Shown here piece by piece: positions 1 through 64,000 of a DNA stretch of 64,000 nucleotides. Both the position numbers and the translations under genes were made by a program. How positions within the stretch are numbered: the first letter of the stretch is position 1; the number at the start of each line of letters is the position of its first letter. Under the pieces are notes generated by a model. It saw only the letters and a program-made list of their open reading frames with translations. It made no database searches and was not told the DNA's origin. The stretch is from a virus (lineage: Duplodnaviria; Caudoviricetes): the IMG/VR virus record IMGVR_UViG_3300032335_000777, positions 32,001-96,000 of that record, one strand, 5' to 3'.

Positions 1-1644
1 TACAGTTTGCTCTGCTCCACCTGTAGCAGAACCAGACCATTGCTTATATGTAGGAGTGCCTATCGCACTGCTAGTATTTAATGATTGATTTAGATAGTAT
101 ACAAGTCCTCCAGATACACCATTCACACCTGAGGAACCTGAGGAACCTGACGTACCTGATGTACCTGTTGTACCAGAGGTTCCTGTGGTTCCTGAACTAC
201 CACTGCTGCCAGTAGTTCCACTAGAGCCACTAGTACCACTAGTTCCACTAGTACCACTGGTTCCATCAACTCCACTTGTTCCGCTGGTTGCAGATGTTCC
301 AGAAGTACCACTAGTACTTGACGTTCCACTAGTACCGCTTGTACCCCCAGTACCATCTGTTGCAGAAGTACCACTTGTACCACTACTGCCAGATGTTCCT
401 GTACTACCACTTGTGCCTGATGTCCCTGTGGTACCAGAAGAACCACTGGTGGCACTTGTACCACTAGTACCTGACGTACCTGCTGAACCATCTGTTCCAG
501 AGCTTCCTGAAGTACCAGATGTACCTGAAGAACCAGAAGTACCGCTAGTTCCCCCCGTTCCATCAGTACCAGAAGTACCGCTTGTACCAGAAGTTCCACT
601 AGTCGCAGATGTACCAGAGGTACCTGTCGTACCACTTGTACCAGTAGTACCGCTAGTACCGCTAGTTGCAGATGTACCACTTGAACCAGACGTACCTGTA
701 CTACCGCTAGTACCAGAAGTACCTGTTGTTCCAGAAGTACCTGTTGTGCCAGACGTTCCTCCAGTACCATCTGTTCCTGATGTGCCAGTTGTACCACTGC
801 TACCGCTTGTTCCTGTAGTACCTGATGTGCCACTGGTTCCGCTTGTTCCACTTGTACCGCTACTACCAGCTGTACCACTGGTTCCTGGATAATAACCAAG
901 AATGTTTATAATGTCAGAAGCTGTTATTGGAGAAGCAGATGTAACTAGTCCTTTACCATTCACTGTAAACTTTAGAGGAGTGATGGTGTTGTATGGGTTT
1001 GGATTAACATTCTGCAATAGCAGAGTGATGTTACTTCCTGTGAATCCTGATCCAACAACATCACCAATGAAAGTTATTGGTAGTGGTGGTATAGTAACTG
1101 GTACAGGAGTGATGTTTGTAACTAAGCCTTTTGCGTTCACTGTTACAATTGGAATAGTGTTACCATTACCAAATGTTCCAGAGGCAAAGTTTACAGTGGC
1201 TAGCGTCATAGCTGCTACACCAGGACCTGAAGCTGTTGCATCTCCAGAGAGTCCAGTCATGTAATTGCCAGCTGGCTGATATGCTGTTGAATCTAATGTT
1301 CCATCACCCTTTACAAACTGTGAAGATGTTCCACCAGTGGTGATGTGTCTAGCAGCTTGTACGTTTCCTGTAAATGCTAGTGTAAAGTTTCCACCAATGG
1401 TGGTGTTTTGTATTAATGCACCACCAAGTTGTACAGGTTGGAATGGTGTAGGCTGAATCAAGCCATTTGTAAATGCGTATCCCACCCCAGCATTCTGAAA
1501 TGCTTGGTTAATCTTTATAATAATTGCCTCAAGGGTGTCATTGTTTTGTACACCTATATAAAGAAGACTCTCACCTGTGTAGAACACACAAGTGGAGTTG
1601 AGGAATAATGGGCAAGGTTCAGATCCGCAATATACTTCTGCCAT
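1..1644 (-). CDS. Tail fibre-like protein with long collagen-like (Gly-Thr-Ser)n repeat; partial, runs off the left edge of the window
   Basis: Absent from the ORF track because it has no stop in the window. ATG at 1644 ([24 protein letters not shown]...) reads open to base 1. Contains fibre-type motifs [22 protein letters not shown] and [10 protein letters not shown], then G-X-Y repeats at 124-885. Confidence 0.85.
124..885 (-). repeat. Coding 9-bp-period repeat encoding ([12 protein letters not shown])n, about 250 residues
   Basis: Gly every third residue on the minus strand, occasionally replaced by Ala (GTSATSG). Synonymous codons are varied. Confidence 0.9.
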
Positions 1645-1668
1645 GTTTTTGTCGTCTTATGTTTTCAG

Positions 1669-1707
1669 AAAATACAAAACCTAGAGACTATTGTGCCCCT
1701 AGGTTTA
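1669..1707 (-). terminator. Probable intrinsic terminator after the 1835-aa cargo gene
   Basis: Minus strand AAACCTAGGGGC-ACAATA-GTCTCTAGGTTT followed by TGTATTTT. Confidence 0.55.
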
Positions 1708-1762
1708 GTTTATTTTCTGTAGTTATGTAAAACTAATCAATATTGAGTTATTTCTCAATACA

Positions 1763-4700
1763 TTATCGTATTCCGTAGTTACTCTGCACTCTAATACCAA
1801 GATCTTTTGCCATGTCTGGATAGAACATAGGTAGGTAACCAATCATTTGGTTTGCAAATGGGAATGTTTTTGCTAAGTACTTTATCACCTTGGTGTCTTC
1901 AACAAGTTCTTCATCACCTATTCCTAATCCATACAATTCTACAAATGAGTTTTTAACTCCTTTGAAACCATTATTCAATATAGACATTGCTGGGAATGGT
2001 CCATTCCCTACAAGGTTCAATACTGATGTTGGATTGTAGAAATAGGAAACTTCATCAGATAGTTTATCTGCAAGTCTTCTTGCATAGTTGTATTGGTTCT
2101 TCACTATAGGATCTTCCTCATCATCTGGTGCAGCAGCAGCCATTCCAAATGTAAGTGCTGCAAGAGCAAGTACGAACATTGTATCGCGAGCAAATGCATT
2201 GACATTGCTTTGGAATAAATCCATAAACATCTCTTCAGTCATTTCTAACTTTCTTCCTGTTTCGAGCTCATACTTTTCAGCTCTCTTCTCAAAAGATTGT
2301 CTCATCAATTCTGCACCACGATCATTACCTGTTATCAAACCAAGCAACCCATCAAAATTTGTAAACAAGTTATCACGAAGAACAGACATCATCATGCGTG
2401 TTCTTCCCCACTCGTAAGCATCAGAAGCTGCATTGTATTTCAGTCCACCAAATCGAACATCAACAAGTCTAGGAATCCAGTTCTTGAACACCATGAATGA
2501 TTTTCCAAGAATGTTCATGTTGATTAGTCTCACATCATCTTCAGAAAGGTTACCCATAGCATCCTTGCTAAGTTGCTGTACCTTTCTTCTCACCTCAAGA
2601 ACACTGTTAGACATTCTTTCTACACCAGGAATAACAAACTCATTATTCTCAATTGTAGCAAGTTTCATTACACCTTTTTCTTCAACTAGCTTCTTGACAG
2701 CTTCTTCAAACTTCTCGTCAAATGCTTTTCTGTCTTGAGAGCTTCCAGACCATCTACCCTTGTATTCAGGAAGTGATCTTAGATATTCTCTAGCATTTAC
2801 CACCTTACCATCAATAACAACACTGTTATTTAAGAATGCTAAGAAGTTTGCTCCTTGTACAGTTCTATCAGCACTTCGCATCATCCACATTAGGAAGTCT
2901 TGGAATCCTTCTTCTGTTGCAAAGTTTGATGAGATTTTATTTGCTGTCTTCCCTTCAACAGCAATATTAGTTGAAAGTCTTTTAGCTAGGTCTCTATTGT
3001 AGTTATCTGTTAGAGGTTGGAAGTATTCAAAAGCTTTAAAAAACTTAGCTTTGTCTTCTCCACTAAACTTGTTTATAATCACTTGAGTCTCAGCAGCAAT
3101 GAAATCGTTCTTTGTAAAATACTTACCAGAGTTAATCACTGACTGGAATGTGCCACCAAGTCCGTTAGATATAGATGAGCCAAGGTTAAATCCTAATGTT
3201 GCAATTGAGAAAGAGTTGTTAAGGTTATCAACAATCTTATTGAGTGTAACTTGTCTTCCCTCTAAGTTTTCTGGGAATACATTTATTCCAAGTTTCTTAT
3301 TGATTGTTTCTCCCCACTTACCAATCTTGAATAGGGCAGCATCAAAGTTTTGATTGTCAATGTATCTCTGACCATAGATGATTGCTTTGATCATTGAATC
3401 TAGCAACTCGTAGTTACCTTCAGTGCTTTCTGGATTGTAAATAACATCACCTGTAACAGGGTCTCTTGCCACCTTACCAAGATTGTTAGTCATGATAGTC
3501 TTCTTATTCTTCTCCACTCTAGCAATCGCTCTAATCTGACCCTCAATCTCACTTACATATTTATATTTCAATGCAGCTTCATTGTACATTGACATAGTTC
3601 TGAATAAGTCTTCACTCAACACTGCATCAAATGGTGTAGTGAAGTATCTTGGAATGGTATTGATTGGTTTACCTGTTTCTGGATCTATTTGACCATATCC
3701 AACATCACCAGCATCAATAGATATACTTCTCCAGAATCTTTCACCAACATTAAGACTCTGTCCTTTTATTGCAGCTTCTACAAGAGAGCCTTCAACATAA
3801 GGCAAGAATATTCTTTCTTTCTGTTTTGATATATATCCTAAGTCAGCGTATTCTTTATTCTTCTCAACTATATAATCGTAGAATGCTTTTGCTGGAGCAT
3901 TCTCAGGCTTGTTCAAGTTTTTCCACTCTTCAGTTTGCCATTTTTCCAATGGAAACTTTTTAACAATATCATATAAGAACCATCCTTTAGATGAGTCTGT
4001 ATTGATGCTGTATAAGCGTTCAACATCACTAATCTCTCTAGTGATATCTTTTAGTATTTGTTCAGGAGTTCCTTTTCTATTTGGTTTATTTTTAACTTTC
4101 TCAATCTCTTCATTCTTCTTTTTCTCAAGAGCTTCTGACAATTGGCTAACATCTATATTATCCTTCATCCACTTAACATCACCATCTCTAGCTGCTTTCT
4201 TAGCTTCAGTGTAGAATTCTTTTTTGAATTGATTGATTAGTTCATTGCTGTCCTTCTTCTTTATCATTGAGAAGAATTCTTTCTGACTAATACCTTTTGA
4301 TTTTGCCCAAGCTAAGTAATCATCACGAAGCTTATCAAGCTTTGCATTTTCCACTTGCGTGGCTATAGTAGCCTTACCAAAGGCCATGTTAGCCTTCTTA
4401 AAAAGAAGCTGTATAGTTTTTACCTGAAGAGTAGATGTAGATGAGAAGAACTTTGCAAGACCTTTAACAATCTTTTCTGGGCTCAATACATCATTGAAGT
4501 TCTCACGTTTTGCAAGAACATCGTTTACAAAGTTTTTATTAACCTCTGTAAGTTCAGATATGTAATCGCTAGCAACATCTGATATGTCACGTAAACTATT
4601 TCTTAGGTCTGCATCATCAACAACATCTTTCAACAAGTTGTGAATATTGATATATGAGTTGAATGCATTCTGAACACTCTCCACTTCATCAGAGAAGTTG

Positions 4701-7270
4701 TTCAGCTCTTCTTCAGAAAACTTAGTTACGTCCTCTGGATTCTCATACAGATTTCTGTATCTCTCAAGAAGCTCTTTTGCTTTCAATTCAAGAAGCTCAG
4801 CTTGTTCAATAAGAGGACGAACATCACGTTTCACTTGCAATCTTCTGATTGCCTTGAATAAGCTTTGTAGCTGATCTCTCTTAGCTTCTTTTCTATCTGG
4901 TGCAACTTTCTCTTTTGCAAATCTTTCATAAGCTGCATTCAACTTCTTAAGAAGCTCATCAAGCTTTCTGTTGTCTGTTGATTCATCCTTTGTAGGAACA
5001 GGAAGTAAGAAATCTTCTTTCTCATCAATGTCTTGAACATTGACATCACCAATCTTCACACCAGTGAGTCTTGGTAGTTCAATCACCTTACCCTCTTTAC
5101 TCTTCTTACCTCTAGAGTATTCAGCAAGAATGGGAATCATTCTTGTTTGTTTGAAGTCTTTTGCCTGCACACCATAGTTTGCAATCAAGATTTTCTTGTA
5201 TTCATCCATCTGGATGTTCCAAGATTCAATCTTATACCAAGGTACATCAGTGTATTTCTCTTGGTTAAGATTCATAAACTTCCAGTCAAGAATGTCAATC
5301 TTCCCTTCTTTGGTAATTGCCATAAAGTCAACTGTACCAGCTAGATTCTTACCATTGTATATAGCAACTTCTTTAAGGAATCTGGTTCCTTCTGGATATG
5401 ATTCAAGTCTTCTCTCAAGGTTGTCTCTTAATGTTTCATAAAAACTTTGACTACCTATTTGAGAAACATAATTATCGTTTTCTTTATTTTCTGCACGTGC
5501 AGCAGCATCTCTCAAGTATCCGTTCTCATCTACAAATAGAGAGAATGCATATTCAAGATCAGCGTGACCTTTTGTTCCCTTTTCTTTCTTAAGTTCCTTT
5601 ACAGCTGTATCGTATTCATCATCAAGAAGTTCTTGATTCTTTTGACGATTATCGTAGTATGTTTTTACAATTTCTGAAACCCTTCCTACTTCTTTACCAT
5701 CAACTATATATTTCTCTTTCCCTTCTTTTGGTTTCTCAATTCTGTTTGATAGTTCTATAACAGAGTCATACACGTTGTCTTGTTTACTCTTCTGTAGGAA
5801 TGTAGCATCTTGTTCTTCTCCAATCTGATCAGCTGTTCCAATGTCTTTACCAGAGATAATGTCAATAGTAACTTGATCAAATCCAGACTTGATGTAAAGT
5901 AGATCTTTAATCCAATCAAGAATACTTCTCCACCATGACTGAGCAGTTGCTAAATTTTCTCTAGTCTCTGCAATTCCTTCAGACTTGTTAATGATTTTCT
6001 CAACTAGCACTTTTGCAATAGCTTCTTCCTTGAGTTTGATAACATCAGGCTTACCATCCTTCTGATAGAGAGGATCGTTGCCATAAGTCTTAAACACTTG
6101 TGTAAGCATATCATATCCATTAATCTCCTTCATAAGCTTTTGGTAAAGTTTAGGATTGGTTTGTTTGATGATGGACACAGCAAAGTGCATGGCTTCTTCT
6201 GGAAGAGCCTGTGCTTCTTTTCCTTCTACAACAGAGATGAGTTGTTGCATAACTTGTGCAACACCATTAGCATCATACTTGACACCATTGACAACTATCT
6301 CCTTAACAATATTGACATTAACACCCACCTTCTCTAGGAAGTCTCTGATGATTTTTAATGTCTTAGGTGATGCGTTTGATGGTAGAGTTTCTGATTCTGA
6401 TTTTTGTAGAGATGTTCCTTGCTCACTAACAAATTGTCTAAAGCCTTGAACATCATTTTCATTTCCTAGAATGTGGATTTGTTCAGGTTCAAATACTACA
6501 TACAAATCTCTTCTAGTTATACTTTTAATACCCCCAAATTCAGGAGAAAAACTTTTTGAAGATATAATTCCACTATCATATTTATCTTCAATATTTGCTG
6601 ATTGGTAATCACTGAAAGATAAATTAGGTTTAGGATTTATTACATTAAGTAATGCATAATATAAATTACCCCCGTAATTCTTTTTTAAACTATTTTTAGA
6701 TGTTTCTGTCTCATCTTGACTAAAAAAGAAGCCTTCTCTTTTATAAAAATCATCTTTATAATTTTCAGTTTTTTTAAAATACTTTTTATTTTTTTGTGGG
6801 CTACCATGATAAACAACATCCTTCACTTTACTATTAGGAAAGATAGAGTCTAGATATTGAGAATATTGTTCTGGTGTACCAACACTAGCAAGCTCTGGAT
6901 TAGAATTGAATAGTTCCTGCACTCCTGGTTTAACAGCTGTAGGAGTTTTCTGAAGAAACAAATCTCTTTGCTCTTGTTCCATAAGAGCTTCATCACCTTT
7001 GAAGAAATCTAAATCACGCTCAAATGCTTTTTCAGCATCTTGTTGTCTTTTGAATTCCTTGTTGACAGCATCTTCGAGAGGATTGACAATAACTCTAGCC
7101 CCACCAAGACCAGAATACTGTTGTATTCTCGTTATGGCAGATGACCAGAGTTTATTCAGATAGTCAACAATTCCTTTAGCAGCATCTTGTGACATAACTG
7201 CCTGTGGATCAGGCAGCTTTCTATCAATGCTCTTCTGAATTGTTTCTCGAATTTGTATGGGACAAGGCAT
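1763..7270 (-). CDS. Large virion cargo/ejection protein (1835 aa) with ART-like, degenerate zincin and PD-(D/E)xK nuclease domains
   Basis: Lies directly after the vRNAP gene, as in crAss-like phages. Motifs: VVYHGS...GFFFS...YVVFEPEQIHILG (ART-like), LPEEAMHF...EEAIAK (zincin-like), GTVDF...ILDWK...QMDEY (RecB-type nuclease). C-terminal hydrophobic segment VLALAALTFGMAAAA. Confidence 0.75.
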   Translation of the reverse strand: MPCPIQIRETIQKSIDRKLPDPQAVMSQDAAKGIVDYLNKLWSSAITRIQQYSGLGGARVIVNPLEDAVNKEFKRQQDAEKAFERDLDFFKGDEALMEQEQRDLFLQKTPTAVKPGVQELFNSNPELASVGTPEQYSQYLDSIFPNSKVKDVVYHGSPQKNKKYFKKTENYKDDFYKREGFFFSQDETETSKNSLKKNYGGNLYYALLNVINPKPNLSFSDYQSANIEDKYDSGIISSKSFSPEFGGIKSITRRDLYVVFEPEQIHILGNENDVQGFRQFVSEQGTSLQKSESETLPSNASPKTLKIIRDFLEKVGVNVNIVKEIVVNGVKYDANGVAQVMQQLISVVEGKEAQALPEEAMHFAVSIIKQTNPKLYQKLMKEINGYDMLTQVFKTYGNDPLYQKDGKPDVIKLKEEAIAKVLVEKIINKSEGIAETRENLATAQSWWRSILDWIKDLLYIKSGFDQVTIDIISGKDIGTADQIGEEQDATFLQKSKQDNVYDSVIELSNRIEKPKEGKEKYIVDGKEVGRVSEIVKTYYDNRQKNQELLDDEYDTAVKELKKEKGTKGHADLEYAFSLFVDENGYLRDAAARAENKENDNYVSQIGSQSFYETLRDNLERRLESYPEGTRFLKEVAIYNGKNLAGTVDFMAITKEGKIDILDWKFMNLNQEKYTDVPWYKIESWNIQMDEYKKILIANYGVQAKDFKQTRMIPILAEYSRGKKSKEGKVIELPRLTGVKIGDVNVQDIDEKEDFLLPVPTKDESTDNRKLDELLKKLNAAYERFAKEKVAPDRKEAKRDQLQSLFKAIRRLQVKRDVRPLIEQAELLELKAKELLERYRNLYENPEDVTKFSEEELNNFSDEVESVQNAFNSYINIHNLLKDVVDDADLRNSLRDISDVASDYISELTEVNKNFVNDVLAKRENFNDVLSPEKIVKGLAKFFSSTSTLQVKTIQLLFKKANMAFGKATIATQVENAKLDKLRDDYLAWAKSKGISQKEFFSMIKKKDSNELINQFKKEFYTEAKKAARDGDVKWMKDNIDVSQLSEALEKKKNEEIEKVKNKPNRKGTPEQILKDITREISDVERLYSINTDSSKGWFLYDIVKKFPLEKWQTEEWKNLNKPENAPAKAFYDYIVEKNKEYADLGYISKQKERIFLPYVEGSLVEAAIKGQSLNVGERFWRSISIDAGDVGYGQIDPETGKPINTIPRYFTTPFDAVLSEDLFRTMSMYNEAALKYKYVSEIEGQIRAIARVEKNKKTIMTNNLGKVARDPVTGDVIYNPESTEGNYELLDSMIKAIIYGQRYIDNQNFDAALFKIGKWGETINKKLGINVFPENLEGRQVTLNKIVDNLNNSFSIATLGFNLGSSISNGLGGTFQSVINSGKYFTKNDFIAAETQVIINKFSGEDKAKFFKAFEYFQPLTDNYNRDLAKRLSTNIAVEGKTANKISSNFATEEGFQDFLMWMMRSADRTVQGANFLAFLNNSVVIDGKVVNAREYLRSLPEYKGRWSGSSQDRKAFDEKFEEAVKKLVEEKGVMKLATIENNEFVIPGVERMSNSVLEVRRKVQQLSKDAMGNLSEDDVRLINMNILGKSFMVFKNWIPRLVDVRFGGLKYNAASDAYEWGRTRMMMSVLRDNLFTNFDGLLGLITGNDRGAELMRQSFEKRAEKYELETGRKLEMTEEMFMDLFQSNVNAFARDTMFVLALAALTFGMAAAAPDDEEDPIVKNQYNYARRLADKLSDEVSYFYNPTSVLNLVGNGPFPAMSILNNGFKGVKNSFVELYGLGIGDEELVEDTKVIKYLAKTFPFANQMIGYLPMFYPDMAKDLGIRVQSNYGIR

Positions 7271-7272
7271 TT

Positions 7273-10200
7273 TTAACAGGTTTTTCTATACAATACAGCT
7301 TTATCAAGAATCTGTTCTTTGATTTTAGCATCTCCAACTGTTTCTTTTCCAAGATTAGTTTTTCCACTACCTAAGATTCTACCATCTAAAAGTACGAAAT
7401 ATTCGTTATTGTTATAAGTAGAAACTCTCAAAGTCCCATCTTGCAGCTCTTTTCTAATACTCACTTTGTTTTTAGTAGTTTGATCTGTCACCTCTTTACC
7501 ATTATCATAGAACATTTTTCCATCAGGTTGAATAGTGATGCTGAACTGATTCACTTTAATGATTCTTGACTTTTGTTCAACAGGAGCTGGTGTAGCAGCA
7601 ACTTCTTGACCATCTGGATAATAGAAATTTAAAGGATTGTCTGCATTGATTCCAAGATACTCAGAAGCTCTAGATATACCTACATAGAGGAGTGAGTGTT
7701 TCTCTGTGCTCACTTCTTTACCATTCATCATCAATTTTGATGAAGAACCTCTTGGTAAACTGGAAGCATCAAAAAACACATTCTTTACTGTAGACCCTTG
7801 AGATTTGTGAATTGTCACAGCATGTCCAAAGTCAATACCTTTTTCAATGAGCAAATCTTTATCAATATTTTTATGTTGTTCGTTAACATATTTTTCCATC
7901 ACTCCTGATGCAGGATTATAAATGTATGTATCTCCTAAATCAACTATTCGTAATTGCATAGAGATTCCATCTTTTACATCATAATACCTAGCCCAGTCTT
8001 TACCAGATTTAGTTCTAAGTGCAATTTGTTTTGCTTCATGCAACCTGCTCATCATTTTTGAAAGCATTTCATTATTCTTTTGGAAATCTTCTTCTGTAAG
8101 ATTTTCAAAATCAAATGAATCATTTCTAGAAAGTTGTGCATAATTCGTACTTGCAATTTCTTCAACATCGCTAAGTCCTGCATCTTGTAAAGATTTTAAC
8201 TTTTTAGAAGAAGCAACAATTGAATACAACGATCCATCTTTTCGAACATCTCGAATTGTATATCGAATACTGTTTGCTATGTTTTGTTTTTCAATTTGTT
8301 TACTTGAGTAGCCTAGATAGCCAACAACAATATCTCCTTTTTGAAGATCTCCATATCTACCCAAAGACTCTCTGATTTTAAGGTTGTAATCTTGAACTCC
8401 TTTATTAGTGTAGGATATTAGAACAGTCTCTTCAGGATTCTTTTCGAAAACTTCAGCAAGCTTTGAATTGAATTTTGATATAGGTAAGTATTCAAGTTGA
8501 TCAGTAGATGGTACTATTGGTATTTGATCATTAACATTATTTCTAACATTAGTTAACATATTCAATATTGCATCACTACTAGTTCTCTTAACCTCTGTCA
8601 ATACAACTTGGCCAGTATCTGTAAAAGCTTTTGATACAAGTTTCTTCTCTGGGTTTCTTACATCCACCTCTGGGATCTGCATTACATCACCCATGAATAT
8701 AACTTTGATATTATTTTTAGGAGCCACTTGTACTAAAGCTTCATAATCTTTAGAATTTAGCATTGACACCTCATCCAATACAATTATGTTGTTACTTAAC
8801 CCAAGTCTTCTAGCCAACTTTGCATTAATTACTGGCGTTGATTCTCCTGTTGTAGGATCATATTTAGTTGATATAGCAGAAGCTACAGTCATTGGAAGTT
8901 GTTTATTTCCAGTTTTAACTGTAGCAAAAGCTAGCTCAGCAGTTGCTGCATGGGTTGGTGCAAGGAAATTAAATTTATAATTCCTTAAATACTTTTGTAA
9001 GTATCCAATTATAGATGTCTTACCTGTACCTGCTGCACCTTGCAAAGTGATAAATTCAGAACCTGGATCTGTAGAAAAATCAATAAGTCTTTCTAATGCC
9101 TGTCTTTGACCTTCTGTAAGTTGGAAGTCAGTATCTATAGTGGTTCCCTTGTAGGTGAATTTAGGAGTTGTAGGAACATTTTTAATAGATTCATTGAACT
9201 CTGAAAGAACTCTATTCCAAACCTTATCATTAGGATCTTGAATACCAGGAGTGTTTGACTTTCCTTCATCAAAAGCTTTTGATCTATCTGCACCAATTAA
9301 ATAAGCAGTGTGATAATCTTTTGCATTTACAATAGAATCATATTTTTCAGGAGCATATTCTTTTGCTTTTTCTGCAAAATAATACCAAAGTAAATTTTTA
9401 AATCCTTTATAAGGTTTTGACAATTGCTCTTTTGTAATTCCTTTATTTTCAACAACATCAACTTCTTCTTCCACTACAGGTTCAATACCAGTAGATACTA
9501 ACTTTTCAAAGTTTTCATTAAATACAATGTTAGATGGAATAGGACCAGCATTAGCAAACATTGCTGCCATTTCTTGTCCTGAATAACCATTCAAATTAGT
9601 TTCAGAATAATCAGAAACTAAGAACTCTTTATCAGGATTATTTTTAGCATAGTCATACAATGTTTTGATTTCTGTAGTTATTTCTTCAGGAGTGCTAGAT
9701 CTTTCTACATCGTAAAACTTCTTAGTTACAATAGCATAAGACTGACCTTGAAGACCTCTAGACTGACCTTGTATAGCACCAAATTTATCTTTAGCTAATT
9801 TTGCAGCACCTGCACCATGTGTAGGAGCTTGTCCTTGAGAACCACCTTCATTTGATCCAAATACAAATATTTGATTAGGTTTCAAACTTGTAATCTTTCC
9901 AGAGTATGTTTCAGTACCAGTGGATGGTTCAATAATAGTTGGTTGCTCAATAACTGTTGGAGCAACAACTTTCTCTCCAGCAAACATTGCAATGATAGCG
10001 TTGTCTGTCAACTCTTTCTCCACTTTGAAAGTGTTGTTGTCAAACACAGAAGGTGTCATTAACTTTTTATACTCAGTTACAATTCTTGAGCTTCCATATA
10101 AGTTAACCATCTTGAACACACTAAACTCGTCAAGTGACTTACCTGATTTTCTTTGAATGGTTAATGGAACACCATCTTCACTTTTCACTTTCTTGTAGCC

Positions 10201-13200
10201 AACCATTTCATTTTTGGAAAGAATTCCATCATTTGAAAGTTTGGTGAAGTCTTTCACTAACATAGTTTTTCCACTTGTGATGTCAACCACAATTGTTTTT
10301 GGTCCACTAGCAGTCATAGAACTTACGTATTGATATCTTCTCATCTTCACAAAATCTTTATTAGCTTGATTCATGAATGAGTATTTGTTATTGAGAGATA
10401 TCAACTTTCCACTTCCTGGAGTTATTCCATTTGTGATGGATGAAAGGAATGTGTCTGTCTTACCATAATCAATTTGTAATCCAAGCCCTGAATCTACAGT
10501 TCTGTATCTAGGACTAATCTCAGGGACAATGGTACTGTCAGAGAAATTGTTTCTGTAGAATAATCCTTCCTTGTTGAATGCCTCAAGTTCTGAAGATGGT
10601 TGTAAGACATTTATTACAGGAGCAATGATTGCAGCTCTGTCTTCAACAGGAACAATTGGTGCAATTGATAAATTGGTATCCATTGTTCCTTGTAGAATAG
10701 AAAGTTTTACCAAGTCATTGTAGAACTCTGGCTCTAGTTCTTTCAATTCTCTCATCATTCCTATATGCATATCTACATCAACAGCATCTGTAGGTTTCAC
10801 CTTTAAGGAAACTGTTACAGGACCATTCTCTTGTAGTGAACTTACAGGAACTAGATTGGATAAAAGGTTTGATGTAGGATATTTCTTCTTAAGCTTAAGT
10901 AGTCTAGAAGCTACACTATTTTCTCCTGTGAATAAGTTTTTACTATCATCAGGGAATATGGATGTAGATCTTGTTTGAATTAAGAAATCTAAGAATGAAG
11001 ACTTAAGCTTCTTAGCCACATAATTGAAATCATCTTCTGACATGTATTCATTATCATAGAATGGCTCCATGACATCATCAATGTATTGATCAATGCCTTG
11101 TGAATCAAGTTTCATTATAGCACCAAGAGATTTCAATTCTTCTCGAAGTAGTCTAACTTGTTCACCAATGAATGTGTCATTCATAACTTTTTCAATAGAA
11201 GAGACAATGTTAGTTTCTATGGCAGATGTTGTTCTTGTCATCTTTCTTTTGAAACCTTCATAGTTTGTCACTCTAGTGGTGTCATAGTTATATGCTTGAG
11301 TGAATTTGAAATTCAATTGAGCAAGCTTAGCAAGCTTTAGGAACTCATTGAATATAGCAACCTGCTTAGCATTAAACTCAGCAGAAGCCTTAGTGCCTTC
11401 TGGTCTGTTTGCATTCTCTCTAATTAAGTTTAACAGATTCTGCTTTGATTTCTCAAAATCGATCTTTCCATCAACGTCTTTTTCAAACTCATTAGACAAG
11501 TCATAAGATTCATCTTCACTACTTGGGAATTTAGAATAAGTGTATTCAAGATTATCCTTACCAAATAACGATCTACTCTTAATCTTATCAATATTTTTTA
11601 AGTGCTCTATAATGATTGGTTGGTTCAAGAAGTATGCTGTAAGTTCACCAGCACCAATTCTTTCCATCAACATTGCAGTTCCAACAACTAAGTCACTTTG
11701 AATAAGCTTCAAGATGTATGGATCTTTAGCAACGTCCACAAATGATGTAGCATATCCAGATAGTCTATCAGAGATGAATTCATCTTTTCCATCAGCAGTT
11801 TTTAGACCACCTAGAGAGATCATCTCTTTACCATCAACAGTTGTAGTGTTGTGAGGAATTGCTAAGCTGAGATCGCCTAAGAATCCTCTGTCATAATCAG
11901 AAAGTTTGTCTAGTAATCTAGAATCAAAATACAATCCAACCTTCTGACCAATTGCGTGACCAGTGATGTTTACAGCTGCAATACCCACCCACTTCTTACC
12001 CATCAAGAATGCTTGTCTCAAAGAAGTCATGAAGCTTCTAGAAACTAGTTTATTCTTAACGTCAGCTTCTTTGTTGTTTGTGGCATCATCAAGAATGTCA
12101 GCCACCTTTGATAATCCTGCATCACTTACTGGTGACATCAATCTTTCAAAGTTTCCAGGAAGTGTAACTAGGTCTTGTAAGATTTCATAATATCTGTTCT
12201 CTAAAGACTTCTTGTACATTTTCTGTACATACGCATTCTTTAGATTGCTATCAAACTTTTCTTTAGATAGATCTTCAAACTTGGTGGCAAGTCTACCCAT
12301 TTGATCACCAACATAATCAGCAGGAGTCATTCCTTTAGAAAGAGCTTGCTCTTCCATCTCATTAATTATTTCTCTGTGATTGATGTAGAAATTATAAAGA
12401 TCTTCACCAAGTAGAGTCTCAAGTGATTCAGCAGTTACGTTAGATGGATCTTCGATGGTTTCAGCAGCTTCAAATATCTCAAGCACCTTATCTCTAAATT
12501 CATCATATCTAGAAATACTATCTAGTTGCTTTTGAATACGATCTTCGTACACCTTAGTATAGAATTCCATTGTAGCTTCTTTGCTACCTTTGTATTCAAC
12601 AGCTTTGATATTTCCATTCACGTCAACATACACTGATTTAAGGTACATGTTGAGTTTATCAATATCAAAGTCAGATCCTGCTTTGGCTACAATCTCAGAA
12701 GGTACAACAACTGTAGATCCCATAGATGAATCAAGGAATCCTGCAATCTTGAACACCTCTGTAGAAGATGTTGCCTGGTGAGGAATACGAGCTCCTACAC
12801 CAAACAAAATCTTTTGATTCTCTGGCTTATTCAAATATTCAAAAATAGCCTTATCATCAGGGAACTTAGTCTTATCAGTGAAATACTTTTTCCAGAAGTT
12901 TGGAATCATTACTTCCATGTATCTCTTTCCATCCTCATTCTCATAGAACTTAAGAGCATCACTAGAAAGTACAACACTACTCTTATCTTGTTCAGATAGA
13001 GCATCATATTGCTTTCTAGTAATTTCTACATATCCATCTTTTGTTTTTCTTAATATCTTTCTTCCCTCTTTTGCATTCTCCCAAAGTGTAGCTGGAACCT
13101 GAACGTGAGGTTTACCATTCATCTGTGGAGAGATGAGAGACTTATTAATCATTGATATAAGAACACTTCTAATCTGTTCGTATGCAGAAGATGCTTCAAA

Positions 13201-16200
13201 TGGCATATTGAACTCACCATTCTCATTAAGACGTATTGTGTCAATTACATTTTGTGACACTTGTCTTCTCAACAACTCATACTCAAGTTCTCTAGATATT
13301 TTTACGTTGTCTACAACTACGTAATTACCATTCAGATCTTCTAGACCAAGTTTGTTCAAAAACTCTTCGTAAGCATTCTGATGCATCTCCTTGAAGATTT
13401 TAATCTTCTCTTCAGCAAGAGCTGTTGCACCTTCCATACCTTCAACTTCCTTACCATTCTCGAACATATCCATTGTGTCGTTCTTGGTAAGTTGAGATAC
13501 TCTAGTTTGAAGTTTACCTTCTTCGTAAGAGTTTTCCACTTGGATACCATAAGTTTTCCAAGCTACGTTCTCAATAGTTTCTTCTCCAAACTTTGCATTG
13601 TTGTAATCACCGTTTCCATTGTACAAGTTATGCCCTTGACGAGCACCTTCTTTTCTTGAAGACTTGTAAGAAACATATCCCACCTTCTCATTCAACATCT
13701 GTACATACAAGTTCTCAAGGTTTGTACCCTCTACCATCTTGTATGTAATAGGCATTTGAGAGAACTTGTCAAGGATGCCTTCTATTCTATTTAGTCCAGC
13801 TTTAGAACCAGATACAATAGGCTTCAGCACCTCTGTAACAAATGGAGGTTGTGGTTTAGTAATTAGTTTTTGATCATGCTTTTTAAGTGCCTCACTCTTG
13901 TATTCATACAATCCTTTAGCAGACATCTTCTGTCTAGCATAAGCTTGATTCCATTGGAACCAAGGTTCAGCAAGATCATTTGACCATTCACCATTCTTAA
14001 GCTTCACTTCTCTATAAGCACCATCAATGATCACTGAGAAACCATCAGCTTCATCATATCCTCCAAACTTCTTAATAAACTTAGAGAATGGGTTTACATC
14101 ATTTAGTGTAGCAGTTTTAACGTATGACTTAAATGTATAACGAAACTTATCATCTGCTTCTAGAGATAGGTCTTCTGTTACATCATTGAATCTATTATTT
14201 AGAAACTTATTGAATTCTGGATGATCAATAGTTACTCTTCTAGGAGATAGCCAAGACTTGATACGCTTGGTTTCATCTAGTTTACCATTTTTAATTTTGA
14301 ATTGATAAGGATCGCCAAATATAAATTTGTGCATTTCAATGTTTGCAATCATGTAGTTCATGTTTACAAACGAAAGCACCTGCATCATCTCGTCTTCAGA
14401 TAATGAATTTCTATTCAATTCATTAGTTTGAGCAAACTTGCTATCTAAAGTTTCATATCTATAACCCTCTGAATTTTTTGTCACTTCACCAGAATTAATC
14501 AAATCTTTCAGTGTTGATTGATTTAGACTAGTGATTGTATTTCTAATAGAATTTTCTAGAGCTTCATCACTAACAAGAGCTAGAATGTCCTTTCTAGATT
14601 TACCTTCTTTAATAGCTTTATGTATCTCTTCAACAAGTGGTGCATCAAGAATATCTTTGAAGAATCTAAGTTCTTTAGCGTTATCTTTTGCAGAAGCAAG
14701 TTTTGATCTTGTTTCCCAATCAAGGGCCAAATCAACCTCATCTTCTAAGTATCCCTTGAAGATGCTCTTGATTTTTGTAAATGCTCTTTCAGCATCGTTG
14801 TTGAATAGTTCATACTCAACCATTGATCCTAGATTCAGCATTCTTTCTGTAGAAGAGTCTGCTGGTACTAAGATGTAATAGTTACCATTTATGTTTTGAT
14901 TGATTTCAACAGTGAATCTGTCACCCTTTGTCAAAGATGATATGGATAGTCCTCTATCAGTAGTCTCATCTTTCAATCCATCAATTACACCAATCTGTAA
15001 AACTTTACCTTCAATCTTATTACCATTATCATCATAGAACATTCCACCCTTCTTAATCAACAAGCTGTTCTTTGAGAATGCATCTTTTAGCTCTGGTCTT
15101 GCTTCAAATAGTTCATCAAGAGTCATTGCCTCATTGAACTCTGCTTCGAATACAGAAGGAGCGTTACTATCTGTGAAGTTACTTATACGCTTATTCTCTA
15201 TGTTAAATCTAGTTGTATCCTGGTCAGGATTAACTAGTCTAACATACATATCTGCAAGAGTTCTCACATGAGAGTCCACTCCTGAGAACTTGTCTCCAGA
15301 TAATGAAGCATATCCATTTGGACCCATTTCATATATCTTGGTTACAGCATTATCAAACCTCTTATTAAGTTTCTCATCATTATTTATCTTTTCAATAAAG
15401 CTTAATGGGAACTCAATGCCTATATTCTTCAGATAGTTTTGTACAGCCTGTGGCTTAAGAAGACCTTCTTTAGTTGGATATTCTTTTTGGTCTTTATTAA
15501 TTGCGTAAAGTGTTATTCCTTTGTCACCTTTCTTTTTGAAAATAAATGATGTTTCTGATTTAGAAAGTTGTTTTATATTTTGGAACCACTCGTTTCTAGT
15601 TTTATTCAAAGCAGATGTTCTATCACCAGGAGCAGTGAATGATTCAACACCACCATCTCCCTCTCTTTGAATTGCTATTTCAACAAATGGATTACTCTTA
15701 GACATTGATTGAATAAACTGAATATAGAATCTCCAGTCAGCTTCTTCAAACTTGCTATAATCAAGAATTCCATTCTTAGCATCGCCACCAAGTCTATTGA
15801 AGATTCTGTAATAGTTACCATCTTCTTTTACCAGATCAATAATTTTTTGATCAACTTTTGCCAAGCTTGTATTAGAAAGCTTGTTCAATAGGGTTGCGAA
15901 CGTCTTATTAAAATTGTTTAGAAGACTCAATCCCTTCACTGACTTAGATCTTAGCAGCTTAGGAGCAGTACCTTCTGGATAAACAGTTTCAGCTGCTGGG
16001 TTAGAAGCCAATACAAACTTCACAGAGAACCTCATGTTCTTTTTGAAGTCTATTTCAAAGGCTTCAGCAGCATAGAGTCTATCAGTTTGGCTAGCATCAT
16101 TTGTACTAACCACACCTTCAGTGTCAATATTTATACCCATTGTTCTAATTAGATCTTTTGATCTCAAGAACAAATCTTTGAAAGCCTCTTCTCCAAGAAG

Positions 16201-19200
16201 TTCTATGTTGTCAGTATATTCACTTCTCAAGAAATTGTACACTTCTTTTCCAGTGACAGATCTTGGATTGAATAGTTTTTCCAATCCATCAGTGTTGTTT
16301 CTATTGAAGATGTATTCAGACATTGTAATAGTCATGTCCTGAACAATTGCCCAAGCCTCATCTTCAGATAATACACTACCATCTGCTATACTTATCTTTC
16401 TGTATTCAGGAGCTGCTGATTTAGCTTCTTCTGAAACAACATAATCTTTGAACTTACCTGTATCAATAGACTTGAACAAATCATCTTTGAGAGATGGCTT
16501 TGCAACAAAGCTTTTGAAGAAGTCAACAATAGCCTTGAAGAAGTTTCTTATCTTCTCAGACAATGTTCTAGCTGGCAGCTTACCAAGTCTATAGTCAGCA
16601 AAGTCATCAGCAATACGTTCTTTAGCTTGTCTATCTGTAGCATTACTGTATGCAACAAGTTGACCACTTTCTCTATCAAGGAAACTACCACGCTTAGATT
16701 TAAACTCATCTAGAATAGCTTGTCTCTCGCCTTCTGTCAAGAATGCTTTCCATACACCTTCAAAGACTTCGTGATATTCTGTACCACTCAAACCACGTCT
16801 GAAGAACTTAGCAACTCCGCCTTCAAATACACCCCATGCCTTAGAACCATCATGTAGTGTGATGATGTTCTCAAGGATTTCAAATGGTATGTTAGGAACA
16901 TTCTTTGCATGCCAAGCTTTGAATGCTTCAATGTCTCTATCACTTATTCTTCCACCACGTTCACCAGTACGAACTTTTCTAGTTTCCTCATCTTTAACAC
17001 CAGACTTAAATCCTGATAGTCCTTTCTTTTCTTTAGGTGCTTCTTTTTCAACAGGTGCAGGAGCTTCAGTAGGTGCAGATTCTTCAATAGTTGGTTCAGT
17101 AGTTTCAGAAACAGGAGCCTCTGGAGCAACAGGAGCTGGAGCTGGTGCTTCATTAATTGCAGCTTCCACTTTACTTGCTGCTTCACCAATGTAGAACACT
17201 GTTGCTGCATCAAAATCATTTAGTCCTTCTGTTGCTGTAGGATATTTCTTTCTAGCAACTTCAATCTTTTTAGGATTGTCAGCAAACTTCTGTATTGTCT
17301 CTGCATTAGTTTCTGGAGAGATTGCATCAATTTCAATTTCACCACTTGGTAGAATGTTAGCTTTGAAACTAAACTCACCACCAAACATGGTTACAGTGTT
17401 TACAGTGCCATCGTTAAGAGTGTATGGTCCCACTGTAACAGGAACGTCAGATTCAATTATATCTGATGGTCTTACTGGAGCACCTGAGCTAGAAGGGCTT
17501 GGGGGATCTTGTTCTTTCTCACTTGGTACATATCCTTCATCACCTGTCTCAAAGTTAATCAGCGTAGCATACTTACCTGCAAATGCGTAAGGTTGTGCTT
17601 CTGTAGGATTTGCAATTGTTACAAATGGAATCTCATCTGTAGTTCTGTCTTTACCAGAGGCAAGATAGGATTGATAGTTTGGCCATTCTCTTTCTTGTAA
17701 CTTACCATCTTCAAGGAAGTATTCAAAGAATGGACTTTCTAGTCTCAATGTTTTAGCATTGGCAGAATGATACATCTCAGAAAGCTGAGCAACAATCTCT
17801 TGTTCTTTAGAAGCGATTTCTGAGAACTTATATGATTGTGATCCAAGCTTAAGAGTGAGGTTTTCTGTGTCAAACCAAAACTGATTATCTTTTGCGTTTT
17901 CTGTAATCTTCTTATAGTTGAGAACATTCTTCAAGAACAATAATTTGTTCTTGTCAAACTGAGGAGCTTTACCTTCGCTAGCATCCTTCTCAAGCTTTGT
18001 TATAATAGACTTAATAAGTTCGTATGCTGTAGCAGCTTTCTTCTTACCAAGCTTATTATTGTTTAGATATTGTAATAGGTCACCATTTTGAATGTAGACA
18101 AGTCCTTTTTTAGAATTTACAATCTTACCATTGTATGAAATAGTATCAGTGGTAACAACATTTATAAGTCCTGGAATAGTAGCTATTGCAGTTTCATCAA
18201 CTAAAGAACTAGTTACAGGATTCTTTTTATATACACCACCCTCTTTTTTTGTATTAGCAAAACCTGCTGAAACTCTAAATTCAAGAGTTGGAGGAACTGT
18301 AGAAGGCTTCATAAGTTCTACACGTCTGTTTCTCCAAATCTTTGCAAACTTTACAAAGTCATCCTTCTCATTCGTTCTATATCTATCATTTCCTCTACTA
18401 TCTGTAATAGATGTGCTAGGCATTGTTTGGAATATAACCTTTCCAAGATCAGTAGGTTGACCCACTTCACCAATGCGCTTACCATCCTGATCTACAAAGT
18501 ATCTCTTCTTACCATCAATCTCAACAAATACCATTGCTACGAATCCATTGTCTTCATTCATGACTCTGGATTCAAAAGCAGCTTTATCAGCATCCACTTG
18601 CTCTTGTGTCATTTTGTATGACAAAGCTGTAATGCCAGATAGGCCAAGAGATTCTTCTTGGCTGTATGTAAATACAATTGCTCTAAGCTTATTTCTATTC
18701 TTAAATTTTCTGATTTTATTTAAGAAAATTCTTGATCTTGTTACATGAGGCTCTGACTTAGAAGTGTCAGCAAATTCCTCAGACTCTGTAATACTAGAAT
18801 CAAAGAAATCTATAGCACTTTTCATTCTACCAGTTTCGCCTGTATCAACTCTTTCTCCAACATCTTCTGGGAGAGTGCCTACAGGGAATGGTTCGTTGTC
18901 AGAAATATCTTCTTGTTGTTTATCAAGAGAGCTACTAGATTCTTTAATCTTATCAGCTATTTCTTTTGCCTTAGCTTGTTTTTCAAGCAGTTCTTTAGTA
19001 AGTCTTTTAAATCTATTTATAACAGCTGCACTGATCTTTTTATCACCAAGAGAGTTAATGTATTCAAGTTTGTTTACGCCTTCTCCTGGCTTCTCATATA
19101 TGTCTCTGAAGGCAGGATATTGAAGTACATCATCAATAGATTGATTCAATGCATCTTCAAGTTCCTGAGAAGTGTTATCCTCTTCAGTGATGTTGTATTT

Positions 19201-21750
19201 ATTAAATTGTTCAGGAGAGAAGAACGTAGCAGTACCATCAGGTAGTTGCACTTCAAACTCTCCACCAAGTGTACTGGATAATACAGTGAACTTTGGTGCA
19301 AGAACGATCTTTCCTTTTTCTAAAGTGATGGGTTCAGCAAGAGAATAGGTTTTGCCCAATTCTAAAGTTTTCTGAACTTTCTTTCTACCTTCTTTTTGAG
19401 AAACTTCTACATCTTGGATTTCTTCCTCTGGACGTTCGTAGTTTAATGGATCATTCTTAATACTATCGTATTCTCCAATAAACATCTTTCTTCTTAGAGA
19501 TAGCTCAATAACATCGTCTAGAGTGCCTTTGAGTTCATCCTTAACATCAGATGTCACACTCATTGAGTTAATTGTTTCTAGAGCTTCTTTGGTAGCTTCA
19601 GCGTTTGGTTTACCTGTCTCAATAATGTCTTGGAGAATTGCTTGTGTATTAATACCAGCAGTGGTCAACTTAACATTCAGTTCAGGAATCCTTACATCAT
19701 AGTTTGCAATTTTAGTACTTGCATAAGCAAGCATGTCAATTGCAAAAGGAGAATACTTTCTTTTTTGTTCACCATCAACTTCTATAGTCTCACCAGCATA
19801 TCTAATGTTCAAAGCCTGATACATATCACTGAGAGCCTTTGCAGAGTTCTCAATGCTAGTGATTCTTTTCTGGAAGGTTTCAACAGTATCGTTGATGTTT
19901 GCCATTCCTTGTTCCTTAAGTTCAGTGAGACCTTGTTCAGTCAATCCACCTTTCTTAAGTTCATCCAGATCTTCCATCACCATATCAAATCTTCCGTATT
20001 TGATACGTGGTGCTAGATAGTTATACATCTGGTCACTGTACAAGTCACGCTCTTCTAATCTATCACCATTGATGATTGCGTCTCTATGTTGTTGTTGTAA
20101 TACAACGCCTCTGTTAGCAGCAGCAAGTCTATCTTCAAATGCTTCTTTGAACGATGGTGCATTATTCATCATGTTCAAAAAGATCTCTGTATTCTTTGCC
20201 AGAGCTTTTCTTTCTCGATAGGTACCTCTTGCTTGCATCAAGCCACCAGTGATTCCTCCAAGAATACCACTCTCAATACCTTCTTTAGATACAAGAGCAC
20301 CTACGCCTTCTCCAAATTTATCTTTACCAAACAATCCATACAAGAAGCCATCTACAAATAGATCAGCTTCTCCACCTTCTTGAGCCTTCTTAAAATAGTT
20401 TTGTGTACCTACTTGCAATCCATATTGTAAAATCTCTTGAGCTGATTCTTTTGGATCAAACACATAAACCCCACTTCTTTTTACACCTTGATAAAGTTTA
20501 CCAAATCTAGTTTTTGGTCCAGCTTTGGCTACATACTTTCCTGTCTCATCAATTACAAAATCATCAACTCTTCCTAGCAAACTGTTTGCAGCTTGTCTAC
20601 TTGCTGAATAGCTTGATCCCATCAAGTATGGAAGTTGTGAATATTCTGTAATAGACAACAATGCCATGTTGCCAAAGAAAGCAGTTTTACCAACTCTCTC
20701 AGCTTCAACATTTATATTTTTTAAGTCTTCACCAATTGGAGCAAATCCATTTTTTTTAGTGTACTCTTCAATTAAATTTTCTCTAAATTCTTTAGATGTA
20801 TGCAAAGCTTCGAACGATGCTTCACCAGCAGATGAATTAATTGCTACAGCAGTTCTTCTGAAATTATCACCAAACTTTGCAAACTGTGTAGTTTGTTTAG
20901 CCAGGTTAGCCAAAGCAGAAGATCTTGCAGACAAATCTGCTATAGATGAAATCTGACTTTCTAATATAGATGCAGCCTCTACATTTTTAGCAGCTGAGAA
21001 TGCTCTTGATGTGTTTCTTAGAAGTGGTGTAAAAAGTTTAAATCCTTGTGAAGCTTCAGCAATAGTTGCAGCTCTAGCAGCTGCGCTACCTATTGTTGAA
21101 CCAAGTCTTAAAAGTCCAGCATTTGCAATGTTACCAGTAACCATTGCCCCCACTGCAAATCCAGCATTCTTGATTAACTTATCAAAAAGAAAGTTGGTTG
21201 TAAACCAGTTATCTGTAGAATACCACTCAGAATTTTTCTCAGCAGCTGTATAATAGTTTGGAAGAAACTCATTATCAACTTTAGTATTCCACTTATCCAA
21301 TCCACGCATTACTTCATTGTCAAATACATCAGACATTTTCTGTGTAAATAACAATGACTTACCAACACCATATAGCATACCAAATCCACCAGCTACTGTA
21401 GTGGCTGCAAGGTTTGCTCCTTTCAATACACCATTGGCAGCTTGCTTATACCAAGCTTGCCCTTGTGCAGCAAAGTCTTCGTAGTCTCCAATTGTAGGAT
21501 TGAAAGTTTTGTATCTCTTATTTGCTTCAAGTTCTGCATTGCTAACAAACAATCCCTTTTGAGAAAACTTTTGTCCAGCAGCTGCTAGTTCAGCAAATAC
21601 ATCTTCCTTCTGAGAAAGATCTGAAACTCCACCACCTTGTCCAGAACTAAAGTTCATTGGAGGATCCTTTGGTGCAACTAGTGGAATATTAGAAGATTTG
21701 TAACCTGTTTCTTTAATGATGGGTTGTAAGTTTCTATCAAAATCAGCCAT
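7273..21750 (-). CDS. Virion-packaged RNA polymerase polyprotein (4825 aa), crAss-like, with C-terminal macro-like and SF1B helicase domains
   Basis: GARIPHQ (about 12775-12795) and KAGSDFDIDKL (DxDxD at 12655-12672) are double-psi-barrel RNAP motifs. HEVFE zincin-like motif at 16759-16773. Helicase motifs GAAGTGKT, DEVSM, GDVMQ, HKSQGST and YVGISRA. Confidence 0.9.
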   Translation of the reverse strand: MADFDRNLQPIIKETGYKSSNIPLVAPKDPPMNFSSGQGGGVSDLSQKEDVFAELAAAGQKFSQKGLFVSNAELEANKRYKTFNPTIGDYEDFAAQGQAWYKQAANGVLKGANLAATTVAGGFGMLYGVGKSLLFTQKMSDVFDNEVMRGLDKWNTKVDNEFLPNYYTAAEKNSEWYSTDNWFTTNFLFDKLIKNAGFAVGAMVTGNIANAGLLRLGSTIGSAAARAATIAEASQGFKLFTPLLRNTSRAFSAAKNVEAASILESQISSIADLSARSSALANLAKQTTQFAKFGDNFRRTAVAINSSAGEASFEALHTSKEFRENLIEEYTKKNGFAPIGEDLKNINVEAERVGKTAFFGNMALLSITEYSQLPYLMGSSYSASRQAANSLLGRVDDFVIDETGKYVAKAGPKTRFGKLYQGVKRSGVYVFDPKESAQEILQYGLQVGTQNYFKKAQEGGEADLFVDGFLYGLFGKDKFGEGVGALVSKEGIESGILGGITGGLMQARGTYRERKALAKNTEIFLNMMNNAPSFKEAFEDRLAAANRGVVLQQQHRDAIINGDRLEERDLYSDQMYNYLAPRIKYGRFDMVMEDLDELKKGGLTEQGLTELKEQGMANINDTVETFQKRITSIENSAKALSDMYQALNIRYAGETIEVDGEQKRKYSPFAIDMLAYASTKIANYDVRIPELNVKLTTAGINTQAILQDIIETGKPNAEATKEALETINSMSVTSDVKDELKGTLDDVIELSLRRKMFIGEYDSIKNDPLNYERPEEEIQDVEVSQKEGRKKVQKTLELGKTYSLAEPITLEKGKIVLAPKFTVLSSTLGGEFEVQLPDGTATFFSPEQFNKYNITEEDNTSQELEDALNQSIDDVLQYPAFRDIYEKPGEGVNKLEYINSLGDKKISAAVINRFKRLTKELLEKQAKAKEIADKIKESSSSLDKQQEDISDNEPFPVGTLPEDVGERVDTGETGRMKSAIDFFDSSITESEEFADTSKSEPHVTRSRIFLNKIRKFKNRNKLRAIVFTYSQEESLGLSGITALSYKMTQEQVDADKAAFESRVMNEDNGFVAMVFVEIDGKKRYFVDQDGKRIGEVGQPTDLGKVIFQTMPSTSITDSRGNDRYRTNEKDDFVKFAKIWRNRRVELMKPSTVPPTLEFRVSAGFANTKKEGGVYKKNPVTSSLVDETAIATIPGLINVVTTDTISYNGKIVNSKKGLVYIQNGDLLQYLNNNKLGKKKAATAYELIKSIITKLEKDASEGKAPQFDKNKLLFLKNVLNYKKITENAKDNQFWFDTENLTLKLGSQSYKFSEIASKEQEIVAQLSEMYHSANAKTLRLESPFFEYFLEDGKLQEREWPNYQSYLASGKDRTTDEIPFVTIANPTEAQPYAFAGKYATLINFETGDEGYVPSEKEQDPPSPSSSGAPVRPSDIIESDVPVTVGPYTLNDGTVNTVTMFGGEFSFKANILPSGEIEIDAISPETNAETIQKFADNPKKIEVARKKYPTATEGLNDFDAATVFYIGEAASKVEAAINEAPAPAPVAPEAPVSETTEPTIEESAPTEAPAPVEKEAPKEKKGLSGFKSGVKDEETRKVRTGERGGRISDRDIEAFKAWHAKNVPNIPFEILENIITLHDGSKAWGVFEGGVAKFFRRGLSGTEYHEVFEGVWKAFLTEGERQAILDEFKSKRGSFLDRESGQLVAYSNATDRQAKERIADDFADYRLGKLPARTLSEKIRNFFKAIVDFFKSFVAKPSLKDDLFKSIDTGKFKDYVVSEEAKSAAPEYRKISIADGSVLSEDEAWAIVQDMTITMSEYIFNRNNTDGLEKLFNPRSVTGKEVYNFLRSEYTDNIELLGEEAFKDLFLRSKDLIRTMGINIDTEGVVSTNDASQTDRLYAAEAFEIDFKKNMRFSVKFVLASNPAAETVYPEGTAPKLLRSKSVKGLSLLNNFNKTFATLLNKLSNTSLAKVDQKIIDLVKEDGNYYRIFNRLGGDAKNGILDYSKFEEADWRFYIQFIQSMSKSNPFVEIAIQREGDGGVESFTAPGDRTSALNKTRNEWFQNIKQLSKSETSFIFKKKGDKGITLYAINKDQKEYPTKEGLLKPQAVQNYLKNIGIEFPLSFIEKINNDEKLNKRFDNAVTKIYEMGPNGYASLSGDKFSGVDSHVRTLADMYVRLVNPDQDTTRFNIENKRISNFTDSNAPSVFEAEFNEAMTLDELFEARPELKDAFSKNSLLIKKGGMFYDDNGNKIEGKVLQIGVIDGLKDETTDRGLSISSLTKGDRFTVEINQNINGNYYILVPADSSTERMLNLGSMVEYELFNNDAERAFTKIKSIFKGYLEDEVDLALDWETRSKLASAKDNAKELRFFKDILDAPLVEEIHKAIKEGKSRKDILALVSDEALENSIRNTITSLNQSTLKDLINSGEVTKNSEGYRYETLDSKFAQTNELNRNSLSEDEMMQVLSFVNMNYMIANIEMHKFIFGDPYQFKIKNGKLDETKRIKSWLSPRRVTIDHPEFNKFLNNRFNDVTEDLSLEADDKFRYTFKSYVKTATLNDVNPFSKFIKKFGGYDEADGFSVIIDGAYREVKLKNGEWSNDLAEPWFQWNQAYARQKMSAKGLYEYKSEALKKHDQKLITKPQPPFVTEVLKPIVSGSKAGLNRIEGILDKFSQMPITYKMVEGTNLENLYVQMLNEKVGYVSYKSSRKEGARQGHNLYNGNGDYNNAKFGEETIENVAWKTYGIQVENSYEEGKLQTRVSQLTKNDTMDMFENGKEVEGMEGATALAEEKIKIFKEMHQNAYEEFLNKLGLEDLNGNYVVVDNVKISRELEYELLRRQVSQNVIDTIRLNENGEFNMPFEASSAYEQIRSVLISMINKSLISPQMNGKPHVQVPATLWENAKEGRKILRKTKDGYVEITRKQYDALSEQDKSSVVLSSDALKFYENEDGKRYMEVMIPNFWKKYFTDKTKFPDDKAIFEYLNKPENQKILFGVGARIPHQATSSTEVFKIAGFLDSSMGSTVVVPSEIVAKAGSDFDIDKLNMYLKSVYVDVNGNIKAVEYKGSKEATMEFYTKVYEDRIQKQLDSISRYDEFRDKVLEIFEAAETIEDPSNVTAESLETLLGEDLYNFYINHREIINEMEEQALSKGMTPADYVGDQMGRLATKFEDLSKEKFDSNLKNAYVQKMYKKSLENRYYEILQDLVTLPGNFERLMSPVSDAGLSKVADILDDATNNKEADVKNKLVSRSFMTSLRQAFLMGKKWVGIAAVNITGHAIGQKVGLYFDSRLLDKLSDYDRGFLGDLSLAIPHNTTTVDGKEMISLGGLKTADGKDEFISDRLSGYATSFVDVAKDPYILKLIQSDLVVGTAMLMERIGAGELTAYFLNQPIIIEHLKNIDKIKSRSLFGKDNLEYTYSKFPSSEDESYDLSNEFEKDVDGKIDFEKSKQNLLNLIRENANRPEGTKASAEFNAKQVAIFNEFLKLAKLAQLNFKFTQAYNYDTTRVTNYEGFKRKMTRTTSAIETNIVSSIEKVMNDTFIGEQVRLLREELKSLGAIMKLDSQGIDQYIDDVMEPFYDNEYMSEDDFNYVAKKLKSSFLDFLIQTRSTSIFPDDSKNLFTGENSVASRLLKLKKKYPTSNLLSNLVPVSSLQENGPVTVSLKVKPTDAVDVDMHIGMMRELKELEPEFYNDLVKLSILQGTMDTNLSIAPIVPVEDRAAIIAPVINVLQPSSELEAFNKEGLFYRNNFSDSTIVPEISPRYRTVDSGLGLQIDYGKTDTFLSSITNGITPGSGKLISLNNKYSFMNQANKDFVKMRRYQYVSSMTASGPKTIVVDITSGKTMLVKDFTKLSNDGILSKNEMVGYKKVKSEDGVPLTIQRKSGKSLDEFSVFKMVNLYGSSRIVTEYKKLMTPSVFDNNTFKVEKELTDNAIIAMFAGEKVVAPTVIEQPTIIEPSTGTETYSGKITSLKPNQIFVFGSNEGGSQGQAPTHGAGAAKLAKDKFGAIQGQSRGLQGQSYAIVTKKFYDVERSSTPEEITTEIKTLYDYAKNNPDKEFLVSDYSETNLNGYSGQEMAAMFANAGPIPSNIVFNENFEKLVSTGIEPVVEEEVDVVENKGITKEQLSKPYKGFKNLLWYYFAEKAKEYAPEKYDSIVNAKDYHTAYLIGADRSKAFDEGKSNTPGIQDPNDKVWNRVLSEFNESIKNVPTTPKFTYKGTTIDTDFQLTEGQRQALERLIDFSTDPGSEFITLQGAAGTGKTSIIGYLQKYLRNYKFNFLAPTHAATAELAFATVKTGNKQLPMTVASAISTKYDPTTGESTPVINAKLARRLGLSNNIIVLDEVSMLNSKDYEALVQVAPKNNIKVIFMGDVMQIPEVDVRNPEKKLVSKAFTDTGQVVLTEVKRTSSDAILNMLTNVRNNVNDQIPIVPSTDQLEYLPISKFNSKLAEVFEKNPEETVLISYTNKGVQDYNLKIRESLGRYGDLQKGDIVVGYLGYSSKQIEKQNIANSIRYTIRDVRKDGSLYSIVASSKKLKSLQDAGLSDVEEIASTNYAQLSRNDSFDFENLTEEDFQKNNEMLSKMMSRLHEAKQIALRTKSGKDWARYYDVKDGISMQLRIVDLGDTYIYNPASGVMEKYVNEQHKNIDKDLLIEKGIDFGHAVTIHKSQGSTVKNVFFDASSLPRGSSSKLMMNGKEVSTEKHSLLYVGISRASEYLGINADNPLNFYYPDGQEVAATPAPVEQKSRIIKVNQFSITIQPDGKMFYDNGKEVTDQTTKNKVSIRKELQDGTLRVSTYNNNEYFVLLDGRILGSGKTNLGKETVGDAKIKEQILDKAVLYRKTC

Positions 21751-21761
21751 TCTAGCAATGA

Positions 21762-24320
21762 TTACATGGTTCTAATAATTTTTTTAACTTCCTCTGAAAT
21801 ATTCGGAGATTGAAGATACAACTGTTTTACCTTTTCATCAGTAAGATTCCCTATAAAATTCATTCCCTCAGTTGCATCTACTGGCTGTTGAGGCTGTAAT
21901 GGATAAACTATTCCATTAGGAAGCTTTAATCTAAAAGTCAAATATTGCTTTTCTGGAGATCCTAATGAGTGCTTCATATCAGCTCTAACATTCATATTAA
22001 CTCTAGGCATATATTGACCTTGGAAATAAGCATTTTCAAAACTTCCAGTGGGATTTGTATTTCTTCCACCCATAGATTGCGCTTCTATTAGTCTTCTTAA
22101 TTGAGGGCTTGGAGAATCTTTATCAATTATTGGAAGCTGTTGTGCTTCTCTTGGATCTAAAGGTATAACAACTTCTTCATCTCCTTTGAGAATAATTAGA
22201 GAAGTTTGATCACCTTGTTCAAGTTTCTTATATTGAAGATTTGATTTATCAGAAGAATCAAACCACTGCAACACTTCTCTCGCTCTGCTACTAGAAAGTC
22301 CTTCATATCCTCCTTCCATTCCAGATAAAGAAGTATCTGCTACTTTTCTCAATAATGATGTGGATATATTTTCCCAAGTACTTCTTGCAATATTACCTTC
22401 TCCCGTTCCAAATATAATTGGAACTTCTCTAGGGATGTATTGAATAGTTTTATCACTAATTTTTTTCTCTATAAGAGAATTATATTGACCGTTATAATCT
22501 GATGTTGCTCTTCTATAAGGTGCAAAATATCCTCTTAACATTGCTTTATTGTCATACATTATCTTCTCTCTTTCTGAAAGAGGAGATAATATTTCTGTTT
22601 CTACTTTTTGACCACCAGTAGCACCTGTTCCAGATACCTGACCGCCTGTTACAGTTTCTTTTACTTTTGTTAAATACTGCGCCACTTCAAAAGGAGTGAA
22701 GAAATATTCTCTTCCTTTTATAGTTACATTTAAAGCACCAACTTCTTTAAGCTGATTACCATATTCATTTTTAATCTGTTGAAGTTCTGGAGAATTTGCA
22801 GCTTCTTCCTCAACAGTTTTTAAGAATTGTTCTTTTCTACTCAAATCACCTTTAGCAGTGATTACTGAATTTGCTAAGTCTTTCAAATCATTAGGTATAA
22901 GAGACTCATACGCAGAGACATCTCCTTTTCTATAAGCCTCCAATGCATTCAATACTTGGATTTTTTGCACCTTTGTTCCTCCTCCAGCATTTAATGCATC
23001 CACTAGTTGATTAACTTGATCTTCAACTACTCCACTTGCACTTTCAACATCTTTCAAAAGAGCAACTCTTTGATTGGGAACGTTTGTACTTTTTCCACCA
23101 TATACTTGAAATCCACCAGGTACACCAAACATTTTTGCATTTGCCTCGTCAAGTTTTAACTGATAATCTCGATCATCTTTAAATTGACTCCAAGAAAATT
23201 TATCTTGTTCAAGTGCAAGATTTGCTTGTGATAAATTGAACCTTTTAGCTTCCCACTCATCTTGTCTTATAGGATTTGTCAAAAGATTATTCTTTTGATT
23301 TTCCCAAGCATTTGAACTAGCAAACTGTTCTATTGCTCCATTTTTATAAATAATTCCCTTTGCTTCTTCTGGATTTGCTTTAATGAATTCTATCTCTTCA
23401 TTCATCTCTGCGGTTAATGTTTTATTCACTGCTTGCAAAGATTTTATTCCTTGTTCAGCTTTAACGTATTTATCAGGATCAGATTCATACATCTTTAGAG
23501 CACCTTGAAGCTCTATAATAGTTTTATTATTCTGTGCTATTGCAGATGCAGTTTTTGCTGTAGCTAATGTAGCAAGTTGTTCAGGATCAGTTATATTTCT
23601 AAACTGATATCTACCATTAATATTTAATTGTTCTAACTCATCAGGAGAAAGACTAGCTCTTAATGCATTTTGAATCTTTTCAGCACTAACGCCTTCCTTA
23701 CTAATTCTTTGCATTGCTTGTGCTGTTGCACCAACATTGAGCGTACCATCTTGATTGTATTCATATGGGATGTCTTCTTCCAAAAGATCTGAGTGTAGAG
23801 TCTTCATGACTTCTAGCCACTTCTTATCTACATCAATATACTTTCTATATCTACCACTAAAGTTTGCGCCTAAATTAGGATCGTTCAACCAATCACTTGA
23901 CTGTCTTGAAAAGTCATATTCATTTTGAATAGCAGACTCGCCTTTTTGTCTGGATTCTTCCATGAACTTTTGTTCTTTTCTGTATGCAGCAGTTGCTTGT
24001 ACAGAAGATAATACATTAGAATCTTTGGCAACACTACCAGCCATCCCTGCTACAGAATTGACTAATTGATAATTGGAGAAGTCAGCAGCTGCAACAGTCT
24101 TTAACTTAGAGCCAAGTTCATTAAGCTTTGATTGTAAATACTGTCTATCTACATCACGAGCAATATCTAATCCTGCGACTTGATCTATCTGAGATTGGAT
24201 CTTTTGCAATCCTTGGTCGTAACGCTGTTGCTTCTCCATACCAACTCTAACCATAGCCTCAACAGGAAGCTGTTGAATATATGGGTTAAACTGTGGTATT
24301 GCATCTGTAAATGAAGCCAT
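21762..24320 (-). CDS. Virion cargo/ejection protein (852 aa)
   Basis: Position immediately upstream of the vRNAP gene. N-terminus FNPYIQQLPVEAM...QQRYDQ resembles crAss-like cargo proteins. Helical/coiled-coil composition. Confidence 0.6.
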   Translation of the reverse strand: MASFTDAIPQFNPYIQQLPVEAMVRVGMEKQQRYDQGLQKIQSQIDQVAGLDIARDVDRQYLQSKLNELGSKLKTVAAADFSNYQLVNSVAGMAGSVAKDSNVLSSVQATAAYRKEQKFMEESRQKGESAIQNEYDFSRQSSDWLNDPNLGANFSGRYRKYIDVDKKWLEVMKTLHSDLLEEDIPYEYNQDGTLNVGATAQAMQRISKEGVSAEKIQNALRASLSPDELEQLNINGRYQFRNITDPEQLATLATAKTASAIAQNNKTIIELQGALKMYESDPDKYVKAEQGIKSLQAVNKTLTAEMNEEIEFIKANPEEAKGIIYKNGAIEQFASSNAWENQKNNLLTNPIRQDEWEAKRFNLSQANLALEQDKFSWSQFKDDRDYQLKLDEANAKMFGVPGGFQVYGGKSTNVPNQRVALLKDVESASGVVEDQVNQLVDALNAGGGTKVQKIQVLNALEAYRKGDVSAYESLIPNDLKDLANSVITAKGDLSRKEQFLKTVEEEAANSPELQQIKNEYGNQLKEVGALNVTIKGREYFFTPFEVAQYLTKVKETVTGGQVSGTGATGGQKVETEILSPLSEREKIMYDNKAMLRGYFAPYRRATSDYNGQYNSLIEKKISDKTIQYIPREVPIIFGTGEGNIARSTWENISTSLLRKVADTSLSGMEGGYEGLSSSRAREVLQWFDSSDKSNLQYKKLEQGDQTSLIILKGDEEVVIPLDPREAQQLPIIDKDSPSPQLRRLIEAQSMGGRNTNPTGSFENAYFQGQYMPRVNMNVRADMKHSLGSPEKQYLTFRLKLPNGIVYPLQPQQPVDATEGMNFIGNLTDEKVKQLYLQSPNISEEVKKIIRTM

Positions 24321-24336
24321 GTTATTATTGTTTTAT

Positions 24337-24344
24337 CAAATTTA
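24337..24344 (-). promoter_or_regulatory. Bacteroidota sigma70 -7 element (TAAATTTG)
   Basis: Matches TAnnTTTG in an intergenic gap, 16 nt upstream of the ATG at 24320. Confidence 0.55.
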
Positions 24345-24369
24345 GTAGTAATATATTATTCTATGCACA

Positions 24370-27024
24370 TTACATAGATTTGATTGCTTTTACAAGAGCT
24401 CCGTTTCTTTTACCACTTGATGATTTCTTAGCCATTTCTGCTGCTGTTTTTTCTTCAAGTTCTTTTTGAAGAGCCATGAGTTTATATTGGTCAGAAGTCA
24501 TATTTCCAAACGGTGTGTCAGAAGCTCCAGATCCTTGAGGAGCAAACTGAGCAAGAGGATTCATATTCATTGCTCTGAAGCGTGGATCAAATCTGTAATT
24601 GTAAAGATTCTCGTATGTCTGAAGGGCTCTGTTCTCAGCTTGATTCTGTAGATATTTAGCAGAAATAGAATTAAGAGCAGCCTGTGCTGTAGCCTTTGTA
24701 TTAGAAAGAGCTTGTTGTTGTCTTACATACTGTTCGCCAAGAATTCCAAGATTTTGAGCACCAGCTTGATTTAGAAGATTTCTATTTTCAGCAAACACCT
24801 TATCTCTCATAGATTGATTCAATCTAAACTGCTCACCAAGCACCTGTTGATTTGCTTGATACTTCTGTGCATTCAATGCAGCTAATGCAGCTGGATTATA
24901 TCCAATCATTCTTTGAGCAGCTCTGTAATCAGCTTGGTTCTTATTGATAATGTCTTGAAGAGAAATATCATAAGGTGTGCTTAATTGTGGTTGGAAAGTT
25001 TGTGCTTGTACAGGCTCTAATTGATTTTGAGCAAGAGCAAGCATCTCTCCAGATAGCTGACGTGGATCAAGAGCTTCTGCATCAGTTGGTCTCACGTAAG
25101 GTAAGATTTGATTAGCTATTGTCATCCAATCAAATTCTTCTTTAGTAGGCTTGGATTTTTGTTTAATTCCTGCCTTCTTAACACTTTCAGGAACTTTAAT
25201 TTCTAAACTTCCTGGTCCTCTTTGCATTTCTCTTTTAGCAAGTACATCAACCCCTGGTAAATCAATGTATTCTGGATAAGTCTCTAGTTGATTTTCTAAC
25301 ATATATCTAACTCCAGGTTCCAATGCTAAAGCATCTCTATATATCTTATCACTAATGTCTTCACCACCTTGAGCTTTCTTAATAGAAGCTCCTTTCTTAG
25401 CTTGCTTCACTTTACCCTGTGCTAAATCATCAGCTACAAGATTATATTCTTCAGCAGTGTCATTGATAGCAGATTGTAGATCAGCTAGTTTTATTTTCTC
25501 ATCAGCAATGTTCTTGAGCTTTTGATTTGCTCCAAGCATGTTTGCTTTGTATGATTCAAACTTGAGTAGGTCGTAAGGATTATTAACATCTAGGTTGTCA
25601 AGTTCTGTAACAGCCTTATCAATAAGTTTATTTTGTTTCTGTTCAGTTTTAGATAGGTCAGCAACATAGTTTTTAAACTTCTTACCTGCCGCTTTAGGAG
25701 CACCAATCATCTCAGCACCAAACTTTGGAACTTTTAAGTTACCATACACTGTAAGACTGTTTTCCCCATCTGATCCATTACGAAGTTGTAAAGCTGGTTC
25801 TCCTCTTTCCACTTCTACAGGACTATCACCATAAGTGATTCCAATACCTGTATTACCTTTTCCATCAGACTCATCGTGGGACTTACCTCTAAACATTACA
25901 GTTTCTCCTCCTTCAGGAAGATAAGGATTGTATGACATAGGTTCTGCATATCCACCCCAATGAGTTTCAAGATCACCACCCATAGCAAACTTATCTCTTC
26001 CTGTATACATTGCACGTTCACTAGGAGGAGTGTAACTTTTCAAATGTCCACCTGCACGTAATGTATCCATTGTTGGATCAGGTTGTAACAATTGACTCAA
26101 TTTGTAATTACCAAACTGATTAATTACTTGTGGATTTGCAATACCACCATCTCTCATATAAGAGGCGTTTGCTTGCTGAAGAGATTGTGCTCCTTGACCA
26201 AGAGCACTTGCCATTACATTTTGATCAGTTATACCTTCGTACCGTTTTGTTTTCCTAACATTTCCGCTACCTACAAGATTACCAAGAGTTTGACCAGCAA
26301 CCTTTCCAATCATTCCTCCAACTGGACCACCAAGTAATGTACCTGCTACACTTCCAATTCCAGCACCTACTCTTCCAGCACCAGTAACGCCATATCCTTT
26401 TGGACTTCCAAGTCCAGCAGTAACTTGTGCTAAAGCATCTCCACCACCTTGTTCTGCAAATTCATATACATCAGATAGTTGACCCTGGACAGCATTTTTT
26501 CCTGTTGCCATTTTCATGAAGTCAGGATTAGTTTTAAACTGTGGAAGGTTTAATCCACCTTGAGCTTCTTCTAAATCTGTGTAAATAGTATTAGGAGCAA
26601 ATGTATTTGCTATCTCTGTTCCATTCTTTGCAAGAGTGGTTCCTACACCATAAATTGGGAAGAACTCTTGTCCTGTATTAATATTATCTTCTGGACGTAC
26701 ATATTTTTTCTGAACTTGCTCAGGACGTGTCATAGAAGCTTGAAGAGAAACATCACTCACACCAGCCATTTGTTGAGCCTTTAGCATGTTTTGTTTTTCA
26801 TCCTTCATTTGTTGAATACCACCAACAACATCACCAACAGACTGAACTCCAGCAGCAAAGGCATTGCTTCCAGCAAGCTTATTCATCATTGCCATTGCTC
26901 CTCCTTGTTGGAGTTTCTTTACTTGTTTTCCATACTTAGCCATGAAAGACTCCTCTGTAGGAAACTTTTTATAAAACTCCTTCTCAGACTTAACACCTGC
27001 TATCTTTAAAATTTCAGCCTTCAT
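24370..27024 (-). CDS. Virion cargo/ejection protein with glycine-zipper membrane segment (884 aa)
   Basis: GVTGAGRVGAGIGSVAGTLLGGPVGGMIG hydrophobic Gly zipper, RGKSHDE...EVERGE motif, Gln/Ala-rich coiled coils and repeated xxGG motifs. Confidence 0.6.
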   Translation of the reverse strand: MKAEILKIAGVKSEKEFYKKFPTEESFMAKYGKQVKKLQQGGAMAMMNKLAGSNAFAAGVQSVGDVVGGIQQMKDEKQNMLKAQQMAGVSDVSLQASMTRPEQVQKKYVRPEDNINTGQEFFPIYGVGTTLAKNGTEIANTFAPNTIYTDLEEAQGGLNLPQFKTNPDFMKMATGKNAVQGQLSDVYEFAEQGGGDALAQVTAGLGSPKGYGVTGAGRVGAGIGSVAGTLLGGPVGGMIGKVAGQTLGNLVGSGNVRKTKRYEGITDQNVMASALGQGAQSLQQANASYMRDGGIANPQVINQFGNYKLSQLLQPDPTMDTLRAGGHLKSYTPPSERAMYTGRDKFAMGGDLETHWGGYAEPMSYNPYLPEGGETVMFRGKSHDESDGKGNTGIGITYGDSPVEVERGEPALQLRNGSDGENSLTVYGNLKVPKFGAEMIGAPKAAGKKFKNYVADLSKTEQKQNKLIDKAVTELDNLDVNNPYDLLKFESYKANMLGANQKLKNIADEKIKLADLQSAINDTAEEYNLVADDLAQGKVKQAKKGASIKKAQGGEDISDKIYRDALALEPGVRYMLENQLETYPEYIDLPGVDVLAKREMQRGPGSLEIKVPESVKKAGIKQKSKPTKEEFDWMTIANQILPYVRPTDAEALDPRQLSGEMLALAQNQLEPVQAQTFQPQLSTPYDISLQDIINKNQADYRAAQRMIGYNPAALAALNAQKYQANQQVLGEQFRLNQSMRDKVFAENRNLLNQAGAQNLGILGEQYVRQQQALSNTKATAQAALNSISAKYLQNQAENRALQTYENLYNYRFDPRFRAMNMNPLAQFAPQGSGASDTPFGNMTSDQYKLMALQKELEEKTAAEMAKKSSSGKRNGALVKAIKSM

Positions 27025-27025
27025 A

Positions 27026-30000
27026 TCAATTGTATTTATCCAGCCAGTTATCCTTGTCTGGGTTATTTGTAAAGTTAAGTAATTGATTTAATTTTTTCAT
27101 TGGTTGAGCATCTAATTGATTGATTCCCAATTTAGCAACAGGAAACTCTGTCACTTTCTTACCCTTGAATTTATAATTCTTTCCTGGCTTCATTAGCTTA
27201 GTGTCACCAGTGTCAGACACACCAAGAAGGGGTTCGTACACTCCTTGCATTGTTATGTTATTAGAATCTATTTCTACAGGCTTTCCCCAGTTGTCTGGAT
27301 TCCAATATCCTCGATTATCTTTGGTCACTCCACCATTTTTAAAATTAGTATCGAAATCATAATCAGAAAAATCAAAATCAATAGTTTGTGGAGGACTAGA
27401 AATAGGAGCATTAGAAGATGCATCATAGACAGATCTTTTAACACCAAGTCTGTCTGCTATTGAATTTTTATTTAAATAGTCTTGAATTGCTTTATTTGTT
27501 GAACCTTTGGATATAGCAAACTTTGGTAATATTAAGCTATTAGCATATTCACTTTTGTTTATATAGGGTTTAGGAAGAGATTGTCCAGAAATACCTTCCA
27601 GCTCCTTAACTATTTGAGAAAGTTCAGATCTTACTAATTCAGGATTATTTATTCTGTCAGCAAATCCAAGTTCATTAGATTTGTCAAATCCAATAAGTCT
27701 TAGTTTTGAATCAGGATTATTTTTTAATTCACGGGCCATCATGTTAAGTGCCAATGGATAACTATCAGCTGATAAACTACGTGCTGGAAACATTACTCCA
27801 TCTGGATTTTCATCGATGAATCTTGAAGCTTGACGAAGCATACTTCCCACATTATATCTGTCAGCAAACAAAGATGGCATTAGCTCATAAGCACCAGTTG
27901 AATTTGGTATTTGTGGAATAGTTGAAGCTGATGGAAGTCTTAAATTAGCATAAGTATCTATTATCTTATCACCAATATTTTTGTAAAATGGATATGAATA
28001 AAATTCATCACCCTCATCGCCCCATCCATAAGAATCTACATATAGTTTATTATCTACTTTTTTCAATGCTGGACGTTGTGACCATTCTATATCAGCAGTA
28101 GTAGGGTCTACTCTATTTGTAGAAATATTTGTATAGTTTGGAGAAAAATCTGATACTTTTCCTAAATTAGGATATGTTCGAAAATTTTCAAGTGCTGATA
28201 GTACATCTCCAGTAATTAGCTCTTCCGCCATTCGATTATTACTAAAAGAAGATATTGTATTAGAATAGCGTAATGCTAAATCTGGGTTGTTCCTTAATGT
28301 TTCTAAAGCAACTTTATTAGCTCCTTGTTTTTTTAGATTACTAATAAAATCATCGAGCTTAAAATCTGATAGCGTCTTTAGTTTATCATTTATAGAATTT
28401 AATTTATTTCTGACATCTGTTATACCAAGTGATTCAATTTCTTTAGCTTTTGCGCTAAGTTTTGTATATTTTTCACGAAGTGGACCTAATTCATTAAGAT
28501 TTGGATTTCTTAATTTTGATTCTAATTCAGCAATTTCTTTACCAAAGTTTCTAACATCTTTAACCTTATCAATATCTCTCAATGCAGGAACATCTGCCAC
28601 TGCAAGTTTTTCTAATTGTCTAGTGCGATCAATCTCCTTTATTGCATCTAATGTTTCATTTGTAACATTTGATATACTTTTAAGATGTGGGGCAACTGCT
28701 TTTCCAGCTGCAATTCCAATTGGTTTTGCAATTGGTGCTGTCATTAGAGGAACTAAACTAAATGTATCTAATGTATTAAATGTTCCTTCTAGATTTTGTT
28801 GATTAAATAATTCCTCTTTCGTAATTGGATTATATCCACCAAGTGATCCATACCCAGTTGGCGAAAATGCAGCAGCTCCAGTAATACCAAGATCCAATAA
28901 AGTTTTACCTGCACCTTTTAGATTTTTAACAGGATCACCTGCAAATCTTATGGTGCCTGGAACTCCAGTTACTTCTGATGCAACTTCTTGAACAGTTCTA
29001 TAAGGTGTTGATATATCTTTAGCAGTTTGTCCTATCTTACCAGTTGTTGCAATTGCTCTAATACCTCTTCCTATTGGACCTTCATCATTGATATATTTTT
29101 TTTGTTCAGGAGAAAGAGTTTGATAAAATGGATATTGTTGATCGTAAGGAGTTATGGTGACCTCAGGAAGTGGTTGACCTTCATATATTTCTTCTCCACC
29201 ATTCTGCATACTCTTTGGTTTCCAATCCAATCCATTCTGATAGAATCGCATTTCTCCACCATTCTGCTTCTTTTGTAAATCCATAGATGGCATTCCTGCA
29301 TATCTTCCAAATTGACCTACACTAGCTGGAGGTGCTGTAGGAAAGAAGGGAACATCAGAATATTGTTGAATAGCTTGTGTAGCATCTGTACCACGACCCA
29401 TGTAGGGTATAGACTGTAAAATATTAGATATAAGACTTGCATTAGTTTTTAGTCTTTTGTTTGCATAGCCAGCAGTAAGTAATGGTCCTAAAAGTTTACC
29501 TGCTGTACCTACCTTTCCTAGAGGTAATGCTCCAAATATTTCAAGTTCTGTTTGAGGAGACATTCCAGTTTCTTGATATGATTTGTAAACATCATCCCAA
29601 GAACTCATTCCACTTGGATCAATTATTTCAAATATATTTTCTAAAGTAGAATCAACATTGCTTGCTGTTTTATTCTTTTGAACGCCTTTTCCATTCTGTG
29701 CAGAAGCCATTGTCTTCTTTGCATACTTTCCTTTACTAGGAGCAGAACCAGCTGTACGTGCGTATGTGAATCCTACAGAACCAGGAATAGACATACCACC
29801 CATTGCCATTGGTAATTCTTCTTCGTCTGCTTTAGCAATAGTGTTCATTAAGTTGACAAAGTTTTTCTTACCCACTCTGTTTTCTAATCTTTTGAAAACT
29901 CTGTCTTTCCCCAAATTTTGTTTTGCTTTTTCAAAATCTGATTCTGTAAACTTTTGCCCCTTTGTAATATCATAAATGCCTTTATCATACATTGTAAAAC

Positions 30001-30742
30001 GAAGAGCATCTAAATCAGCTTTAAGTTCTTTTGGTTTTTGTGAATGCATGAAGTCTTCAAGAGCTCTTTTACTAGCTTCTCTCTGTTGAGAACCTTGTGG
30101 ACCAGATAGAACAGGTTCTTTCATAGGAAGCATTGACTTCTTGAATATCTCTTGCTCTCTAGCACTCATTACGCCTGGACGTGTAGTTCCTTCACTCTCC
30201 ATTGCACCAGCAATGTGTGCAAGCTCATGAGCTTCTACCATACCTCTATTTGTATCAATGTAGTCTAGTGGATTGATATTAACTGTAGAAGAACTTCCAT
30301 AAACTCCAGGTCTTGATTCAGATGGTTGTCTTGTGCTATATGTAATTGGATCAATATTCTGTAAACTCTCTAGTCTAATTTGTCTAGAAGCTGCTGCACT
30401 TGGAACACTTAAAGATTCATCTTTAGCAGATGGGGAGTATCCTGTAAGAAGTTGTCTTCTTGCATATTCAGGACTTTGAATCCATGATTGATAAAACTCT
30501 ACAGGATCTTTTGTTTGTAAATATGGAACAGTTGGAGAAATAACAGAAGGTGCTTGTCCAGTGATTTGTTCCATTGGTGAAACTGGAATAAGATTGCCAC
30601 CTCTTTGAAACTGTCCTCCCCATGCAGGAGAATAGTTTCTTCCTTTAGTGTTATATCCTAGTCCAACAAAGCCTTCAGAAAAGCTAACGTTTGAATCATT
30701 AGCGTTTTCTGCTTTCCCAAAGTTATCTAACCATCCTTTCAT
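27026..30742 (-). CDS. Modular virion/cargo protein with HExxH metallopeptidase domain (1238 aa)
   Basis: AHELAH at 30215-30229 with downstream PKELKAD (candidate third ligand). Modules are delimited by QRGG, AMGG, QNGG and KNGG. Confidence 0.6.
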   Translation of the reverse strand: MKGWLDNFGKAENANDSNVSFSEGFVGLGYNTKGRNYSPAWGGQFQRGGNLIPVSPMEQITGQAPSVISPTVPYLQTKDPVEFYQSWIQSPEYARRQLLTGYSPSAKDESLSVPSAAASRQIRLESLQNIDPITYSTRQPSESRPGVYGSSSTVNINPLDYIDTNRGMVEAHELAHIAGAMESEGTTRPGVMSAREQEIFKKSMLPMKEPVLSGPQGSQQREASKRALEDFMHSQKPKELKADLDALRFTMYDKGIYDITKGQKFTESDFEKAKQNLGKDRVFKRLENRVGKKNFVNLMNTIAKADEEELPMAMGGMSIPGSVGFTYARTAGSAPSKGKYAKKTMASAQNGKGVQKNKTASNVDSTLENIFEIIDPSGMSSWDDVYKSYQETGMSPQTELEIFGALPLGKVGTAGKLLGPLLTAGYANKRLKTNASLISNILQSIPYMGRGTDATQAIQQYSDVPFFPTAPPASVGQFGRYAGMPSMDLQKKQNGGEMRFYQNGLDWKPKSMQNGGEEIYEGQPLPEVTITPYDQQYPFYQTLSPEQKKYINDEGPIGRGIRAIATTGKIGQTAKDISTPYRTVQEVASEVTGVPGTIRFAGDPVKNLKGAGKTLLDLGITGAAAFSPTGYGSLGGYNPITKEELFNQQNLEGTFNTLDTFSLVPLMTAPIAKPIGIAAGKAVAPHLKSISNVTNETLDAIKEIDRTRQLEKLAVADVPALRDIDKVKDVRNFGKEIAELESKLRNPNLNELGPLREKYTKLSAKAKEIESLGITDVRNKLNSINDKLKTLSDFKLDDFISNLKKQGANKVALETLRNNPDLALRYSNTISSFSNNRMAEELITGDVLSALENFRTYPNLGKVSDFSPNYTNISTNRVDPTTADIEWSQRPALKKVDNKLYVDSYGWGDEGDEFYSYPFYKNIGDKIIDTYANLRLPSASTIPQIPNSTGAYELMPSLFADRYNVGSMLRQASRFIDENPDGVMFPARSLSADSYPLALNMMARELKNNPDSKLRLIGFDKSNELGFADRINNPELVRSELSQIVKELEGISGQSLPKPYINKSEYANSLILPKFAISKGSTNKAIQDYLNKNSIADRLGVKRSVYDASSNAPISSPPQTIDFDFSDYDFDTNFKNGGVTKDNRGYWNPDNWGKPVEIDSNNITMQGVYEPLLGVSDTGDTKLMKPGKNYKFKGKKVTEFPVAKLGINQLDAQPMKKLNQLLNFTNNPDKDNWLDKYN

Positions 30743-30743
30743 A

Positions 30744-31610
30744 TTACTTGTAACTTATTTGTGCTGCTCCAATAATGAATTGTGAAACTAAATGAGCATC
30801 TGATTTATTATCAAGAATGTGTCTGATTTTCAATTCTTTAGCTCTGAGAGGTTCTTTCTTAAATGATCTTGATCCATAGTCCATGTTGATTTGATTCACT
30901 TCTTTATCAAGAGAAAGTGATTGACATGTTCTGACAAAGAGTGGTATGCTCTTGTCCTTCACTACAGACCAGAATGTATTGTACTGATAGAAGTTATCAC
31001 TCTTGGTAAATGTAATAGTCTTGCTTTCAGCATTTAATATAGGATATTGTAAGTAGGATTTCAAATTGTTTATTGGTTTTGGCACAAGCTCAAGCACACC
31101 TGTTGATTGTTGTCCATTGTAAAGAACAGCTTTATTAAACCATGCATTGTCAAGTTCTATTCTTGATACATCATTTGACACACCATAAGGATCACTAAAG
31201 TATTTGTACACCTTGGTATAGTCTTTTACATTCTGAAGAATCTCATCTTGGTATTGATATGCAAAAGGATATTCAATAATATATGGTTCTATGTTTCCGT
31301 AGAATATATTATATATTGTATGGTTATTAAGATGTCTCCATACACAAGCTGTCTGAATAGTTTCTAAAGGAGTATTTTGATATTGATTTTCTGTAATGGT
31401 AGTGACAGGGAATGATTTTTGGTACGCACACTTTCCTTCAGATGTAATTGTAATCAAATCAACACTATCATCTACAATGAAACTAATGCCTGTAGTCACT
31501 TGTGAAAGTGTTACACCAGAGGCAATAACATTCCCAAACGCATCTGTGATGGTGAAAGGCCCTGCGTTAGGGCCTGTCTTTGTTAGCTTTATAGTGATTG
31601 TCTTTGACAT
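30744..31610 (-). CDS. C-terminal part of tail muzzle/stabilization protein with an added small beta-rich N-terminal domain (288 aa)
   Basis: VWRH...YNIFYG...PYIIEYP...FNKAVLYNGQQSTG...PLRAK resembles the C-terminus of crAss-like muzzle proteins. Starts 13 nt after the stop of the 1782-aa gene. Confidence 0.55.
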   Translation of the reverse strand: MSKTITIKLTKTGPNAGPFTITDAFGNVIASGVTLSQVTTGISFIVDDSVDLITITSEGKCAYQKSFPVTTITENQYQNTPLETIQTACVWRHLNNHTIYNIFYGNIEPYIIEYPFAYQYQDEILQNVKDYTKVYKYFSDPYGVSNDVSRIELDNAWFNKAVLYNGQQSTGVLELVPKPINNLKSYLQYPILNAESKTITFTKSDNFYQYNTFWSVVKDKSIPLFVRTCQSLSLDKEVNQINMDYGSRSFKKEPLRAKELKIRHILDNKSDAHLVSQFIIGAAQISYK

Positions 31611-31623
31611 GTTATTTATTTAA

Positions 31624-34600
31624 TTACGAAGGTCCCTCAGTTGTAGTAGTTGTAGTAGTTGGTGGAGGGGAGCAATCACATTGTGGATCAAGACAACCAA
31701 CACCTTGAGATAAGAATCCACAATCATCACTTATAACTTCAGTGACACATGCAGTGAAGCATAGTCCTTGATCTTCAGAAGGTATGTTGTAAGTTATAGT
31801 TACACCATTTTCATTCTTGTATACAAATGTGCAACCACCAAATGGAGCTGATGTTAATATGTAACATTCAGATGGTATTTGAGTAGTTGATGTAGTTACT
31901 GTTGTACTTGTAGTTGTAGTGGTAATTGGATTTTGAGTGGTAGTTGTTGTAGTCGTGGTAGGTCCCTGAGTAGTTGTAGTTGTTGTAGTCGAAGGTGGAG
32001 TTGTGGTAGTTGTTGTGGTTGTAGTTCCACAAGTTCCAGCCAACACTTGAGTTATTTCATTTGTATAGTTTGTGTGTGTATTTGATTGCAAATAATACAA
32101 AGTACTCAAATTACCATTTATATAATAGAAGCCATTTGCATAATTTGTAAATGACCAGAATGGTTGAGGATTGGTGGTATTACAATTTACATCTACATCG
32201 TATATCAAGAATGTATATTGAAGAGTAGTAGTTGTAGTTGTAGTTGTGGTAGGAATGCCTGTAGTGGTAGTTGTACTAGTTGAGCTAGTTGTTGTAGTTG
32301 TAGTTGGTGGTATAGCTGTAGTTGTTGTAGTGGTTGTAGAACTTGTCGTACTAGTAGTTGACGTAGTGCTAGTGGTTGACGTAGATGTTGTACTAGTGGT
32401 CGTACTAGTAGTTGATGTGGACGTGGAGGTTGTAGAAGTTGTAGAAGTTGATGTCGTACTTGTTGATGTTGTAGTGGTAGTAGTTGGATTAGGAACCAAT
32501 GTTCCCACTAAGAAATCAAACTCTTCACAGCAATTATTTTGTCCAGAATAGAAGAAGTTATTCTCTGCAATATAGAAGTTTGGAAGATAGCTGTGGAAGC
32601 TTATCCAACTCTTTGTATTCATGTTGAAAGACAATGTCCATGATACATTGCAGAAGTATTCTTCATCACTAAGACTAACATCTTGTCTTATGGTTAGACC
32701 ATTAACAACATTATTGATGTAGAAACTTTGTTCCACTGGATCATATAGAATGTTATTTGACTTTGGTGCATAATCAAGTTTTGTAATAATCACTCTATCA
32801 TACACAGCATCATACACACCATGTAGTCCTATTCCCTTGAAGTGATTGTCAATTTTCACATCTGGGAAGTTATTATCAATCATGAATGGTAGATGCTCAA
32901 CAAAGAATCTGTTCATTCCTGATCCAAACCCAGACAAGTCAGTCACTTGTGTTCCCTGAATCAAGAACACTTGTCCTCTCTTTGCATCTATTGTAATTTG
33001 ACCTTGAGGAATCTTTAGAAGCATCTTGTGTTGACTTCCTACATATCCAAGATCAGTTTCAGCAAAGTCAATTGGAGGAGCACCTCTAAATAATAATGGA
33101 TTACCTACATAAGCAGCTTGAGGGTTGCTTGTGTCGATAGTCAATAGATTATTGTATAATAATGACTTATTGTCAAATCTGGCTAGAATAGCTTTGTTTT
33201 GTATACCATCTAAGCTTACAAGATTTCCATAGTTCTGTGGGAAATCAAAGTAAGAAATAGCTCTATAGATAAGCCAGTTGTTTATTCTATTGTCAGCATC
33301 AATGTTCTGGGCATCAGAATAGATTGTTCTGAATGGATAGTTTGTAAAACAAAGTCTTGCTTCCCAATCAGGAGGCAAATGAGTGAACGTATTCTCTTTG
33401 TTTTGCTTAGAGAATGTGGTGTTATAGAAGTAGGTGTTGTCTTGTGCAATAGGCACAAAACTTTCCTGAACCCAATCATCTGGAATGTCTGTACTAACAT
33501 GTGGCCAGAATTCTCCTTCTCTATTGTTGAATGCTTGTCTTAAATCAAGGTTGTAAGAACTCTCGCAATAGAAGTTTGGAATACCATAGGCAAACAGATA
33601 GAAGTAACCATCATAATATGTAATGGTTGAGCTTGGTGTCACTGCTCCAGATCCACCTGGAGGGAATGTTGTACTACTAGTAGTGGTGGTGGATGTAGAT
33701 ATAATCACATCTGTTCCCACTTCATTAGGACAGTCAAAGTTATGTGCTTTGTAAGAAATGATGTTTGCCATCACTCCTTGTCCAGGAATGCTGTAGTTCT
33801 CGAGAATTGATCTTGCAGAGTGCCAGTATCTAGGATAGGCAACATTACCTATCTCATCATAGAAGATGTCACTATCATCTGGAGCATTCACTCTATTGTC
33901 AATAAAGAATGGAAGCTTTGTTTTGAATGCGAACCTGCTAATAAATGTATCACCACCAAACACTGTAGTGGTTGGATTAGGTGAGTTAATTATGTATTGA
34001 TAACCTGTATCAATTGTTTCGTATGAATAGATTTGTCCCCACTGATTGATGATTATATCTTTCAGTGATGCATAATATGAAACAACCTGTATAGGTTCTT
34101 CTTTAGCTGGTGTTGAGCAGTTTCCTATTTCTGAAATAGTGAATCTTGATCTGTCTGAAACAATACTTGTTATTCCAGAAAGCATGTTTGGACTCTGGTT
34201 AGGATAGGGAAGAGCTGTAGTGTCTATGTTTGTTTTTACAAAAACAGAGCTTTCTCTGTTCCAGTTGTTGATTGGAAGATCATCACCAAGAGCTTGTACA
34301 CCTGGGATTAAGTATCTAGATATATCAAGTTCTCTTTGTTTGATTCCTTGATTATCAGGAACACCTACACCATAGTTATAATCAGCAATAGAATTAAATG
34401 AGTATGCGTAGTTTCTTCTAGTGATACCATTAACGTAGATGGTCAAATAAGACTGATATGCAGTGAACATGGCTGTCGCACTGAATGGTGTAGTGATACC
34501 TCCAAGTCTAGCAGAACTATCAAGAGCAGCCTTCTGTGCAGCTTCAGTGAGCAGTTTGTATTTGGCATTATCCCTCACCTCTACAAAGTGAGCTTTACCT

Positions 34601-36972
34601 GCACCAAACATTACACTTTCTAGCTTAAGAATGTCTGCTAGGAATGGTTGACCAAATGATGTCTCTGGAGAGTTGAAGACTTGTCTATATCTGTTCTCAT
34701 CAGTGAAACCATCAAGTAGTGTTGTACCACCACAACTTAATGCTGATCTCACTTGTGATATAAGGTTTATTTGAGCATCTGCACAACTTGCTGTACATAT
34801 TACTGCTGTACCAGCAACCACCTCAACAATGTCAGCTGTGTCACCAACACTTAAAATTGTTGGACCTAAGAATCTGTCATCATAAGATGCTGTGAATGTA
34901 GCACCTAGAGGAGCATCCAATTCATAAACATCATAGTTAGCATATCCTACATCACCTCCACCAATAATTATTGTTGGTCTACCAACAGCACAAAGCTCAT
35001 CATCCTGTATAGAAGTGTAATCCTTGTAAACAATTTTGTTGTTCTCACAAGAATAATATTGAATTCTAGCTAATGGAACACCAGTGACTGGATCAGTTCC
35101 TAGGCTAGTGATGAATATATTAAATGGCTCACACTGACCTTGGTAAGCATTGTTTGTTGTTGTAAGAAATGGATCGTCATTAAGATCGTTGTAAGGATAG
35201 TTGGGGAAATAGAACGATTGATCTTCTCTTTGATATTCACCAACGTTTCTAAGAATACCTTTAGCTACAATAGACTTGTTAACACTTCTATCACCACGTA
35301 CAATTTTAAATCCTACAATGTCAGCTTTCTGATCATCTGTAAGATTTGATACCTGAATTAAATTTAGTATTTGTGAAGGATCAAGTTTTACACCAATAGG
35401 AAAAACAGCATCATTTCCCATCACCATTGTTTGTGGTGTGGAGAAGATTTTACTTTCGTAAATAGGTGAGATGTTTACATCTGGGAACTTGTGGTGTCTG
35501 ATTTTTTGTCCTGCAAGACTTCCCCACACGTCTGTGTTGCATGGGTATTCTTCAGCAGATTCCCAATAGGCAAATTCCCCAAATTGATATGGTCCCTTGT
35601 AAGAAACATTTGTTGAATATTCTGGAGAGAATCCTGTGACAGAAGCTGTGTTATAAATCTTCCAATACGGTGCATCATGCGTTAATGGGTCTGGTTGTCC
35701 TATAAAATCTGGATCTGTATCAGGAATATTTGGTAGTAATTGTTCGTACGCTGTAATAGCTTTTCCTGGAATATGGAAACCATCTGTCTGCTTTCCATTC
35801 TTTAAAAGAAAAACTATCTCAAAAGCATACACTTCATCACGAAGATATCCTCTTAGATTCGTTGCGTTTATTTCGTTTGCGTAGTTTTCTGTTGGAGGAA
35901 TTCTCCAAGTTTCCCATAGCAAATCAATATTATTAGCGATTTGTTGATAGTTGATTCTATCAATTGATGTTAACTGGTCCCATACAAGAACATCTTGCAC
36001 AGCCGTTAGGTCTTGAGCAATCTCATAGAATGGAAACTTCTCAAAGATGTCAGCAATGTCAAGAACAATTGTTGATTGACCTGTGTATGTAATCTGTCTA
36101 ATACTATTGTTAATAAAGTATGTACCAACAAGATCAACAGATGTTACACCATTGATTGTCTTGATTACAGCAAGATTAAAATATTCAAACTGTCCAGTTG
36201 TATCAAGGTTGTCAATGGTAACAACAATAGACTTTCCTACAGGGTAGTTAAAGTTAACTGATATAATAAACTCATCAGCGATAGGTGTAGGATTGGTAAC
36301 TGAGTAGTAGGATGTAAATGGGTTACCAGCTGGATCAGAGTATTGAACAGCAAACTGATATGTACCAGCAATAAGATTTCCACCACTAACAACATCAGTG
36401 ATTACTATCTCAGGAATATTAAAATTAGGCTGTAGCTTAAGTTGATTACAATCAAGATCATCTGTATAGATTGGACTACAGAGAGGGCTTCCTGATCTAA
36501 GAATCTTAGGAATGTCATCAATGTCCAAATATCTTCTAGGATTGTAACCATCTGTCCAATAAATCTCTGTATTGCAGTTTGTGATTCTATGGACAACTTT
36601 ATGTATAGGATAATTGATATTGAAGTTTAAGCAAGGAGCATTTACCAACACTCTGTAAACACAATCATTATTATCCATGTAGCCAATCTGGCTATCTCCT
36701 GTTGTGGGATTTGTAACAAAGAATATATGTTTATTCTTTTCTATAATAAAGTGTTCACCTATAACAACAGATCCTTCAGGTACACGAATACAGAATTCGT
36801 TACCAGATTCGTTCTGATAGTTTACAGAATTAGAATCAAAGTTTTCAACAGCAGCGTTTAGAGCATAAGTTAGCCTCCCCTTTTGAATTTGATTCAGTGA
36901 CTGATCAAGATTCAATCCTGTAGTGGCATTGTTATACTCCTGTCTGACGTTACCTTCTCCTTGCTCAGCCAT
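31624..36972 (-). CDS. Tail muzzle/stabilization protein (1782 aa) with Thr-rich C-terminal extension
   Basis: Motifs GLNLD...YALNA, IYWTDGYNPRRY, GYLRDEVYAF, IRHHKFPD, FGGDTFISRF, DAKRGQVF, GVYDAVYDR and WTLSF...WISFHSY. Follows the ring-protein genes. Confidence 0.75.
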   Translation of the reverse strand: MAEQGEGNVRQEYNNATTGLNLDQSLNQIQKGRLTYALNAAVENFDSNSVNYQNESGNEFCIRVPEGSVVIGEHFIIEKNKHIFFVTNPTTGDSQIGYMDNNDCVYRVLVNAPCLNFNINYPIHKVVHRITNCNTEIYWTDGYNPRRYLDIDDIPKILRSGSPLCSPIYTDDLDCNQLKLQPNFNIPEIVITDVVSGGNLIAGTYQFAVQYSDPAGNPFTSYYSVTNPTPIADEFIISVNFNYPVGKSIVVTIDNLDTTGQFEYFNLAVIKTINGVTSVDLVGTYFINNSIRQITYTGQSTIVLDIADIFEKFPFYEIAQDLTAVQDVLVWDQLTSIDRINYQQIANNIDLLWETWRIPPTENYANEINATNLRGYLRDEVYAFEIVFLLKNGKQTDGFHIPGKAITAYEQLLPNIPDTDPDFIGQPDPLTHDAPYWKIYNTASVTGFSPEYSTNVSYKGPYQFGEFAYWESAEEYPCNTDVWGSLAGQKIRHHKFPDVNISPIYESKIFSTPQTMVMGNDAVFPIGVKLDPSQILNLIQVSNLTDDQKADIVGFKIVRGDRSVNKSIVAKGILRNVGEYQREDQSFYFPNYPYNDLNDDPFLTTTNNAYQGQCEPFNIFITSLGTDPVTGVPLARIQYYSCENNKIVYKDYTSIQDDELCAVGRPTIIIGGGDVGYANYDVYELDAPLGATFTASYDDRFLGPTILSVGDTADIVEVVAGTAVICTASCADAQINLISQVRSALSCGGTTLLDGFTDENRYRQVFNSPETSFGQPFLADILKLESVMFGAGKAHFVEVRDNAKYKLLTEAAQKAALDSSARLGGITTPFSATAMFTAYQSYLTIYVNGITRRNYAYSFNSIADYNYGVGVPDNQGIKQRELDISRYLIPGVQALGDDLPINNWNRESSVFVKTNIDTTALPYPNQSPNMLSGITSIVSDRSRFTISEIGNCSTPAKEEPIQVVSYYASLKDIIINQWGQIYSYETIDTGYQYIINSPNPTTTVFGGDTFISRFAFKTKLPFFIDNRVNAPDDSDIFYDEIGNVAYPRYWHSARSILENYSIPGQGVMANIISYKAHNFDCPNEVGTDVIISTSTTTTSSTTFPPGGSGAVTPSSTITYYDGYFYLFAYGIPNFYCESSYNLDLRQAFNNREGEFWPHVSTDIPDDWVQESFVPIAQDNTYFYNTTFSKQNKENTFTHLPPDWEARLCFTNYPFRTIYSDAQNIDADNRINNWLIYRAISYFDFPQNYGNLVSLDGIQNKAILARFDNKSLLYNNLLTIDTSNPQAAYVGNPLLFRGAPPIDFAETDLGYVGSQHKMLLKIPQGQITIDAKRGQVFLIQGTQVTDLSGFGSGMNRFFVEHLPFMIDNNFPDVKIDNHFKGIGLHGVYDAVYDRVIITKLDYAPKSNNILYDPVEQSFYINNVVNGLTIRQDVSLSDEEYFCNVSWTLSFNMNTKSWISFHSYLPNFYIAENNFFYSGQNNCCEEFDFLVGTLVPNPTTTTTTSTSTTSTSTTSTTSTSTSTTSTTTSTTSTSTTSTTSTTSTTSSTTTTTTTAIPPTTTTTTSSTSTTTTTGIPTTTTTTTTTLQYTFLIYDVDVNCNTTNPQPFWSFTNYANGFYYINGNLSTLYYLQSNTHTNYTNEITQVLAGTCGTTTTTTTTTPPSTTTTTTTQGPTTTTTTTTQNPITTTTTSTTVTTSTTQIPSECYILTSAPFGGCTFVYKNENGVTITYNIPSEDQGLCFTACVTEVISDDCGFLSQGVGCLDPQCDCSPPPTTTTTTTEGPS
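31640..32490 (-). repeat. Poly-Thr/Ser (ACN-rich) low-complexity coding tracts
   Basis: Several runs such as TTTTTTSTSTTSTS..., separated by small Cys-containing domains. Confidence 0.9.
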
Positions 36973-36977
36973 AGGTA

Positions 36978-37955
36978 TTAATTATATCTTCTTCTATATC
37001 CCCAACGATTTGTTCTGTTAGGAAGCTCATACATAGCAAATTTATTCAATTGTTGTCTTATTCTACGCTGCTTAGTCCAGACATCTTGCTTCTTAATTTC
37101 AATGTCTGCCATGATGAATGCCTCGTCAGAAAGACTCTTGTAATATACAAGCTTTTGTTGAAGCTGATTAAATGTTTCATCATTGGTTTGATTAACCAAC
37201 ATTTCAAACACTTTGTATTTAATAAAGTGCTCTAGATATTCTCTAATACGATAATTATCAGGAATAAGCTGGTTTCCAAGACTGTCGTAATCTTGAGCAT
37301 AGAAAACAAGATGGACAACGCCATTTCTGAAATTCGTAACAAACTTGTTGTCTCTAATATCGAATGAATCATAAGTGGATGAACCTGGTGTAAAGTTATG
37401 AATTGGAACAGATCCTTGACCATACATCTCCCAGTTATCTGTATAGTTAACATCACAATGTCCTCTTGCAGAAATGTTTCCTGGCTTTAGAAGATATTGT
37501 CTCTGGTAGGTCATTGCTGTCTCATTGTTTGTCTTGTAGACAGTTTGCATGAACTCAGGCATACAAGAGCCATCACATCCTACATTTCCACAACAAGGAC
37601 TTTCAGTAGAACAAGCCGTAGTGATTGGACTCACCTGTATAGTGGTTTGTGTAGATGCTTGAGAATAGAATGAGTTGGCTGTTTGATATGGGAAACCATT
37701 AATCACTGTACACATCCATGCTTCACGAACAGCATAAAAGTTATCTGGAAGTCTTGCTTCGAAGTTATCAACAACAAGAGCTGTCTCAGCTATCACGTAT
37801 GTAGCTCTTCCCAGCTTTCTAAGACATTTGTCTAGATAGGTGGGGAATAACAAATCATCTACAGCACCTGTATCAAAGTAGCTTTTCAATTCTTCTTTGA
37901 CAGTGGAGTAGATTGGATCTGGGCTTACGAAGTTAAATTTATAGTAATATGCCAT
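36978..37955 (-). CDS. Tail ring/tubular protein (325 aa)
   Basis: ARLPDNFY...LIPDNYRIREYLEHFIKYK pattern. Position between the HU-like gene and the muzzle gene. Confidence 0.55.
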   Translation of the reverse strand: MAYYYKFNFVSPDPIYSTVKEELKSYFDTGAVDDLLFPTYLDKCLRKLGRATYVIAETALVVDNFEARLPDNFYAVREAWMCTVINGFPYQTANSFYSQASTQTTIQVSPITTACSTESPCCGNVGCDGSCMPEFMQTVYKTNNETAMTYQRQYLLKPGNISARGHCDVNYTDNWEMYGQGSVPIHNFTPGSSTYDSFDIRDNKFVTNFRNGVVHLVFYAQDYDSLGNQLIPDNYRIREYLEHFIKYKVFEMLVNQTNDETFNQLQQKLVYYKSLSDEAFIMADIEIKKQDVWTKQRRIRQQLNKFAMYELPNRTNRWGYRRRYN

Positions 37956-37957
37956 TT

Positions 37958-38437
37958 TTAATTACGATTCCATGTTGCATAAATATGTTGGTACTTCTCG
38001 TCAACTTTCAAATAGTGGTTAATCAATCTAGAGTTTTGTCTTGTTGGTTTGAATAGCCACAAATCAGAAAACTTAAATCTACAAGATCTTTTAAACCACT
38101 TCCATCCAAAGTAATAACCTTCTGTATGGTAGTTGAAGTTGTAAATGTACTTTCCCTTCTCTCTAGTTTTTTTCCAGTCGATTGGAAGATTTATATACTC
38201 TTTACCATCAACTATTGTGGTTCTCACTCTTTTCTTTTTGTTGATTGCAAAGTCTCCTATTCCACATGGGAGTTTCACCTTCTCCCCTGTTTCAAGCATG
38301 TGTTCAACAAACATCTCATTGAAACCATAAACAACTCTCTTCCAGTCATCGAAAGAGAGGTTTATTTCAGGTTTCTCACTCTTGAAATTATTGTAGTTTT
38401 CTTTTGAGGCACTTCGCCAATCTATTGGTACTCTCAT
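37958..38437 (-). CDS. HU/IHF-like DNA-binding protein (159 aa)
   Basis: MLETGEKVKLPCGIGDFAINKKK plus IDWKKT...NYHTEGY...FKPTR, as in the crAss-like IHF homologue of the tail module. Basic composition. Confidence 0.65.
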   Translation of the reverse strand: MRVPIDWRSASKENYNNFKSEKPEINLSFDDWKRVVYGFNEMFVEHMLETGEKVKLPCGIGDFAINKKKRVRTTIVDGKEYINLPIDWKKTREKGKYIYNFNYHTEGYYFGWKWFKRSCRFKFSDLWLFKPTRQNSRLINHYLKVDEKYQHIYATWNRN

Positions 38438-39162
38438 CTAAATTGTGGTGAGTTTGGTGATTGACCATCTATTCCATCATCAGTCATGTCAGTCTTCAGA
38501 TTGAAATAGCTCTGTAGAAGCTTCTGTGAGGTTAGATCTAGCACTTGCTTCTCCAAGTATCCTGGAAGAGCAAACTCTTTATCTAAAGGGTTCTGACAAA
38601 GCTGGTCAGTCGTATAACTTGGAGTTCCACATCCACATTCAGGGTACATAATATCGTTAGGTACGTCTTCTTCAAATAAAGCTACGAATCTAACAGCCTG
38701 TAATGCTGGATTGTTGACATAAAGATAACCATTTGAAATCCAGAAATACAGTTGATTTTTAATAACAGGAAGTTTTAATAGATTAAGATAACGATTGACA
38801 GTGATCTCTTTTATCTTGGTGCCTTGTCCAGACATTGCGTTTATTGAATAAACACCTTGAATAACATATTGATAATTTCCTTCAGATATTCTAGGAAGTT
38901 GATATGTTGATCTTGCAACAGAACAAGGATCTGCATAATTACAGCATTCTGAGATGGGCACCTCACACATTTCCAAGCATGGAATTGTCGTGAAAAGTGT
39001 ATCTGTTGCCCAGAGTTTTCTAAGATTGGTTTCTCTTTTTATCAACAATAGTGCATTATTCCGCACTTCAGAGGCAATTGCTCTGTCTGTGATAAGACTA
39101 TCTGTTGATATGATTTTGTGCGTGCTCCTAACGTCAGAGACTAGCTTTCTTAATGTTGACAT
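38434..39162 (-). CDS. Tail ring protein (probable start at ATG 39162)
   Basis: MSTLRKLVSDVR...IPCLEMCEV...LPRI...YFWISNGYLY...ALFEED...FALPGYLE. The track's TTG start at 39198 falls inside a promoter motif. Confidence 0.55.
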   Translation of the reverse strand: MSTLRKLVSDVRSTHKIISTDSLITDRAIASEVRNNALLLIKRETNLRKLWATDTLFTTIPCLEMCEVPISECCNYADPCSVARSTYQLPRISEGNYQYVIQGVYSINAMSGQGTKIKEITVNRYLNLLKLPVIKNQLYFWISNGYLYVNNPALQAVRFVALFEEDVPNDIMYPECGCGTPSYTTDQLCQNPLDKEFALPGYLEKQVLDLTSQKLLQSYFNLKTDMTDDGIDGQSPNSPQFR

Positions 39163-39195
39163 CTTGTGTTGCTGATTTTCAGAGTTATATGTACT

Positions 39196-39203
39196 CAAAT
39201 TTA
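39196..39203 (-). promoter_or_regulatory. Bacteroidota sigma70 -7 element (TAAATTTG)
   Basis: TAnnTTTG match just downstream of a terminator and upstream of the ATG at 39162. Confidence 0.5.
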
Positions 39204-39216
39204 ATCATTTTTCCAA

Positions 39217-39250
39217 ATAAAAACTCCCAGACATTAAATGCCTGGGAGAA
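39217..39250 (-). terminator. Intrinsic terminator
   Basis: Minus strand CTCCCAGGCAT-TTA-ATGTCTGGGAG followed by TTTTTATTT. Confidence 0.65.
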
Positions 39251-39326
39251 ACTCTACAAAACCAATAAAGTAGAGTTTATTTGAATTTAGTTTATAGATA
39301 CACACAAACTTTTAATTTATGTGTTA

Positions 39327-39842
39327 CTAGCAAGAAGTTGCTGCACTTAACACTCCTCCACTTGATACTGTCCACTTAGTGCTCAAATTGGTTATGTAAA
39401 TATATCCACTATAAGTAGTTGTCAAACCACTGTTGGTATATAAAACTACACCATTTGCTAGTACAGGAACAGATGTATACAATATAGGTAGTAGTATAGC
39501 TGACGTACATGGATTTGCAATATTTGCCAGTCCTCCTAAATACCAAGAATAAAATCCAGGTCTTGAAGTTGTTGTACTAGTTGTACTGGTTGTTGGACCA
39601 GCTGATGTACTGGTTGTGGTTGTTGTAGGTGGTGTTGGAGAAATCTGTGCTTCTATAATAGCAATTGCATTATCAATCTTCTGTAATGCAACTGTGAGAT
39701 TATCACAGCTTTGTATTCCTGTTCCTGCTAGGTTTGGTCCTATATATTTTACATTTTCAGAAGAAACAAATTCACAATGGTCACCGCTGCAACCACATGG
39801 ACCTAAAGATCCGCATCCTGGGCAATTAGTATTAAATGGCAT
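39327..39842 (-). CDS. Small Cys-rich virion/fibre-associated protein with Thr-rich linker (171 aa)
   Basis: CPGCGSLGPCGC N-terminus, VKYIGPNL..GIQSCDNLTVALQKID module, PPTTTTTSTS linker and a beta-rich C-terminal domain. Confidence 0.6.
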   Translation of the reverse strand: MPFNTNCPGCGSLGPCGCSGDHCEFVSSENVKYIGPNLAGTGIQSCDNLTVALQKIDNAIAIIEAQISPTPPTTTTTSTSAGPTTSTTSTTTSRPGFYSWYLGGLANIANPCTSAILLPILYTSVPVLANGVVLYTNSGLTTTYSGYIYITNLSTKWTVSSGGVLSAATSC

Positions 39843-39846
39843 AGTT

Positions 39847-40983
39847 TTATGGAATATACATTATGTAATATGCACCTATTGTAGGCTGGATGTTATTGTG
39901 TGATAGACCACCACCTGTTACATCAACAACTACACTAGTACTGGTAGTAACAACTACTGTTGCATTGCTAGTTGGCCCTCTATCAGCAGTTCCTACTGTT
40001 TGTTTAAGATTGTAAGAGTAGTTATCGCCTGCATCAAACAAAGTATCAAGAGTCTGTGTATCTAAATCTCCAGCTTGTGCACCACTCTTAGCAATGAAGT
40101 GACTGTGAGGAGTAGCTGTTGATGTAGATGTACCTGTAGCTGTGTGCGTGTGCGAAGGAATTTGATTTGTTGTTAAAGTGACATTGTTCGCACCTGCTAA
40201 ACCATTCAATGAATAGCTCGGATTACCTGGTGTAGATGGATTGACAATTGAACTCATTGTTATTGTACCAGCCATAGTTCCATCTGTAGTTCCTACAGCA
40301 ACACGTCCTCTCTTGTCTGGTGTACCATTGCTACCATTACACAAATATACGTTTGCAAACAAACCAGAGCCTGCTCCTGTAATATCAAAGCCTGTAATAG
40401 GACCATAGTATTCATACGCAATGTATGGTACCATTTTGTTTCTGTACAAATTAGATGGAGCAATACTGTTTAAATATGCTTGAATAAGCGCATTTAAGTC
40501 GGCCAGTTTAACATAGTTTGTATCAACATCAAGCTCTAGTGCTGTTAGATCAGCAGCTGTTGAGCACAGCTTATTAATAGCTGCTTGGAGAATGTCGTGT
40601 GTATCAGAAGATGCTGTTACACCTGTAAGACATCCAATTGTGTAATTGGCATTAAGGGTGGTGAGTGTTGACTCAATTGCTGTAACACTGGTTTTTAAAG
40701 CGCAAATTGATTTTATCAGTGCTGAGATGACATTATTAAGTGTAATGGTACCAGACCCTGGAAGAAACCCACTCACCAATGGGCAGAGATCAGCTGGATT
40801 AATGACAGGAATAACCCCATTACCAGTAGACAAATTTATAATGAATGTTGAAATTTGTAATTCAACACTAGCAAGTGTATCACCATTGGAAATACCCAAG
40901 GCAGGAATATTAAATCCTGTATATCTTACGCACTGATCAGATATGATTTCTGTGCATCCGTTAAAGCAATTAGAGCAGCTCAT
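39847..40983 (-). CDS. Tail collar domain-containing fibre protein (378 aa)
   Basis: LCNGSNGTPDKRGRVAVG...VTLTTNQIPSHTH...GGGLSHNNIQPTIGAYYIM is the phage tail-collar/short-fibre signature. Confidence 0.75.
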   Translation of the reverse strand: MSCSNCFNGCTEIISDQCVRYTGFNIPALGISNGDTLASVELQISTFIINLSTGNGVIPVINPADLCPLVSGFLPGSGTITLNNVISALIKSICALKTSVTAIESTLTTLNANYTIGCLTGVTASSDTHDILQAAINKLCSTAADLTALELDVDTNYVKLADLNALIQAYLNSIAPSNLYRNKMVPYIAYEYYGPITGFDITGAGSGLFANVYLCNGSNGTPDKRGRVAVGTTDGTMAGTITMSSIVNPSTPGNPSYSLNGLAGANNVTLTTNQIPSHTHTATGTSTSTATPHSHFIAKSGAQAGDLDTQTLDTLFDAGDNYSYNLKQTVGTADRGPTSNATVVVTTSTSVVVDVTGGGLSHNNIQPTIGAYYIMYIP

Positions 40984-41250
40984 TTATTTATATTTTAGAA
41001 GTTTCACTTTACTAGCTATTTGACATACGCTAAATTGACTAGCGTAATCTGGGTTACAATACTTATATGTCAAGATTCTTCTATAATTTAGAAGATCTAT
41101 CAATGTTGTAAATGGAACAGGCATATTCAATGCAAACACAGTGTTGTTGTAAAGATTCTTTGCAACTTCTGTAATCTTACATTCGATATCCTGCAACAAT
41201 GTTGGAATTTCAACGCATTCAGGACAAGACGTTAATCTAGGTTGTAACAT
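40984..41250 (-). CDS. Hypothetical structural protein (88 aa)
   Basis: ATG start, abuts its neighbours in the late operon, Cys-containing. Confidence 0.65.
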   Translation of the reverse strand: MLQPRLTSCPECVEIPTLLQDIECKITEVAKNLYNNTVFALNMPVPFTTLIDLLNYRRILTYKYCNPDYASQFSVCQIASKVKLLKYK

Positions 41251-41255
41251 ATCTT

Positions 41256-41384
41256 TTAATTTTTATCTGATGGTGGAACAACTGTGATTTCATCTTTTTT
41301 CTTCTGTGCACAAAATGCACACAATCCATTTTTCAGATTGCATCCACACCCAACACTTGCTCCACATCTTGAACACTTTGCCAT
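41256..41384 (-). CDS. 42-aa Cys-rich microprotein (MAKCSRCGASVGCGCNLKNGLCAFCAQKKKDEITVVPPSDKN)
   Basis: Below the ORF-track size cut-off. ATG at 41384, one base after the upstream stop; TAA at 41256-41258. Fills the gap in the operon. Confidence 0.7.
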   Translation of the reverse strand: MAKCSRCGASVGCGCNLKNGLCAFCAQKKKDEITVVPPSDKN

Positions 41385-41385
41385 A

Positions 41386-41952
41386 TTAATAATAGGTTGT
41401 TACTGTTGCATAATTATTTCCTGAACATCCACAGTTGTTTCTTAAGAAATTGTTCAGCATTTTGTCAGCTTGAAGATACAATCTATTTGCTTCAACTGTA
41501 GCACAATTATTTGCAGCTGCTATAGCTCCGTTAATAAAGAATGATATAGTTGTAAGCTCCACCTTAGATTGTGTCTTAATCGCTCTATCGCACTCCATCA
41601 TATCAAGTCTCATGAATGCTCCATCAAACTTCTCTTGAAGTCTTTCTACACGCATGATTGTTCTTTCAACAAAGTTTACGTTTGCTGGAGCCACTGAATA
41701 CTTTAGATAGTAGATGCCATCAGGAAGTGGGTCGTTAGTAACTGTTGAAATTCCTAAGTTAACACTTGTGAACACATTCAACGAATTAACAACAAATGGA
41801 ATATTAACTATGCCAAAGTTGGGAACATTTATCTCAATAGATGGAGATGTAACATTTGGTGGTGTAGTTGGATACGTAGATGCGTCAGCAACAGCCATTG
41901 TTAGCGTGTTGTATGTTGGCACTACAAGAATATCTAAATTCAAAGTTGGCAT
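41386..41952 (-). CDS. Putative structural protein (188 aa)
   Basis: VADASTYP...LPDGIYYLKYSV beta-rich N-terminus and helical Cys-containing C-terminus, in the late operon. Confidence 0.6.
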   Translation of the reverse strand: MPTLNLDILVVPTYNTLTMAVADASTYPTTPPNVTSPSIEINVPNFGIVNIPFVVNSLNVFTSVNLGISTVTNDPLPDGIYYLKYSVAPANVNFVERTIMRVERLQEKFDGAFMRLDMMECDRAIKTQSKVELTTISFFINGAIAAANNCATVEANRLYLQADKMLNNFLRNNCGCSGNNYATVTTYY

Positions 41953-41962
41953 GGGAGTTATA

Positions 41963-42011
41963 AATAAAATGCCAGAGGATTTTGAGAACTAATCCTCTCA
42001 CCCTCTGGCAT
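41963..42011 (-). terminator. Long hairpin/terminator after the putative auxiliary capsid gene
   Basis: Minus strand ATGCCAGAGG...CCTCTGGCAT inverted repeat followed by TTTATTT. Confidence 0.6.
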
Positions 42012-42040
42012 AGGTTGTAGAAATTTTAACTTACCTACTA

Positions 42041-43228
42041 TTAAGGAATCAAAGTGCTAGTAGTGGTAGTAGTTGTTGGAGGTGTAGAAGTTGTAGTGGT
42101 GGTTGTAGTGATACAAGCATTGTTATCAAGTACAGTACCAAGAGCAGCTTCAAGAACAGCTTCAACAGCAGCAGAAATACCAGCATTACCTGGAGTGGCA
42201 GCGTTAGGAACAGCAACAATCACCATGCTATCCTCATAGATGTAATCACCCCACTGATAAGCAGAACGATCGAACTGGTTGAACTTGATGTAATAGGTGT
42301 TATAGATAACGCCAGTGCTTACATAAGTCTCAAAGTTCTCGTTGTATCCATTCATTCTGTACAAGTGCTTCAAGTAACCAGCCTGATAGCTGTAGAAGTT
42401 CTTCTCAAGCTGAGCAATTTCTTCAGCAGTACCAGTTGGGTAAGAAGATCTCTGAACAACAACAGGGTTAGCTACGATATCACAGTTGTCAGCAACGATG
42501 AAGTCAGCAGTGGTAGCAGGACCTTGGTAAACGAAAGTACGGAAGTACATTCTGTCATATTCCCAAGGGAATGCAGCAATATCGCAAGGCTGGCCATATT
42601 TGGTAAGAGGCTTACCAGAAATACGAAGAACAGCACTAGCATTGTTACCAATTCTTTGGAATGTGTAGAAGTCAGACAATGTGATGTTGTCAGGGTTGTT
42701 GCCAGGAGCTGCAAGACTCAATTGGAAAATAAATTGATCAATCAATGCAGGCACGTTGACATCAGCGCAAGGATCAGCACCACAATCACAGCAAGGAGCT
42801 TGTACAGTTACTGAACGGGTGAAACCGTTGAAGTACAAGGTGTCAAGATAACTAGAATGAGCTCTTAGAGTAAGAGTAACAACTTCTCCACACTGTACAC
42901 TCCAATTACCTACATCAGTAATTTGGACAGCAGGAGTACCGCAACCTGATACTTTGTACCATTCAGTTACGTTAGAAGAGCAACCTGAACCAGAAGGACA
43001 ACCCTTGATTTTATCAGAACGCTTAGAGCCTTGTAGGTAGGTGTTTTGTCTACCTTGAGCTACATAGAAGTATGGAGCAGCAGCAATATTGCCAGCTGTA
43101 GCCACACTGTAATCGTTTCTGAAGAAACCAACTTGACCAGCAGTTAGATCCTGAGTAGAACCAGTGCTAGGGAGCGAAGTTTGCCCTACTGGAACTACAA
43201 AAAGGGTGGTTAACGAGAAATCAGCCAT
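42041..43228 (-). CDS. Abundant structural protein, probable auxiliary capsid protein (395 aa), with Thr-rich C-tail
   Basis: Downstream of MCP and ring gene. Codon bias resembles the MCP gene, and a terminator follows. Ends CITTTTTTTSTPPTTTTTTSTLIP. Confidence 0.55.
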   Translation of the reverse strand: MADFSLTTLFVVPVGQTSLPSTGSTQDLTAGQVGFFRNDYSVATAGNIAAAPYFYVAQGRQNTYLQGSKRSDKIKGCPSGSGCSSNVTEWYKVSGCGTPAVQITDVGNWSVQCGEVVTLTLRAHSSYLDTLYFNGFTRSVTVQAPCCDCGADPCADVNVPALIDQFIFQLSLAAPGNNPDNITLSDFYTFQRIGNNASAVLRISGKPLTKYGQPCDIAAFPWEYDRMYFRTFVYQGPATTADFIVADNCDIVANPVVVQRSSYPTGTAEEIAQLEKNFYSYQAGYLKHLYRMNGYNENFETYVSTGVIYNTYYIKFNQFDRSAYQWGDYIYEDSMVIVAVPNAATPGNAGISAAVEAVLEAALGTVLDNNACITTTTTTTSTPPTTTTTTSTLIP

Positions 43229-43253
43229 TTTTTTGTTTGTTTGTTAAGTTTAT

Positions 43254-43985
43254 TTATTCATTTGTTTGTATTCTGAACTGGGCACTTTGTACCGCAGACG
43301 CATTCTCTGTATACATTGCTAGGTTCTGGACAGTTAAATCAACTAACTCGTCTTCCAGATAGGCTTCAAGTTCGCAATCAACGTCTGTTGAGGGTTGACC
43401 ATCGAATCTGATGTAGCCTGTCTTATCAATGTAGATGGGGTATCTCATGTACGAAATGTATATCGCAGTTGGAGTGAACGTTCCGTCAGTGAATATACTA
43501 ATTTCATCTGAAGAGATAAAATTAAATGTTTCTTGATATTCAAAGGATGGCTTGTAGTGAACATTATTCAATAAGAATTGTAAGTCACCATGTTTTGCCA
43601 AATCTTTATTTATCCAGATTTGTCGATCCTTACACACGCCTTTGTCAGCTAAAATATAACTGTCAATATAAAACATGTACTTTGGATCAAGTAAATCAAT
43701 ATCAGCTGCCCACTGATTTAGTGTTTGGTTTTTGAGATGAAGATTTAACACGCCAGCATTGTAATTAATTACAAGTTTTTGTAAGTCTTCATAACGCTTT
43801 TTGAAAGCGTCTAGTCCCATTCCACTAACAACACTAAATCCATCAACCTTTTGTTTGATGAGCTTAATCTGGGCCTCATTGAGAGCCAGAATTTTATCTT
43901 CGAGTTGAATCTGCTGATGCTCATTAGTTGATAGTTTATTTAGTTTTTGATCAATTTTATATAATAAACTATCTACAGGTATCAT
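43254..43985 (-). CDS. Tail ring/head-tail connector protein (243 aa)
   Basis: KLNKLSTN...LNEAQ...KRYEDLQKL...ISYMRYP...DCEL...ELVDLTV, typical of crAss-like ring proteins. Confidence 0.55.
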   Translation of the reverse strand: MIPVDSLLYKIDQKLNKLSTNEHQQIQLEDKILALNEAQIKLIKQKVDGFSVVSGMGLDAFKKRYEDLQKLVINYNAGVLNLHLKNQTLNQWAADIDLLDPKYMFYIDSYILADKGVCKDRQIWINKDLAKHGDLQFLLNNVHYKPSFEYQETFNFISSDEISIFTDGTFTPTAIYISYMRYPIYIDKTGYIRFDGQPSTDVDCELEAYLEDELVDLTVQNLAMYTENASAVQSAQFRIQTNE

Positions 43986-44950
43986 ACAGAAGCGAGTTTC
44001 TTAGATTTCAACTTTTGTTCTAGAGTGATTAGTTCGTCTTGATTATCATCATTAGCTAAGAACTTCACCAACTCTTCTTCATCTTTTGCTAGTTCAAATT
44101 CACCTTCAAAGACACGTCCACTGGACTTAACTCTGTAAACTGAATGTGCAATAGCTTGCTTAACCAAATCTTTGATATGGAGTAAATTTTCCTTCATGTC
44201 TGCAAATCTGTTAAACACTTCGATTGTTGACAATCCTTGGTATTTACCAGACTTGAATTCAGTCTGCTTGAGAATATTATCCACTTGATTATACACAAAA
44301 TCTTCTTTGGAATCTTCTGTAACTGGAAGTCCTAAAAGTCTTGCCACCTTTCTTTTCTTCTCAGGAGTCATTGTATCAAACTTGGAGATTGCCTTGTTGA
44401 TCAATTGTTTCTTCTTGAAGATTACAGCATTTTCGATATCATCATCTACAACGTAGAATTGTGTATCTGCTGGATAGTCACCTCTTTCCCATGCTTGGTA
44501 AGAACTAGCAACAGTTGGATGAACTCTCAACCAAGAGAAAGCAAGTTCTTGAAAAGGCACTGTTAAATCGAAGTAGTTATCACCATCAAGAAGTTTTACA
44601 GTTTGCACATGAGTAGTGTCGTCTGTAGACTTTGATAAACCATAGTTCCAGAAAATAGCTCTTGGTCCAAGATCTATTCCTCCTAGAGCATCTTCAAGCT
44701 TCTTTCTTAGCTCTGTTACACGTTCAACTTCTAGCTCACGCTCTGTAGGATCAGCAATTCTTTTGATGTAAGCAGCATCAGCATCTAAGCCTGTTCTGTA
44801 TCTTCCATCAAGTTCCTTGTAAGGATATTTAAAAACTCCAGTTCCTGGAATTCTAGATAGCCCTCTTTGTGATAATCCTCCTTGCATGGTTTGCATGCCA
44901 GAACTGTTGTACTCCTTCTTAATCGTGGAGATTTTCCCTAATTTACCCAT
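43982..44950 (-). CDS. Conserved crAss-like protein downstream of MCP (322 aa)
   Basis: Long ORF at a conserved syntenic position, with RYRTGLD and LVKQAI..SV motifs. Function not recognised. Confidence 0.6.
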   Translation of the reverse strand: MGKLGKISTIKKEYNSSGMQTMQGGLSQRGLSRIPGTGVFKYPYKELDGRYRTGLDADAAYIKRIADPTERELEVERVTELRKKLEDALGGIDLGPRAIFWNYGLSKSTDDTTHVQTVKLLDGDNYFDLTVPFQELAFSWLRVHPTVASSYQAWERGDYPADTQFYVVDDDIENAVIFKKKQLINKAISKFDTMTPEKKRKVARLLGLPVTEDSKEDFVYNQVDNILKQTEFKSGKYQGLSTIEVFNRFADMKENLLHIKDLVKQAIAHSVYRVKSSGRVFEGEFELAKDEEELVKFLANDDNQDELITLEQKLKSKKLASV

Positions 44951-45041
44951 TACGTAGTTATTTGATTATTATTGGTTTGTTTGCAGAGTGCACCAATCAA
45001 ATGGCTAGGCTCACTGACCCACACTCTGTTTTAAAGAGGAA

Positions 45042-45079
45042 TAAAACTCCCCTCATGATTAACACGAGGGGAGATTTTA
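45042..45079 (-). terminator. Intrinsic terminator after the major capsid gene
   Basis: CTCCCCTC(45047-54)/GAGGGGAG(45066-73) stem, with a T-run on both sides. Confidence 0.7.
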
Positions 45080-45081
45080 TA

Positions 45082-46635
45082 TTAGAACTGTGGAATTTCT
45101 TCGATGAGAACAGTTCGTGACAAGTCTTCAATGAATACATCGCAACGATCTTGCATCCAGATTTCATAGCCTGGGAATTTGTTGGCAGAAGACATACCCT
45201 GAGACTTAGCAAAGCCTAAGTGGTGTCTACGTCCATCGATATAACCCCAAGTCATAGAAGGAGCACCCTTCATACGTACTTCACGAATGTTGTTAACCAT
45301 AGAGCCATCAGACATTGGAGATACGTCAAATACCATGAACACAGGAGTGGATTTCTTGTTCTGACCAAATTCCAAGTTGGACTGAGGAAGATCAAGTTCT
45401 TTCAAGTGGATAAGTTCAACACGACCAGTCTCACGAGTTACCATTGCATCGAATGCAAAGTTGTAAGTGATGTGCTGTCCTTCTCCTTGCATATATCTGT
45501 TTCCAGAATCTGCCATGAAAGTAAGACCAGAGTTCAAAGCATCTGCTTTAAGAGCCTGCTGGAACACATCGAAGCCAGCTTCGTTAGTGTACATTTTAAC
45601 TCTTCTATCCTTAACATCTACACGTCTGTAGAACAAGTCTCCAAATACGGAACGGATAAGGTTTGCGGAGAATTCTCCACGGTTGTATTGTACCAAGTTA
45701 CCATTGTTACGCATTCTGTGGTAAACACCAGCAGACACACGCTTCAATTCTTGCTTAGATCCATTAGTTTTTACAGTGCCTGGCTTAGACCAGATCATTC
45801 GCTTCACCTTAAGTTCAAGCATTGCTTTTCTCAACATGAATTCTACGAATGGCTCCCACTTAACATCATTACGAGTTAAAGGAAGTTGGTTTCTACGCTG
45901 AGGAGCGTACACCAAAATATCAAGAGGTTTGCCAGAAGCATCACGCATAGTCTTATCATCAGCCCATGCAGTAACTTGGTGCTCAAAACCATATCCAGAA
46001 CCAAGAGATTCGAACATAGTGATTTTCTCACCAAGTCTTGGTAAACCAAGAAGGTCCTGATCAAATTCACCAATTGCAGCATCAACTAGTTCTAGTTCGA
46101 TACCAATTTGCAAGAAGGTAGAGCTTACGAAATCCAAGATTGGGTTATCAGACACCAATGTGAAAGTGTAAAGGAAACCTGCATTCCAAGGAACTGGGTC
46201 TTTTACAGCGTACCATCTTGGACCATACTGACGAGAACCTACAGAAACGATAGCGTTCTTAGAGAATTCGTTAGTGTCCAATACCACCTGAAACTCCTGA
46301 CCATCAATACCTGGCTTGCTCAACTCAGCAGTGGAGCTAGGGATGTCGATGATTTTAGGGAATTTGTAAGGAACTTGAACATCCCACTTCCAAGAATCGC
46401 TGTTGTTGTCGATGTAGTAGGGAGTGGACTTGTTGATCATATCAAGGAAGTCATTGCTATACAATGAGCTCTGAGTGTACAAGGAGATAATCTTCTTGTC
46501 GTAGTCAGCTGGCTCAGTGGAGTGGAATGATTCCAAGTGATTTGAATCAGTTAGCTTTCCTACTGCACGCTTGTCCATTGACGCAACACGGGCATAGGTA
46601 AAGCCAGTTAAACCTGGGATTGTTTGAATTGCCAT
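45082..46635 (-). CDS. Major capsid protein (517 aa)
   Basis: Terminase-portal-scaffold-MCP order. LTDSNHL...WKWDVQVP, VSAGVYHRM and MYTNEAGF motifs. Strong codon bias and a downstream terminator. Confidence 0.85.
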   Translation of the reverse strand: MAIQTIPGLTGFTYARVASMDKRAVGKLTDSNHLESFHSTEPADYDKKIISLYTQSSLYSNDFLDMINKSTPYYIDNNSDSWKWDVQVPYKFPKIIDIPSSTAELSKPGIDGQEFQVVLDTNEFSKNAIVSVGSRQYGPRWYAVKDPVPWNAGFLYTFTLVSDNPILDFVSSTFLQIGIELELVDAAIGEFDQDLLGLPRLGEKITMFESLGSGYGFEHQVTAWADDKTMRDASGKPLDILVYAPQRRNQLPLTRNDVKWEPFVEFMLRKAMLELKVKRMIWSKPGTVKTNGSKQELKRVSAGVYHRMRNNGNLVQYNRGEFSANLIRSVFGDLFYRRVDVKDRRVKMYTNEAGFDVFQQALKADALNSGLTFMADSGNRYMQGEGQHITYNFAFDAMVTRETGRVELIHLKELDLPQSNLEFGQNKKSTPVFMVFDVSPMSDGSMVNNIREVRMKGAPSMTWGYIDGRRHHLGFAKSQGMSSANKFPGYEIWMQDRCDVFIEDLSRTVLIEEIPQF

Positions 46636-46660
46636 TGTTTTTTACTTTTTTTTATTTAAT

Positions 46661-47896
46661 TTATAAGAACCATGAGTTTGCTTTTCCAGCATTGCCACCA
46701 GAACCAGGTTTTTTACTGGTTTGTCTTGCGACTTCCTCAAACAACTGGGTTGACTTCTTAGTCACTCCTGTTCTTTGGATGGTAGATAGCGTAGGATCTT
46801 TTTCTAAAATCTTAAGAAGAAGTCCCAGCTTAACTTTCATAGCGTGGTTCTCAGGTCTCTTAAGTTCCAGGATAGTCTTGTCAAAATCTGTCAGGGTTTC
46901 ACCTGAAGGAGTTTTGTACTTGTCTACCAAAAGGAAGTCTTGTAGTTCTGATGCCAATTTGGGGTTTAATGGAATTCCATCAAACTCCTTTGTTTTCAAT
47001 TTGTCTTGGAGGACAGACTGAACGTTTTGAATATACTGATTTCGAACCATTGCTTTCTGCTGAAGTTGTTGTTCAGCTTGCTGCTCCATTTGTTGCAACT
47101 TTGCTGCTTCCTTCTTAACAAGCACTTTATGATGCTTGCTAGCAACTGTTTCTAAATCACCGTAGTTTCTAAGTCTTTCAATTTCTGTAGTGACATCTTC
47201 ATTATCAAATCCTTGATCTGTCAAGGCTTGTTTGATAACTCTCACTTGATTGTCTTCGTTAGAAAGATCCAACTCAGCGAAGTTCACCACATTGTTGTAT
47301 ACACCAAAATAATCTTTAGGGTTTACACCCTTTACAAATATGGCATCAAACGCTTTCTGGTAATCTTCTCCAAATTGACCTATGAAGTTGTCAACAATTT
47401 CAATTGCACCTTTTTTCTTTTCTGAATTGAACTTCTCCAAGAATTGTTCAGGAGTTTCAATTACAGCATCCTCTTCATCATCATCTTGTGTAAAAACACC
47501 AAGTTTGAAAAGGTCCTTTGATAAAGAAACAAATGGTGATTCTGCAACATCATCCTCTTCTTCCTCAGCTTCTGCTTTGGCTGGTGCTGCTACAACATCT
47601 TCTTCTGTTTCTTCTTCATCATCGTCATCTCCAAGGAAGTTTTTCAAAACATCTTGTGGAGTGGATTCTTCACCATCTAGCTTCTGGACAACTTCTTTAC
47701 CTTTTGATACTTCTGGTTTTTTAGGAGCTTTTGGTTCATCTGCTGTCTTTACGATTGTTTCTAACTTATCAGGATCTTCTGTAGAAGTTTCTGGAGAAAA
47801 CAAATCGTCCAACAACTGTGTGTTACCTATCCCCATTTCCATAGTATCTTCAATACCAAAGTTACCAAATGACGGAGTGTCTAGGTTGTCTGCCAT
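46661..47896 (-). CDS. Acidic scaffolding-like protein (411 aa)
   Basis: D/E-rich disordered N-terminus and coiled-coil C-terminus, between portal and MCP. Confidence 0.6.
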   Translation of the reverse strand: MADNLDTPSFGNFGIEDTMEMGIGNTQLLDDLFSPETSTEDPDKLETIVKTADEPKAPKKPEVSKGKEVVQKLDGEESTPQDVLKNFLGDDDDEEETEEDVVAAPAKAEAEEEEDDVAESPFVSLSKDLFKLGVFTQDDDEEDAVIETPEQFLEKFNSEKKKGAIEIVDNFIGQFGEDYQKAFDAIFVKGVNPKDYFGVYNNVVNFAELDLSNEDNQVRVIKQALTDQGFDNEDVTTEIERLRNYGDLETVASKHHKVLVKKEAAKLQQMEQQAEQQLQQKAMVRNQYIQNVQSVLQDKLKTKEFDGIPLNPKLASELQDFLLVDKYKTPSGETLTDFDKTILELKRPENHAMKVKLGLLLKILEKDPTLSTIQRTGVTKKSTQLFEEVARQTSKKPGSGGNAGKANSWFL

Positions 47897-47958
47897 ATAT
47901 GTAGTTAATTATTTGATTGGTTTATATGATATAAATGTACTTTCGTTTGTAAAATAAT

Positions 47959-47966
47959 CAAATATA
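47959..47966 (-). promoter_or_regulatory. Bacteroidota sigma70 -7 element (TATATTTG) upstream of scaffold/MCP
   Basis: TAnnTTTG match in the portal-scaffold intergenic region. Confidence 0.5.
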
Positions 47967-48029
47967 GAATAATCAAAATTGTTGTATTTTTGACACGTAT
48001 AGCATTAATGTTAATTTTTCCATATTTTA

Positions 48030-50624
48030 TTATTTCTTATTGTTTTTAGATGCTCTGTTTGTAGCATTTATCTTAGCCACTTCAACATCATTCTTCATAT
48101 TCTCTCTAGCAACATTTAGTTTTTCTTTTTCAAGTTGTAGCTTTTGCATAGCTTGAGTGTTTTTAGATTGAATGTCCTGCATCTTTAATTGATAATCTTG
48201 AGCTGCTTTAGACTGTTGTAGAGATAAGTTTGATACCTCTAATATATCAGGAGTGCCTGACTCATCAACATCTTGTGTTGCTGCTTCTCCTCTTGCAGCA
48301 GCATTAATAAGAGCTATTTCTTTCTTATTAATTCTATCAAGTTCTTTCTGATAGTTTTCATTAGCAAGTGTTTCTTGTTGTTGCTGTTGCTGAGCCTGTA
48401 GCTGGGCAGCTGCAATTTGTTGCTGTTGTTCAAGCTGTTGCTGTTGCAATTGCATTTGCTGGTCTTGCATTTGCTGCTGACGATCTTTGAGATTTTTGAA
48501 TGTCTTCTTCATCTCTCTCATAGACTTAGTAGAATACAATTCTATTACATCATATAGTGTGCCACCATTCTGTATAACTGCTTGAGATAGCTGACGAAGC
48601 TCGTTAAACATTTGTGTATCTTCTGGTCTGTTTGTAATAAACACTTTAAGATCACGAAGCTTCAAATCATTACCATTCACTTGTATAAATGCAGATTCTC
48701 CTTCAGATGTAATATATGATAGGGTGGACATAGGCTTAGCACTTTCTACATATTGTGCAGCATCTACAATAGCTTGATATAGCTGACCTAATACATACTC
48801 ATGTGCAATGAATAAAGGCTCTGTCTGAGCGTATGACTGACTGACAGCTGTGTTGACACCTGTGGCAGATTCGCTTGCTTGTACGCTTCCTAAACGCTGT
48901 CTAGAAATGCCTATAAGTTCCCAACATTCATTCTTTAATTGAAGAGCAAGGTTATATCTAGACTGAATTTCGTTAGTTCTTGTCAGGTCTATGTTTCTTG
49001 CAATGGTGGTGTTAGAGACAGCAGCCTTTGTGTTCTCTGGGCTGTCATCATCGAATATAATACCACGCTCTCTTGCTTCCATTTCCCATACATCTAGAGC
49101 ATCTTGATCATCTCCATCTTTTAGTCTAGGAACACGTCTAATGTTTACAGAAGCCACATTACCAATTTCCTTTTCTAGCAATTTGTAGAGCTGATTCATA
49201 CAAATGTTGTATAACACCTGGAATGGCTTCATCAAATCCACTAATGATTTAGCTTCTGTGTTCTTCACCTCAAACGTAGTGCCTATAATAGGGCAATAGT
49301 TTACGATTTTAAGAGGTTTGATGTGATAGATGTCTGGACCAATCTTTGTTCCTTGATACCACTGGTTAATCCATCCCCATTCAAGAGAGATTTGTGTAGG
49401 AATAGTGTTTGATTTGTAGTTTTCATCCACAAGAACAGTTTGCTCATTACCCATTTCATCTAGATAGGAAAGCTTACCAATCTTTCTCTTGCTAATCCAA
49501 TATGATCTAACAACAACATACTTGTATCCAAATGTAGACACGTTTGTTGTTAAGCCTAAGAAGTCTTTTAGTCCATCATTGTTCTCTTTCATCTCACTTT
49601 CAATCATCATTCTTGTCTGAAGTACAAGAGGATCGAATGTGTCGTATTGAATAGAATCGATACCATCAGCAGCATTAGGATTGCCAAGGTTGGATTCACG
49701 AACGTTGATGAGTCCGTAGTCTTGCAAGGAGCTTCTTAGGTGATCAATCTCTTCTTTAGTGAGATCAGGAATAGATTCAATGATTTCAGAAAGCTCCATA
49801 ACTTGCACAGTACCAGCAGCATACGCTCCTTGGTTTCTTCCTGTTGGATCAGAAATCCACTTTCTATCTGGTGTTGTGAGGAACCATGTATTCTTTGGGT
49901 TGGCCACTTCTATGTTGAATCCAAGCTTAGAGTTGTCTTCGTAGATGTGATAGAACTCTCTAGCGGAAATAAGAAGATCTCTGAATGCATCTTCTGATTT
50001 TTCTTTCAGGTTAAATTCAGCTTTCTGGCATGTAAGAATGTGGTTAGCCCATTTCTCAGCTACAGAGGTGTAAGAATCTAGCTGATCCTTCACTTGCTCC
50101 ATTGTCATTTGGTTAAGCTGCTCTTCGTCAACTTCTTCACCCTGCATAGCAAGCTTCTGCAATATGTTCTGTCTAGCCTGAGAAATAATAAACTCCTGAA
50201 GAACATCTGTTTTGAATTGTAGTTCTTCAGCTTGGCTATCATCATCAAATGCCTTTACACGAAATGTATCTGGACGCTTAGATATTTCACCTACGAGGTT
50301 ATTGATGGGGGTGGTTACAATAGAATAGTGCTTAACGTATGATGGTAAGCCTAAATCTCCTTGTAAGATTTCTGTAAAAGATTTCACATCTGGCTCTTGA
50401 TAAAAGTCTTCCATACGAAGGATTCCTTTTACAAGGTCATAGTTTTTAACAAACGTGTCACGACTCTTCATATATTCTGCATACGACTTGTTTGCAAAAT
50501 AATCCATCGTGTTTTTCACCCAGCTCTCATCCTGCTTCTCTTTCTCTGTCTTGAATTGATCAGGGAAAATGTTAAGATAGGCATATCGTATGGTTGCGTC
50601 CTTTGTATATCTAATGATTGCCAT
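48030..50624 (-). CDS. Portal protein (864 aa)
   Basis: Follows the terminase. HYSIVTTPINNLVGE, SLVDLMKPFQVLYN and IGISRQRLG motifs, with a Gln-rich C-terminal coiled coil. Confidence 0.85.
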   Translation of the reverse strand: MAIIRYTKDATIRYAYLNIFPDQFKTEKEKQDESWVKNTMDYFANKSYAEYMKSRDTFVKNYDLVKGILRMEDFYQEPDVKSFTEILQGDLGLPSYVKHYSIVTTPINNLVGEISKRPDTFRVKAFDDDSQAEELQFKTDVLQEFIISQARQNILQKLAMQGEEVDEEQLNQMTMEQVKDQLDSYTSVAEKWANHILTCQKAEFNLKEKSEDAFRDLLISAREFYHIYEDNSKLGFNIEVANPKNTWFLTTPDRKWISDPTGRNQGAYAAGTVQVMELSEIIESIPDLTKEEIDHLRSSLQDYGLINVRESNLGNPNAADGIDSIQYDTFDPLVLQTRMMIESEMKENNDGLKDFLGLTTNVSTFGYKYVVVRSYWISKRKIGKLSYLDEMGNEQTVLVDENYKSNTIPTQISLEWGWINQWYQGTKIGPDIYHIKPLKIVNYCPIIGTTFEVKNTEAKSLVDLMKPFQVLYNICMNQLYKLLEKEIGNVASVNIRRVPRLKDGDDQDALDVWEMEARERGIIFDDDSPENTKAAVSNTTIARNIDLTRTNEIQSRYNLALQLKNECWELIGISRQRLGSVQASESATGVNTAVSQSYAQTEPLFIAHEYVLGQLYQAIVDAAQYVESAKPMSTLSYITSEGESAFIQVNGNDLKLRDLKVFITNRPEDTQMFNELRQLSQAVIQNGGTLYDVIELYSTKSMREMKKTFKNLKDRQQQMQDQQMQLQQQQLEQQQQIAAAQLQAQQQQQQETLANENYQKELDRINKKEIALINAAARGEAATQDVDESGTPDILEVSNLSLQQSKAAQDYQLKMQDIQSKNTQAMQKLQLEKEKLNVARENMKNDVEVAKINATNRASKNNKK

Positions 50625-52648
50625 TATGAAAATAATTTATTTTTCCTCGTATTGAACATATTTTTAGAGCTGCTGAACAGCTTATTGTTATTTCCTTTTT
50701 TTGAATATAACGATTTAACTCGTTCATCGCTAGTTCCTCCAATCTTTCCTAATATGGGGTCCATCTTAAGTGCCTGAGCTATAGCAAGTTCTGCTGCTAC
50801 AATCCTATCGAAGTTTCCCTCATCGTTGTATTGGATGATTTCCTCAAGAAGCATTGGGTCAAATATCTTACTCACCCCTGTCACTTCTTTGGTAACTCTA
50901 CCATCATCATCTTTCTCAGAATAAATAACATCTTCCATATATCTTTTCAACGATGTATGTAGATAGTCAATTATTTTCTGAGCTGATCTGTGAATTCCAT
51001 ACTCTCGTTTCACGGTAGTGTTAGGAATCACTTCTAACAACCATTGTGGTTGTTTCTCTAGATAGTGTGCATCACCTTTACTCTTCATGTATTCAATGAA
51101 CGAAATATCGTCATTTTCACAAAGAGCTCTAGCGTTGTAATATTTAATTAGTAATCTAGCCTGTTCTTCCCACGTTTCCTTCTTATCAGGTCTTGCACAG
51201 TACGAAGCTACGAACATATCCTGATATTTTTCACCAGTGAGATCGTGCATTCTCTTGTAAATATACACAGAACCTAGTGAAGTTGAATACTTTGCCTGTC
51301 CTTGTCTGTAGGGGTCAACTCCTGCAACGTATAATCCATAGGGAGGATTCTCTATAGGAAACTCATATATCACTATAGGAGCATCCTTTCTATCTGTACT
51401 CTTAAGAGGAAAGTTTGTAATAGGCATGTTGTCTGTAAACTCATGTCCAATCTTTCCTTCGTCACTAAATAGTATAACAGGTGTTCCTGTTCTTTCGTTC
51501 TGCAATAGTCTGATTTTCTGTCTCTTAGCAGCTTCTATATCGAAGATGTTGGTGTCTTCGTTTAGGAATATGTCATCCACCTTCTGCGGATAGTACATCT
51601 TCTCTTTCAGGAATGCCACTCTATCACCAGCCTTCTTTAATCTTTCTAAGTTATCAGTGGTGATTTTGTCAGCCTTCTCTTCATTAGACACTAGCATTTT
51701 CACGTTATGAAGTTCGCTAGTTTTTGCAGCATTCACATAAGCTCCTAACGTAGAATCTTCTTTGGCTTCCATTCTATATTTGTTAGAAATGAATAGCCCA
51801 TGTACACGCTTTGTATCCTCTTCATTATTGTATGTTAGAAAGTTGTAATTGTCAACATCAAACATCAATGACTTAGCGTCCATAAATCGCTTCATATCAC
51901 CCCCTGTACCTGTAAGAATGGGAGAACATCCCCATCCAAATGGTGTTGTAAAACCAGGAACAGCAGCCTGTAAACCTCTCAGGAAAGAGCCCTTACCAAT
52001 CTCATCAATAATGAGCTTACGTGGCTTTGTACCAGCAATAGCTTCTTCATTATTACCCTCATCTAAGTTACGAATAAGAATTTGAGAGAATGGTATTCTC
52101 TCTCCTCCCTTTGTCTTTATCCCTAACGTCACCTGATTCTTCCAATTATCCTCTACACGTTGCCATCTGAAGTATTCAGGAAGGAAGTTAAGGCCCTTGT
52201 CAAGCTTGTCTGTAATTAGTTTAATATCTGGAGCATTCAATCCAGCAATTACGTTCTGTGAGTTCTCATCAAATGTAGCACCCCAAGCAATATAACTTGC
52301 TTCTAAGACAGACTTAGCAAAACGTCTAATCCCCAAAATGACCAACCCACGCTTCTCAGCATGGGCTCTGTCTATTTCATTTGTAACTAACCATTCATTG
52401 TCTCTGAGAGACGGGTTTGCATATTTCTGATAGATGCGTCCTCTATCATCCATAACATCCACTTCTGTATGCCACAGATTCAAATGCCAATACAGAAAAG
52501 GGTTGATGAACACACCATCCATCATAAATCCATCAAGACACAGCTTCTTATGAAAATCAAAGAAGGGTTTGTATTCCTGTGATGTTTTATCAGGAAGGCG
52601 TGGCTGGTTAATCAACCACTCACTGTATTTAACATTTTCTAAATTCAT
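50624..52648 (-). CDS. terL: Terminase large subunit (674 aa)
   Basis: GIRRFAKS (crAss-type Walker A region), IIDEIGK (Walker B), ILTGTGG, YVAGVDPY (RNase H-like nuclease) and GNFDRIVA. Confidence 0.9.
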   Translation of the reverse strand: MNLENVKYSEWLINQPRLPDKTSQEYKPFFDFHKKLCLDGFMMDGVFINPFLYWHLNLWHTEVDVMDDRGRIYQKYANPSLRDNEWLVTNEIDRAHAEKRGLVILGIRRFAKSVLEASYIAWGATFDENSQNVIAGLNAPDIKLITDKLDKGLNFLPEYFRWQRVEDNWKNQVTLGIKTKGGERIPFSQILIRNLDEGNNEEAIAGTKPRKLIIDEIGKGSFLRGLQAAVPGFTTPFGWGCSPILTGTGGDMKRFMDAKSLMFDVDNYNFLTYNNEEDTKRVHGLFISNKYRMEAKEDSTLGAYVNAAKTSELHNVKMLVSNEEKADKITTDNLERLKKAGDRVAFLKEKMYYPQKVDDIFLNEDTNIFDIEAAKRQKIRLLQNERTGTPVILFSDEGKIGHEFTDNMPITNFPLKSTDRKDAPIVIYEFPIENPPYGLYVAGVDPYRQGQAKYSTSLGSVYIYKRMHDLTGEKYQDMFVASYCARPDKKETWEEQARLLIKYYNARALCENDDISFIEYMKSKGDAHYLEKQPQWLLEVIPNTTVKREYGIHRSAQKIIDYLHTSLKRYMEDVIYSEKDDDGRVTKEVTGVSKIFDPMLLEEIIQYNDEGNFDRIVAAELAIAQALKMDPILGKIGGTSDERVKSLYSKKGNNNKLFSSSKNMFNTRKNKLFS

Positions 52649-52977
52649 CGTCTACCTTTAAGGAAATCTTCAGCCATTGAGCCAAGCTCACCATTACCAC
52701 GTATTTCCACTTTAGATTCTTCTTTCTCTCTAAGCTTATCCACCACCTCAAGAAGAGCCAAATAGTTCTTCATGGTCTCTTGAATAAACTTACCCTGAGA
52801 TTCAATGCTAGCAATCACCATAGGCAACATTCCACCCTTAGATGTAGGCTTCCATTCAATCCTATCCTTAAGCTCATGCATGGGATTGGCATCAACATAT
52901 TGCTTCCAGCTAGAAAGCTGCTGCTCTGCCCAATCGAGCTCTGTATTAATGTATGTTGTCTTCTTTGGAGCAGCCAT
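52645..52977 (-). CDS. Hypothetical protein, candidate terminase small subunit (110 aa)
   Basis: Overlaps the terL start (ATGA). Helical, with a KVEIRG C-terminal motif. The function is inferred from position only. Confidence 0.45.
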   Translation of the reverse strand: MAAPKKTTYINTELDWAEQQLSSWKQYVDANPMHELKDRIEWKPTSKGGMLPMVIASIESQGKFIQETMKNYLALLEVVDKLREKEESKVEIRGNGELGSMAEDFLKGRR

Positions 52978-53171
52978 TACGATAGGGTTACAATACCAGC
53001 AGCAGCTGTCTTCAGCTCTGTGACAGAGGTTTGTATTGGACCACTGAGCAGCTCCTGAATTTGCTTGTTAGCAATCTCCTTTGTCTTCTCATCAATCCCA
53101 GGTGTGGCGCACAATGCTGCCAATCTTTCAATAACGGACATTGATTCTTGTCCAACCATAGCTTTATTCAT
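52977..53171 (-). CDS. Hypothetical protein (64 aa)
   Basis: Translationally coupled to both neighbours. Confidence 0.55.
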   Translation of the reverse strand: MNKAMVGQESMSVIERLAALCATPGIDEKTKEIANKQIQELLSGPIQTSVTELKTAAAGIVTLS

Positions 53172-53419
53172 ATTAAATTATTTATATCCTCATCAGAAAG
53201 TGGTTTGTCTTCTTCCTCATCGTCCTCATCATCGTACACATCATTGTCTTCCTCTGACATATATTCTTCTTGCACAACAATATTAATGACATCTTGATCT
53301 TCACCCTGAATACCAATGATGTCAACGTAATCAGCTCCAGCATCCCATATATGTGTCAATGTATCAAGGAGCAGCTCTAAGCTGATTTTTCTAAAACGTA
53401 TTTCTTTATTCTGCCTCAT
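53168..53419 (-). CDS. Hypothetical acidic protein (83 aa)
   Basis: GADYVDI motif and acidic tail; overlaps its neighbours. Confidence 0.6.
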   Translation of the reverse strand: MRQNKEIRFRKISLELLLDTLTHIWDAGADYVDIIGIQGEDQDVINIVVQEEYMSEEDNDVYDDEDDEEEDKPLSDEDINNLI

Positions 53420-53687
53420 CGATTTCCTCCTCCTGTTCTCTTGTCATCACTGGTTTCCATTTCTCTGTAGGACACGCACAAGACAGACATTTTGTTTTAG
53501 CTGACAGCGTACATCCACAATGTGTACAATGTTCGTCAAAACGTATTGTCTTGTGATGTTTAGAATGAAACTTGCATTCATTACAAATGCTCATTCTCTC
53601 TGCTGACACTTGATCAATCTGTTCCTTTAGTCTTTCTTCTGGAAGTAGATTGTTTTTCCAACCTTCGTAAATCTGTGTTAAGCTCAT
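53406..53687 (-). CDS. Cys-rich putative Zn/Fe-binding protein (DUF6171-like, 93 aa)
   Basis: RMSICNEC...CTHCGCTLSAKTKCLSCACPTEKW. Confidence 0.65.
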   Translation of the reverse strand: MSLTQIYEGWKNNLLPEERLKEQIDQVSAERMSICNECKFHSKHHKTIRFDEHCTHCGCTLSAKTKCLSCACPTEKWKPVMTREQEEEIDEAE

Positions 53688-54027
53688 TTATCTTATTCAT
53701 TAGTATTTTACGCTTCAACAACATCTGATCAATATCATCATTCCACTTCTCCGTTTTCACATCACTATCAGAGCTGGAAATCCTATCCCTAAAACTCCTA
53801 ATCTTCTCATCTAGAACATCAAGCTTTTTCTGGGCAGCTCTATCATTCCATTTTAATGTGCCCCATCCAGAAATCTCCACTGTCTTATTCTTCTGTAGAG
53901 CTGCCAGCACACTATCAAACTGATGTCGTATTATTTGATCAACAATCCTCACATCCATTTCTAGGGACTCAGCAAGCCTTCTAACAAACCAATCCCTATG
54001 GGACATTGAATTAGGCTTTTCCTTCAT
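53614..54027 (-). CDS. HU/IHF-like DNA-binding protein (137 aa)
   Basis: RRLAESLE...IVDQIIRHQF...ALQKNKTVEISGWGTL, followed by a coiled coil. Confidence 0.6.
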   Translation of the reverse strand: MKEKPNSMSHRDWFVRRLAESLEMDVRIVDQIIRHQFDSVLAALQKNKTVEISGWGTLKWNDRAAQKKLDVLDEKIRSFRDRISSSDSDVKTEKWNDDIDQMLLKRKILMNKINELNTDLRRLEKQSTSRRKTKGTD

Positions 54028-54358
54028 GCAAAATCTTTATCTCTAATGTAATGTCACTGGAGAACTCTAATGATATTAACGGATTGACAACAATCTTTCC
54101 ATCCTTCTTAAGAAGCAAATTACGCTTCTTTAGCTTGCTCACCATGTTGTTCACTGTAGCCCCTGTTGTCTTGTATGTTGAACAGAATTTATCCCTATTA
54201 CTAGGAACAGAAATACTTCCAGAAACAGCAATGAAAGACATCAACTGAATCTCTCTGTCTGTAAGCTCCAAATCGTTCAATGCAGAAAGAACAGAATAAT
54301 ACCTATACGACACTTCTGTGTCATTCTGTAATTCCTTCTTTAATCGTTGTACAATCAT
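54011..54358 (-). CDS. Winged helix-turn-helix protein (probable start at ATG 54358)
   Basis: LTDREIQLMSFI...TTGATVNNMVSKLKKRNLLLKKDGKIVVNP. First gene of the late operon. Confidence 0.6.
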   Translation of the reverse strand: MIVQRLKKELQNDTEVSYRYYSVLSALNDLELTDREIQLMSFIAVSGSISVPSNRDKFCSTYKTTGATVNNMVSKLKKRNLLLKKDGKIVVNPLISLEFSSDITLEIKILHEGKA

Positions 54359-54376
54359 TTCCTTATTGGTTTCTAA

Positions 54377-54409
54377 CAAATATAAAACATCCTCAACGAA
54401 AATAACAAA
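54377..54409 (-). promoter_or_regulatory. Bacteroidota sigma70 promoter TTTG-N21-TATATTTG driving the late operon
   Basis: -33 TTTG at 54406-54409 and -7 TATATTTG at 54377-54384, 21-nt spacer, 18 nt before the ATG. Confidence 0.7.
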
Positions 54410-54610
54410 TTTTATTATTTCTGTTTTTCAATCGAGGCCCCACCCATGTGAGTAATTGAAAAGAAGCCCCCCACCAAAATTTTCAAAATTTGGAAAAATG
54501 TTGTGTCAATAGGAGGGTAGGTTACATCATATCAAAACCCCCTGCGGGGCGTGGCATGTTGGGGTGGTCCCCATGCTTCGAACTATTATAAAACAAAAAC
54601 ACAAACTAAG
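54385..54610. other. Divergent strand-switch intergenic region with C/G-run palindromes (candidate genome end, pac/ori or early promoter)
   Basis: Coding strand switches here. CCAAAATTTTCAAAATTTGG imperfect palindrome, plus CCCC-TGC-GGGG and GGGG-TGGT-CCCC hairpins. Confidence 0.45.
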
Positions 54611-55009
54611 ATGGCAAAAGCAATCGAAATCACAGGCCCTCAAATCTTTCGTCTCAGAGTCCTAGAATCTGCTAGACCTTACTCAAAAGATTCTGCACTT
54701 GCAGGACAATTCTACTCTAGAATAACCTACAACGGAACAGTCCTTACCATTAATGATAAAGACCCATTCCTTGCAGACCTCAAGGCTGGCAGAGTTCACA
54801 CTGCATTCCTACTTGAGACTGAAGAATCCATCACTGATGATGAAGGTAACACTAGCGTTGTTACACGATTAGCATTCGATGGCTACGCAAGCAATGCTCA
54901 AATGATTGGCTTGACCAAAACTGATGCTGTACTACAGAGCATCATGAAGGGTTCATTCAAAGCAGAAGCAGAACTTAGCGAGGAAGACATCTTGGCATTG
55001 GAGCAATAA
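54611..55009 (+). CDS. First early gene, hypothetical (about 132 aa; probable start at ATG 54611)
   Basis: A/C-rich leader, then MAKAIEITG... Acidic C-terminus. Codon usage resembles the highly expressed structural genes. Confidence 0.7.
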   Translation: MAKAIEITGPQIFRLRVLESARPYSKDSALAGQFYSRITYNGTVLTINDKDPFLADLKAGRVHTAFLLETEESITDDEGNTSVVTRLAFDGYASNAQMIGLTKTDAVLQSIMKGSFKAEAELSEEDILALEQ

Positions 55010-55144
55010 CGCTCCTTTGCCAATACACAGCGTAGCGAGAAATCGCTGCGCTCATCCTCGTGTATAGAAGAACACTCTAATGCATCATCTAGCAAATAGA
55101 TGACACATGTATATGTGGTGTGAAGATGTGTTCTTTATATACAC
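54992..55144 (+). ncRNA. Cluster of three stable RNA hairpin/multibranch elements
   Basis: TTGGCA..GGAGC-AATAAC-GCTCC..TGCCAA; AGCGTAGCGA-GAAA-TCGCTGCGCT; long stem 55060-75/55128-44 enclosing two hairpins. Confidence 0.5.
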
Positions 55145-55370
55145 TAAGTAAAATGCAATGGTTTTATGGTAATGTACAATTTAATAAAGTTTTACGCGGG
55201 AAAACTAAAACTTCATGTTGTACTTTATCAAGAATTAGTTGTGAGTAAGGGAGTAGGAGTGACACCACACACGTAATAAACACATGTTTTCGTAAGTGTT
55301 GATTTCTGTATTCACTATTTTATATAGCATTAACCACATAAAATGGCTGTACACAGCTAAACTAATAGTC

Positions 55371-55508
55371 ATGAGAAAGTATTCAATGATAGAAGTGTAT
55401 TCAGATCTATATAAATGTTCTGATTTCATTCTTGAGCAAGTTATTGCATGCAATGAAGATGTGTTTAGCCTAGCAGCTAAGAGAGTTTTGTTAATTAGAA
55501 GCCTATAA
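55371..55508 (+). CDS. Small hypothetical early protein (45 aa)
   Basis: ATG 55371 inside a track ORF; its stop abuts the next ATG. Confidence 0.45.
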   Translation: MRKYSMIEVYSDLYKCSDFILEQVIACNEDVFSLAAKRVLLIRSL

Positions 55509-55509
55509 T

Positions 55510-55692
55510 ATGGAAAAGTCATTAGATGAATTGGTATATGCACTCTCTTTTGAGTGTAAAGAAGCTGTCTATTCTAACATAGAACATAAAGAGTTTATTA
55601 GACAGATGGCAAAGAAGCTTGAGGAATTAGCTAGACAAATTAGTATTGAACATTATATTGCTATGCAAGAATCTTCTTACAATGGACAATAA
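55510..55692 (+). CDS. Small hypothetical early protein (60 aa)
   Basis: ATG start, followed by a terminator. Confidence 0.55.
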   Translation: MEKSLDELVYALSFECKEAVYSNIEHKEFIRQMAKKLEELARQISIEHYIAMQESSYNGQ

Positions 55693-55718
55693 GAGCCTGT
55701 AATAGGGCTCTTTTGTTT
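55691..55718 (+). terminator. Intrinsic terminator
   Basis: AAGAGCCT-GTAATA-GGGCTCTT followed by TTGTTT. Confidence 0.65.
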
Positions 55719-55873
55719 AAATGCGTCATAACCTGTTTCCCAAGGACAGGCAGTTGTAGTTGGTTATGTCCTTACTAGTTAGGATATAATCTGTAGACCT
55801 ACTGTCACATAGATGACAGCATGTATAACATCGCCAAAGATGTGGGGCTACAACTGAACGCAGAGGGATATAT
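55713..55873 (+). ncRNA. Twister-like self-cleaving ribozyme candidate with a large multibranch P5 insertion
   Basis: AA-TGCG(T); CCTGT-TTCCCAAGG-ACAGG; 10-bp stem CAGTTGTAGT/GCTACAACTG; (A)CGCA-GA-GGGA. Loop TCCC can pair with GGGA. P1 is weak. Confidence 0.5.
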
Positions 55874-55901
55874 CATTGAAATATTAAACACACAAATAAA
55901 C

Positions 55902-56138
55902 ATGGACAATATTCATTACGATAATCAAAGGATATATTGTGAGAACAATAAGGTTCCTTTCTTCGCTTCTTCATCTTGTGACCATATGTATGGTTGGGTT
56001 AATGATGAAAGATATGGCAACACCCAGACATTAACAGAAATGTTAATTGAAAGATATGGGGATGAACAAGCATTTATTATAGCATCTTCTTCACATATTA
56101 CATCTTGTCCTGGATGTTGCAGAAGTTGGTGTGATTAA
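55902..56138 (+). CDS. Hypothetical early protein with C-terminal Cys cluster (probable start at ATG 55902)
   Basis: A/C-rich leader. YCENNKVPFFASSSC...HITSCPGCCRSWCD. Confidence 0.65.
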   Translation: MDNIHYDNQRIYCENNKVPFFASSSCDHMYGWVNDERYGNTQTLTEMLIERYGDEQAFIIASSSHITSCPGCCRSWCD

Positions 56139-56143
56139 GATTT

Positions 56144-56258
56144 ATTGTATGTGGCCACGTAGTGCCTTAATCCATCCGTGATGCATGTGTAAACATGTAG
56201 GATGGACATACAATTTCATTTGGAGGGTCAGATGCTCCCAAGCAGGTGCAAGGCCTGC
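56144..56258 (+). ncRNA. Structured intergenic RNA element (three-way junction plus T-loop-like hairpin)
   Basis: ATTGTATGT/ACATACAAT; CCATCC/GGATGG; TGCATGT-GTAA-ACATGTA (GNRA loop); GCAGG-TGCAAGG-CCTGC. Confidence 0.45.
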
Positions 56259-56292
56259 ATTTATTTATTCATTCATTTAAACGCACAACATT

Positions 56293-56415
56293 ATGATTAC
56301 AGTATGTGTAATGCCCAATTTCAAGGGCACAAGAACAGAGACATTGCAAGCATTTGTTGTATGTGTCCTAATTGACAGTATGTATTGTTTTCCATTTATC
56401 TATCACTATTTATGA
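56293..56415 (+). CDS. 40-aa hydrophobic microprotein
   Basis: AAACGCAC leader; MITVCVMPNFKGTRTETLQAFVVCVLIDSMYCFPFIYHYL; ATGA overlap with the next gene. Confidence 0.5.
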   Translation: MITVCVMPNFKGTRTETLQAFVVCVLIDSMYCFPFIYHYL

Positions 56416-56699
56416 GAACGTTTAAAGATTTATTATTCAATACAGTGGACGATCGTAGTAATTGGATTCGTGCATTTATGAAGTTTGACAATGGATATGG
56501 TGTATCTGTTGTTCAGGGTCCTTTCAGTTATGGAGGTAAAGTAGGATTGTATGAACTTGCTGTCTTAGATGCTGATGGTGATGTATGTTATGACACACCC
56601 ATCACTGATAATGTAATAGGCTTTCTTAAGCCTGAAGATGTCACTAAGCACATGATTGATATTCAAGAATTACCAAATTTAAACACACAAACCAAATGA
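56412..56699 (+). CDS. Conserved phage hypothetical protein
   Basis: KFDNGYGVSVVQGPFSYGGKVGLYELAVL...YDTPITDNVIGFL motif. Start at ATG 56412. Confidence 0.7.
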   Translation: MRTFKDLLFNTVDDRSNWIRAFMKFDNGYGVSVVQGPFSYGGKVGLYELAVLDADGDVCYDTPITDNVIGFLKPEDVTKHMIDIQELPNLNTQTK

Positions 56700-56992
56700 A
56701 CACATTAAAATTAGTTAGAGGAATAGCGTTCAGCACTGCTATCCTCGCAGCAGTAGGAATGATTTTTATAATGATTTATGGACTCCAGGTGGGTCTTAAT
56801 GATTATAATCTTCTTGGTTCTCTTGCAATCTTCTGCATATCATCATTGTATGCTATTGCAGTTGATGCAGAGATTAGAAGAAGAAACGCTGAATCAGAAG
56901 CGATGAAGAAAGTTCATCAAACAACCATCAAACAGTGTATCTGGATGATGGTATTTCTGTTAGGTATGTCAACTCTTTGTCTGTTTCTATGA
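56696..56992 (+). CDS. Small membrane protein (98 aa, about 3 hydrophobic segments)
   Basis: Hydrophobic helices; ATGA-coupled on both sides. Confidence 0.65.
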   Translation: MNTLKLVRGIAFSTAILAAVGMIFIMIYGLQVGLNDYNLLGSLAIFCISSLYAIAVDAEIRRRNAESEAMKKVHQTTIKQCIWMMVFLLGMSTLCLFL

Positions 56993-57204
56993 AATGGGCA
57001 AGGAGTTGTTCTATTACAGGTGAGGGGATGAATCAAGGATGGGTTGGAGATGATGGATGTGTGTATTTCAAATATGAAAAAGATGCACGCAAATGGTGTG
57101 TAAGCAGGGGATATAGAGATATAGACGATGCTTATGCTGATGATGTAATTTATTACACAGAATGGGAAGAGTTTGAACAAGACGCTGAAGATTATGATAA
57201 TTGA
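56989..57204 (+). CDS. Conserved phage hypothetical protein
   Basis: MKWARSCSITGEGMNQGW...YYTEWE; ATGA overlap. Confidence 0.65.
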   Translation: MKWARSCSITGEGMNQGWVGDDGCVYFKYEKDARKWCVSRGYRDIDDAYADDVIYYTEWEEFEQDAEDYDN

Positions 57205-57403
57205 AAAACGGAGTATTATATCTGGTAAGATTTATCAGATGGAATTGGATATCACTCAACAACAGTTGAATGATTTTGTTGATGGTATATCAGGACTTGC
57301 TCAAGATGCATTTCCTCATTTATCTTGTGATGAACGTGAGTTCATTATATCTGGTATTCATCCAGTAGAATGGAGAGAGTTATTTGGTGAATTAGAAGAA
57401 TAA
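57194..57403 (+). CDS. Conserved phage hypothetical protein
   Basis: MIIEKRSIISGK...AQDAFPHLSCDEREFIISGI. Confidence 0.65.
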   Translation: MIIEKRSIISGKIYQMELDITQQQLNDFVDGISGLAQDAFPHLSCDEREFIISGIHPVEWRELFGELEE

Positions 57404-57411
57404 AAACGCAC

Positions 57412-57540
57412 ATGAAAAAAATTGACAAAAAAGAGCTTAGTAGAGCCATCGTGTTCTACAGCTTGTTAGCAGCTTTATCCATCACACTCATTATGTGGTG
57501 GATTAATTTTATTAAGTATTTTCCAGAAATTATATTTTAA
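57412..57540 (+). CDS. 42-aa single-TM microprotein
   Basis: AAAACGCAC-ATG leader; MKKIDKKELSRAIVFYSLLAALSITLIMWWINFIKYFPEIIF. Confidence 0.55.
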   Translation: MKKIDKKELSRAIVFYSLLAALSITLIMWWINFIKYFPEIIF

Positions 57541-57542
57541 AA

Positions 57543-57923
57543 ATGAAAACGCACAAATTTTACAAAGAAGATGGTATATGGTATATAGATCTTCCAGAGT
57601 TTCTTGAGTTGGGCCTTGGTACAAAGGCTAACTTGATGATGGTTGGAGGATCTGATACATATTTAGACAGATTATCAAATTACACTACAGAGGTGACTGT
57701 GTCATTCTCAAATGTGGATTTTAATGGGTCAACAGATACATTAAAAAGAACGAAGTTAGGATATGATGATATATATCTAAACTCAGTGGGTCACGCACAG
57801 GTTGATGGTGGTGCATATTACCAATCAACTGTTGATGACCATGATTTATGGCTTTGTCCTGTTACAAAATATGTATTTCAAGCAAACTATCCTGAATACA
57901 TCTTCATAAAGAAAGAACAATAA
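57543..57923 (+). CDS. DUF6717-like protein (126 aa)
   Basis: WYIDLPE...LMMVGGSDTYLD...WLCPVTKYVF..YPEYIF. Confidence 0.6.
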   Translation: MKTHKFYKEDGIWYIDLPEFLELGLGTKANLMMVGGSDTYLDRLSNYTTEVTVSFSNVDFNGSTDTLKRTKLGYDDIYLNSVGHAQVDGGAYYQSTVDDHDLWLCPVTKYVFQANYPEYIFIKKEQ

Positions 57924-58027
57924 TATTGATTATTGTGCGCCTGCTGAGCATCAGAATAAACTGCTCAATTATATAGCATTAAGTAAAAATCAAAGCAAAT
58001 AAACAAACAATTAAAGCAAAAACGCAC

Positions 58028-58303
58028 ATGAAAGCACACACAACAATTGCAGATGTGTTGATGGACATCAATACGCCTGAAGCAGTAAAGAAGTTCGTTG
58101 TGATTACAGATCACGAGAACACATTTTACTTTTCCTATCCTGGAGAAGATGAATTCAATCCTCTAAAAGGGAATGTTTTTCTTACACGCACATTTATTCC
58201 TTTCGCAATCAGTGTGCATCAAGAAGTGGGATCTCATTTTGTTTACAAATGGGATACAATGAATGAAGTTGTTAATCATTTTGATTTACTCTTTAACTCT
58301 TGA
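58028..58303 (+). CDS. Hypothetical protein (91 aa)
   Basis: AAAACGCAC-ATG leader. Confidence 0.6.
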   Translation: MKAHTTIADVLMDINTPEAVKKFVVITDHENTFYFSYPGEDEFNPLKGNVFLTRTFIPFAISVHQEVGSHFVYKWDTMNEVVNHFDLLFNS

Positions 58304-58572
58304 TGGCCATGAAAGTAAAGAATAAAGAACAGCTCGATAACTTAATCATTACAATGGTTAAGCTTTATCCCACAAATTTACAATACGCATTCAAGCGTGT
58401 GAGTGATGTCACTGGGATTAAACCATTAGTTGTAACAAACAGATGGTATAGTAATATTAGACATCGTAGTGAGGTGATTTACAAGGTAGTCACTGATGAA
58501 GTGGAGATTAGAAACACTAAGACTACTAGATCAGATTTAATTGAAATGCTCATCAATAAATTTAGGATATGA
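58303..58572 (+). CDS. Hypothetical, possible HTH/Myb-like DNA-binding protein
   Basis: YPTNLQYAFKRVSDVTGIKPLVVTNRWY. Confidence 0.5.
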   Translation: MAMKVKNKEQLDNLIITMVKLYPTNLQYAFKRVSDVTGIKPLVVTNRWYSNIRHRSEVIYKVVTDEVEIRNTKTTRSDLIEMLINKFRI

Positions 58573-58823
58573 AACCTCAACTGAAAGAACATATGAAAAA
58601 TATGACAAGTTTTATTGCAATGATCCTAGCGTTTTACATATTTGTGTATTACATGATTACGCTAGTATTGATAATAACGTGTAGAACATTGGAATTACAC
58701 CCATCTTTGGGATTTCTAGCTCATGTAATAGCTTCGTTGACGATTCTATTAACAATATACATGTATGAGCCACGTAAAAACAAAGACGATAAAACTCACA
58801 GAGGAGGAGATCGAGAACTTTAG
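58569..58823 (+). CDS. Two-TM membrane protein (84 aa)
   Basis: Two hydrophobic segments and a charged tail. Confidence 0.55.
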   Translation: MKPQLKEHMKNMTSFIAMILAFYIFVYYMITLVLIITCRTLELHPSLGFLAHVIASLTILLTIYMYEPRKNKDDKTHRGGDREL

Positions 58824-58932
58824 AGCAATTGCTGACAAGTTCAATGTCAAATTTCATGTTAAACAAATTAAAGACAATTATCATGTTACAGCCCCAGAGG
58901 ATAAACTAATCCAATGGGGCTATTACGAATAG
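58765..58932 (+). CDS. 55-aa hypothetical protein
   Basis: MSHVKTKTIKLTEEEIENFRAIADKF...WGYYE; fills the gap between genes and is below the track cut-off. Confidence 0.5.
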   Translation: MSHVKTKTIKLTEEEIENFRAIADKFNVKFHVKQIKDNYHVTAPEDKLIQWGYYE

Positions 58933-58936
58933 AATT

Positions 58937-59080
58937 ATGAGCGCATTCACAGAGGAAGAAGTAGACACTCTCATAGAATTGTGGCGAGATAGGCTTACAA
59001 TTAAAGAGATGGCTTGGAAAATGAAGAAAAAGCCTACACAAGTGTATTATCAGCTCAAGAAGCGTTCATTAGTAGGATAG
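58937..59080 (+). CDS. 47-aa helix-turn-helix microprotein
   Basis: MSAFTEEEVDTLIELWRDRLTIKEMAWKMKKKPTQVYYQLKKR matches a Myb/GcrA-N-like HTH pattern. Confidence 0.6.
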   Translation: MSAFTEEEVDTLIELWRDRLTIKEMAWKMKKKPTQVYYQLKKRSLVG

Positions 59081-59130
59081 TAAATGGGTTTGATGTTAAA
59101 CTGAGTCGCCAGTGCTTTCCAGTGGCAAAT

Positions 59131-59234
59131 AGTCAGGTGGTGGAATGAAGACACACATTGGAACTGCTTGTAAAAGTAATGGCACATTGAGATAACCTTA
59201 GATGTGCGTACAGGTTCGAATCCTGTCCTGACTA
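59131..59234 (+). tRNA. Atypical tRNA-like gene (class II-like body, non-canonical anticodon arm; identity unresolved)
   Basis: Acceptor AGTCAGG/CCTGACT-A; T arm ACAGG-TTCGAAT-CCTGT; D region TGGTGGAATGAAGACAC; long variable arm GCACAT...ATGTGC. Confidence 0.6.
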
Positions 59235-59253
59235 CACACTAAAAACAAAACAC

Positions 59254-59415
59254 ATGGAACTACTAATTAGCATATTGATTATCACCAGCATTTCTACATT
59301 CATTGCTGTATTTTGGATGAAAGGCATAAATTACATGCATGAGAATCATCCTGATTACAAAGGAGAAGATTTGTTTGATGAAGATTTGAATAAAAATAAA
59401 CAAACGTACACATGA
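59254..59415 (+). CDS. 53-aa single-TM protein
   Basis: Hydrophobic N-terminus then GINYMHENHPDYKGEDLF; ATGA-coupled to the next gene. Confidence 0.6.
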   Translation: MELLISILIITSISTFIAVFWMKGINYMHENHPDYKGEDLFDEDLNKNKQTYT

Positions 59416-59621
59416 AACAGACAGCAGTAGATTATTTATTTGAAAAGCTATGGGGAATCCATAAGGATAAATTCACATGGCAAATGATTTTGAAAGAAGC
59501 CAAAAAAAAACATAAAAAAGAAATCATCGATACTTTCAAGGCGGGTGCTTTTTATCCTGGTCATGAACTAGAAGCAGAACAATATTATTTTGAAAAATAC
59601 GAAAACGAAATAATCAAATGA
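59412..59621 (+). CDS. MKQTAV-family small protein, paralogue 1
   Basis: MKQTAVDYL...AKKKHKKEII...AEQYY. Confidence 0.65.
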   Translation: MKQTAVDYLFEKLWGIHKDKFTWQMILKEAKKKHKKEIIDTFKAGAFYPGHELEAEQYYFEKYENEIIK

Positions 59622-59827
59622 AACAGACAGCAGTAGAATTGCTATTCAATGAAATTGATATGCAATATCCTGAAATTAATTTAAGGTCAAAAGAATGGCT
59701 TTTTGAAAAAGCCAAAGAGATGGAGAAGCAGCAGATAATTAAAGCATGGCTGGCAACAGATTATCCATTACAAAGAATATGGGCAGCTGAACAATACTAC
59801 AAAGAAACCTACGGAGAAGATGCCTGA
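59618..59827 (+). CDS. MKQTAV-family small protein, paralogue 2
   Basis: MKQTAVELL...AKEMEKQQII...AEQYYKETY. Confidence 0.65.
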   Translation: MKQTAVELLFNEIDMQYPEINLRSKEWLFEKAKEMEKQQIIKAWLATDYPLQRIWAAEQYYKETYGEDA

Positions 59828-60020
59828 CATTACAATGTGCAAAGGGACAAACTGTCCCCAGAAAGAAAATTGTTATCGCCACACCGCTAAGCCTAGCGAG
59901 TTTTGGCAATCTTGGTTTATGGAACCGCCTATTGAGGATGGTAAATGTGATTACTATTGGGGAGAGAATGCAAAGAATATCTGGAATCAACTCAAGGATA
60001 TTGTAAAAGGAAAAGAATAA
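59820..60020 (+). CDS. Cys-rich small phage protein (66 aa)
   Basis: DITMCKGTNCPQKENCYRH...QSWF...CDYYW. Confidence 0.65.
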   Translation: MPDITMCKGTNCPQKENCYRHTAKPSEFWQSWFMEPPIEDGKCDYYWGENAKNIWNQLKDIVKGKE

Positions 60021-60060
60021 TTGTCCAGTTTTAATCACTGGACATTTTTATTTTAGCACT

Positions 60061-60285
60061 ATGGAAGTCTATTTAGGAAAACAAGCGAAGAGCCTATTCT
60101 ATGGCAGAGACATTCCCATTGATTCAATAGGAGTGTTTCAGTCACATGTAGGAGAATGGTTGTATTGGTTCAACGATGGTTGGACGTATGATACAGGGTT
60201 TGCTGACACAGAAGTGGAGGCAATGGAAACAGCGAAAAGAAATTTTAAAGCACGTAAAAAATCAAATGATGAAGAAATTATTTAA
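60061..60285 (+). CDS. Hypothetical protein (74 aa)
   Basis: ATG ORF in the early gene array. Confidence 0.55.
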   Translation: MEVYLGKQAKSLFYGRDIPIDSIGVFQSHVGEWLYWFNDGWTYDTGFADTEVEAMETAKRNFKARKKSNDEEII

Positions 60286-60427
60286 AACACGAGAAATTCA
60301 AAAACCAGGAGATTTAGCACCAAGAGGTGTTAAAAGCACAATTAAAGGAACCTATGAGTTCAATGAAGTATTTGATCACATATTCACTGAATCAAGAAAA
60401 CCAGATCCATCATGGAAAAACAACTAA
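60266..60427 (+). CDS. Hypothetical protein (about 53 aa)
   Basis: Probable start at ATG 60266, overlapping the previous gene. Confidence 0.45.
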   Translation: MMKKLFKTREIQKPGDLAPRGVKSTIKGTYEFNEVFDHIFTESRKPDPSWKNN

Positions 60428-60654
60428 ACACCTACAAGCATTGGGCAAATGTACATCTAGACAAAGACAATGCAGAAAAATTCTTTGCTAATATGGCAAA
60501 TCAAGAAGTATTAATAGATCCTTCAATGGTGGAGGTATTGGAAAATGAATTTCTTTATTCTGCATTTGTTTGGGAAAAATCAAACGAAGGTCATGTACAT
60601 TGGATGGATATTCAAGATAAACTAGACAAAGATAATGGGTGGGTCGTTATTTGA
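60412..60654 (+). CDS. Hypothetical protein (80 aa)
   Basis: LYSAFVWEKSNEGHVHW motif. Confidence 0.6.
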   Translation: MEKQLNTYKHWANVHLDKDNAEKFFANMANQEVLIDPSMVEVLENEFLYSAFVWEKSNEGHVHWMDIQDKLDKDNGWVVI

Positions 60655-60655
60655 T

Positions 60656-61153
60656 ATGAGACATCTCATGTGGCTAGAGGTTAACTTAAAGGTTAACTTC
60701 TACCAACCTGAGAAACTTGAGAAGGGTATGATCTTTATGAATAGTTTATATCCAGGAACAGACAAAGAGTTTGTTGAGCTATGGTTGCTTGAAGAAGACA
60801 TCATTGAAGAAGAATATGACAACTTTGTCAACAAGAATGGTTTTCCTGTTGAGATGATGCTCACACTAGAAATGGATAATCCTGATGAAGCTGATTTAAT
60901 TGTGGCATATCCGCCAGAAATAGGATGGATTCATCAAGATGATGACTCAATTAGAGAGTTTGATGTTGATGATGCTAATTGGATTATTCAGAAAAACTAT
61001 GGAAAGGTGAGTCTTCTCATTGATGAGCAAGCCTATGATCAAGATGGTACAATTTATACAATTACAGAAGATCAAGAAGTGATCATGAAATATCAATTCA
61101 TAGATGATTTGTATGATGATGATCATGATTGGGATGAATACTTGCAAGACTAA
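60656..61153 (+). CDS. Highly acidic hypothetical protein
   Basis: D/E-rich throughout. Probable start at ATG 60656 or 60668. Confidence 0.65.
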   Translation: MRHLMWLEVNLKVNFYQPEKLEKGMIFMNSLYPGTDKEFVELWLLEEDIIEEEYDNFVNKNGFPVEMMLTLEMDNPDEADLIVAYPPEIGWIHQDDDSIREFDVDDANWIIQKNYGKVSLLIDEQAYDQDGTIYTITEDQEVIMKYQFIDDLYDDDHDWDEYLQD

Positions 61154-61186
61154 CTAAAATTGTGTATTTTACTAACGACAAAGGTT

Positions 61187-61495
61187 ATGCCAATAAGTAG
61201 TGGAAATAGACAAACTATGACTATCAAACGTGTACCAAAAGAAGTTTATTGGATAACGTTTGTTCTTCTAGATGAAAGGCAATTAAGCTTTATGGTATCT
61301 AAGACAAGAAAGATTGAAGGAAAAAAGAAAACAAAAGTTTACTTTATCCCTAGATCAATTGTATTAGATTATGAAAAAAGGGAACAGAGTAAAAATTTTC
61401 CTGATGGTTCAGGTGAAAAATGGTACTCAATTCCAAAAATTGATTTAAAATTACCAAAATGGTATTGTGAAAAAGAGTTAGGATTTTATAAATAA
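61187..61495 (+). CDS. Basic hypothetical protein
   Basis: YFIPRSIV...LPKWY; AT-rich. Confidence 0.5.
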   Translation: MPISSGNRQTMTIKRVPKEVYWITFVLLDERQLSFMVSKTRKIEGKKKTKVYFIPRSIVLDYEKREQSKNFPDGSGEKWYSIPKIDLKLPKWYCEKELGFYK

Positions 61496-61501
61496 ATAAT
61501 A

Positions 61502-61711
61502 ATGGAATTAAAAAGTTTGAATTCTGTACTAATTGAATATGCATACTATTTAAAGGATGACATAATTGATAATGATAAGTCTATCAGTGATTTAAAACCT
61601 GAAGATAGTGTCAAGATGTTTTTGAATAACTGGAAGAAAAGAATGGAAGAAAAAATACAGAAAGAACTTGAAGCTGATAAAAAAATAAAAGAAAAAATAA
61701 CTAAATCGTAA
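61502..61711 (+). CDS. Hypothetical protein (69 aa)
   Basis: ATG ORF, Lys/Glu-rich. Confidence 0.5.
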   Translation: MELKSLNSVLIEYAYYLKDDIIDNDKSISDLKPEDSVKMFLNNWKKRMEEKIQKELEADKKIKEKITKS

Positions 61712-61741
61712 AACCAATAGTAATGGTGTATAATCAAACAT

Positions 61742-63709
61742 ATGAATGTTCTAATTTATGACATTGAAACTCTGAAAGAAATGTTTCTCGTGGGGATTTA
61801 TATTCCTCACGAGAATACATATCATGAGTTTGAGGTGAGCAAAAGCAAATACGATTTAGATAGATTTGTAGAGTTCTCAGAGAAGTATAAAGACTTCTAT
61901 TGGGTGGGCTACAATAATCTAAGATTTGACTGTCAGGTTGTTGAATGGATCTTGAGAAAGTGCCATGACTGGGGAGAGAAATCTAATCTAGATGTAGCAG
62001 GTATGATTGCTCAAAAAGCGCAGGATGTTATTCATGATGCTAATTATGATGTGTTTGCTGAATACAGAGAAGAAGATCTTACACTCAAGCAGATTGATTT
62101 GTTCAAGATACATCACTTTGACAATAAGAATAGACGTGTTAGTCTAAAGAGACTAGAGTTTGAAATGGATCTTGAGAATATTGAAGAGATGCCCATTCAT
62201 CACACAAAGGTGGGAATGACTCTAGATGATAGAAAACTCACACGTCAGTATTGTAAGAATGATGTTATGGCCACTTATGAGTTTTACAAGGTGACTATAG
62301 GTGAAACAGATCATCCGTTGTACAAGGGTAATGATCAGATACAGCTGAGACTAGATATAGAAAAAGAGTTTGACATTCCATGTATAAACTATTCAGACAG
62401 TAAGATTGGTGATGAGATCATTAAGAAATACTATTCTGAAGAGAAGCAGATAGATATCAAAACACTTCCTAGAAAAGGTAAATTTAGATCTCATGTATAT
62501 CTGAATAAATGTATAGCTCCTTACGTGCAGTTTAAAACTGTTCAGCTAGATCAGTTTCTTAAAAAACTGAGAGGTATGAAAATGGGAATGACAGATGATT
62601 TCAAAGAACAAATACATTTCTATGACAATGTGTACTCGTTTATGAAAGGTGGATTGCACACAGAAAACAAACCAGAAGTGTTTGAAGAGGATGAAGATCA
62701 TCTCATCATTGACTGGGACGTTTCTAGCTACTATCCTGCCATTATTATCAACAACAAGCAGTATCCATATCATTTAGGGAAAGAGTTTCTTACAGGCTAT
62801 AAAAAGATGTATGAGAAGCGTCTTGAATTAAAGCCTTTTGCAAAGAATGATAAGAAGATTAAGGGTATTGTTGGTGCTTTGAAGCTTGCTGTAAACTCTG
62901 TGTATGGTAAATCTAGTGACATGAATAGTTGGATATATGATAGACAACTCACTATGTTTACAACCATCACAGGAGAATTGTCCTTGATGATGCTCATTGA
63001 AGAGTATGAAACCAAAGACATACGTGTCATATCAGCAAACACTGATGGTGTTACAATCTACATCCACAAAAGCAAACTAGCTGAGATGGATAAGATTAAT
63101 GACTGGTGGTGTAAGATTACAGGATATGAGCTTGAAAGAGCTGACTACAAGAAGATTATATTTTCAACAGTTAATGATTATTTAGCAATTAAAACAGATG
63201 GAGAAATTAAAAAGAAAGGAGACTTTCTCACGGATTTTGAACTTCATAAAAACAAGTCCGCCAGAATTGTTCCTCTTGCTCTTGAGCGTTACTTTGTTGA
63301 TGGTGTTCCTATTTCTAAAAGTATTATTCTTCATAGAAGTCCTTATGATTTTTGCATAAGACAAAAATCAAACAGTGATTTTCATTATGAAGGATATAGA
63401 AAAGGCATGGAACCATCTATCTACAATAAGCTCATTCGTTACTATGTAACAAGTGGTAATGATGGTGAGAAGTTATTGAAAATTAAAAACCAAGACTCAC
63501 AGTCAACTGCACCAAGCAGTTCACAAGTGGAGGCTGGTGATTGGTTGTGTAAGGTGGTAAACTATCTTCCTGCAAACACAGATGTTAAATCAATGAATAT
63601 TAATTATCAGTATTACATTGATAAGGCTGAAAGTATTGTATTGAAGATTGTTACAAAAGGTAAAAAACGAAAAGTGGAAAGAATAGCTAATCAAATTTCT
63701 TTATTTTAA
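61742..63709 (+). CDS. polB: DNA polymerase family B (655 aa)
   Basis: Exonuclease motifs YDIET, GYNNLRFD and YCKNDV; polymerase motifs DWDVSSYYP, KLAVNSVYGK and ANTDG; KKKG. Confidence 0.92.
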   Translation: MNVLIYDIETLKEMFLVGIYIPHENTYHEFEVSKSKYDLDRFVEFSEKYKDFYWVGYNNLRFDCQVVEWILRKCHDWGEKSNLDVAGMIAQKAQDVIHDANYDVFAEYREEDLTLKQIDLFKIHHFDNKNRRVSLKRLEFEMDLENIEEMPIHHTKVGMTLDDRKLTRQYCKNDVMATYEFYKVTIGETDHPLYKGNDQIQLRLDIEKEFDIPCINYSDSKIGDEIIKKYYSEEKQIDIKTLPRKGKFRSHVYLNKCIAPYVQFKTVQLDQFLKKLRGMKMGMTDDFKEQIHFYDNVYSFMKGGLHTENKPEVFEEDEDHLIIDWDVSSYYPAIIINNKQYPYHLGKEFLTGYKKMYEKRLELKPFAKNDKKIKGIVGALKLAVNSVYGKSSDMNSWIYDRQLTMFTTITGELSLMMLIEEYETKDIRVISANTDGVTIYIHKSKLAEMDKINDWWCKITGYELERADYKKIIFSTVNDYLAIKTDGEIKKKGDFLTDFELHKNKSARIVPLALERYFVDGVPISKSIILHRSPYDFCIRQKSNSDFHYEGYRKGMEPSIYNKLIRYYVTSGNDGEKLLKIKNQDSQSTAPSSSQVEAGDWLCKVVNYLPANTDVKSMNINYQYYIDKAESIVLKIVTKGKKRKVERIANQISLF

Positions 63710-63711
63710 TT

Positions 63712-64000
63712 ATGGAAGAAGAAAAATCTTATACACAAATAGAAACACTACCTCCTGTTAACTTTATTCCTGTATATCGAAGATCAATGAAGATTCCAAT
63801 AGTAAGAGGCAGTAGATACTTTGATCTGTATGGTGTAGTGCATGTAGTGATATACTCTAAGCCAGACACAATTAAGTTGATGCCAATTAAAAAAAATGCT
63901 ATGATTGATGTTTGGGAAGTAGATGAGTTTAAAAACCAAGTGAGGCTTTTAAAGTTCACACATGTCCCACATCCTCCAATAAATAGAGAAAATGTTTCAG
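63712..64000 (+). CDS. Hypothetical protein, partial (runs off the right edge)
   Basis: ATG 2 nt after the polB stop; open to the window end (MEEEKSYTQIETLPPVNF...). Confidence 0.55.
   Translation, partial: MEEEKSYTQIETLPPVNFIPVYRRSMKIPIVRGSRYFDLYGVVHVVIYSKPDTIKLMPIKKNAMIDVWEVDEFKNQVRLLKFTHVPHPPINRENVS

Follow-up and report, generated by a model that had tools for sequence, protein, structure and literature searches.

Among crAss-like phages, Cellulophaga phage phi14:2 packs a virion RNA polymerase, gp66 (2,180 aa; 6VR4), a two-barrel single-chain enzyme that transcribes single-stranded or denatured DNA well in vitro and double-stranded DNA poorly (bioRxiv 10.1101/2020.03.07.982082, Drobysheva et al.). 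The same study defines crAss-type virion polymerases by a DFDxD motif with Ile or Val in fourth position. Presence in the virion, ejection and early transcription are documented only for phi14:2 and crAss001 (bioRxiv 10.1101/2020.03.07.982082; PMC10172136). Neurospora QDE-1 likewise has two barrels in a single chain and a preference for single-stranded DNA, and this polymerase needs the helicase QDE-3 together with RPA (bioRxiv 10.1101/2020.03.07.982082); QDE-3, however, is a separate RecQ-type (SF2) protein of a eukaryotic silencing pathway, and the parallel is functional only. Polyvalent virion proteins, including the N4-type virion RNA polymerases, are giant multidomain products of genes lying among virion genes, typically with variable domain arrays in which a polymerase is joined to changing effector domains; some of them include helicase modules (Iyer et al. 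2017, PMC5512222). Finally, Dda-like SF1B helicases such as T4 Dda (3UPU), DSH9 (8JX6) and RecD2 (3GPL) are free proteins of 430-570 aa that are expressed early, and other Crassvirales also carry stand-alone Dda-like genes.

In the window (the whole stretch of 64,000 nucleotides analysed here), one open reading frame encodes a protein, P0001, that combines such parts. From N- to C-terminus it is composed of an N-terminal module, a gp66-type RNA polymerase, an A1S_2505 domain, a Dda-like SF1B helicase and a 108-aa tail (Table 1). The preliminary description had recognised the single 4,825-aa frame, but the range it gave, 7273-16800, covers only the 3' two thirds of the gene. Farther upstream on this strand come the genes for the large terminase, the portal and the major capsid protein, which means that the giant gene, like that of gp66, belongs to the late structural/cargo block of a crAss-like genome. 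Most portal matches, at ~25% identity, are to records of Crassvirales and other crAss-like phages, and the window phage is a distant uncultured crAss-like phage of an unclassified lineage. The gene downstream of the giant frame is weakly similar (E 2e-4) to the one that follows a helicase-bearing cargo protein in another crAss-like genome, G024.

Table 1. Features of the giant gene and its neighbours (positions in the window; residues of P0001).
Feature	Position	Strand	Residues	Remarks
Whole giant ORF (P0001)	7273..21750	-	1-4825	4,825 aa; 0 internal stops; stop codon 7273-7275
N-terminal module	17191..21750	-	1-1520	conserved among relatives (alignment A1)
Pro/Ala/Glu-rich linker	17026..17190	-	~1521-1575	read from sequence; A1 without consensus there
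gp66-like virion RNA polymerase body	9991..17025	-	~1576-3920	limits approximate
Folded polymerase core	11071..14553	-	2400-3560	AlphaFold2 model, pLDDT 85.6, pTM 0.84
Catalytic DFDID	12658..12672	-	3027-3031	same as gp66 1361-DFDID-1365
A1S_2505-family N-terminal domain	9508..9870	-	3961-4081	NCBIfam NF049995, PHROG 2072
Helicase cassette	7600..9468	-	4095-4717	limits set by relatives without the cassette
SF1B (Dda-like) helicase core	7603..9165	-	4196-4716	profiles; model pLDDT >90
LTEGQ	9106-9120	-		located by script
Walker A GAAGTGKT	9016..9039	-	4238-4245	nearly invariant in alignment A3
APTHAA	8944-8961	-		located by script
Walker B / motif II DEVSM	8761..8775	-	4326-4330	D, E, S invariant in A3
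GDVMQIPEV	8665-8691	-		located by script
LTEVKR	8584-8601	-		located by script
HAVTIHKSQGST	7789-7824	-		helicase motif, located by script
LYVGISRA	7666-7689	-		located by script
Conserved C-terminal tail	7276..7599	-	4718-4825	108 aa; small alpha/beta unit, pLDDT ~75-90
Next gene downstream	1763..7270	-		1,835 aa; no family match
Three large genes upstream, same block	21762..30742	-		852, 884, 1,238 aa; last has tail-protein match

The identity of the polymerase had rested on the DFDID motif alone until its core was folded. The core model best matches phi14:2 gp66 (6VR4_A; Foldseek E 4.7e-29, TMq 0.65), over ~1,200 aligned columns, and QDE-1 entries come next. The fourth position of the motif is Ile, as in gp66, and G626, D628, F629, D630, D632 and K633 (A2 numbering) are invariant in the 43-row polymerase alignment A2. 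By motif and modelled fold, P0001 thus contains a gp66-type two-barrel virion RNA polymerase, as the preliminary description had proposed, although the aligned cores are only 17% identical and gp66 has neither the 1,520-aa N-terminal module nor the C-terminal array with its helicase. The limits of the polymerase body were placed by the offset of DFDID relative to gp66 and by the end of the conserved A1 columns near aa 3920; an invariant YHE..E motif lies at aa 1659-1664 in A1.

Outside the helicase and A1S domains, P0001 gave no Pfam or PHROG match. The N-terminal module matches no known family and has no Pfam match; BLAST alignments to relatives break at aa ~1549-1556, and by its position the module is probably the counterpart of the partner cargo protein that has its own gene in other crAss-like phages. 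Pfam and PHROG searches detected no MuF or zincin-like protease domain, and proteolytic processing of P0001 is therefore unsupported. The A1S_2505 domain scores well above the curated NCBIfam cut-off (NF049995, E 7e-27, 93.8 bits vs 45) and is an independent optional cassette that 11 of 48 close relatives share. The 108-aa tail matches no known family but is kept in 47 of the 48, always at the extreme end of the protein whichever cassettes precede it; in P0001, the helicase cassette sits between these two elements.

The cassette consists of ~100 aa of helical lead-in, absent from Dda, followed by the helicase itself. PHROG 325 ('Dda-like helicase') matches aa 4196-4709 (E 9.2e-65), Pfam AAA_30 aa 4210-4406 (E 1.8e-20) and UvrD_C_2 aa 4642-4700. 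The SF1B set of motifs I, Ia, II, III, IV, V and VI is complete, every motif listed in the preliminary description being found by script. In alignment A3 (40 rows), the invariant or nearly invariant positions include G-GKT, H4267/A4269, D4326/E4327, G4354/D4355/Q4358, R4389, T4646/H4648/K4649/Q4651/G4652 and Y4689/R4694. The model shows two RecA-like cores with accessory domains, and its top Foldseek matches are all SF1B: DSH9 (2e-19), T4 Dda (3e-18) and RecD2 (1e-16), with Pif1 also found. By motifs and predicted fold this is a motif-complete SF1B (Dda/RecD2-like) enzyme, which would be expected to translocate 5'-3' and unwind DNA in an ATP-dependent manner. It differs from its free relatives in lying within a probably late-expressed cargo protein, and it is 18% identical to Dda in structural alignment.

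The fusion itself is real. Separate assemblies from JGI and ENA show the same join, with 92-99% identity, which excludes a misassembled junction: P0002 (JGI, 5,015 aa) aligns in one unbroken stretch to aa 3929-4825 (92% identity), and P0003 (ENA) and P0219 (JGI) are 99% identical over helicase and tail. It also recurs in the IMG/VR genomes G001, G004 and G006, in over 100 clusters of metagenomic proteins and in the reference genome cr50_1 (Crassvirales, Suoliviridae, Cohcovirus hiberniae; MT774375), whose protein QOR58058.1 (4,774 aa, same block) is annotated 'DNA helicase'. The polymerase core of QOR58058.1 is 30% identical to that of P0001, and its C-terminus carries an A1S-like segment and an SF1 helicase (31% identity over 798 aligned positions, query aa 8-765 of 886). 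Nevertheless, cr50_1 is a very divergent human gut phage (portal ~25% identical). Within the phage collection, only the cr50_1 record aligned with 80% or more of the cr50_1 cassette query, the other Crassvirales matches being annotated stand-alone helicases. The preliminary description was thus right about an in-frame fusion of the two enzymes but not in calling it non-standard, since cr50_1 has the join, as do 28 of the 120 clusters nearest by polymerase core.

Within the family, the helicase behaves as a movable cassette. P0048 matches P0001 over aa 1-4094 and again over 4718-4825, skipping exactly the helicase cassette, and five further proteins (P0050, P0072, P0076, P0087 and P0114) skip the same residues; these six bodies are 76-90% identical to that of P0001, and relatives with bodies as close as 84-89% lack precisely this segment. 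P0004 keeps the helicase but misses the A1S domain, the two cassettes are in reversed order in P0040, P0041 and P0042, and P0043 has the helicase near its N-terminus. The helicase is present in 8 of 48 clusters with at least 80% core identity, and the PF13604/PHROG 325 helicase was absent from 20 of 23 near-complete related genomes; in the remaining 3 of these genomes it is inside the giant frame. All counts of absence are made on predicted proteins, some of them from short contigs, but most close relatives are complete, as the conserved tail at their extreme end shows. On the polymerase-core tree, the helicase changes state at least 14 times (13 changes forced by well-supported branches). Moreover, two unrelated SF1 cassette types, ~27% identical to each other, occupy the same site in the protein family and are interleaved on this tree, and the near-identical cores of P0009 and P0172 bear different types. 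In G024, the form is split: a 1,800-aa ORF (DUF7831 and an SF1 helicase 41% identical to that of P0001) directly follows a 4,508-aa polymerase gene, and a stand-alone helicase lies in the opposite-strand module. In relatives, the variable region that holds these cassettes also carries NADAR/YbiA-type, AlkB-type, DUF7831, DnaJ and intein domains.

Altogether, these results are best explained, with a probability of roughly 60%, if the giant gene encodes a polyvalent injected cargo protein whose optional accessory helicase is exchanged by recombination and stands outside the polymerase mechanism. Like polyvalent virion proteins, P0001 is a large multidomain protein encoded among virion genes, with a domain set that differs between close relatives. 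It differs from those described in its crAss-type two-barrel polymerase, where theirs are T7-like (N4 type), in the MuF/zincin domains not detected here, and in its Dda-like SF1B helicase, where theirs are SWI2/SNF2 proteins with methylases or UvrD-like enzymes in conjugative elements (PMC5512222). Because it is optional, swappable and absent from most close relatives, the helicase does not appear to be built into polymerase function; its distribution is that of the sporadic passenger which the preliminary description had set against its own proposal. The protein would be made late, as the position of its gene suggests; homology and gene position also lead us to expect that it is packaged inside the capsid and leaves it together with the DNA, as demonstrated for phi14:2 gp66 and the crAss001 cargo proteins. 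The helicase, tethered or cleaved off, would then be in the cell ahead of all phage gene expression, and could act on the incoming genome as an ATP-driven 5'-3' single-stranded DNA translocase. Its benefit is probably facultative: by unwinding DNA or removing host proteins from it, the helicase could help the first round of transcription, replication or recombination early in infection, or evasion of defence. Still, a generic 'accessory' label leaves the repeated capture of two SF1 types at the same site unexplained, and this capture argues for a specific advantage in pairing a helicase with the polymerase or cargo protein.

In a rival reading, the helicase is a counter-defence effector that, once injected, mainly shields the entering DNA: it might, for instance, dislodge restriction, CRISPR or nucleoid proteins or cover DNA ends, and would turn over quickly because host and phage are in an arms race. 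Cassettes gained, lost and swapped as often as this one are typical of conflict genes, and the array is shared with predicted anti-defence domains (NADAR/YbiA-type, AlkB-type, SLOG-like or A1S_2505). For phage proteins in which a SLOG domain is fused to a superfamily-1 helicase, a role as defence-sensing modules has been proposed (PMC9503650), and polyvalent proteins have been interpreted likewise (PMC5512222). However, the A1S_2505 domain, with no Pfam match and a model of low confidence, is at most a tentative SLOG domain, and it occurs independently of the helicase; we consider this role possible, with the odds against it.

The preliminary description had instead proposed a self-contained transcription-unwinding machine. 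Template opening by the helicase is possible: gp66 prefers single-stranded or denatured DNA, QDE-1 depends on QDE-3 and RPA, every catalytic motif of the helicase is retained, and two unrelated SF1 types were captured at the same place. That packaged SF1B helicases open the duplex for crAss-type virion polymerases, with repeated, independent capture of two unrelated SF1 types beside or within the polymerase gene reflecting selection for this coupling, is nevertheless unlikely in our view. The stricter version, in which the helicase is tethered in cis and both enzymes are injected as one machine that melts the duplex into a single-stranded template, is slightly less probable. Relatives with bodies 84-89% identical do without the helicase, as do most near-complete related genomes, and the polymerase must therefore work without one. 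A fixed polymerase-helicase geometry is unlikely because cassette position and order vary, with the helicase N-terminal in P0043 and on a separate protein in G024. Cargo proteins also probably traverse the tail in a partly unfolded state (PMC10172136), and cleavage of the polyprotein is possible (bioRxiv 10.1101/2020.03.07.982082). As a general or obligatory design, the tethered machine is contradicted by the patchy distribution of the helicase and by the split form.

It is more doubtful still that the cassette is a replication or recombination helicase delivered in advance, an early-module Dda-like copy moved to the cargo block that would let origin opening or recombination start ahead of early gene expression. 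Reference Crassvirales do have a stand-alone SF1/Dda-like helicase in the early/replication module, the closest of the stand-alone helicases encoded on long contigs (38-40% identity) lie in that module of complete crAss-like genomes, and the fused copy is the sole SF1 helicase of the window's own genome. But G024, G026 and G027 carry both stand-alone and cargo-block copies, so the two are not simple substitutes, and most clade relatives have neither, which makes replication independent of such a helicase. As for an artefact, whether misassembly or two genes read as one, the unbroken frame and the recurrence of the join across independent assemblies and genomes leave it almost no room.

For the way in which a crAss-type virion polymerase reaches single-stranded template within a duplex genome that has just been injected, a co-delivered helicase is an obvious candidate helper. 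Since most relatives have no such helicase, it cannot be how these polymerases generally solve the problem; if the helicase does open the duplex, cassette-free phages would depend on some factor of the host or on another one of their own, in the way that QDE-3 and RPA serve QDE-1. The natural plus/minus pairs with 84-89% identical bodies, and the sister proteins with different helicase types, are ready-made controls that bear on what an injected helicase contributes. More broadly, the C-terminal region is a hot spot of cargo-domain swapping ahead of a fixed tail, which may help to understand, and to engineer, protein delivery by crAss-like phages.

The polymerase and the helicase are joined in a single protein, and this join is real rather than a product of misassembly, as it recurs in independent JGI and ENA assemblies and in a GenBank record. 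P0002, a relative of the giant protein from a JGI assembly, aligned unbroken over aa 3929-4825 (92% identity), and P0003 (ENA) and P0219 (JGI) were 99% identical to the window's protein across helicase and tail, an 80-aa linker indel apart. GenBank MT774375 (cr50_1, Suoliviridae) carries, in the same block, a 4,774-aa gene with the same C-terminal helicase, annotated merely as 'DNA helicase'. The observation of a polymerase-helicase fusion is thus confirmed; the range 7273-16800 proposed for it in the preliminary description lies within the ORF but covers only part of its full length. The helicase of P0002 is preceded by a helical lead-in of 80 aa that P0003 and P0219 lack, an indel between near-identical strains. 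A full-text literature search, including the main crAss papers (text, not figures), returned no explicit description of a helicase-virion RNA polymerase fusion.

The helicase part matched Pfam domains AAA_30, AAA_19, PIF1 and UvrD_C_2 (aa 4210-4700) and the PHROGs family 'Dda-like helicase' (E 9e-65). Every motif listed in the preliminary description was recovered where it had been placed. A 40-row alignment that combined fused with stand-alone relatives showed little or no variation in the catalytic residues of motifs I, Ia, II, III, IV, V and VI. An AlphaFold2 model of aa 3941-4825 reached pLDDT >90 across the helicase, with DSH9, T4 Dda, RecD2 and Pif1 as the closest PDB structures. The polymerase part was recognised by no profile library, and a phmmer search of the whole giant protein against PDB sequences retrieved a helicase chain only and missed 6VR4, so that this part had to be folded. 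With an alignment of 43 rows assembled from IMG/VR loci as input, the core model (aa 2400-3560; pLDDT 85.6, pTM 0.84) matched 6VR4, the virion RNA polymerase gp66 of Cellulophaga phage phi14:2, at E 4.7e-29, followed by QDE-1, the Neurospora two-barrel polymerase. The DFDID motif has Ile at position 4, the form described for crAss-like virion RNA polymerases.

Features of the giant protein, its neighbourhood and a related locus
Feature	Residues (aa)	Position (nt)	Strand	Remark
Large terminase gene		50627-52648	-	
Portal gene		48033-50624	-	
Major capsid protein gene		45085-46635	-	
1,782-aa virion protein gene and tail protein gene			-	After major capsid protein in minus-strand order
Two large genes			-	Between tail protein gene and giant ORF; no family match
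Giant ORF	1-4825	7273-21750	-	4,825 aa
N-terminal module	1-1520			
Pro/Ala-rich linker				Between N-terminal module and gp66-like body
Y-H-E-x-x-E motif	1659-1664	16759-16776	-	
gp66-like body	to ~3920			
A1S_2505-family domain	3961-4081	9508-9870	-	NCBIfam, 93.8 bits (cut-off 45)
Helicase cassette	4095-4717			
Helical lead-in	4117-4195	9166-9402	-	
C-terminal tail	4718-4825	7276-7599	-	108 aa
1,835-aa ORF		1763-7270	-	Last in minus-strand order, after giant ORF
1,800-aa ORF of genome G024		191-5593 (locus L087)	+	DUF7831 domain; second helicase at its end

The source IMG/VR record (109,983 bp, estimated completeness 95%, its bases 32001-96000 forming the window) encodes a portal whose matches, ~25% identical, are mainly records of Crassvirales and further crAss-like phages, and megablast of the giant gene against the phage collection gave no match, which together identify the source as a distant, uncultured crAss-like phage. 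The neighbouring genes of 1,835, 852 and 884 aa (the latter two at 21762-27024, minus strand) matched no Pfam or PHROG family and presumably encode further cargo proteins. Within the giant protein, no Pfam match was obtained for the N-terminal 1,520 aa, aa 1576-1800, the A1S region or the C-terminal tail. The A1S_2505-family domain carries a FVFGSN...HGAGAA signature; its structure was modelled poorly, with SLOG- and macro-like folds as candidates. Right after the Pro/Ala-rich linker, a highly conserved stretch contains an invariant Y-H-E-x-x-E motif, which resembles the zincin HExxH with Glu replacing the second His and has no Pfam match. The tail, modelled as a small alpha/beta unit, belongs to no known family and gave no usable match in the ESM Atlas. 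The tail may serve to package or anchor the protein. By analogy, its place after every cassette brings to mind the C-terminal region required by the N4 virion RNA polymerase for encapsidation (PMC5512222).

The helicase proved to be an optional component. A search with the C-terminal part retrieved 146 giant proteins, most with helicase Pfam domains; in an unbiased survey with the polymerase core (aa 2440-3100) as query, a helicase was present in 28 of the 120 nearest clusters. Of the 48 relatives whose core is at least 80% identical, 8 carried the helicase, 11 the A1S domain and 47 the tail. The A1S domain behaves as an optional cassette of its own, independent of the helicase, and the tail is kept at the extreme C-terminus regardless of the cassettes that precede it. 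BLAST alignments showed that P0048 (84% identity over aa 1-4094) skips straight to aa 4718-4825, as do five others, that P0004 has the helicase and lacks the A1S domain, that the two cassettes occur in swapped order in some relatives and that the helicase of P0043 lies near the N-terminus. The same site is taken by either of two helicase types that share only ~27% identity. On a FastTree polymerase-core tree of 121 rows, the pattern of helicase presence implied no fewer than 14 changes, with well-supported branches forcing 13, and the sister cores P0009 and P0172 (branch length ~0.02) carry cassettes of different types, the outcome of a very recent cassette swap. The variable region of relatives also holds NADAR/YbiA-type, AlkB-type, DUF7831, DnaJ and intein domains; in helicase-free close relatives (P0129-P0144 and others) it often contains PF02151 and once PF09397, the UVR and FtsK-gamma domains, respectively.

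At the genome level, related loci were searched with the alignment of giant-protein relatives, a single-protein query having returned none, and 23 near-complete IMG/VR genomes encoding a homologue were probed with PF13604 and PHROG 325. Each probe found a real helicase in only three genomes, always inside the giant frame, and neither found one in the other 20; the remaining matches were weak, mostly P-loop-only and in ORFs of ~220 aa. In genome G004 a frame of 1,411 aa at the record start holds the helicase while the giant gene runs off the other record end, and we read this frame as the C-terminal part of the giant gene. The window's own genome has the fused copy only.

Among long contigs, the closest stand-alone helicases (~520 aa, 38-40% identical) come from crAss-like genomes of 96-98 kb; four were examined, of which three have terminal repeats. 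Each of these helicases is surrounded by small genes and encoded ~17 kb from the polymerase gene, on the other strand. Three of these four genomes have a second helicase of the Dda-like kind, within open frames 1,109-1,810 aa long. In G024, which also carries a stand-alone helicase, the second copy (41% identical to the window helicase) is encoded directly after a 4,508-aa polymerase gene, its ORF starting 7 nt before the stop codon; such an overlap may be the trace of a fusion that has split, or a site of recoding. Next comes a gene of 1,670 aa with weak similarity to the window's 1,835-aa gene. With its helicase on a separate ORF beside the polymerase gene, G024 shows that the effector array can also form a cargo-block protein of its own. 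Relocation of a replication helicase does not by itself account for the cargo helicase. Simple complementarity between fused and stand-alone helicases was rejected, since both forms coexist in some genomes and both are missing from most of the clade.

These features fit polyvalent virion proteins, which are giant and multidomain, have their genes among those for the virion, enter with the DNA and change their domain sets rapidly, a class described for N4-type virion RNA polymerases among others (PMC5512222); the giant protein is a crAss-type polyvalent virion RNA polymerase protein. The fusion and both enzyme identities of the preliminary description stand, and its mechanistic idea, a helicase coupled in cis to the polymerase, has real grounds: single-stranded or denatured DNA is a good template for gp66 and double-stranded DNA a poor one, and QDE-1 depends on the helicase QDE-3 and on RPA (bioRxiv 10.1101/2020.03.07.982082). 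That unrelated helicases were captured repeatedly likewise suggests a specific advantage. Against cis coupling, a helicase of this kind is missing from most relatives, the position of the cassette varies and split forms exist; an obligatory, fixed-geometry machine is therefore ruled out. Besides cis coupling, rival readings are that the co-injected helicase serves in counter-defence or is a replication helicase delivered in advance. Because of this same patchy presence, mobile position and occasional separation, we rank first an optional co-injected helicase, which would act facultatively on the DNA as it enters.

Follow-up and report, generated by a model that had tools for sequence, protein, structure and literature searches.

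A putative twister-class self-cleaving ribozyme with a large P5 domain in a phage genome, and the uncatalogued RNA family to which it belongs

In a 64,000-nucleotide stretch of phage DNA (positions 32,001 to 96,000 of the 110-kb IMG/VR virus record IMGVR_UViG_3300032335_000777, referred to here as the window), an initial annotation had pointed out a segment at 55713-55873 in which the elements of a twister ribozyme follow one another in the expected order, with an insert in P5. This locus raises the question of whether the segment encodes a self-cleaving RNA and, if so, what such an RNA would do in the genome that carries it. Its predicted large terminase, its portal and its major head protein, as well as three ORFs of 4825, 1835 and 1782 aa, put the phage itself near the crAss-like phages. 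The top matches of the terminase are to a Leptolyngbya phage (40%), the Cellulophaga phages phi17:2 and phi4:1 (32%), and gut crAss-like phages. The 4825-aa ORF is a single reading frame on the minus strand (7273-21750) within the structural arm of the phage and has the ORFs of 1835 and 1782 aa on its sides.

All of the elements that had been listed were found where they had been placed, within a 150-base RNA at 55719-55868 on the plus strand (Table 1), and the same architecture recurs in at least 95 copies described below. Folded alone, this RNA reaches -52.6 kcal/mol (z = -4.04, i.e. about -4.0), and none of 200 shuffled sequences was as stable. The nested part of the fold is both the minimum free energy and the centroid structure, so that there is one dominant structure on the plus strand; it contains P4 (55732-55750) and a P5 stem enclosing three hairpins, both as proposed. 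The P2 helix assigned to TGCG at 55722-55725 is present as well, but it is five base pairs long (55722-55726) instead of four. The last base of its 5' strand, U55726, has an alternative partner in G55745 as a component of T2, since UC at 55726-55727 is able to pair with GG at 55744-55745.

Table 1. The putative ribozyme, its structural elements and its immediate neighbors, in window coordinates.
Feature	Position	Strand	Details
Terminator-like hairpin and U tract	55691-55718 (hairpin 55691-55712)	+	8-bp stem, 6-nt loop; from terminator scan
Predicted cleavage site A^AA	55719-55721	+	predicted scissile bond A55719 (-1) / A55720 (+1, candidate general acid); then A55721
P2, 5' strand UGCGU	55722-55726	+	pairs with ACGCA 55858-55862; 5 bp
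Junction CAUAA	55727-55731	+	C55727 invariant, can pair with G55744 (T2); A55728 invariant
P4, 5' strand CCUGU	55732-55736	+	pairs with 55746-55750
L4 loop UUCCCAAGG	55737-55745	+	9 nt; UCCC 55738-55741 is the 5' strand of T1; AA conserved; GG 55744-55745 is the candidate T2 partner
P4, 3' strand ACAGG	55746-55750	+	pairs with 55732-55736
P5 domain, four-way junction	55751-55856	+	base stem 55751-55761 with 55846-55856, 11 bp; cloverleaf-like
Three P5 hairpins	55762-55791, 55802-55819, 55828-55843	+	enclosed by the P5 base stem
Junction A55857 and P2 3' strand ACGCA (55858-55862)	55857-55862	+	single-base junction
G55863 and A55864	55863-55864	+	G55863 candidate general base; A55864 expected to pair non-canonically with the first L4 A
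T1, 3' strand GGGA	55865-55868	+	pairs with UCCC 55738-55741
78-aa ORF	55902-56138	+	start 33 nt past the RNA; no family match

Relatives of this RNA were collected from viral contigs by two pattern scans, one anchored on L4 and the 3' tail and the other on the P5 base stem only. Together these scans yielded at least 95 distinct full copies in uncultured phage contigs (individual loci are cited by L numbers). Three relatives located via the upstream 60-aa ORF already made compensatory P2 and P4 changes visible, and a covariance model search returned further copies, often two to four within 1-2 kb of the same genome. Clusters of three to four copies within 1-2 kb, which recall tRNA gene arrays, are found at L209:743-2384 (minus strand), L215, L172, L210 and L040. 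We also scanned bacterial and archaeal genomes: among the first 120 pattern matches listed, four passed the P4 and P2'/tail checks (L238, L253, L261 and L303, all on MAG contigs) and one passed the tail check only, while the remaining 115 passed neither check and are probably due to chance. An Rfam scan of the window at the gathering score matched no family, blastn of GenBank phages with the region and with a consensus-like copy gave zero matches, and neither a second copy of the family nor a hatchet ribozyme was found in the genome of the window's phage. We found no published description of the family in the literature, no family for it in Rfam and no copy in GenBank phage records. It is an uncatalogued RNA family, with a twister core but without P1 and with a large extra folded domain.

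The conservation of the fold was assessed in two alignments. Alignment A2 holds 55 copies selected through L4 and the tail; alignment A5 holds 58 copies, namely cmsearch matches of at least 80 bits and three named copies, and its loci come mostly from the P5-anchored scan. Because the search model (R1) was built from A2, A5 retains some dependence on the L4 and tail sequences. Paired cells make up 98.1% in A2, where 182 cells carry changes on both sides, and 98.7% in A5, where 126 do; for each alignment none of 500 shuffles equalled the observed value, and sliding the partners out of register left only 24-52% (A2) and 28.5-49.9% (A5) of the cells paired. In both alignments, P2 is 99% paired with both sides changed in three of five pairs, P4 is 99.7-100% paired with both sides changed in all five pairs, and the base stem of P5 covaries and includes G-U pairs. 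The G-U pairs, along with the shared orientation of family copies and flanking genes, identify the plus strand as the RNA strand. The copies lie in intergenic positions.

The pairing of GGGA with the loop TCCC, which the initial annotation had put forward as a pseudoknot, is borne out by the family: the T1 helix is 95% paired in A5 and shows double-sided change in two of its pairs (C-G to A-U in 4 and 1 sequences). Compensation is seen in four distinct copies that combine a CAC loop with a GUG tail (L080:8636, L179, L188 and L206), and again in L123 and L124, which combine CCA with UGG; L124 belongs to the copies with an insert at L4. A few copies have an uncompensated T1, and these appear degenerate. 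P2, P4 and the pseudoknot, i.e. the pairings in which covariation had been named as decisive, were thus all found to covary. The situation at T2 is less simple. The C:G pair of the candidate T2 is invariant (58 of 58 copies in A5), whereas its first base instead covaries perfectly with the base 5' of P2'. At this fifth P2 pair, 75 copies have C-G, 18 have U-A and one has U-G. Because of this covariation P2 may comprise five base pairs with T2 reduced to C-G alone, or the RNA may switch between the two pairings. Taken together, the alignments show a conserved plus-strand RNA fold with P2, P4, the T1 pseudoknot and the P5 stem, in which the core bases of twister all occur in order.

The positions that matter for catalysis in twister are all conserved in the family. 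The AA after the predicted cleavage site is invariant in A2 and A5, and little or no variation is seen across the family at A+1, A+2, the adenines of L4, the C that follows P2 and the G-A that precedes GGG; the GA before the T1 strand is kept in every family member that retains the cleavage strand. Among the 95 copies listed, the -1 base is U in 89 (94%), C in five and A in one, the last being the window copy only. In a large assay of natural twisters, any base was tolerated at -1 (A 0.72 cleaved, compared with 0.76), while changes of A1 and A2 were not (bioRxiv 10.1101/2024.07.11.603121). The same study reports that G-U wobbles are tolerated in the 2-bp pseudoknot, and it numbers the L4 positions 1-9 (bioRxiv 10.1101/2024.07.11.603121). 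Since the published assay tolerates each of them, the -1 A, the U-G pair in the candidate T2 and the 9-nt loop of the window copy are no obstacles to cleavage, and the 9-nt L4, which had been counted as a deviation from twister, need no longer be regarded as one. The weak P1 that had been suspected is absent as a conserved helix throughout the family: a duplex of the flanks has -1.52 kcal/mol, as compared with -1.46 kcal/mol for mismatched flanks (p = 0.25). Published work finds the P1 of twister to be dispensable (PMC5408937; bioRxiv 10.1101/2024.07.11.603121). The 20 nt upstream of the family copies are U-rich near the site only and hold no conserved promoter-like motif.

None of the Rfam twister models (RF03160, RF03154 and RF02684) gave a gathering-score match in the window or a match at E<=10 over 55600-56000, and RF03160 found nothing in the whole genome. 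A cmsearch with the twister-P1 model, with and without the P5 insert, had been suggested as a check and likewise returned no match, even on compact copies: the twister models did not match the compact L040 copy at E<=10, and compact copies of 58-65 nt were missed. The failure of these models is probably due to the fact that their consensus includes P1 and P3, which the family lacks.

We consider self-cleavage between A55719 and A55720 to be the best explanation of the locus, on account of the invariant catalytic positions, the covariation of T1 and the tolerance data, and we judge it fairly probable that the RNA at 55719-55868 belongs to a large family of phage ribozymes of the self-cleaving twister class, so far uncatalogued. 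The original observation is confirmed, and its twister-like interpretation is partly supported. In the proposed mechanism, the L4 loop would dock on the 3' GGGA through T1 and on the YC after P2 through T2, which would bring G55863 and A55720 to the A55719-A55720 bond. Internal transesterification at this bond would leave a 2',3'-cyclic phosphate on the upstream product and a 5'-OH on the downstream product. P1 would not be required, and the U-rich 5' flank may supply base triples, as in the env22 structure.

As far as the sequence context indicates, the putative ribozyme probably severs the transcript a short way upstream of a small gene. The locus had been described as lying right after a terminator and before an early gene; the terminator-like hairpin and the 78-aa ORF are both there, while "early" reflects position only. 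The U tract of the hairpin stops one base short of the proposed cleavage site, and it could be that this hairpin doubles as a P0-like hairpin. The same hairpin also abuts the RNA in L002, L004, L021, L060 and L090, though in only eight of the 95 copies listed overall. Cleavage would detach transcripts that have read through the upstream terminator from the message further downstream, and it would leave the compact ribozyme with its P5 four-way junction as a structured 5'-OH leader ahead of the small ORF. The alternative suggestion that the cut releases the inserted structured RNA does not hold, because after cleavage at the 5' site P5 stays embedded between P4 and P2'. In L079, the GGGA of one copy is directly followed by the UAA of the next. 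In phages with such head-to-tail copies the next ribozyme would also set the 3' end, and cleavage in L079 would excise a unit-length RNA.

Further structured elements lie downstream of the 78-aa ORF. A second element of about 70 nt (56147-56215, plus strand) consists of a closing 8-bp stem and two inner hairpins (z = -3.4) and has no Rfam match; its relatives immediately precede twister-type copies in L003, L079, L069 and L087, and the P5 interior of L067:6154-6353 is made up of two copies of an element of this type. It is followed by a small plus-strand hairpin (56216-56270) formed by a GGAGGG segment and a CUCCCAAGC segment; with its canonical L4-like sequence this hairpin imitates the T1 pairing in nested form, and a terminator follows at 56242-56258. 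The first half of the motif was also found after a family copy in L069 and in L220.

The family includes rearranged members, which were taken into account when we weighed the alternatives to cleavage. These fall into three kinds that have the base of P5 and the tail in common. About 20 copies, e.g. L152, carry a 100-170-nt insert between the 5' strand of P4 and L4, and P2, P4 and T1 covary across this insert. The insert is itself conserved and is composed of a short closing stem and then an 8-bp hairpin abutting the loop (L079:9863-10160, minus strand; L152:1600-1901, plus strand; L168:455-790, minus strand; and about 20 other loci). Copies that seem to begin at L4 were considered as half-ribozymes or recombination remnants, and this was rejected because their 5' strands lie 105-200 nt upstream; the cleavage strand and the 5' strands of P2 and P4 at that distance covary with the 3' strands, and therefore these copies carry the insert next to L4. 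About ten other copies have the CCC strand moved 5' of P2, so that the 3' tail lies fully in a continuous helix of 9-10 bp, and have no cleavage-site AA. These plain-helix relatives occur at L128:11799-11948 and 12516-12658, L163:6004-6166, L149:534-693, L178, L185 and L195, and they appear to be rearranged versions of the same RNA without catalytic activity. The candidate general-base G is changed to A in five plain-helix relatives, and this change is confined to them.

These relatives bear on the possibility that the RNA as a whole is structured but non-catalytic. Its core, a stacked P2-T1 helix with the P4 hairpin, would then be a scaffold presenting a functional P5, e.g. a protein-binding or base-pairing small RNA, and its ends would be produced by a promoter, a terminator or host RNases. 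The plain-helix relatives are what one would expect from such a scaffold, as they keep P4, the P5 base and the 3' tail with a continuous 9-10-bp helix for a core and without N^AA. The tail is perfectly complemented in L128 (two copies), L149 and L163, and the general-base G is A in L178, L185 and L195; L013:1973 and L213 are the converse, belonging to a few copies in which the tail was altered to match the 5' strand. Since the relatives with a complementary helix for the cleavage strand or for the tail keep P4 and P5, cleavage is not indispensable to the function of the RNA. The P5 domain points partly in the same direction. It is always present, with a 10-bp base that is conserved in sequence, which a passive optional stem would not need, and one P5 interior occurs on two cores, given that the P5 of the window copy shares a nearly identical interior with L043, whose P2/P4 core is different. 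On the other hand, the interior is hypervariable, ranging from a tetraloop (4 nt) to about 200 nt and shrinking to a 3-bp hairpin in L253 (a compact copy with a hairpin P5, as is L040:4756-4855), and the interiors of the family have no motif in common. The essentially invariant A+1, A+2, -1 U (94%), G-A before GGG and L4 AA wherever the cleavage strand is kept also argue against a scaffold, because catalysis requires these positions and a scaffold alone does not. We accordingly regard a purely non-catalytic RNA as unlikely, though it deserves to be taken seriously. We also looked for an antisense target of the P5 domain within its own phage genome and obtained short matches only, with nothing convincing. 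Most of these matches fall near 31600-32310, where many short repeats of an 11-nt word, one that is also found where the P5 stem begins, probably represent a repetitive coding stretch inside the 1782-aa ORF.

The cloverleaf-like four-way junction of the window's P5 also invites comparison with tRNA. The RNA could be a tRNA-like precursor in which the P5 base is the acceptor stem, RNase P and RNase Z carry out the release, and the twister-like flanks are merely a paired leader and trailer. Support for such a precursor comes from L117, whose P5 is an Rfam tRNA match (47.4 bits against a cut-off of 29) with the conserved P5 stem as acceptor stem; ARAGORN calls a tRNA-Arg(ACG) there, whose anticodon loop carries an insert of 12 nt (L117:12576-12663, plus strand). 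In addition, a hairpin resembling a T arm lies 11-12 nt from the P5 end in L098 and L119. However, L117 is the only one of 56 family members called a tRNA, even with introns allowed, T-arm-like motifs occur in four of the 95 copies listed where six are expected in shuffles, and CCA is absent after the stem. In the window, ARAGORN found no tRNA, and the Rfam tRNA model (RF00005) had no match at E<=10 over 55600-56000. The window's P5 was therefore rejected as a tRNA on the strength of the ARAGORN and Rfam results and the lack of enrichment in T-arm motifs, and we think a tRNA-like precursor very improbable as an account of this RNA.

An equally slim chance is given to a cis-regulatory leader of the 78-aa ORF, i.e. 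an attenuator or a ligand-sensing switch that involves no cleavage. Its position in the 5' UTR, 33 nt ahead of the start codon and directly after a terminator-like hairpin, would suit such a leader, and many copies are 14-49 nt ahead of an ORF (23 of 90 family members are followed at this distance by the start of an ORF on the same strand). Yet many other copies are in arrays or far from ORF starts, there is no conserved alternative pairing with the start region, and the downstream ORFs share no family (among 34 scanned, no family matched more than twice). Nor was a conserved neighboring protein found next to family copies. Finally, a DNA-level element (an inverted-repeat mobile element or a recombination site) or a chance resemblance is hardly credible: a variable segment is enclosed by the P5 base as a near-perfect inverted repeat of 11 bp and the multi-copy family has cores and interiors that appear reshuffled, but G-U pairs are frequent and on the plus strand only, the orientation always follows the flanking genes, and DNA repeats do not explain compensatory changes that keep RNA pairing, including that of the pseudoknot.

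If self-cleavage is accepted as the preferred explanation, a broader function for the family can be envisaged, which we offer as speculation and hold to be doubtful. The twister core would be a reusable chassis for hypervariable P5 "cargo" RNAs, and phages with arrays of units would excise small RNAs exactly by self-cleavage. Each cut would give the RNA of its unit a 5'-OH end and leave the RNA before it with a 2',3'-cyclic-phosphate end, and the excised RNAs could then be ligated into circles. Biological specificity would be carried by the variable P5 domains, which are occasionally tRNA-like, and the permuted non-cleaving relatives and the L4-insert variant would belong to one RNA superfamily in which catalysis has been gained and lost.

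Should the family cleave, it would constitute a large natural class of twisters without P1 and P3 that the standard catalogue and published descriptors have overlooked, and the census of twisters, and that of ribozymes in crAss-like and other environmental phages, would be substantially incomplete. It would also illustrate what the twister fold naturally tolerates, namely a rewired T2, P5 inserts of at least 100 nt and, among the relatives, another large insert beside L4. The series from active-looking cores to plain-helix relatives would allow gene-proximal, tandem and non-catalytic forms to be compared, and the long-open question of what twisters are for in bacteria and phages would become directly testable.

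Two classes of phage ribozymes can be compared with this family. Hatchet ribozymes (RF02678) are largely confined to Crassvirales phages according to a 2026 preprint (bioRxiv 10.64898/2026.03.07.710320). They share with the twister-type family the genomes of crAss-like phages, an intergenic location and the strand: in two of 12 loci scanned, a hatchet lies upstream on the same strand, 1-1.5 kb from family copies (L098:8591-8727, 82 bits, and L006:5635-5767, 78 bits, both on the plus strand). The hatchet fold, however, is unrelated. The HDV-like theta ribozymes sit 3' of phage tRNAs and process their ends (PMC10879173); like the putative ribozymes of the family, they are small self-cleaving RNAs carried by phages, and they are physically linked to tRNA or tRNA-like RNAs. 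They differ from the present family in that they are a different ribozyme class and in that the tRNA-like domain of L117 is inside the putative ribozyme, where the cut would not free it.

The closest known system is the type-P1 twister (RF03160, clan CL00120; Roth et al. 2014, reviewed in PMC5408937). We took the defining features of twister from PMC5408937, from bioRxiv 10.1101/2024.07.11.603121 and from the Rfam twister-P1 consensus as displayed on a real twister located in a Ruminococcus genome. The order of that consensus is P1, UAA, P2, GC, the P3 hairpin, P4 with the loop UCCCAAGC, UAAA, P2', GAGGG and P1', and the published descriptor consists of a P4/L4 consensus, "NC", "GRG", "NA" and a general base G (bioRxiv 10.1101/2024.07.11.603121), to which the core sequence of the family conforms. 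The phage family has in common with type-P1 twister the order N^AA, P2, pseudoknot strand, P4, L4, P4', optional P5 site, P2' and G-A-GGG, and the insert seen in the window occupies the position of twister's optional P5. Its L4 sequence UUCCCAAGG agrees with the consensus loop UCCCAAGC in seven of eight bases, the last base being G and not C. The catalytic A and G are conserved, with the family GA-GGG equivalent to the GAGGG of the Rfam consensus, and T1 covaries in both, including the CAC/GUG variant that is also found in the Ruminococcus twister. The differences are concentrated in a few elements. Type-P1 twister has a 4-bp P1 and a P3 hairpin of 6 bp, both of which the phage family lacks; its T2 is GC:GC, whereas the candidate T2 of the family is YC:GG and overlaps the fifth P2 pair; and the A-rich UAAA strand before P2' in the Rfam consensus corresponds to A or AA in the family (in the window A55857 alone, or with A55858 if P2 is read as 4 bp). 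P5 is optional in twister but obligatory in the phage family, with its sequence-conserved 10-bp base and an interior of 4-200 nt. With respect to P1, the family resembles the engineered mini-twister, which stays active without P1 and cleaves off a single nucleotide (PMC5408937): the phage family naturally has nothing paired upstream of the -1 base. The mini-twister was engineered from env22 and retains P3 and a canonical T2, whereas the phage family is natural and phage-borne.
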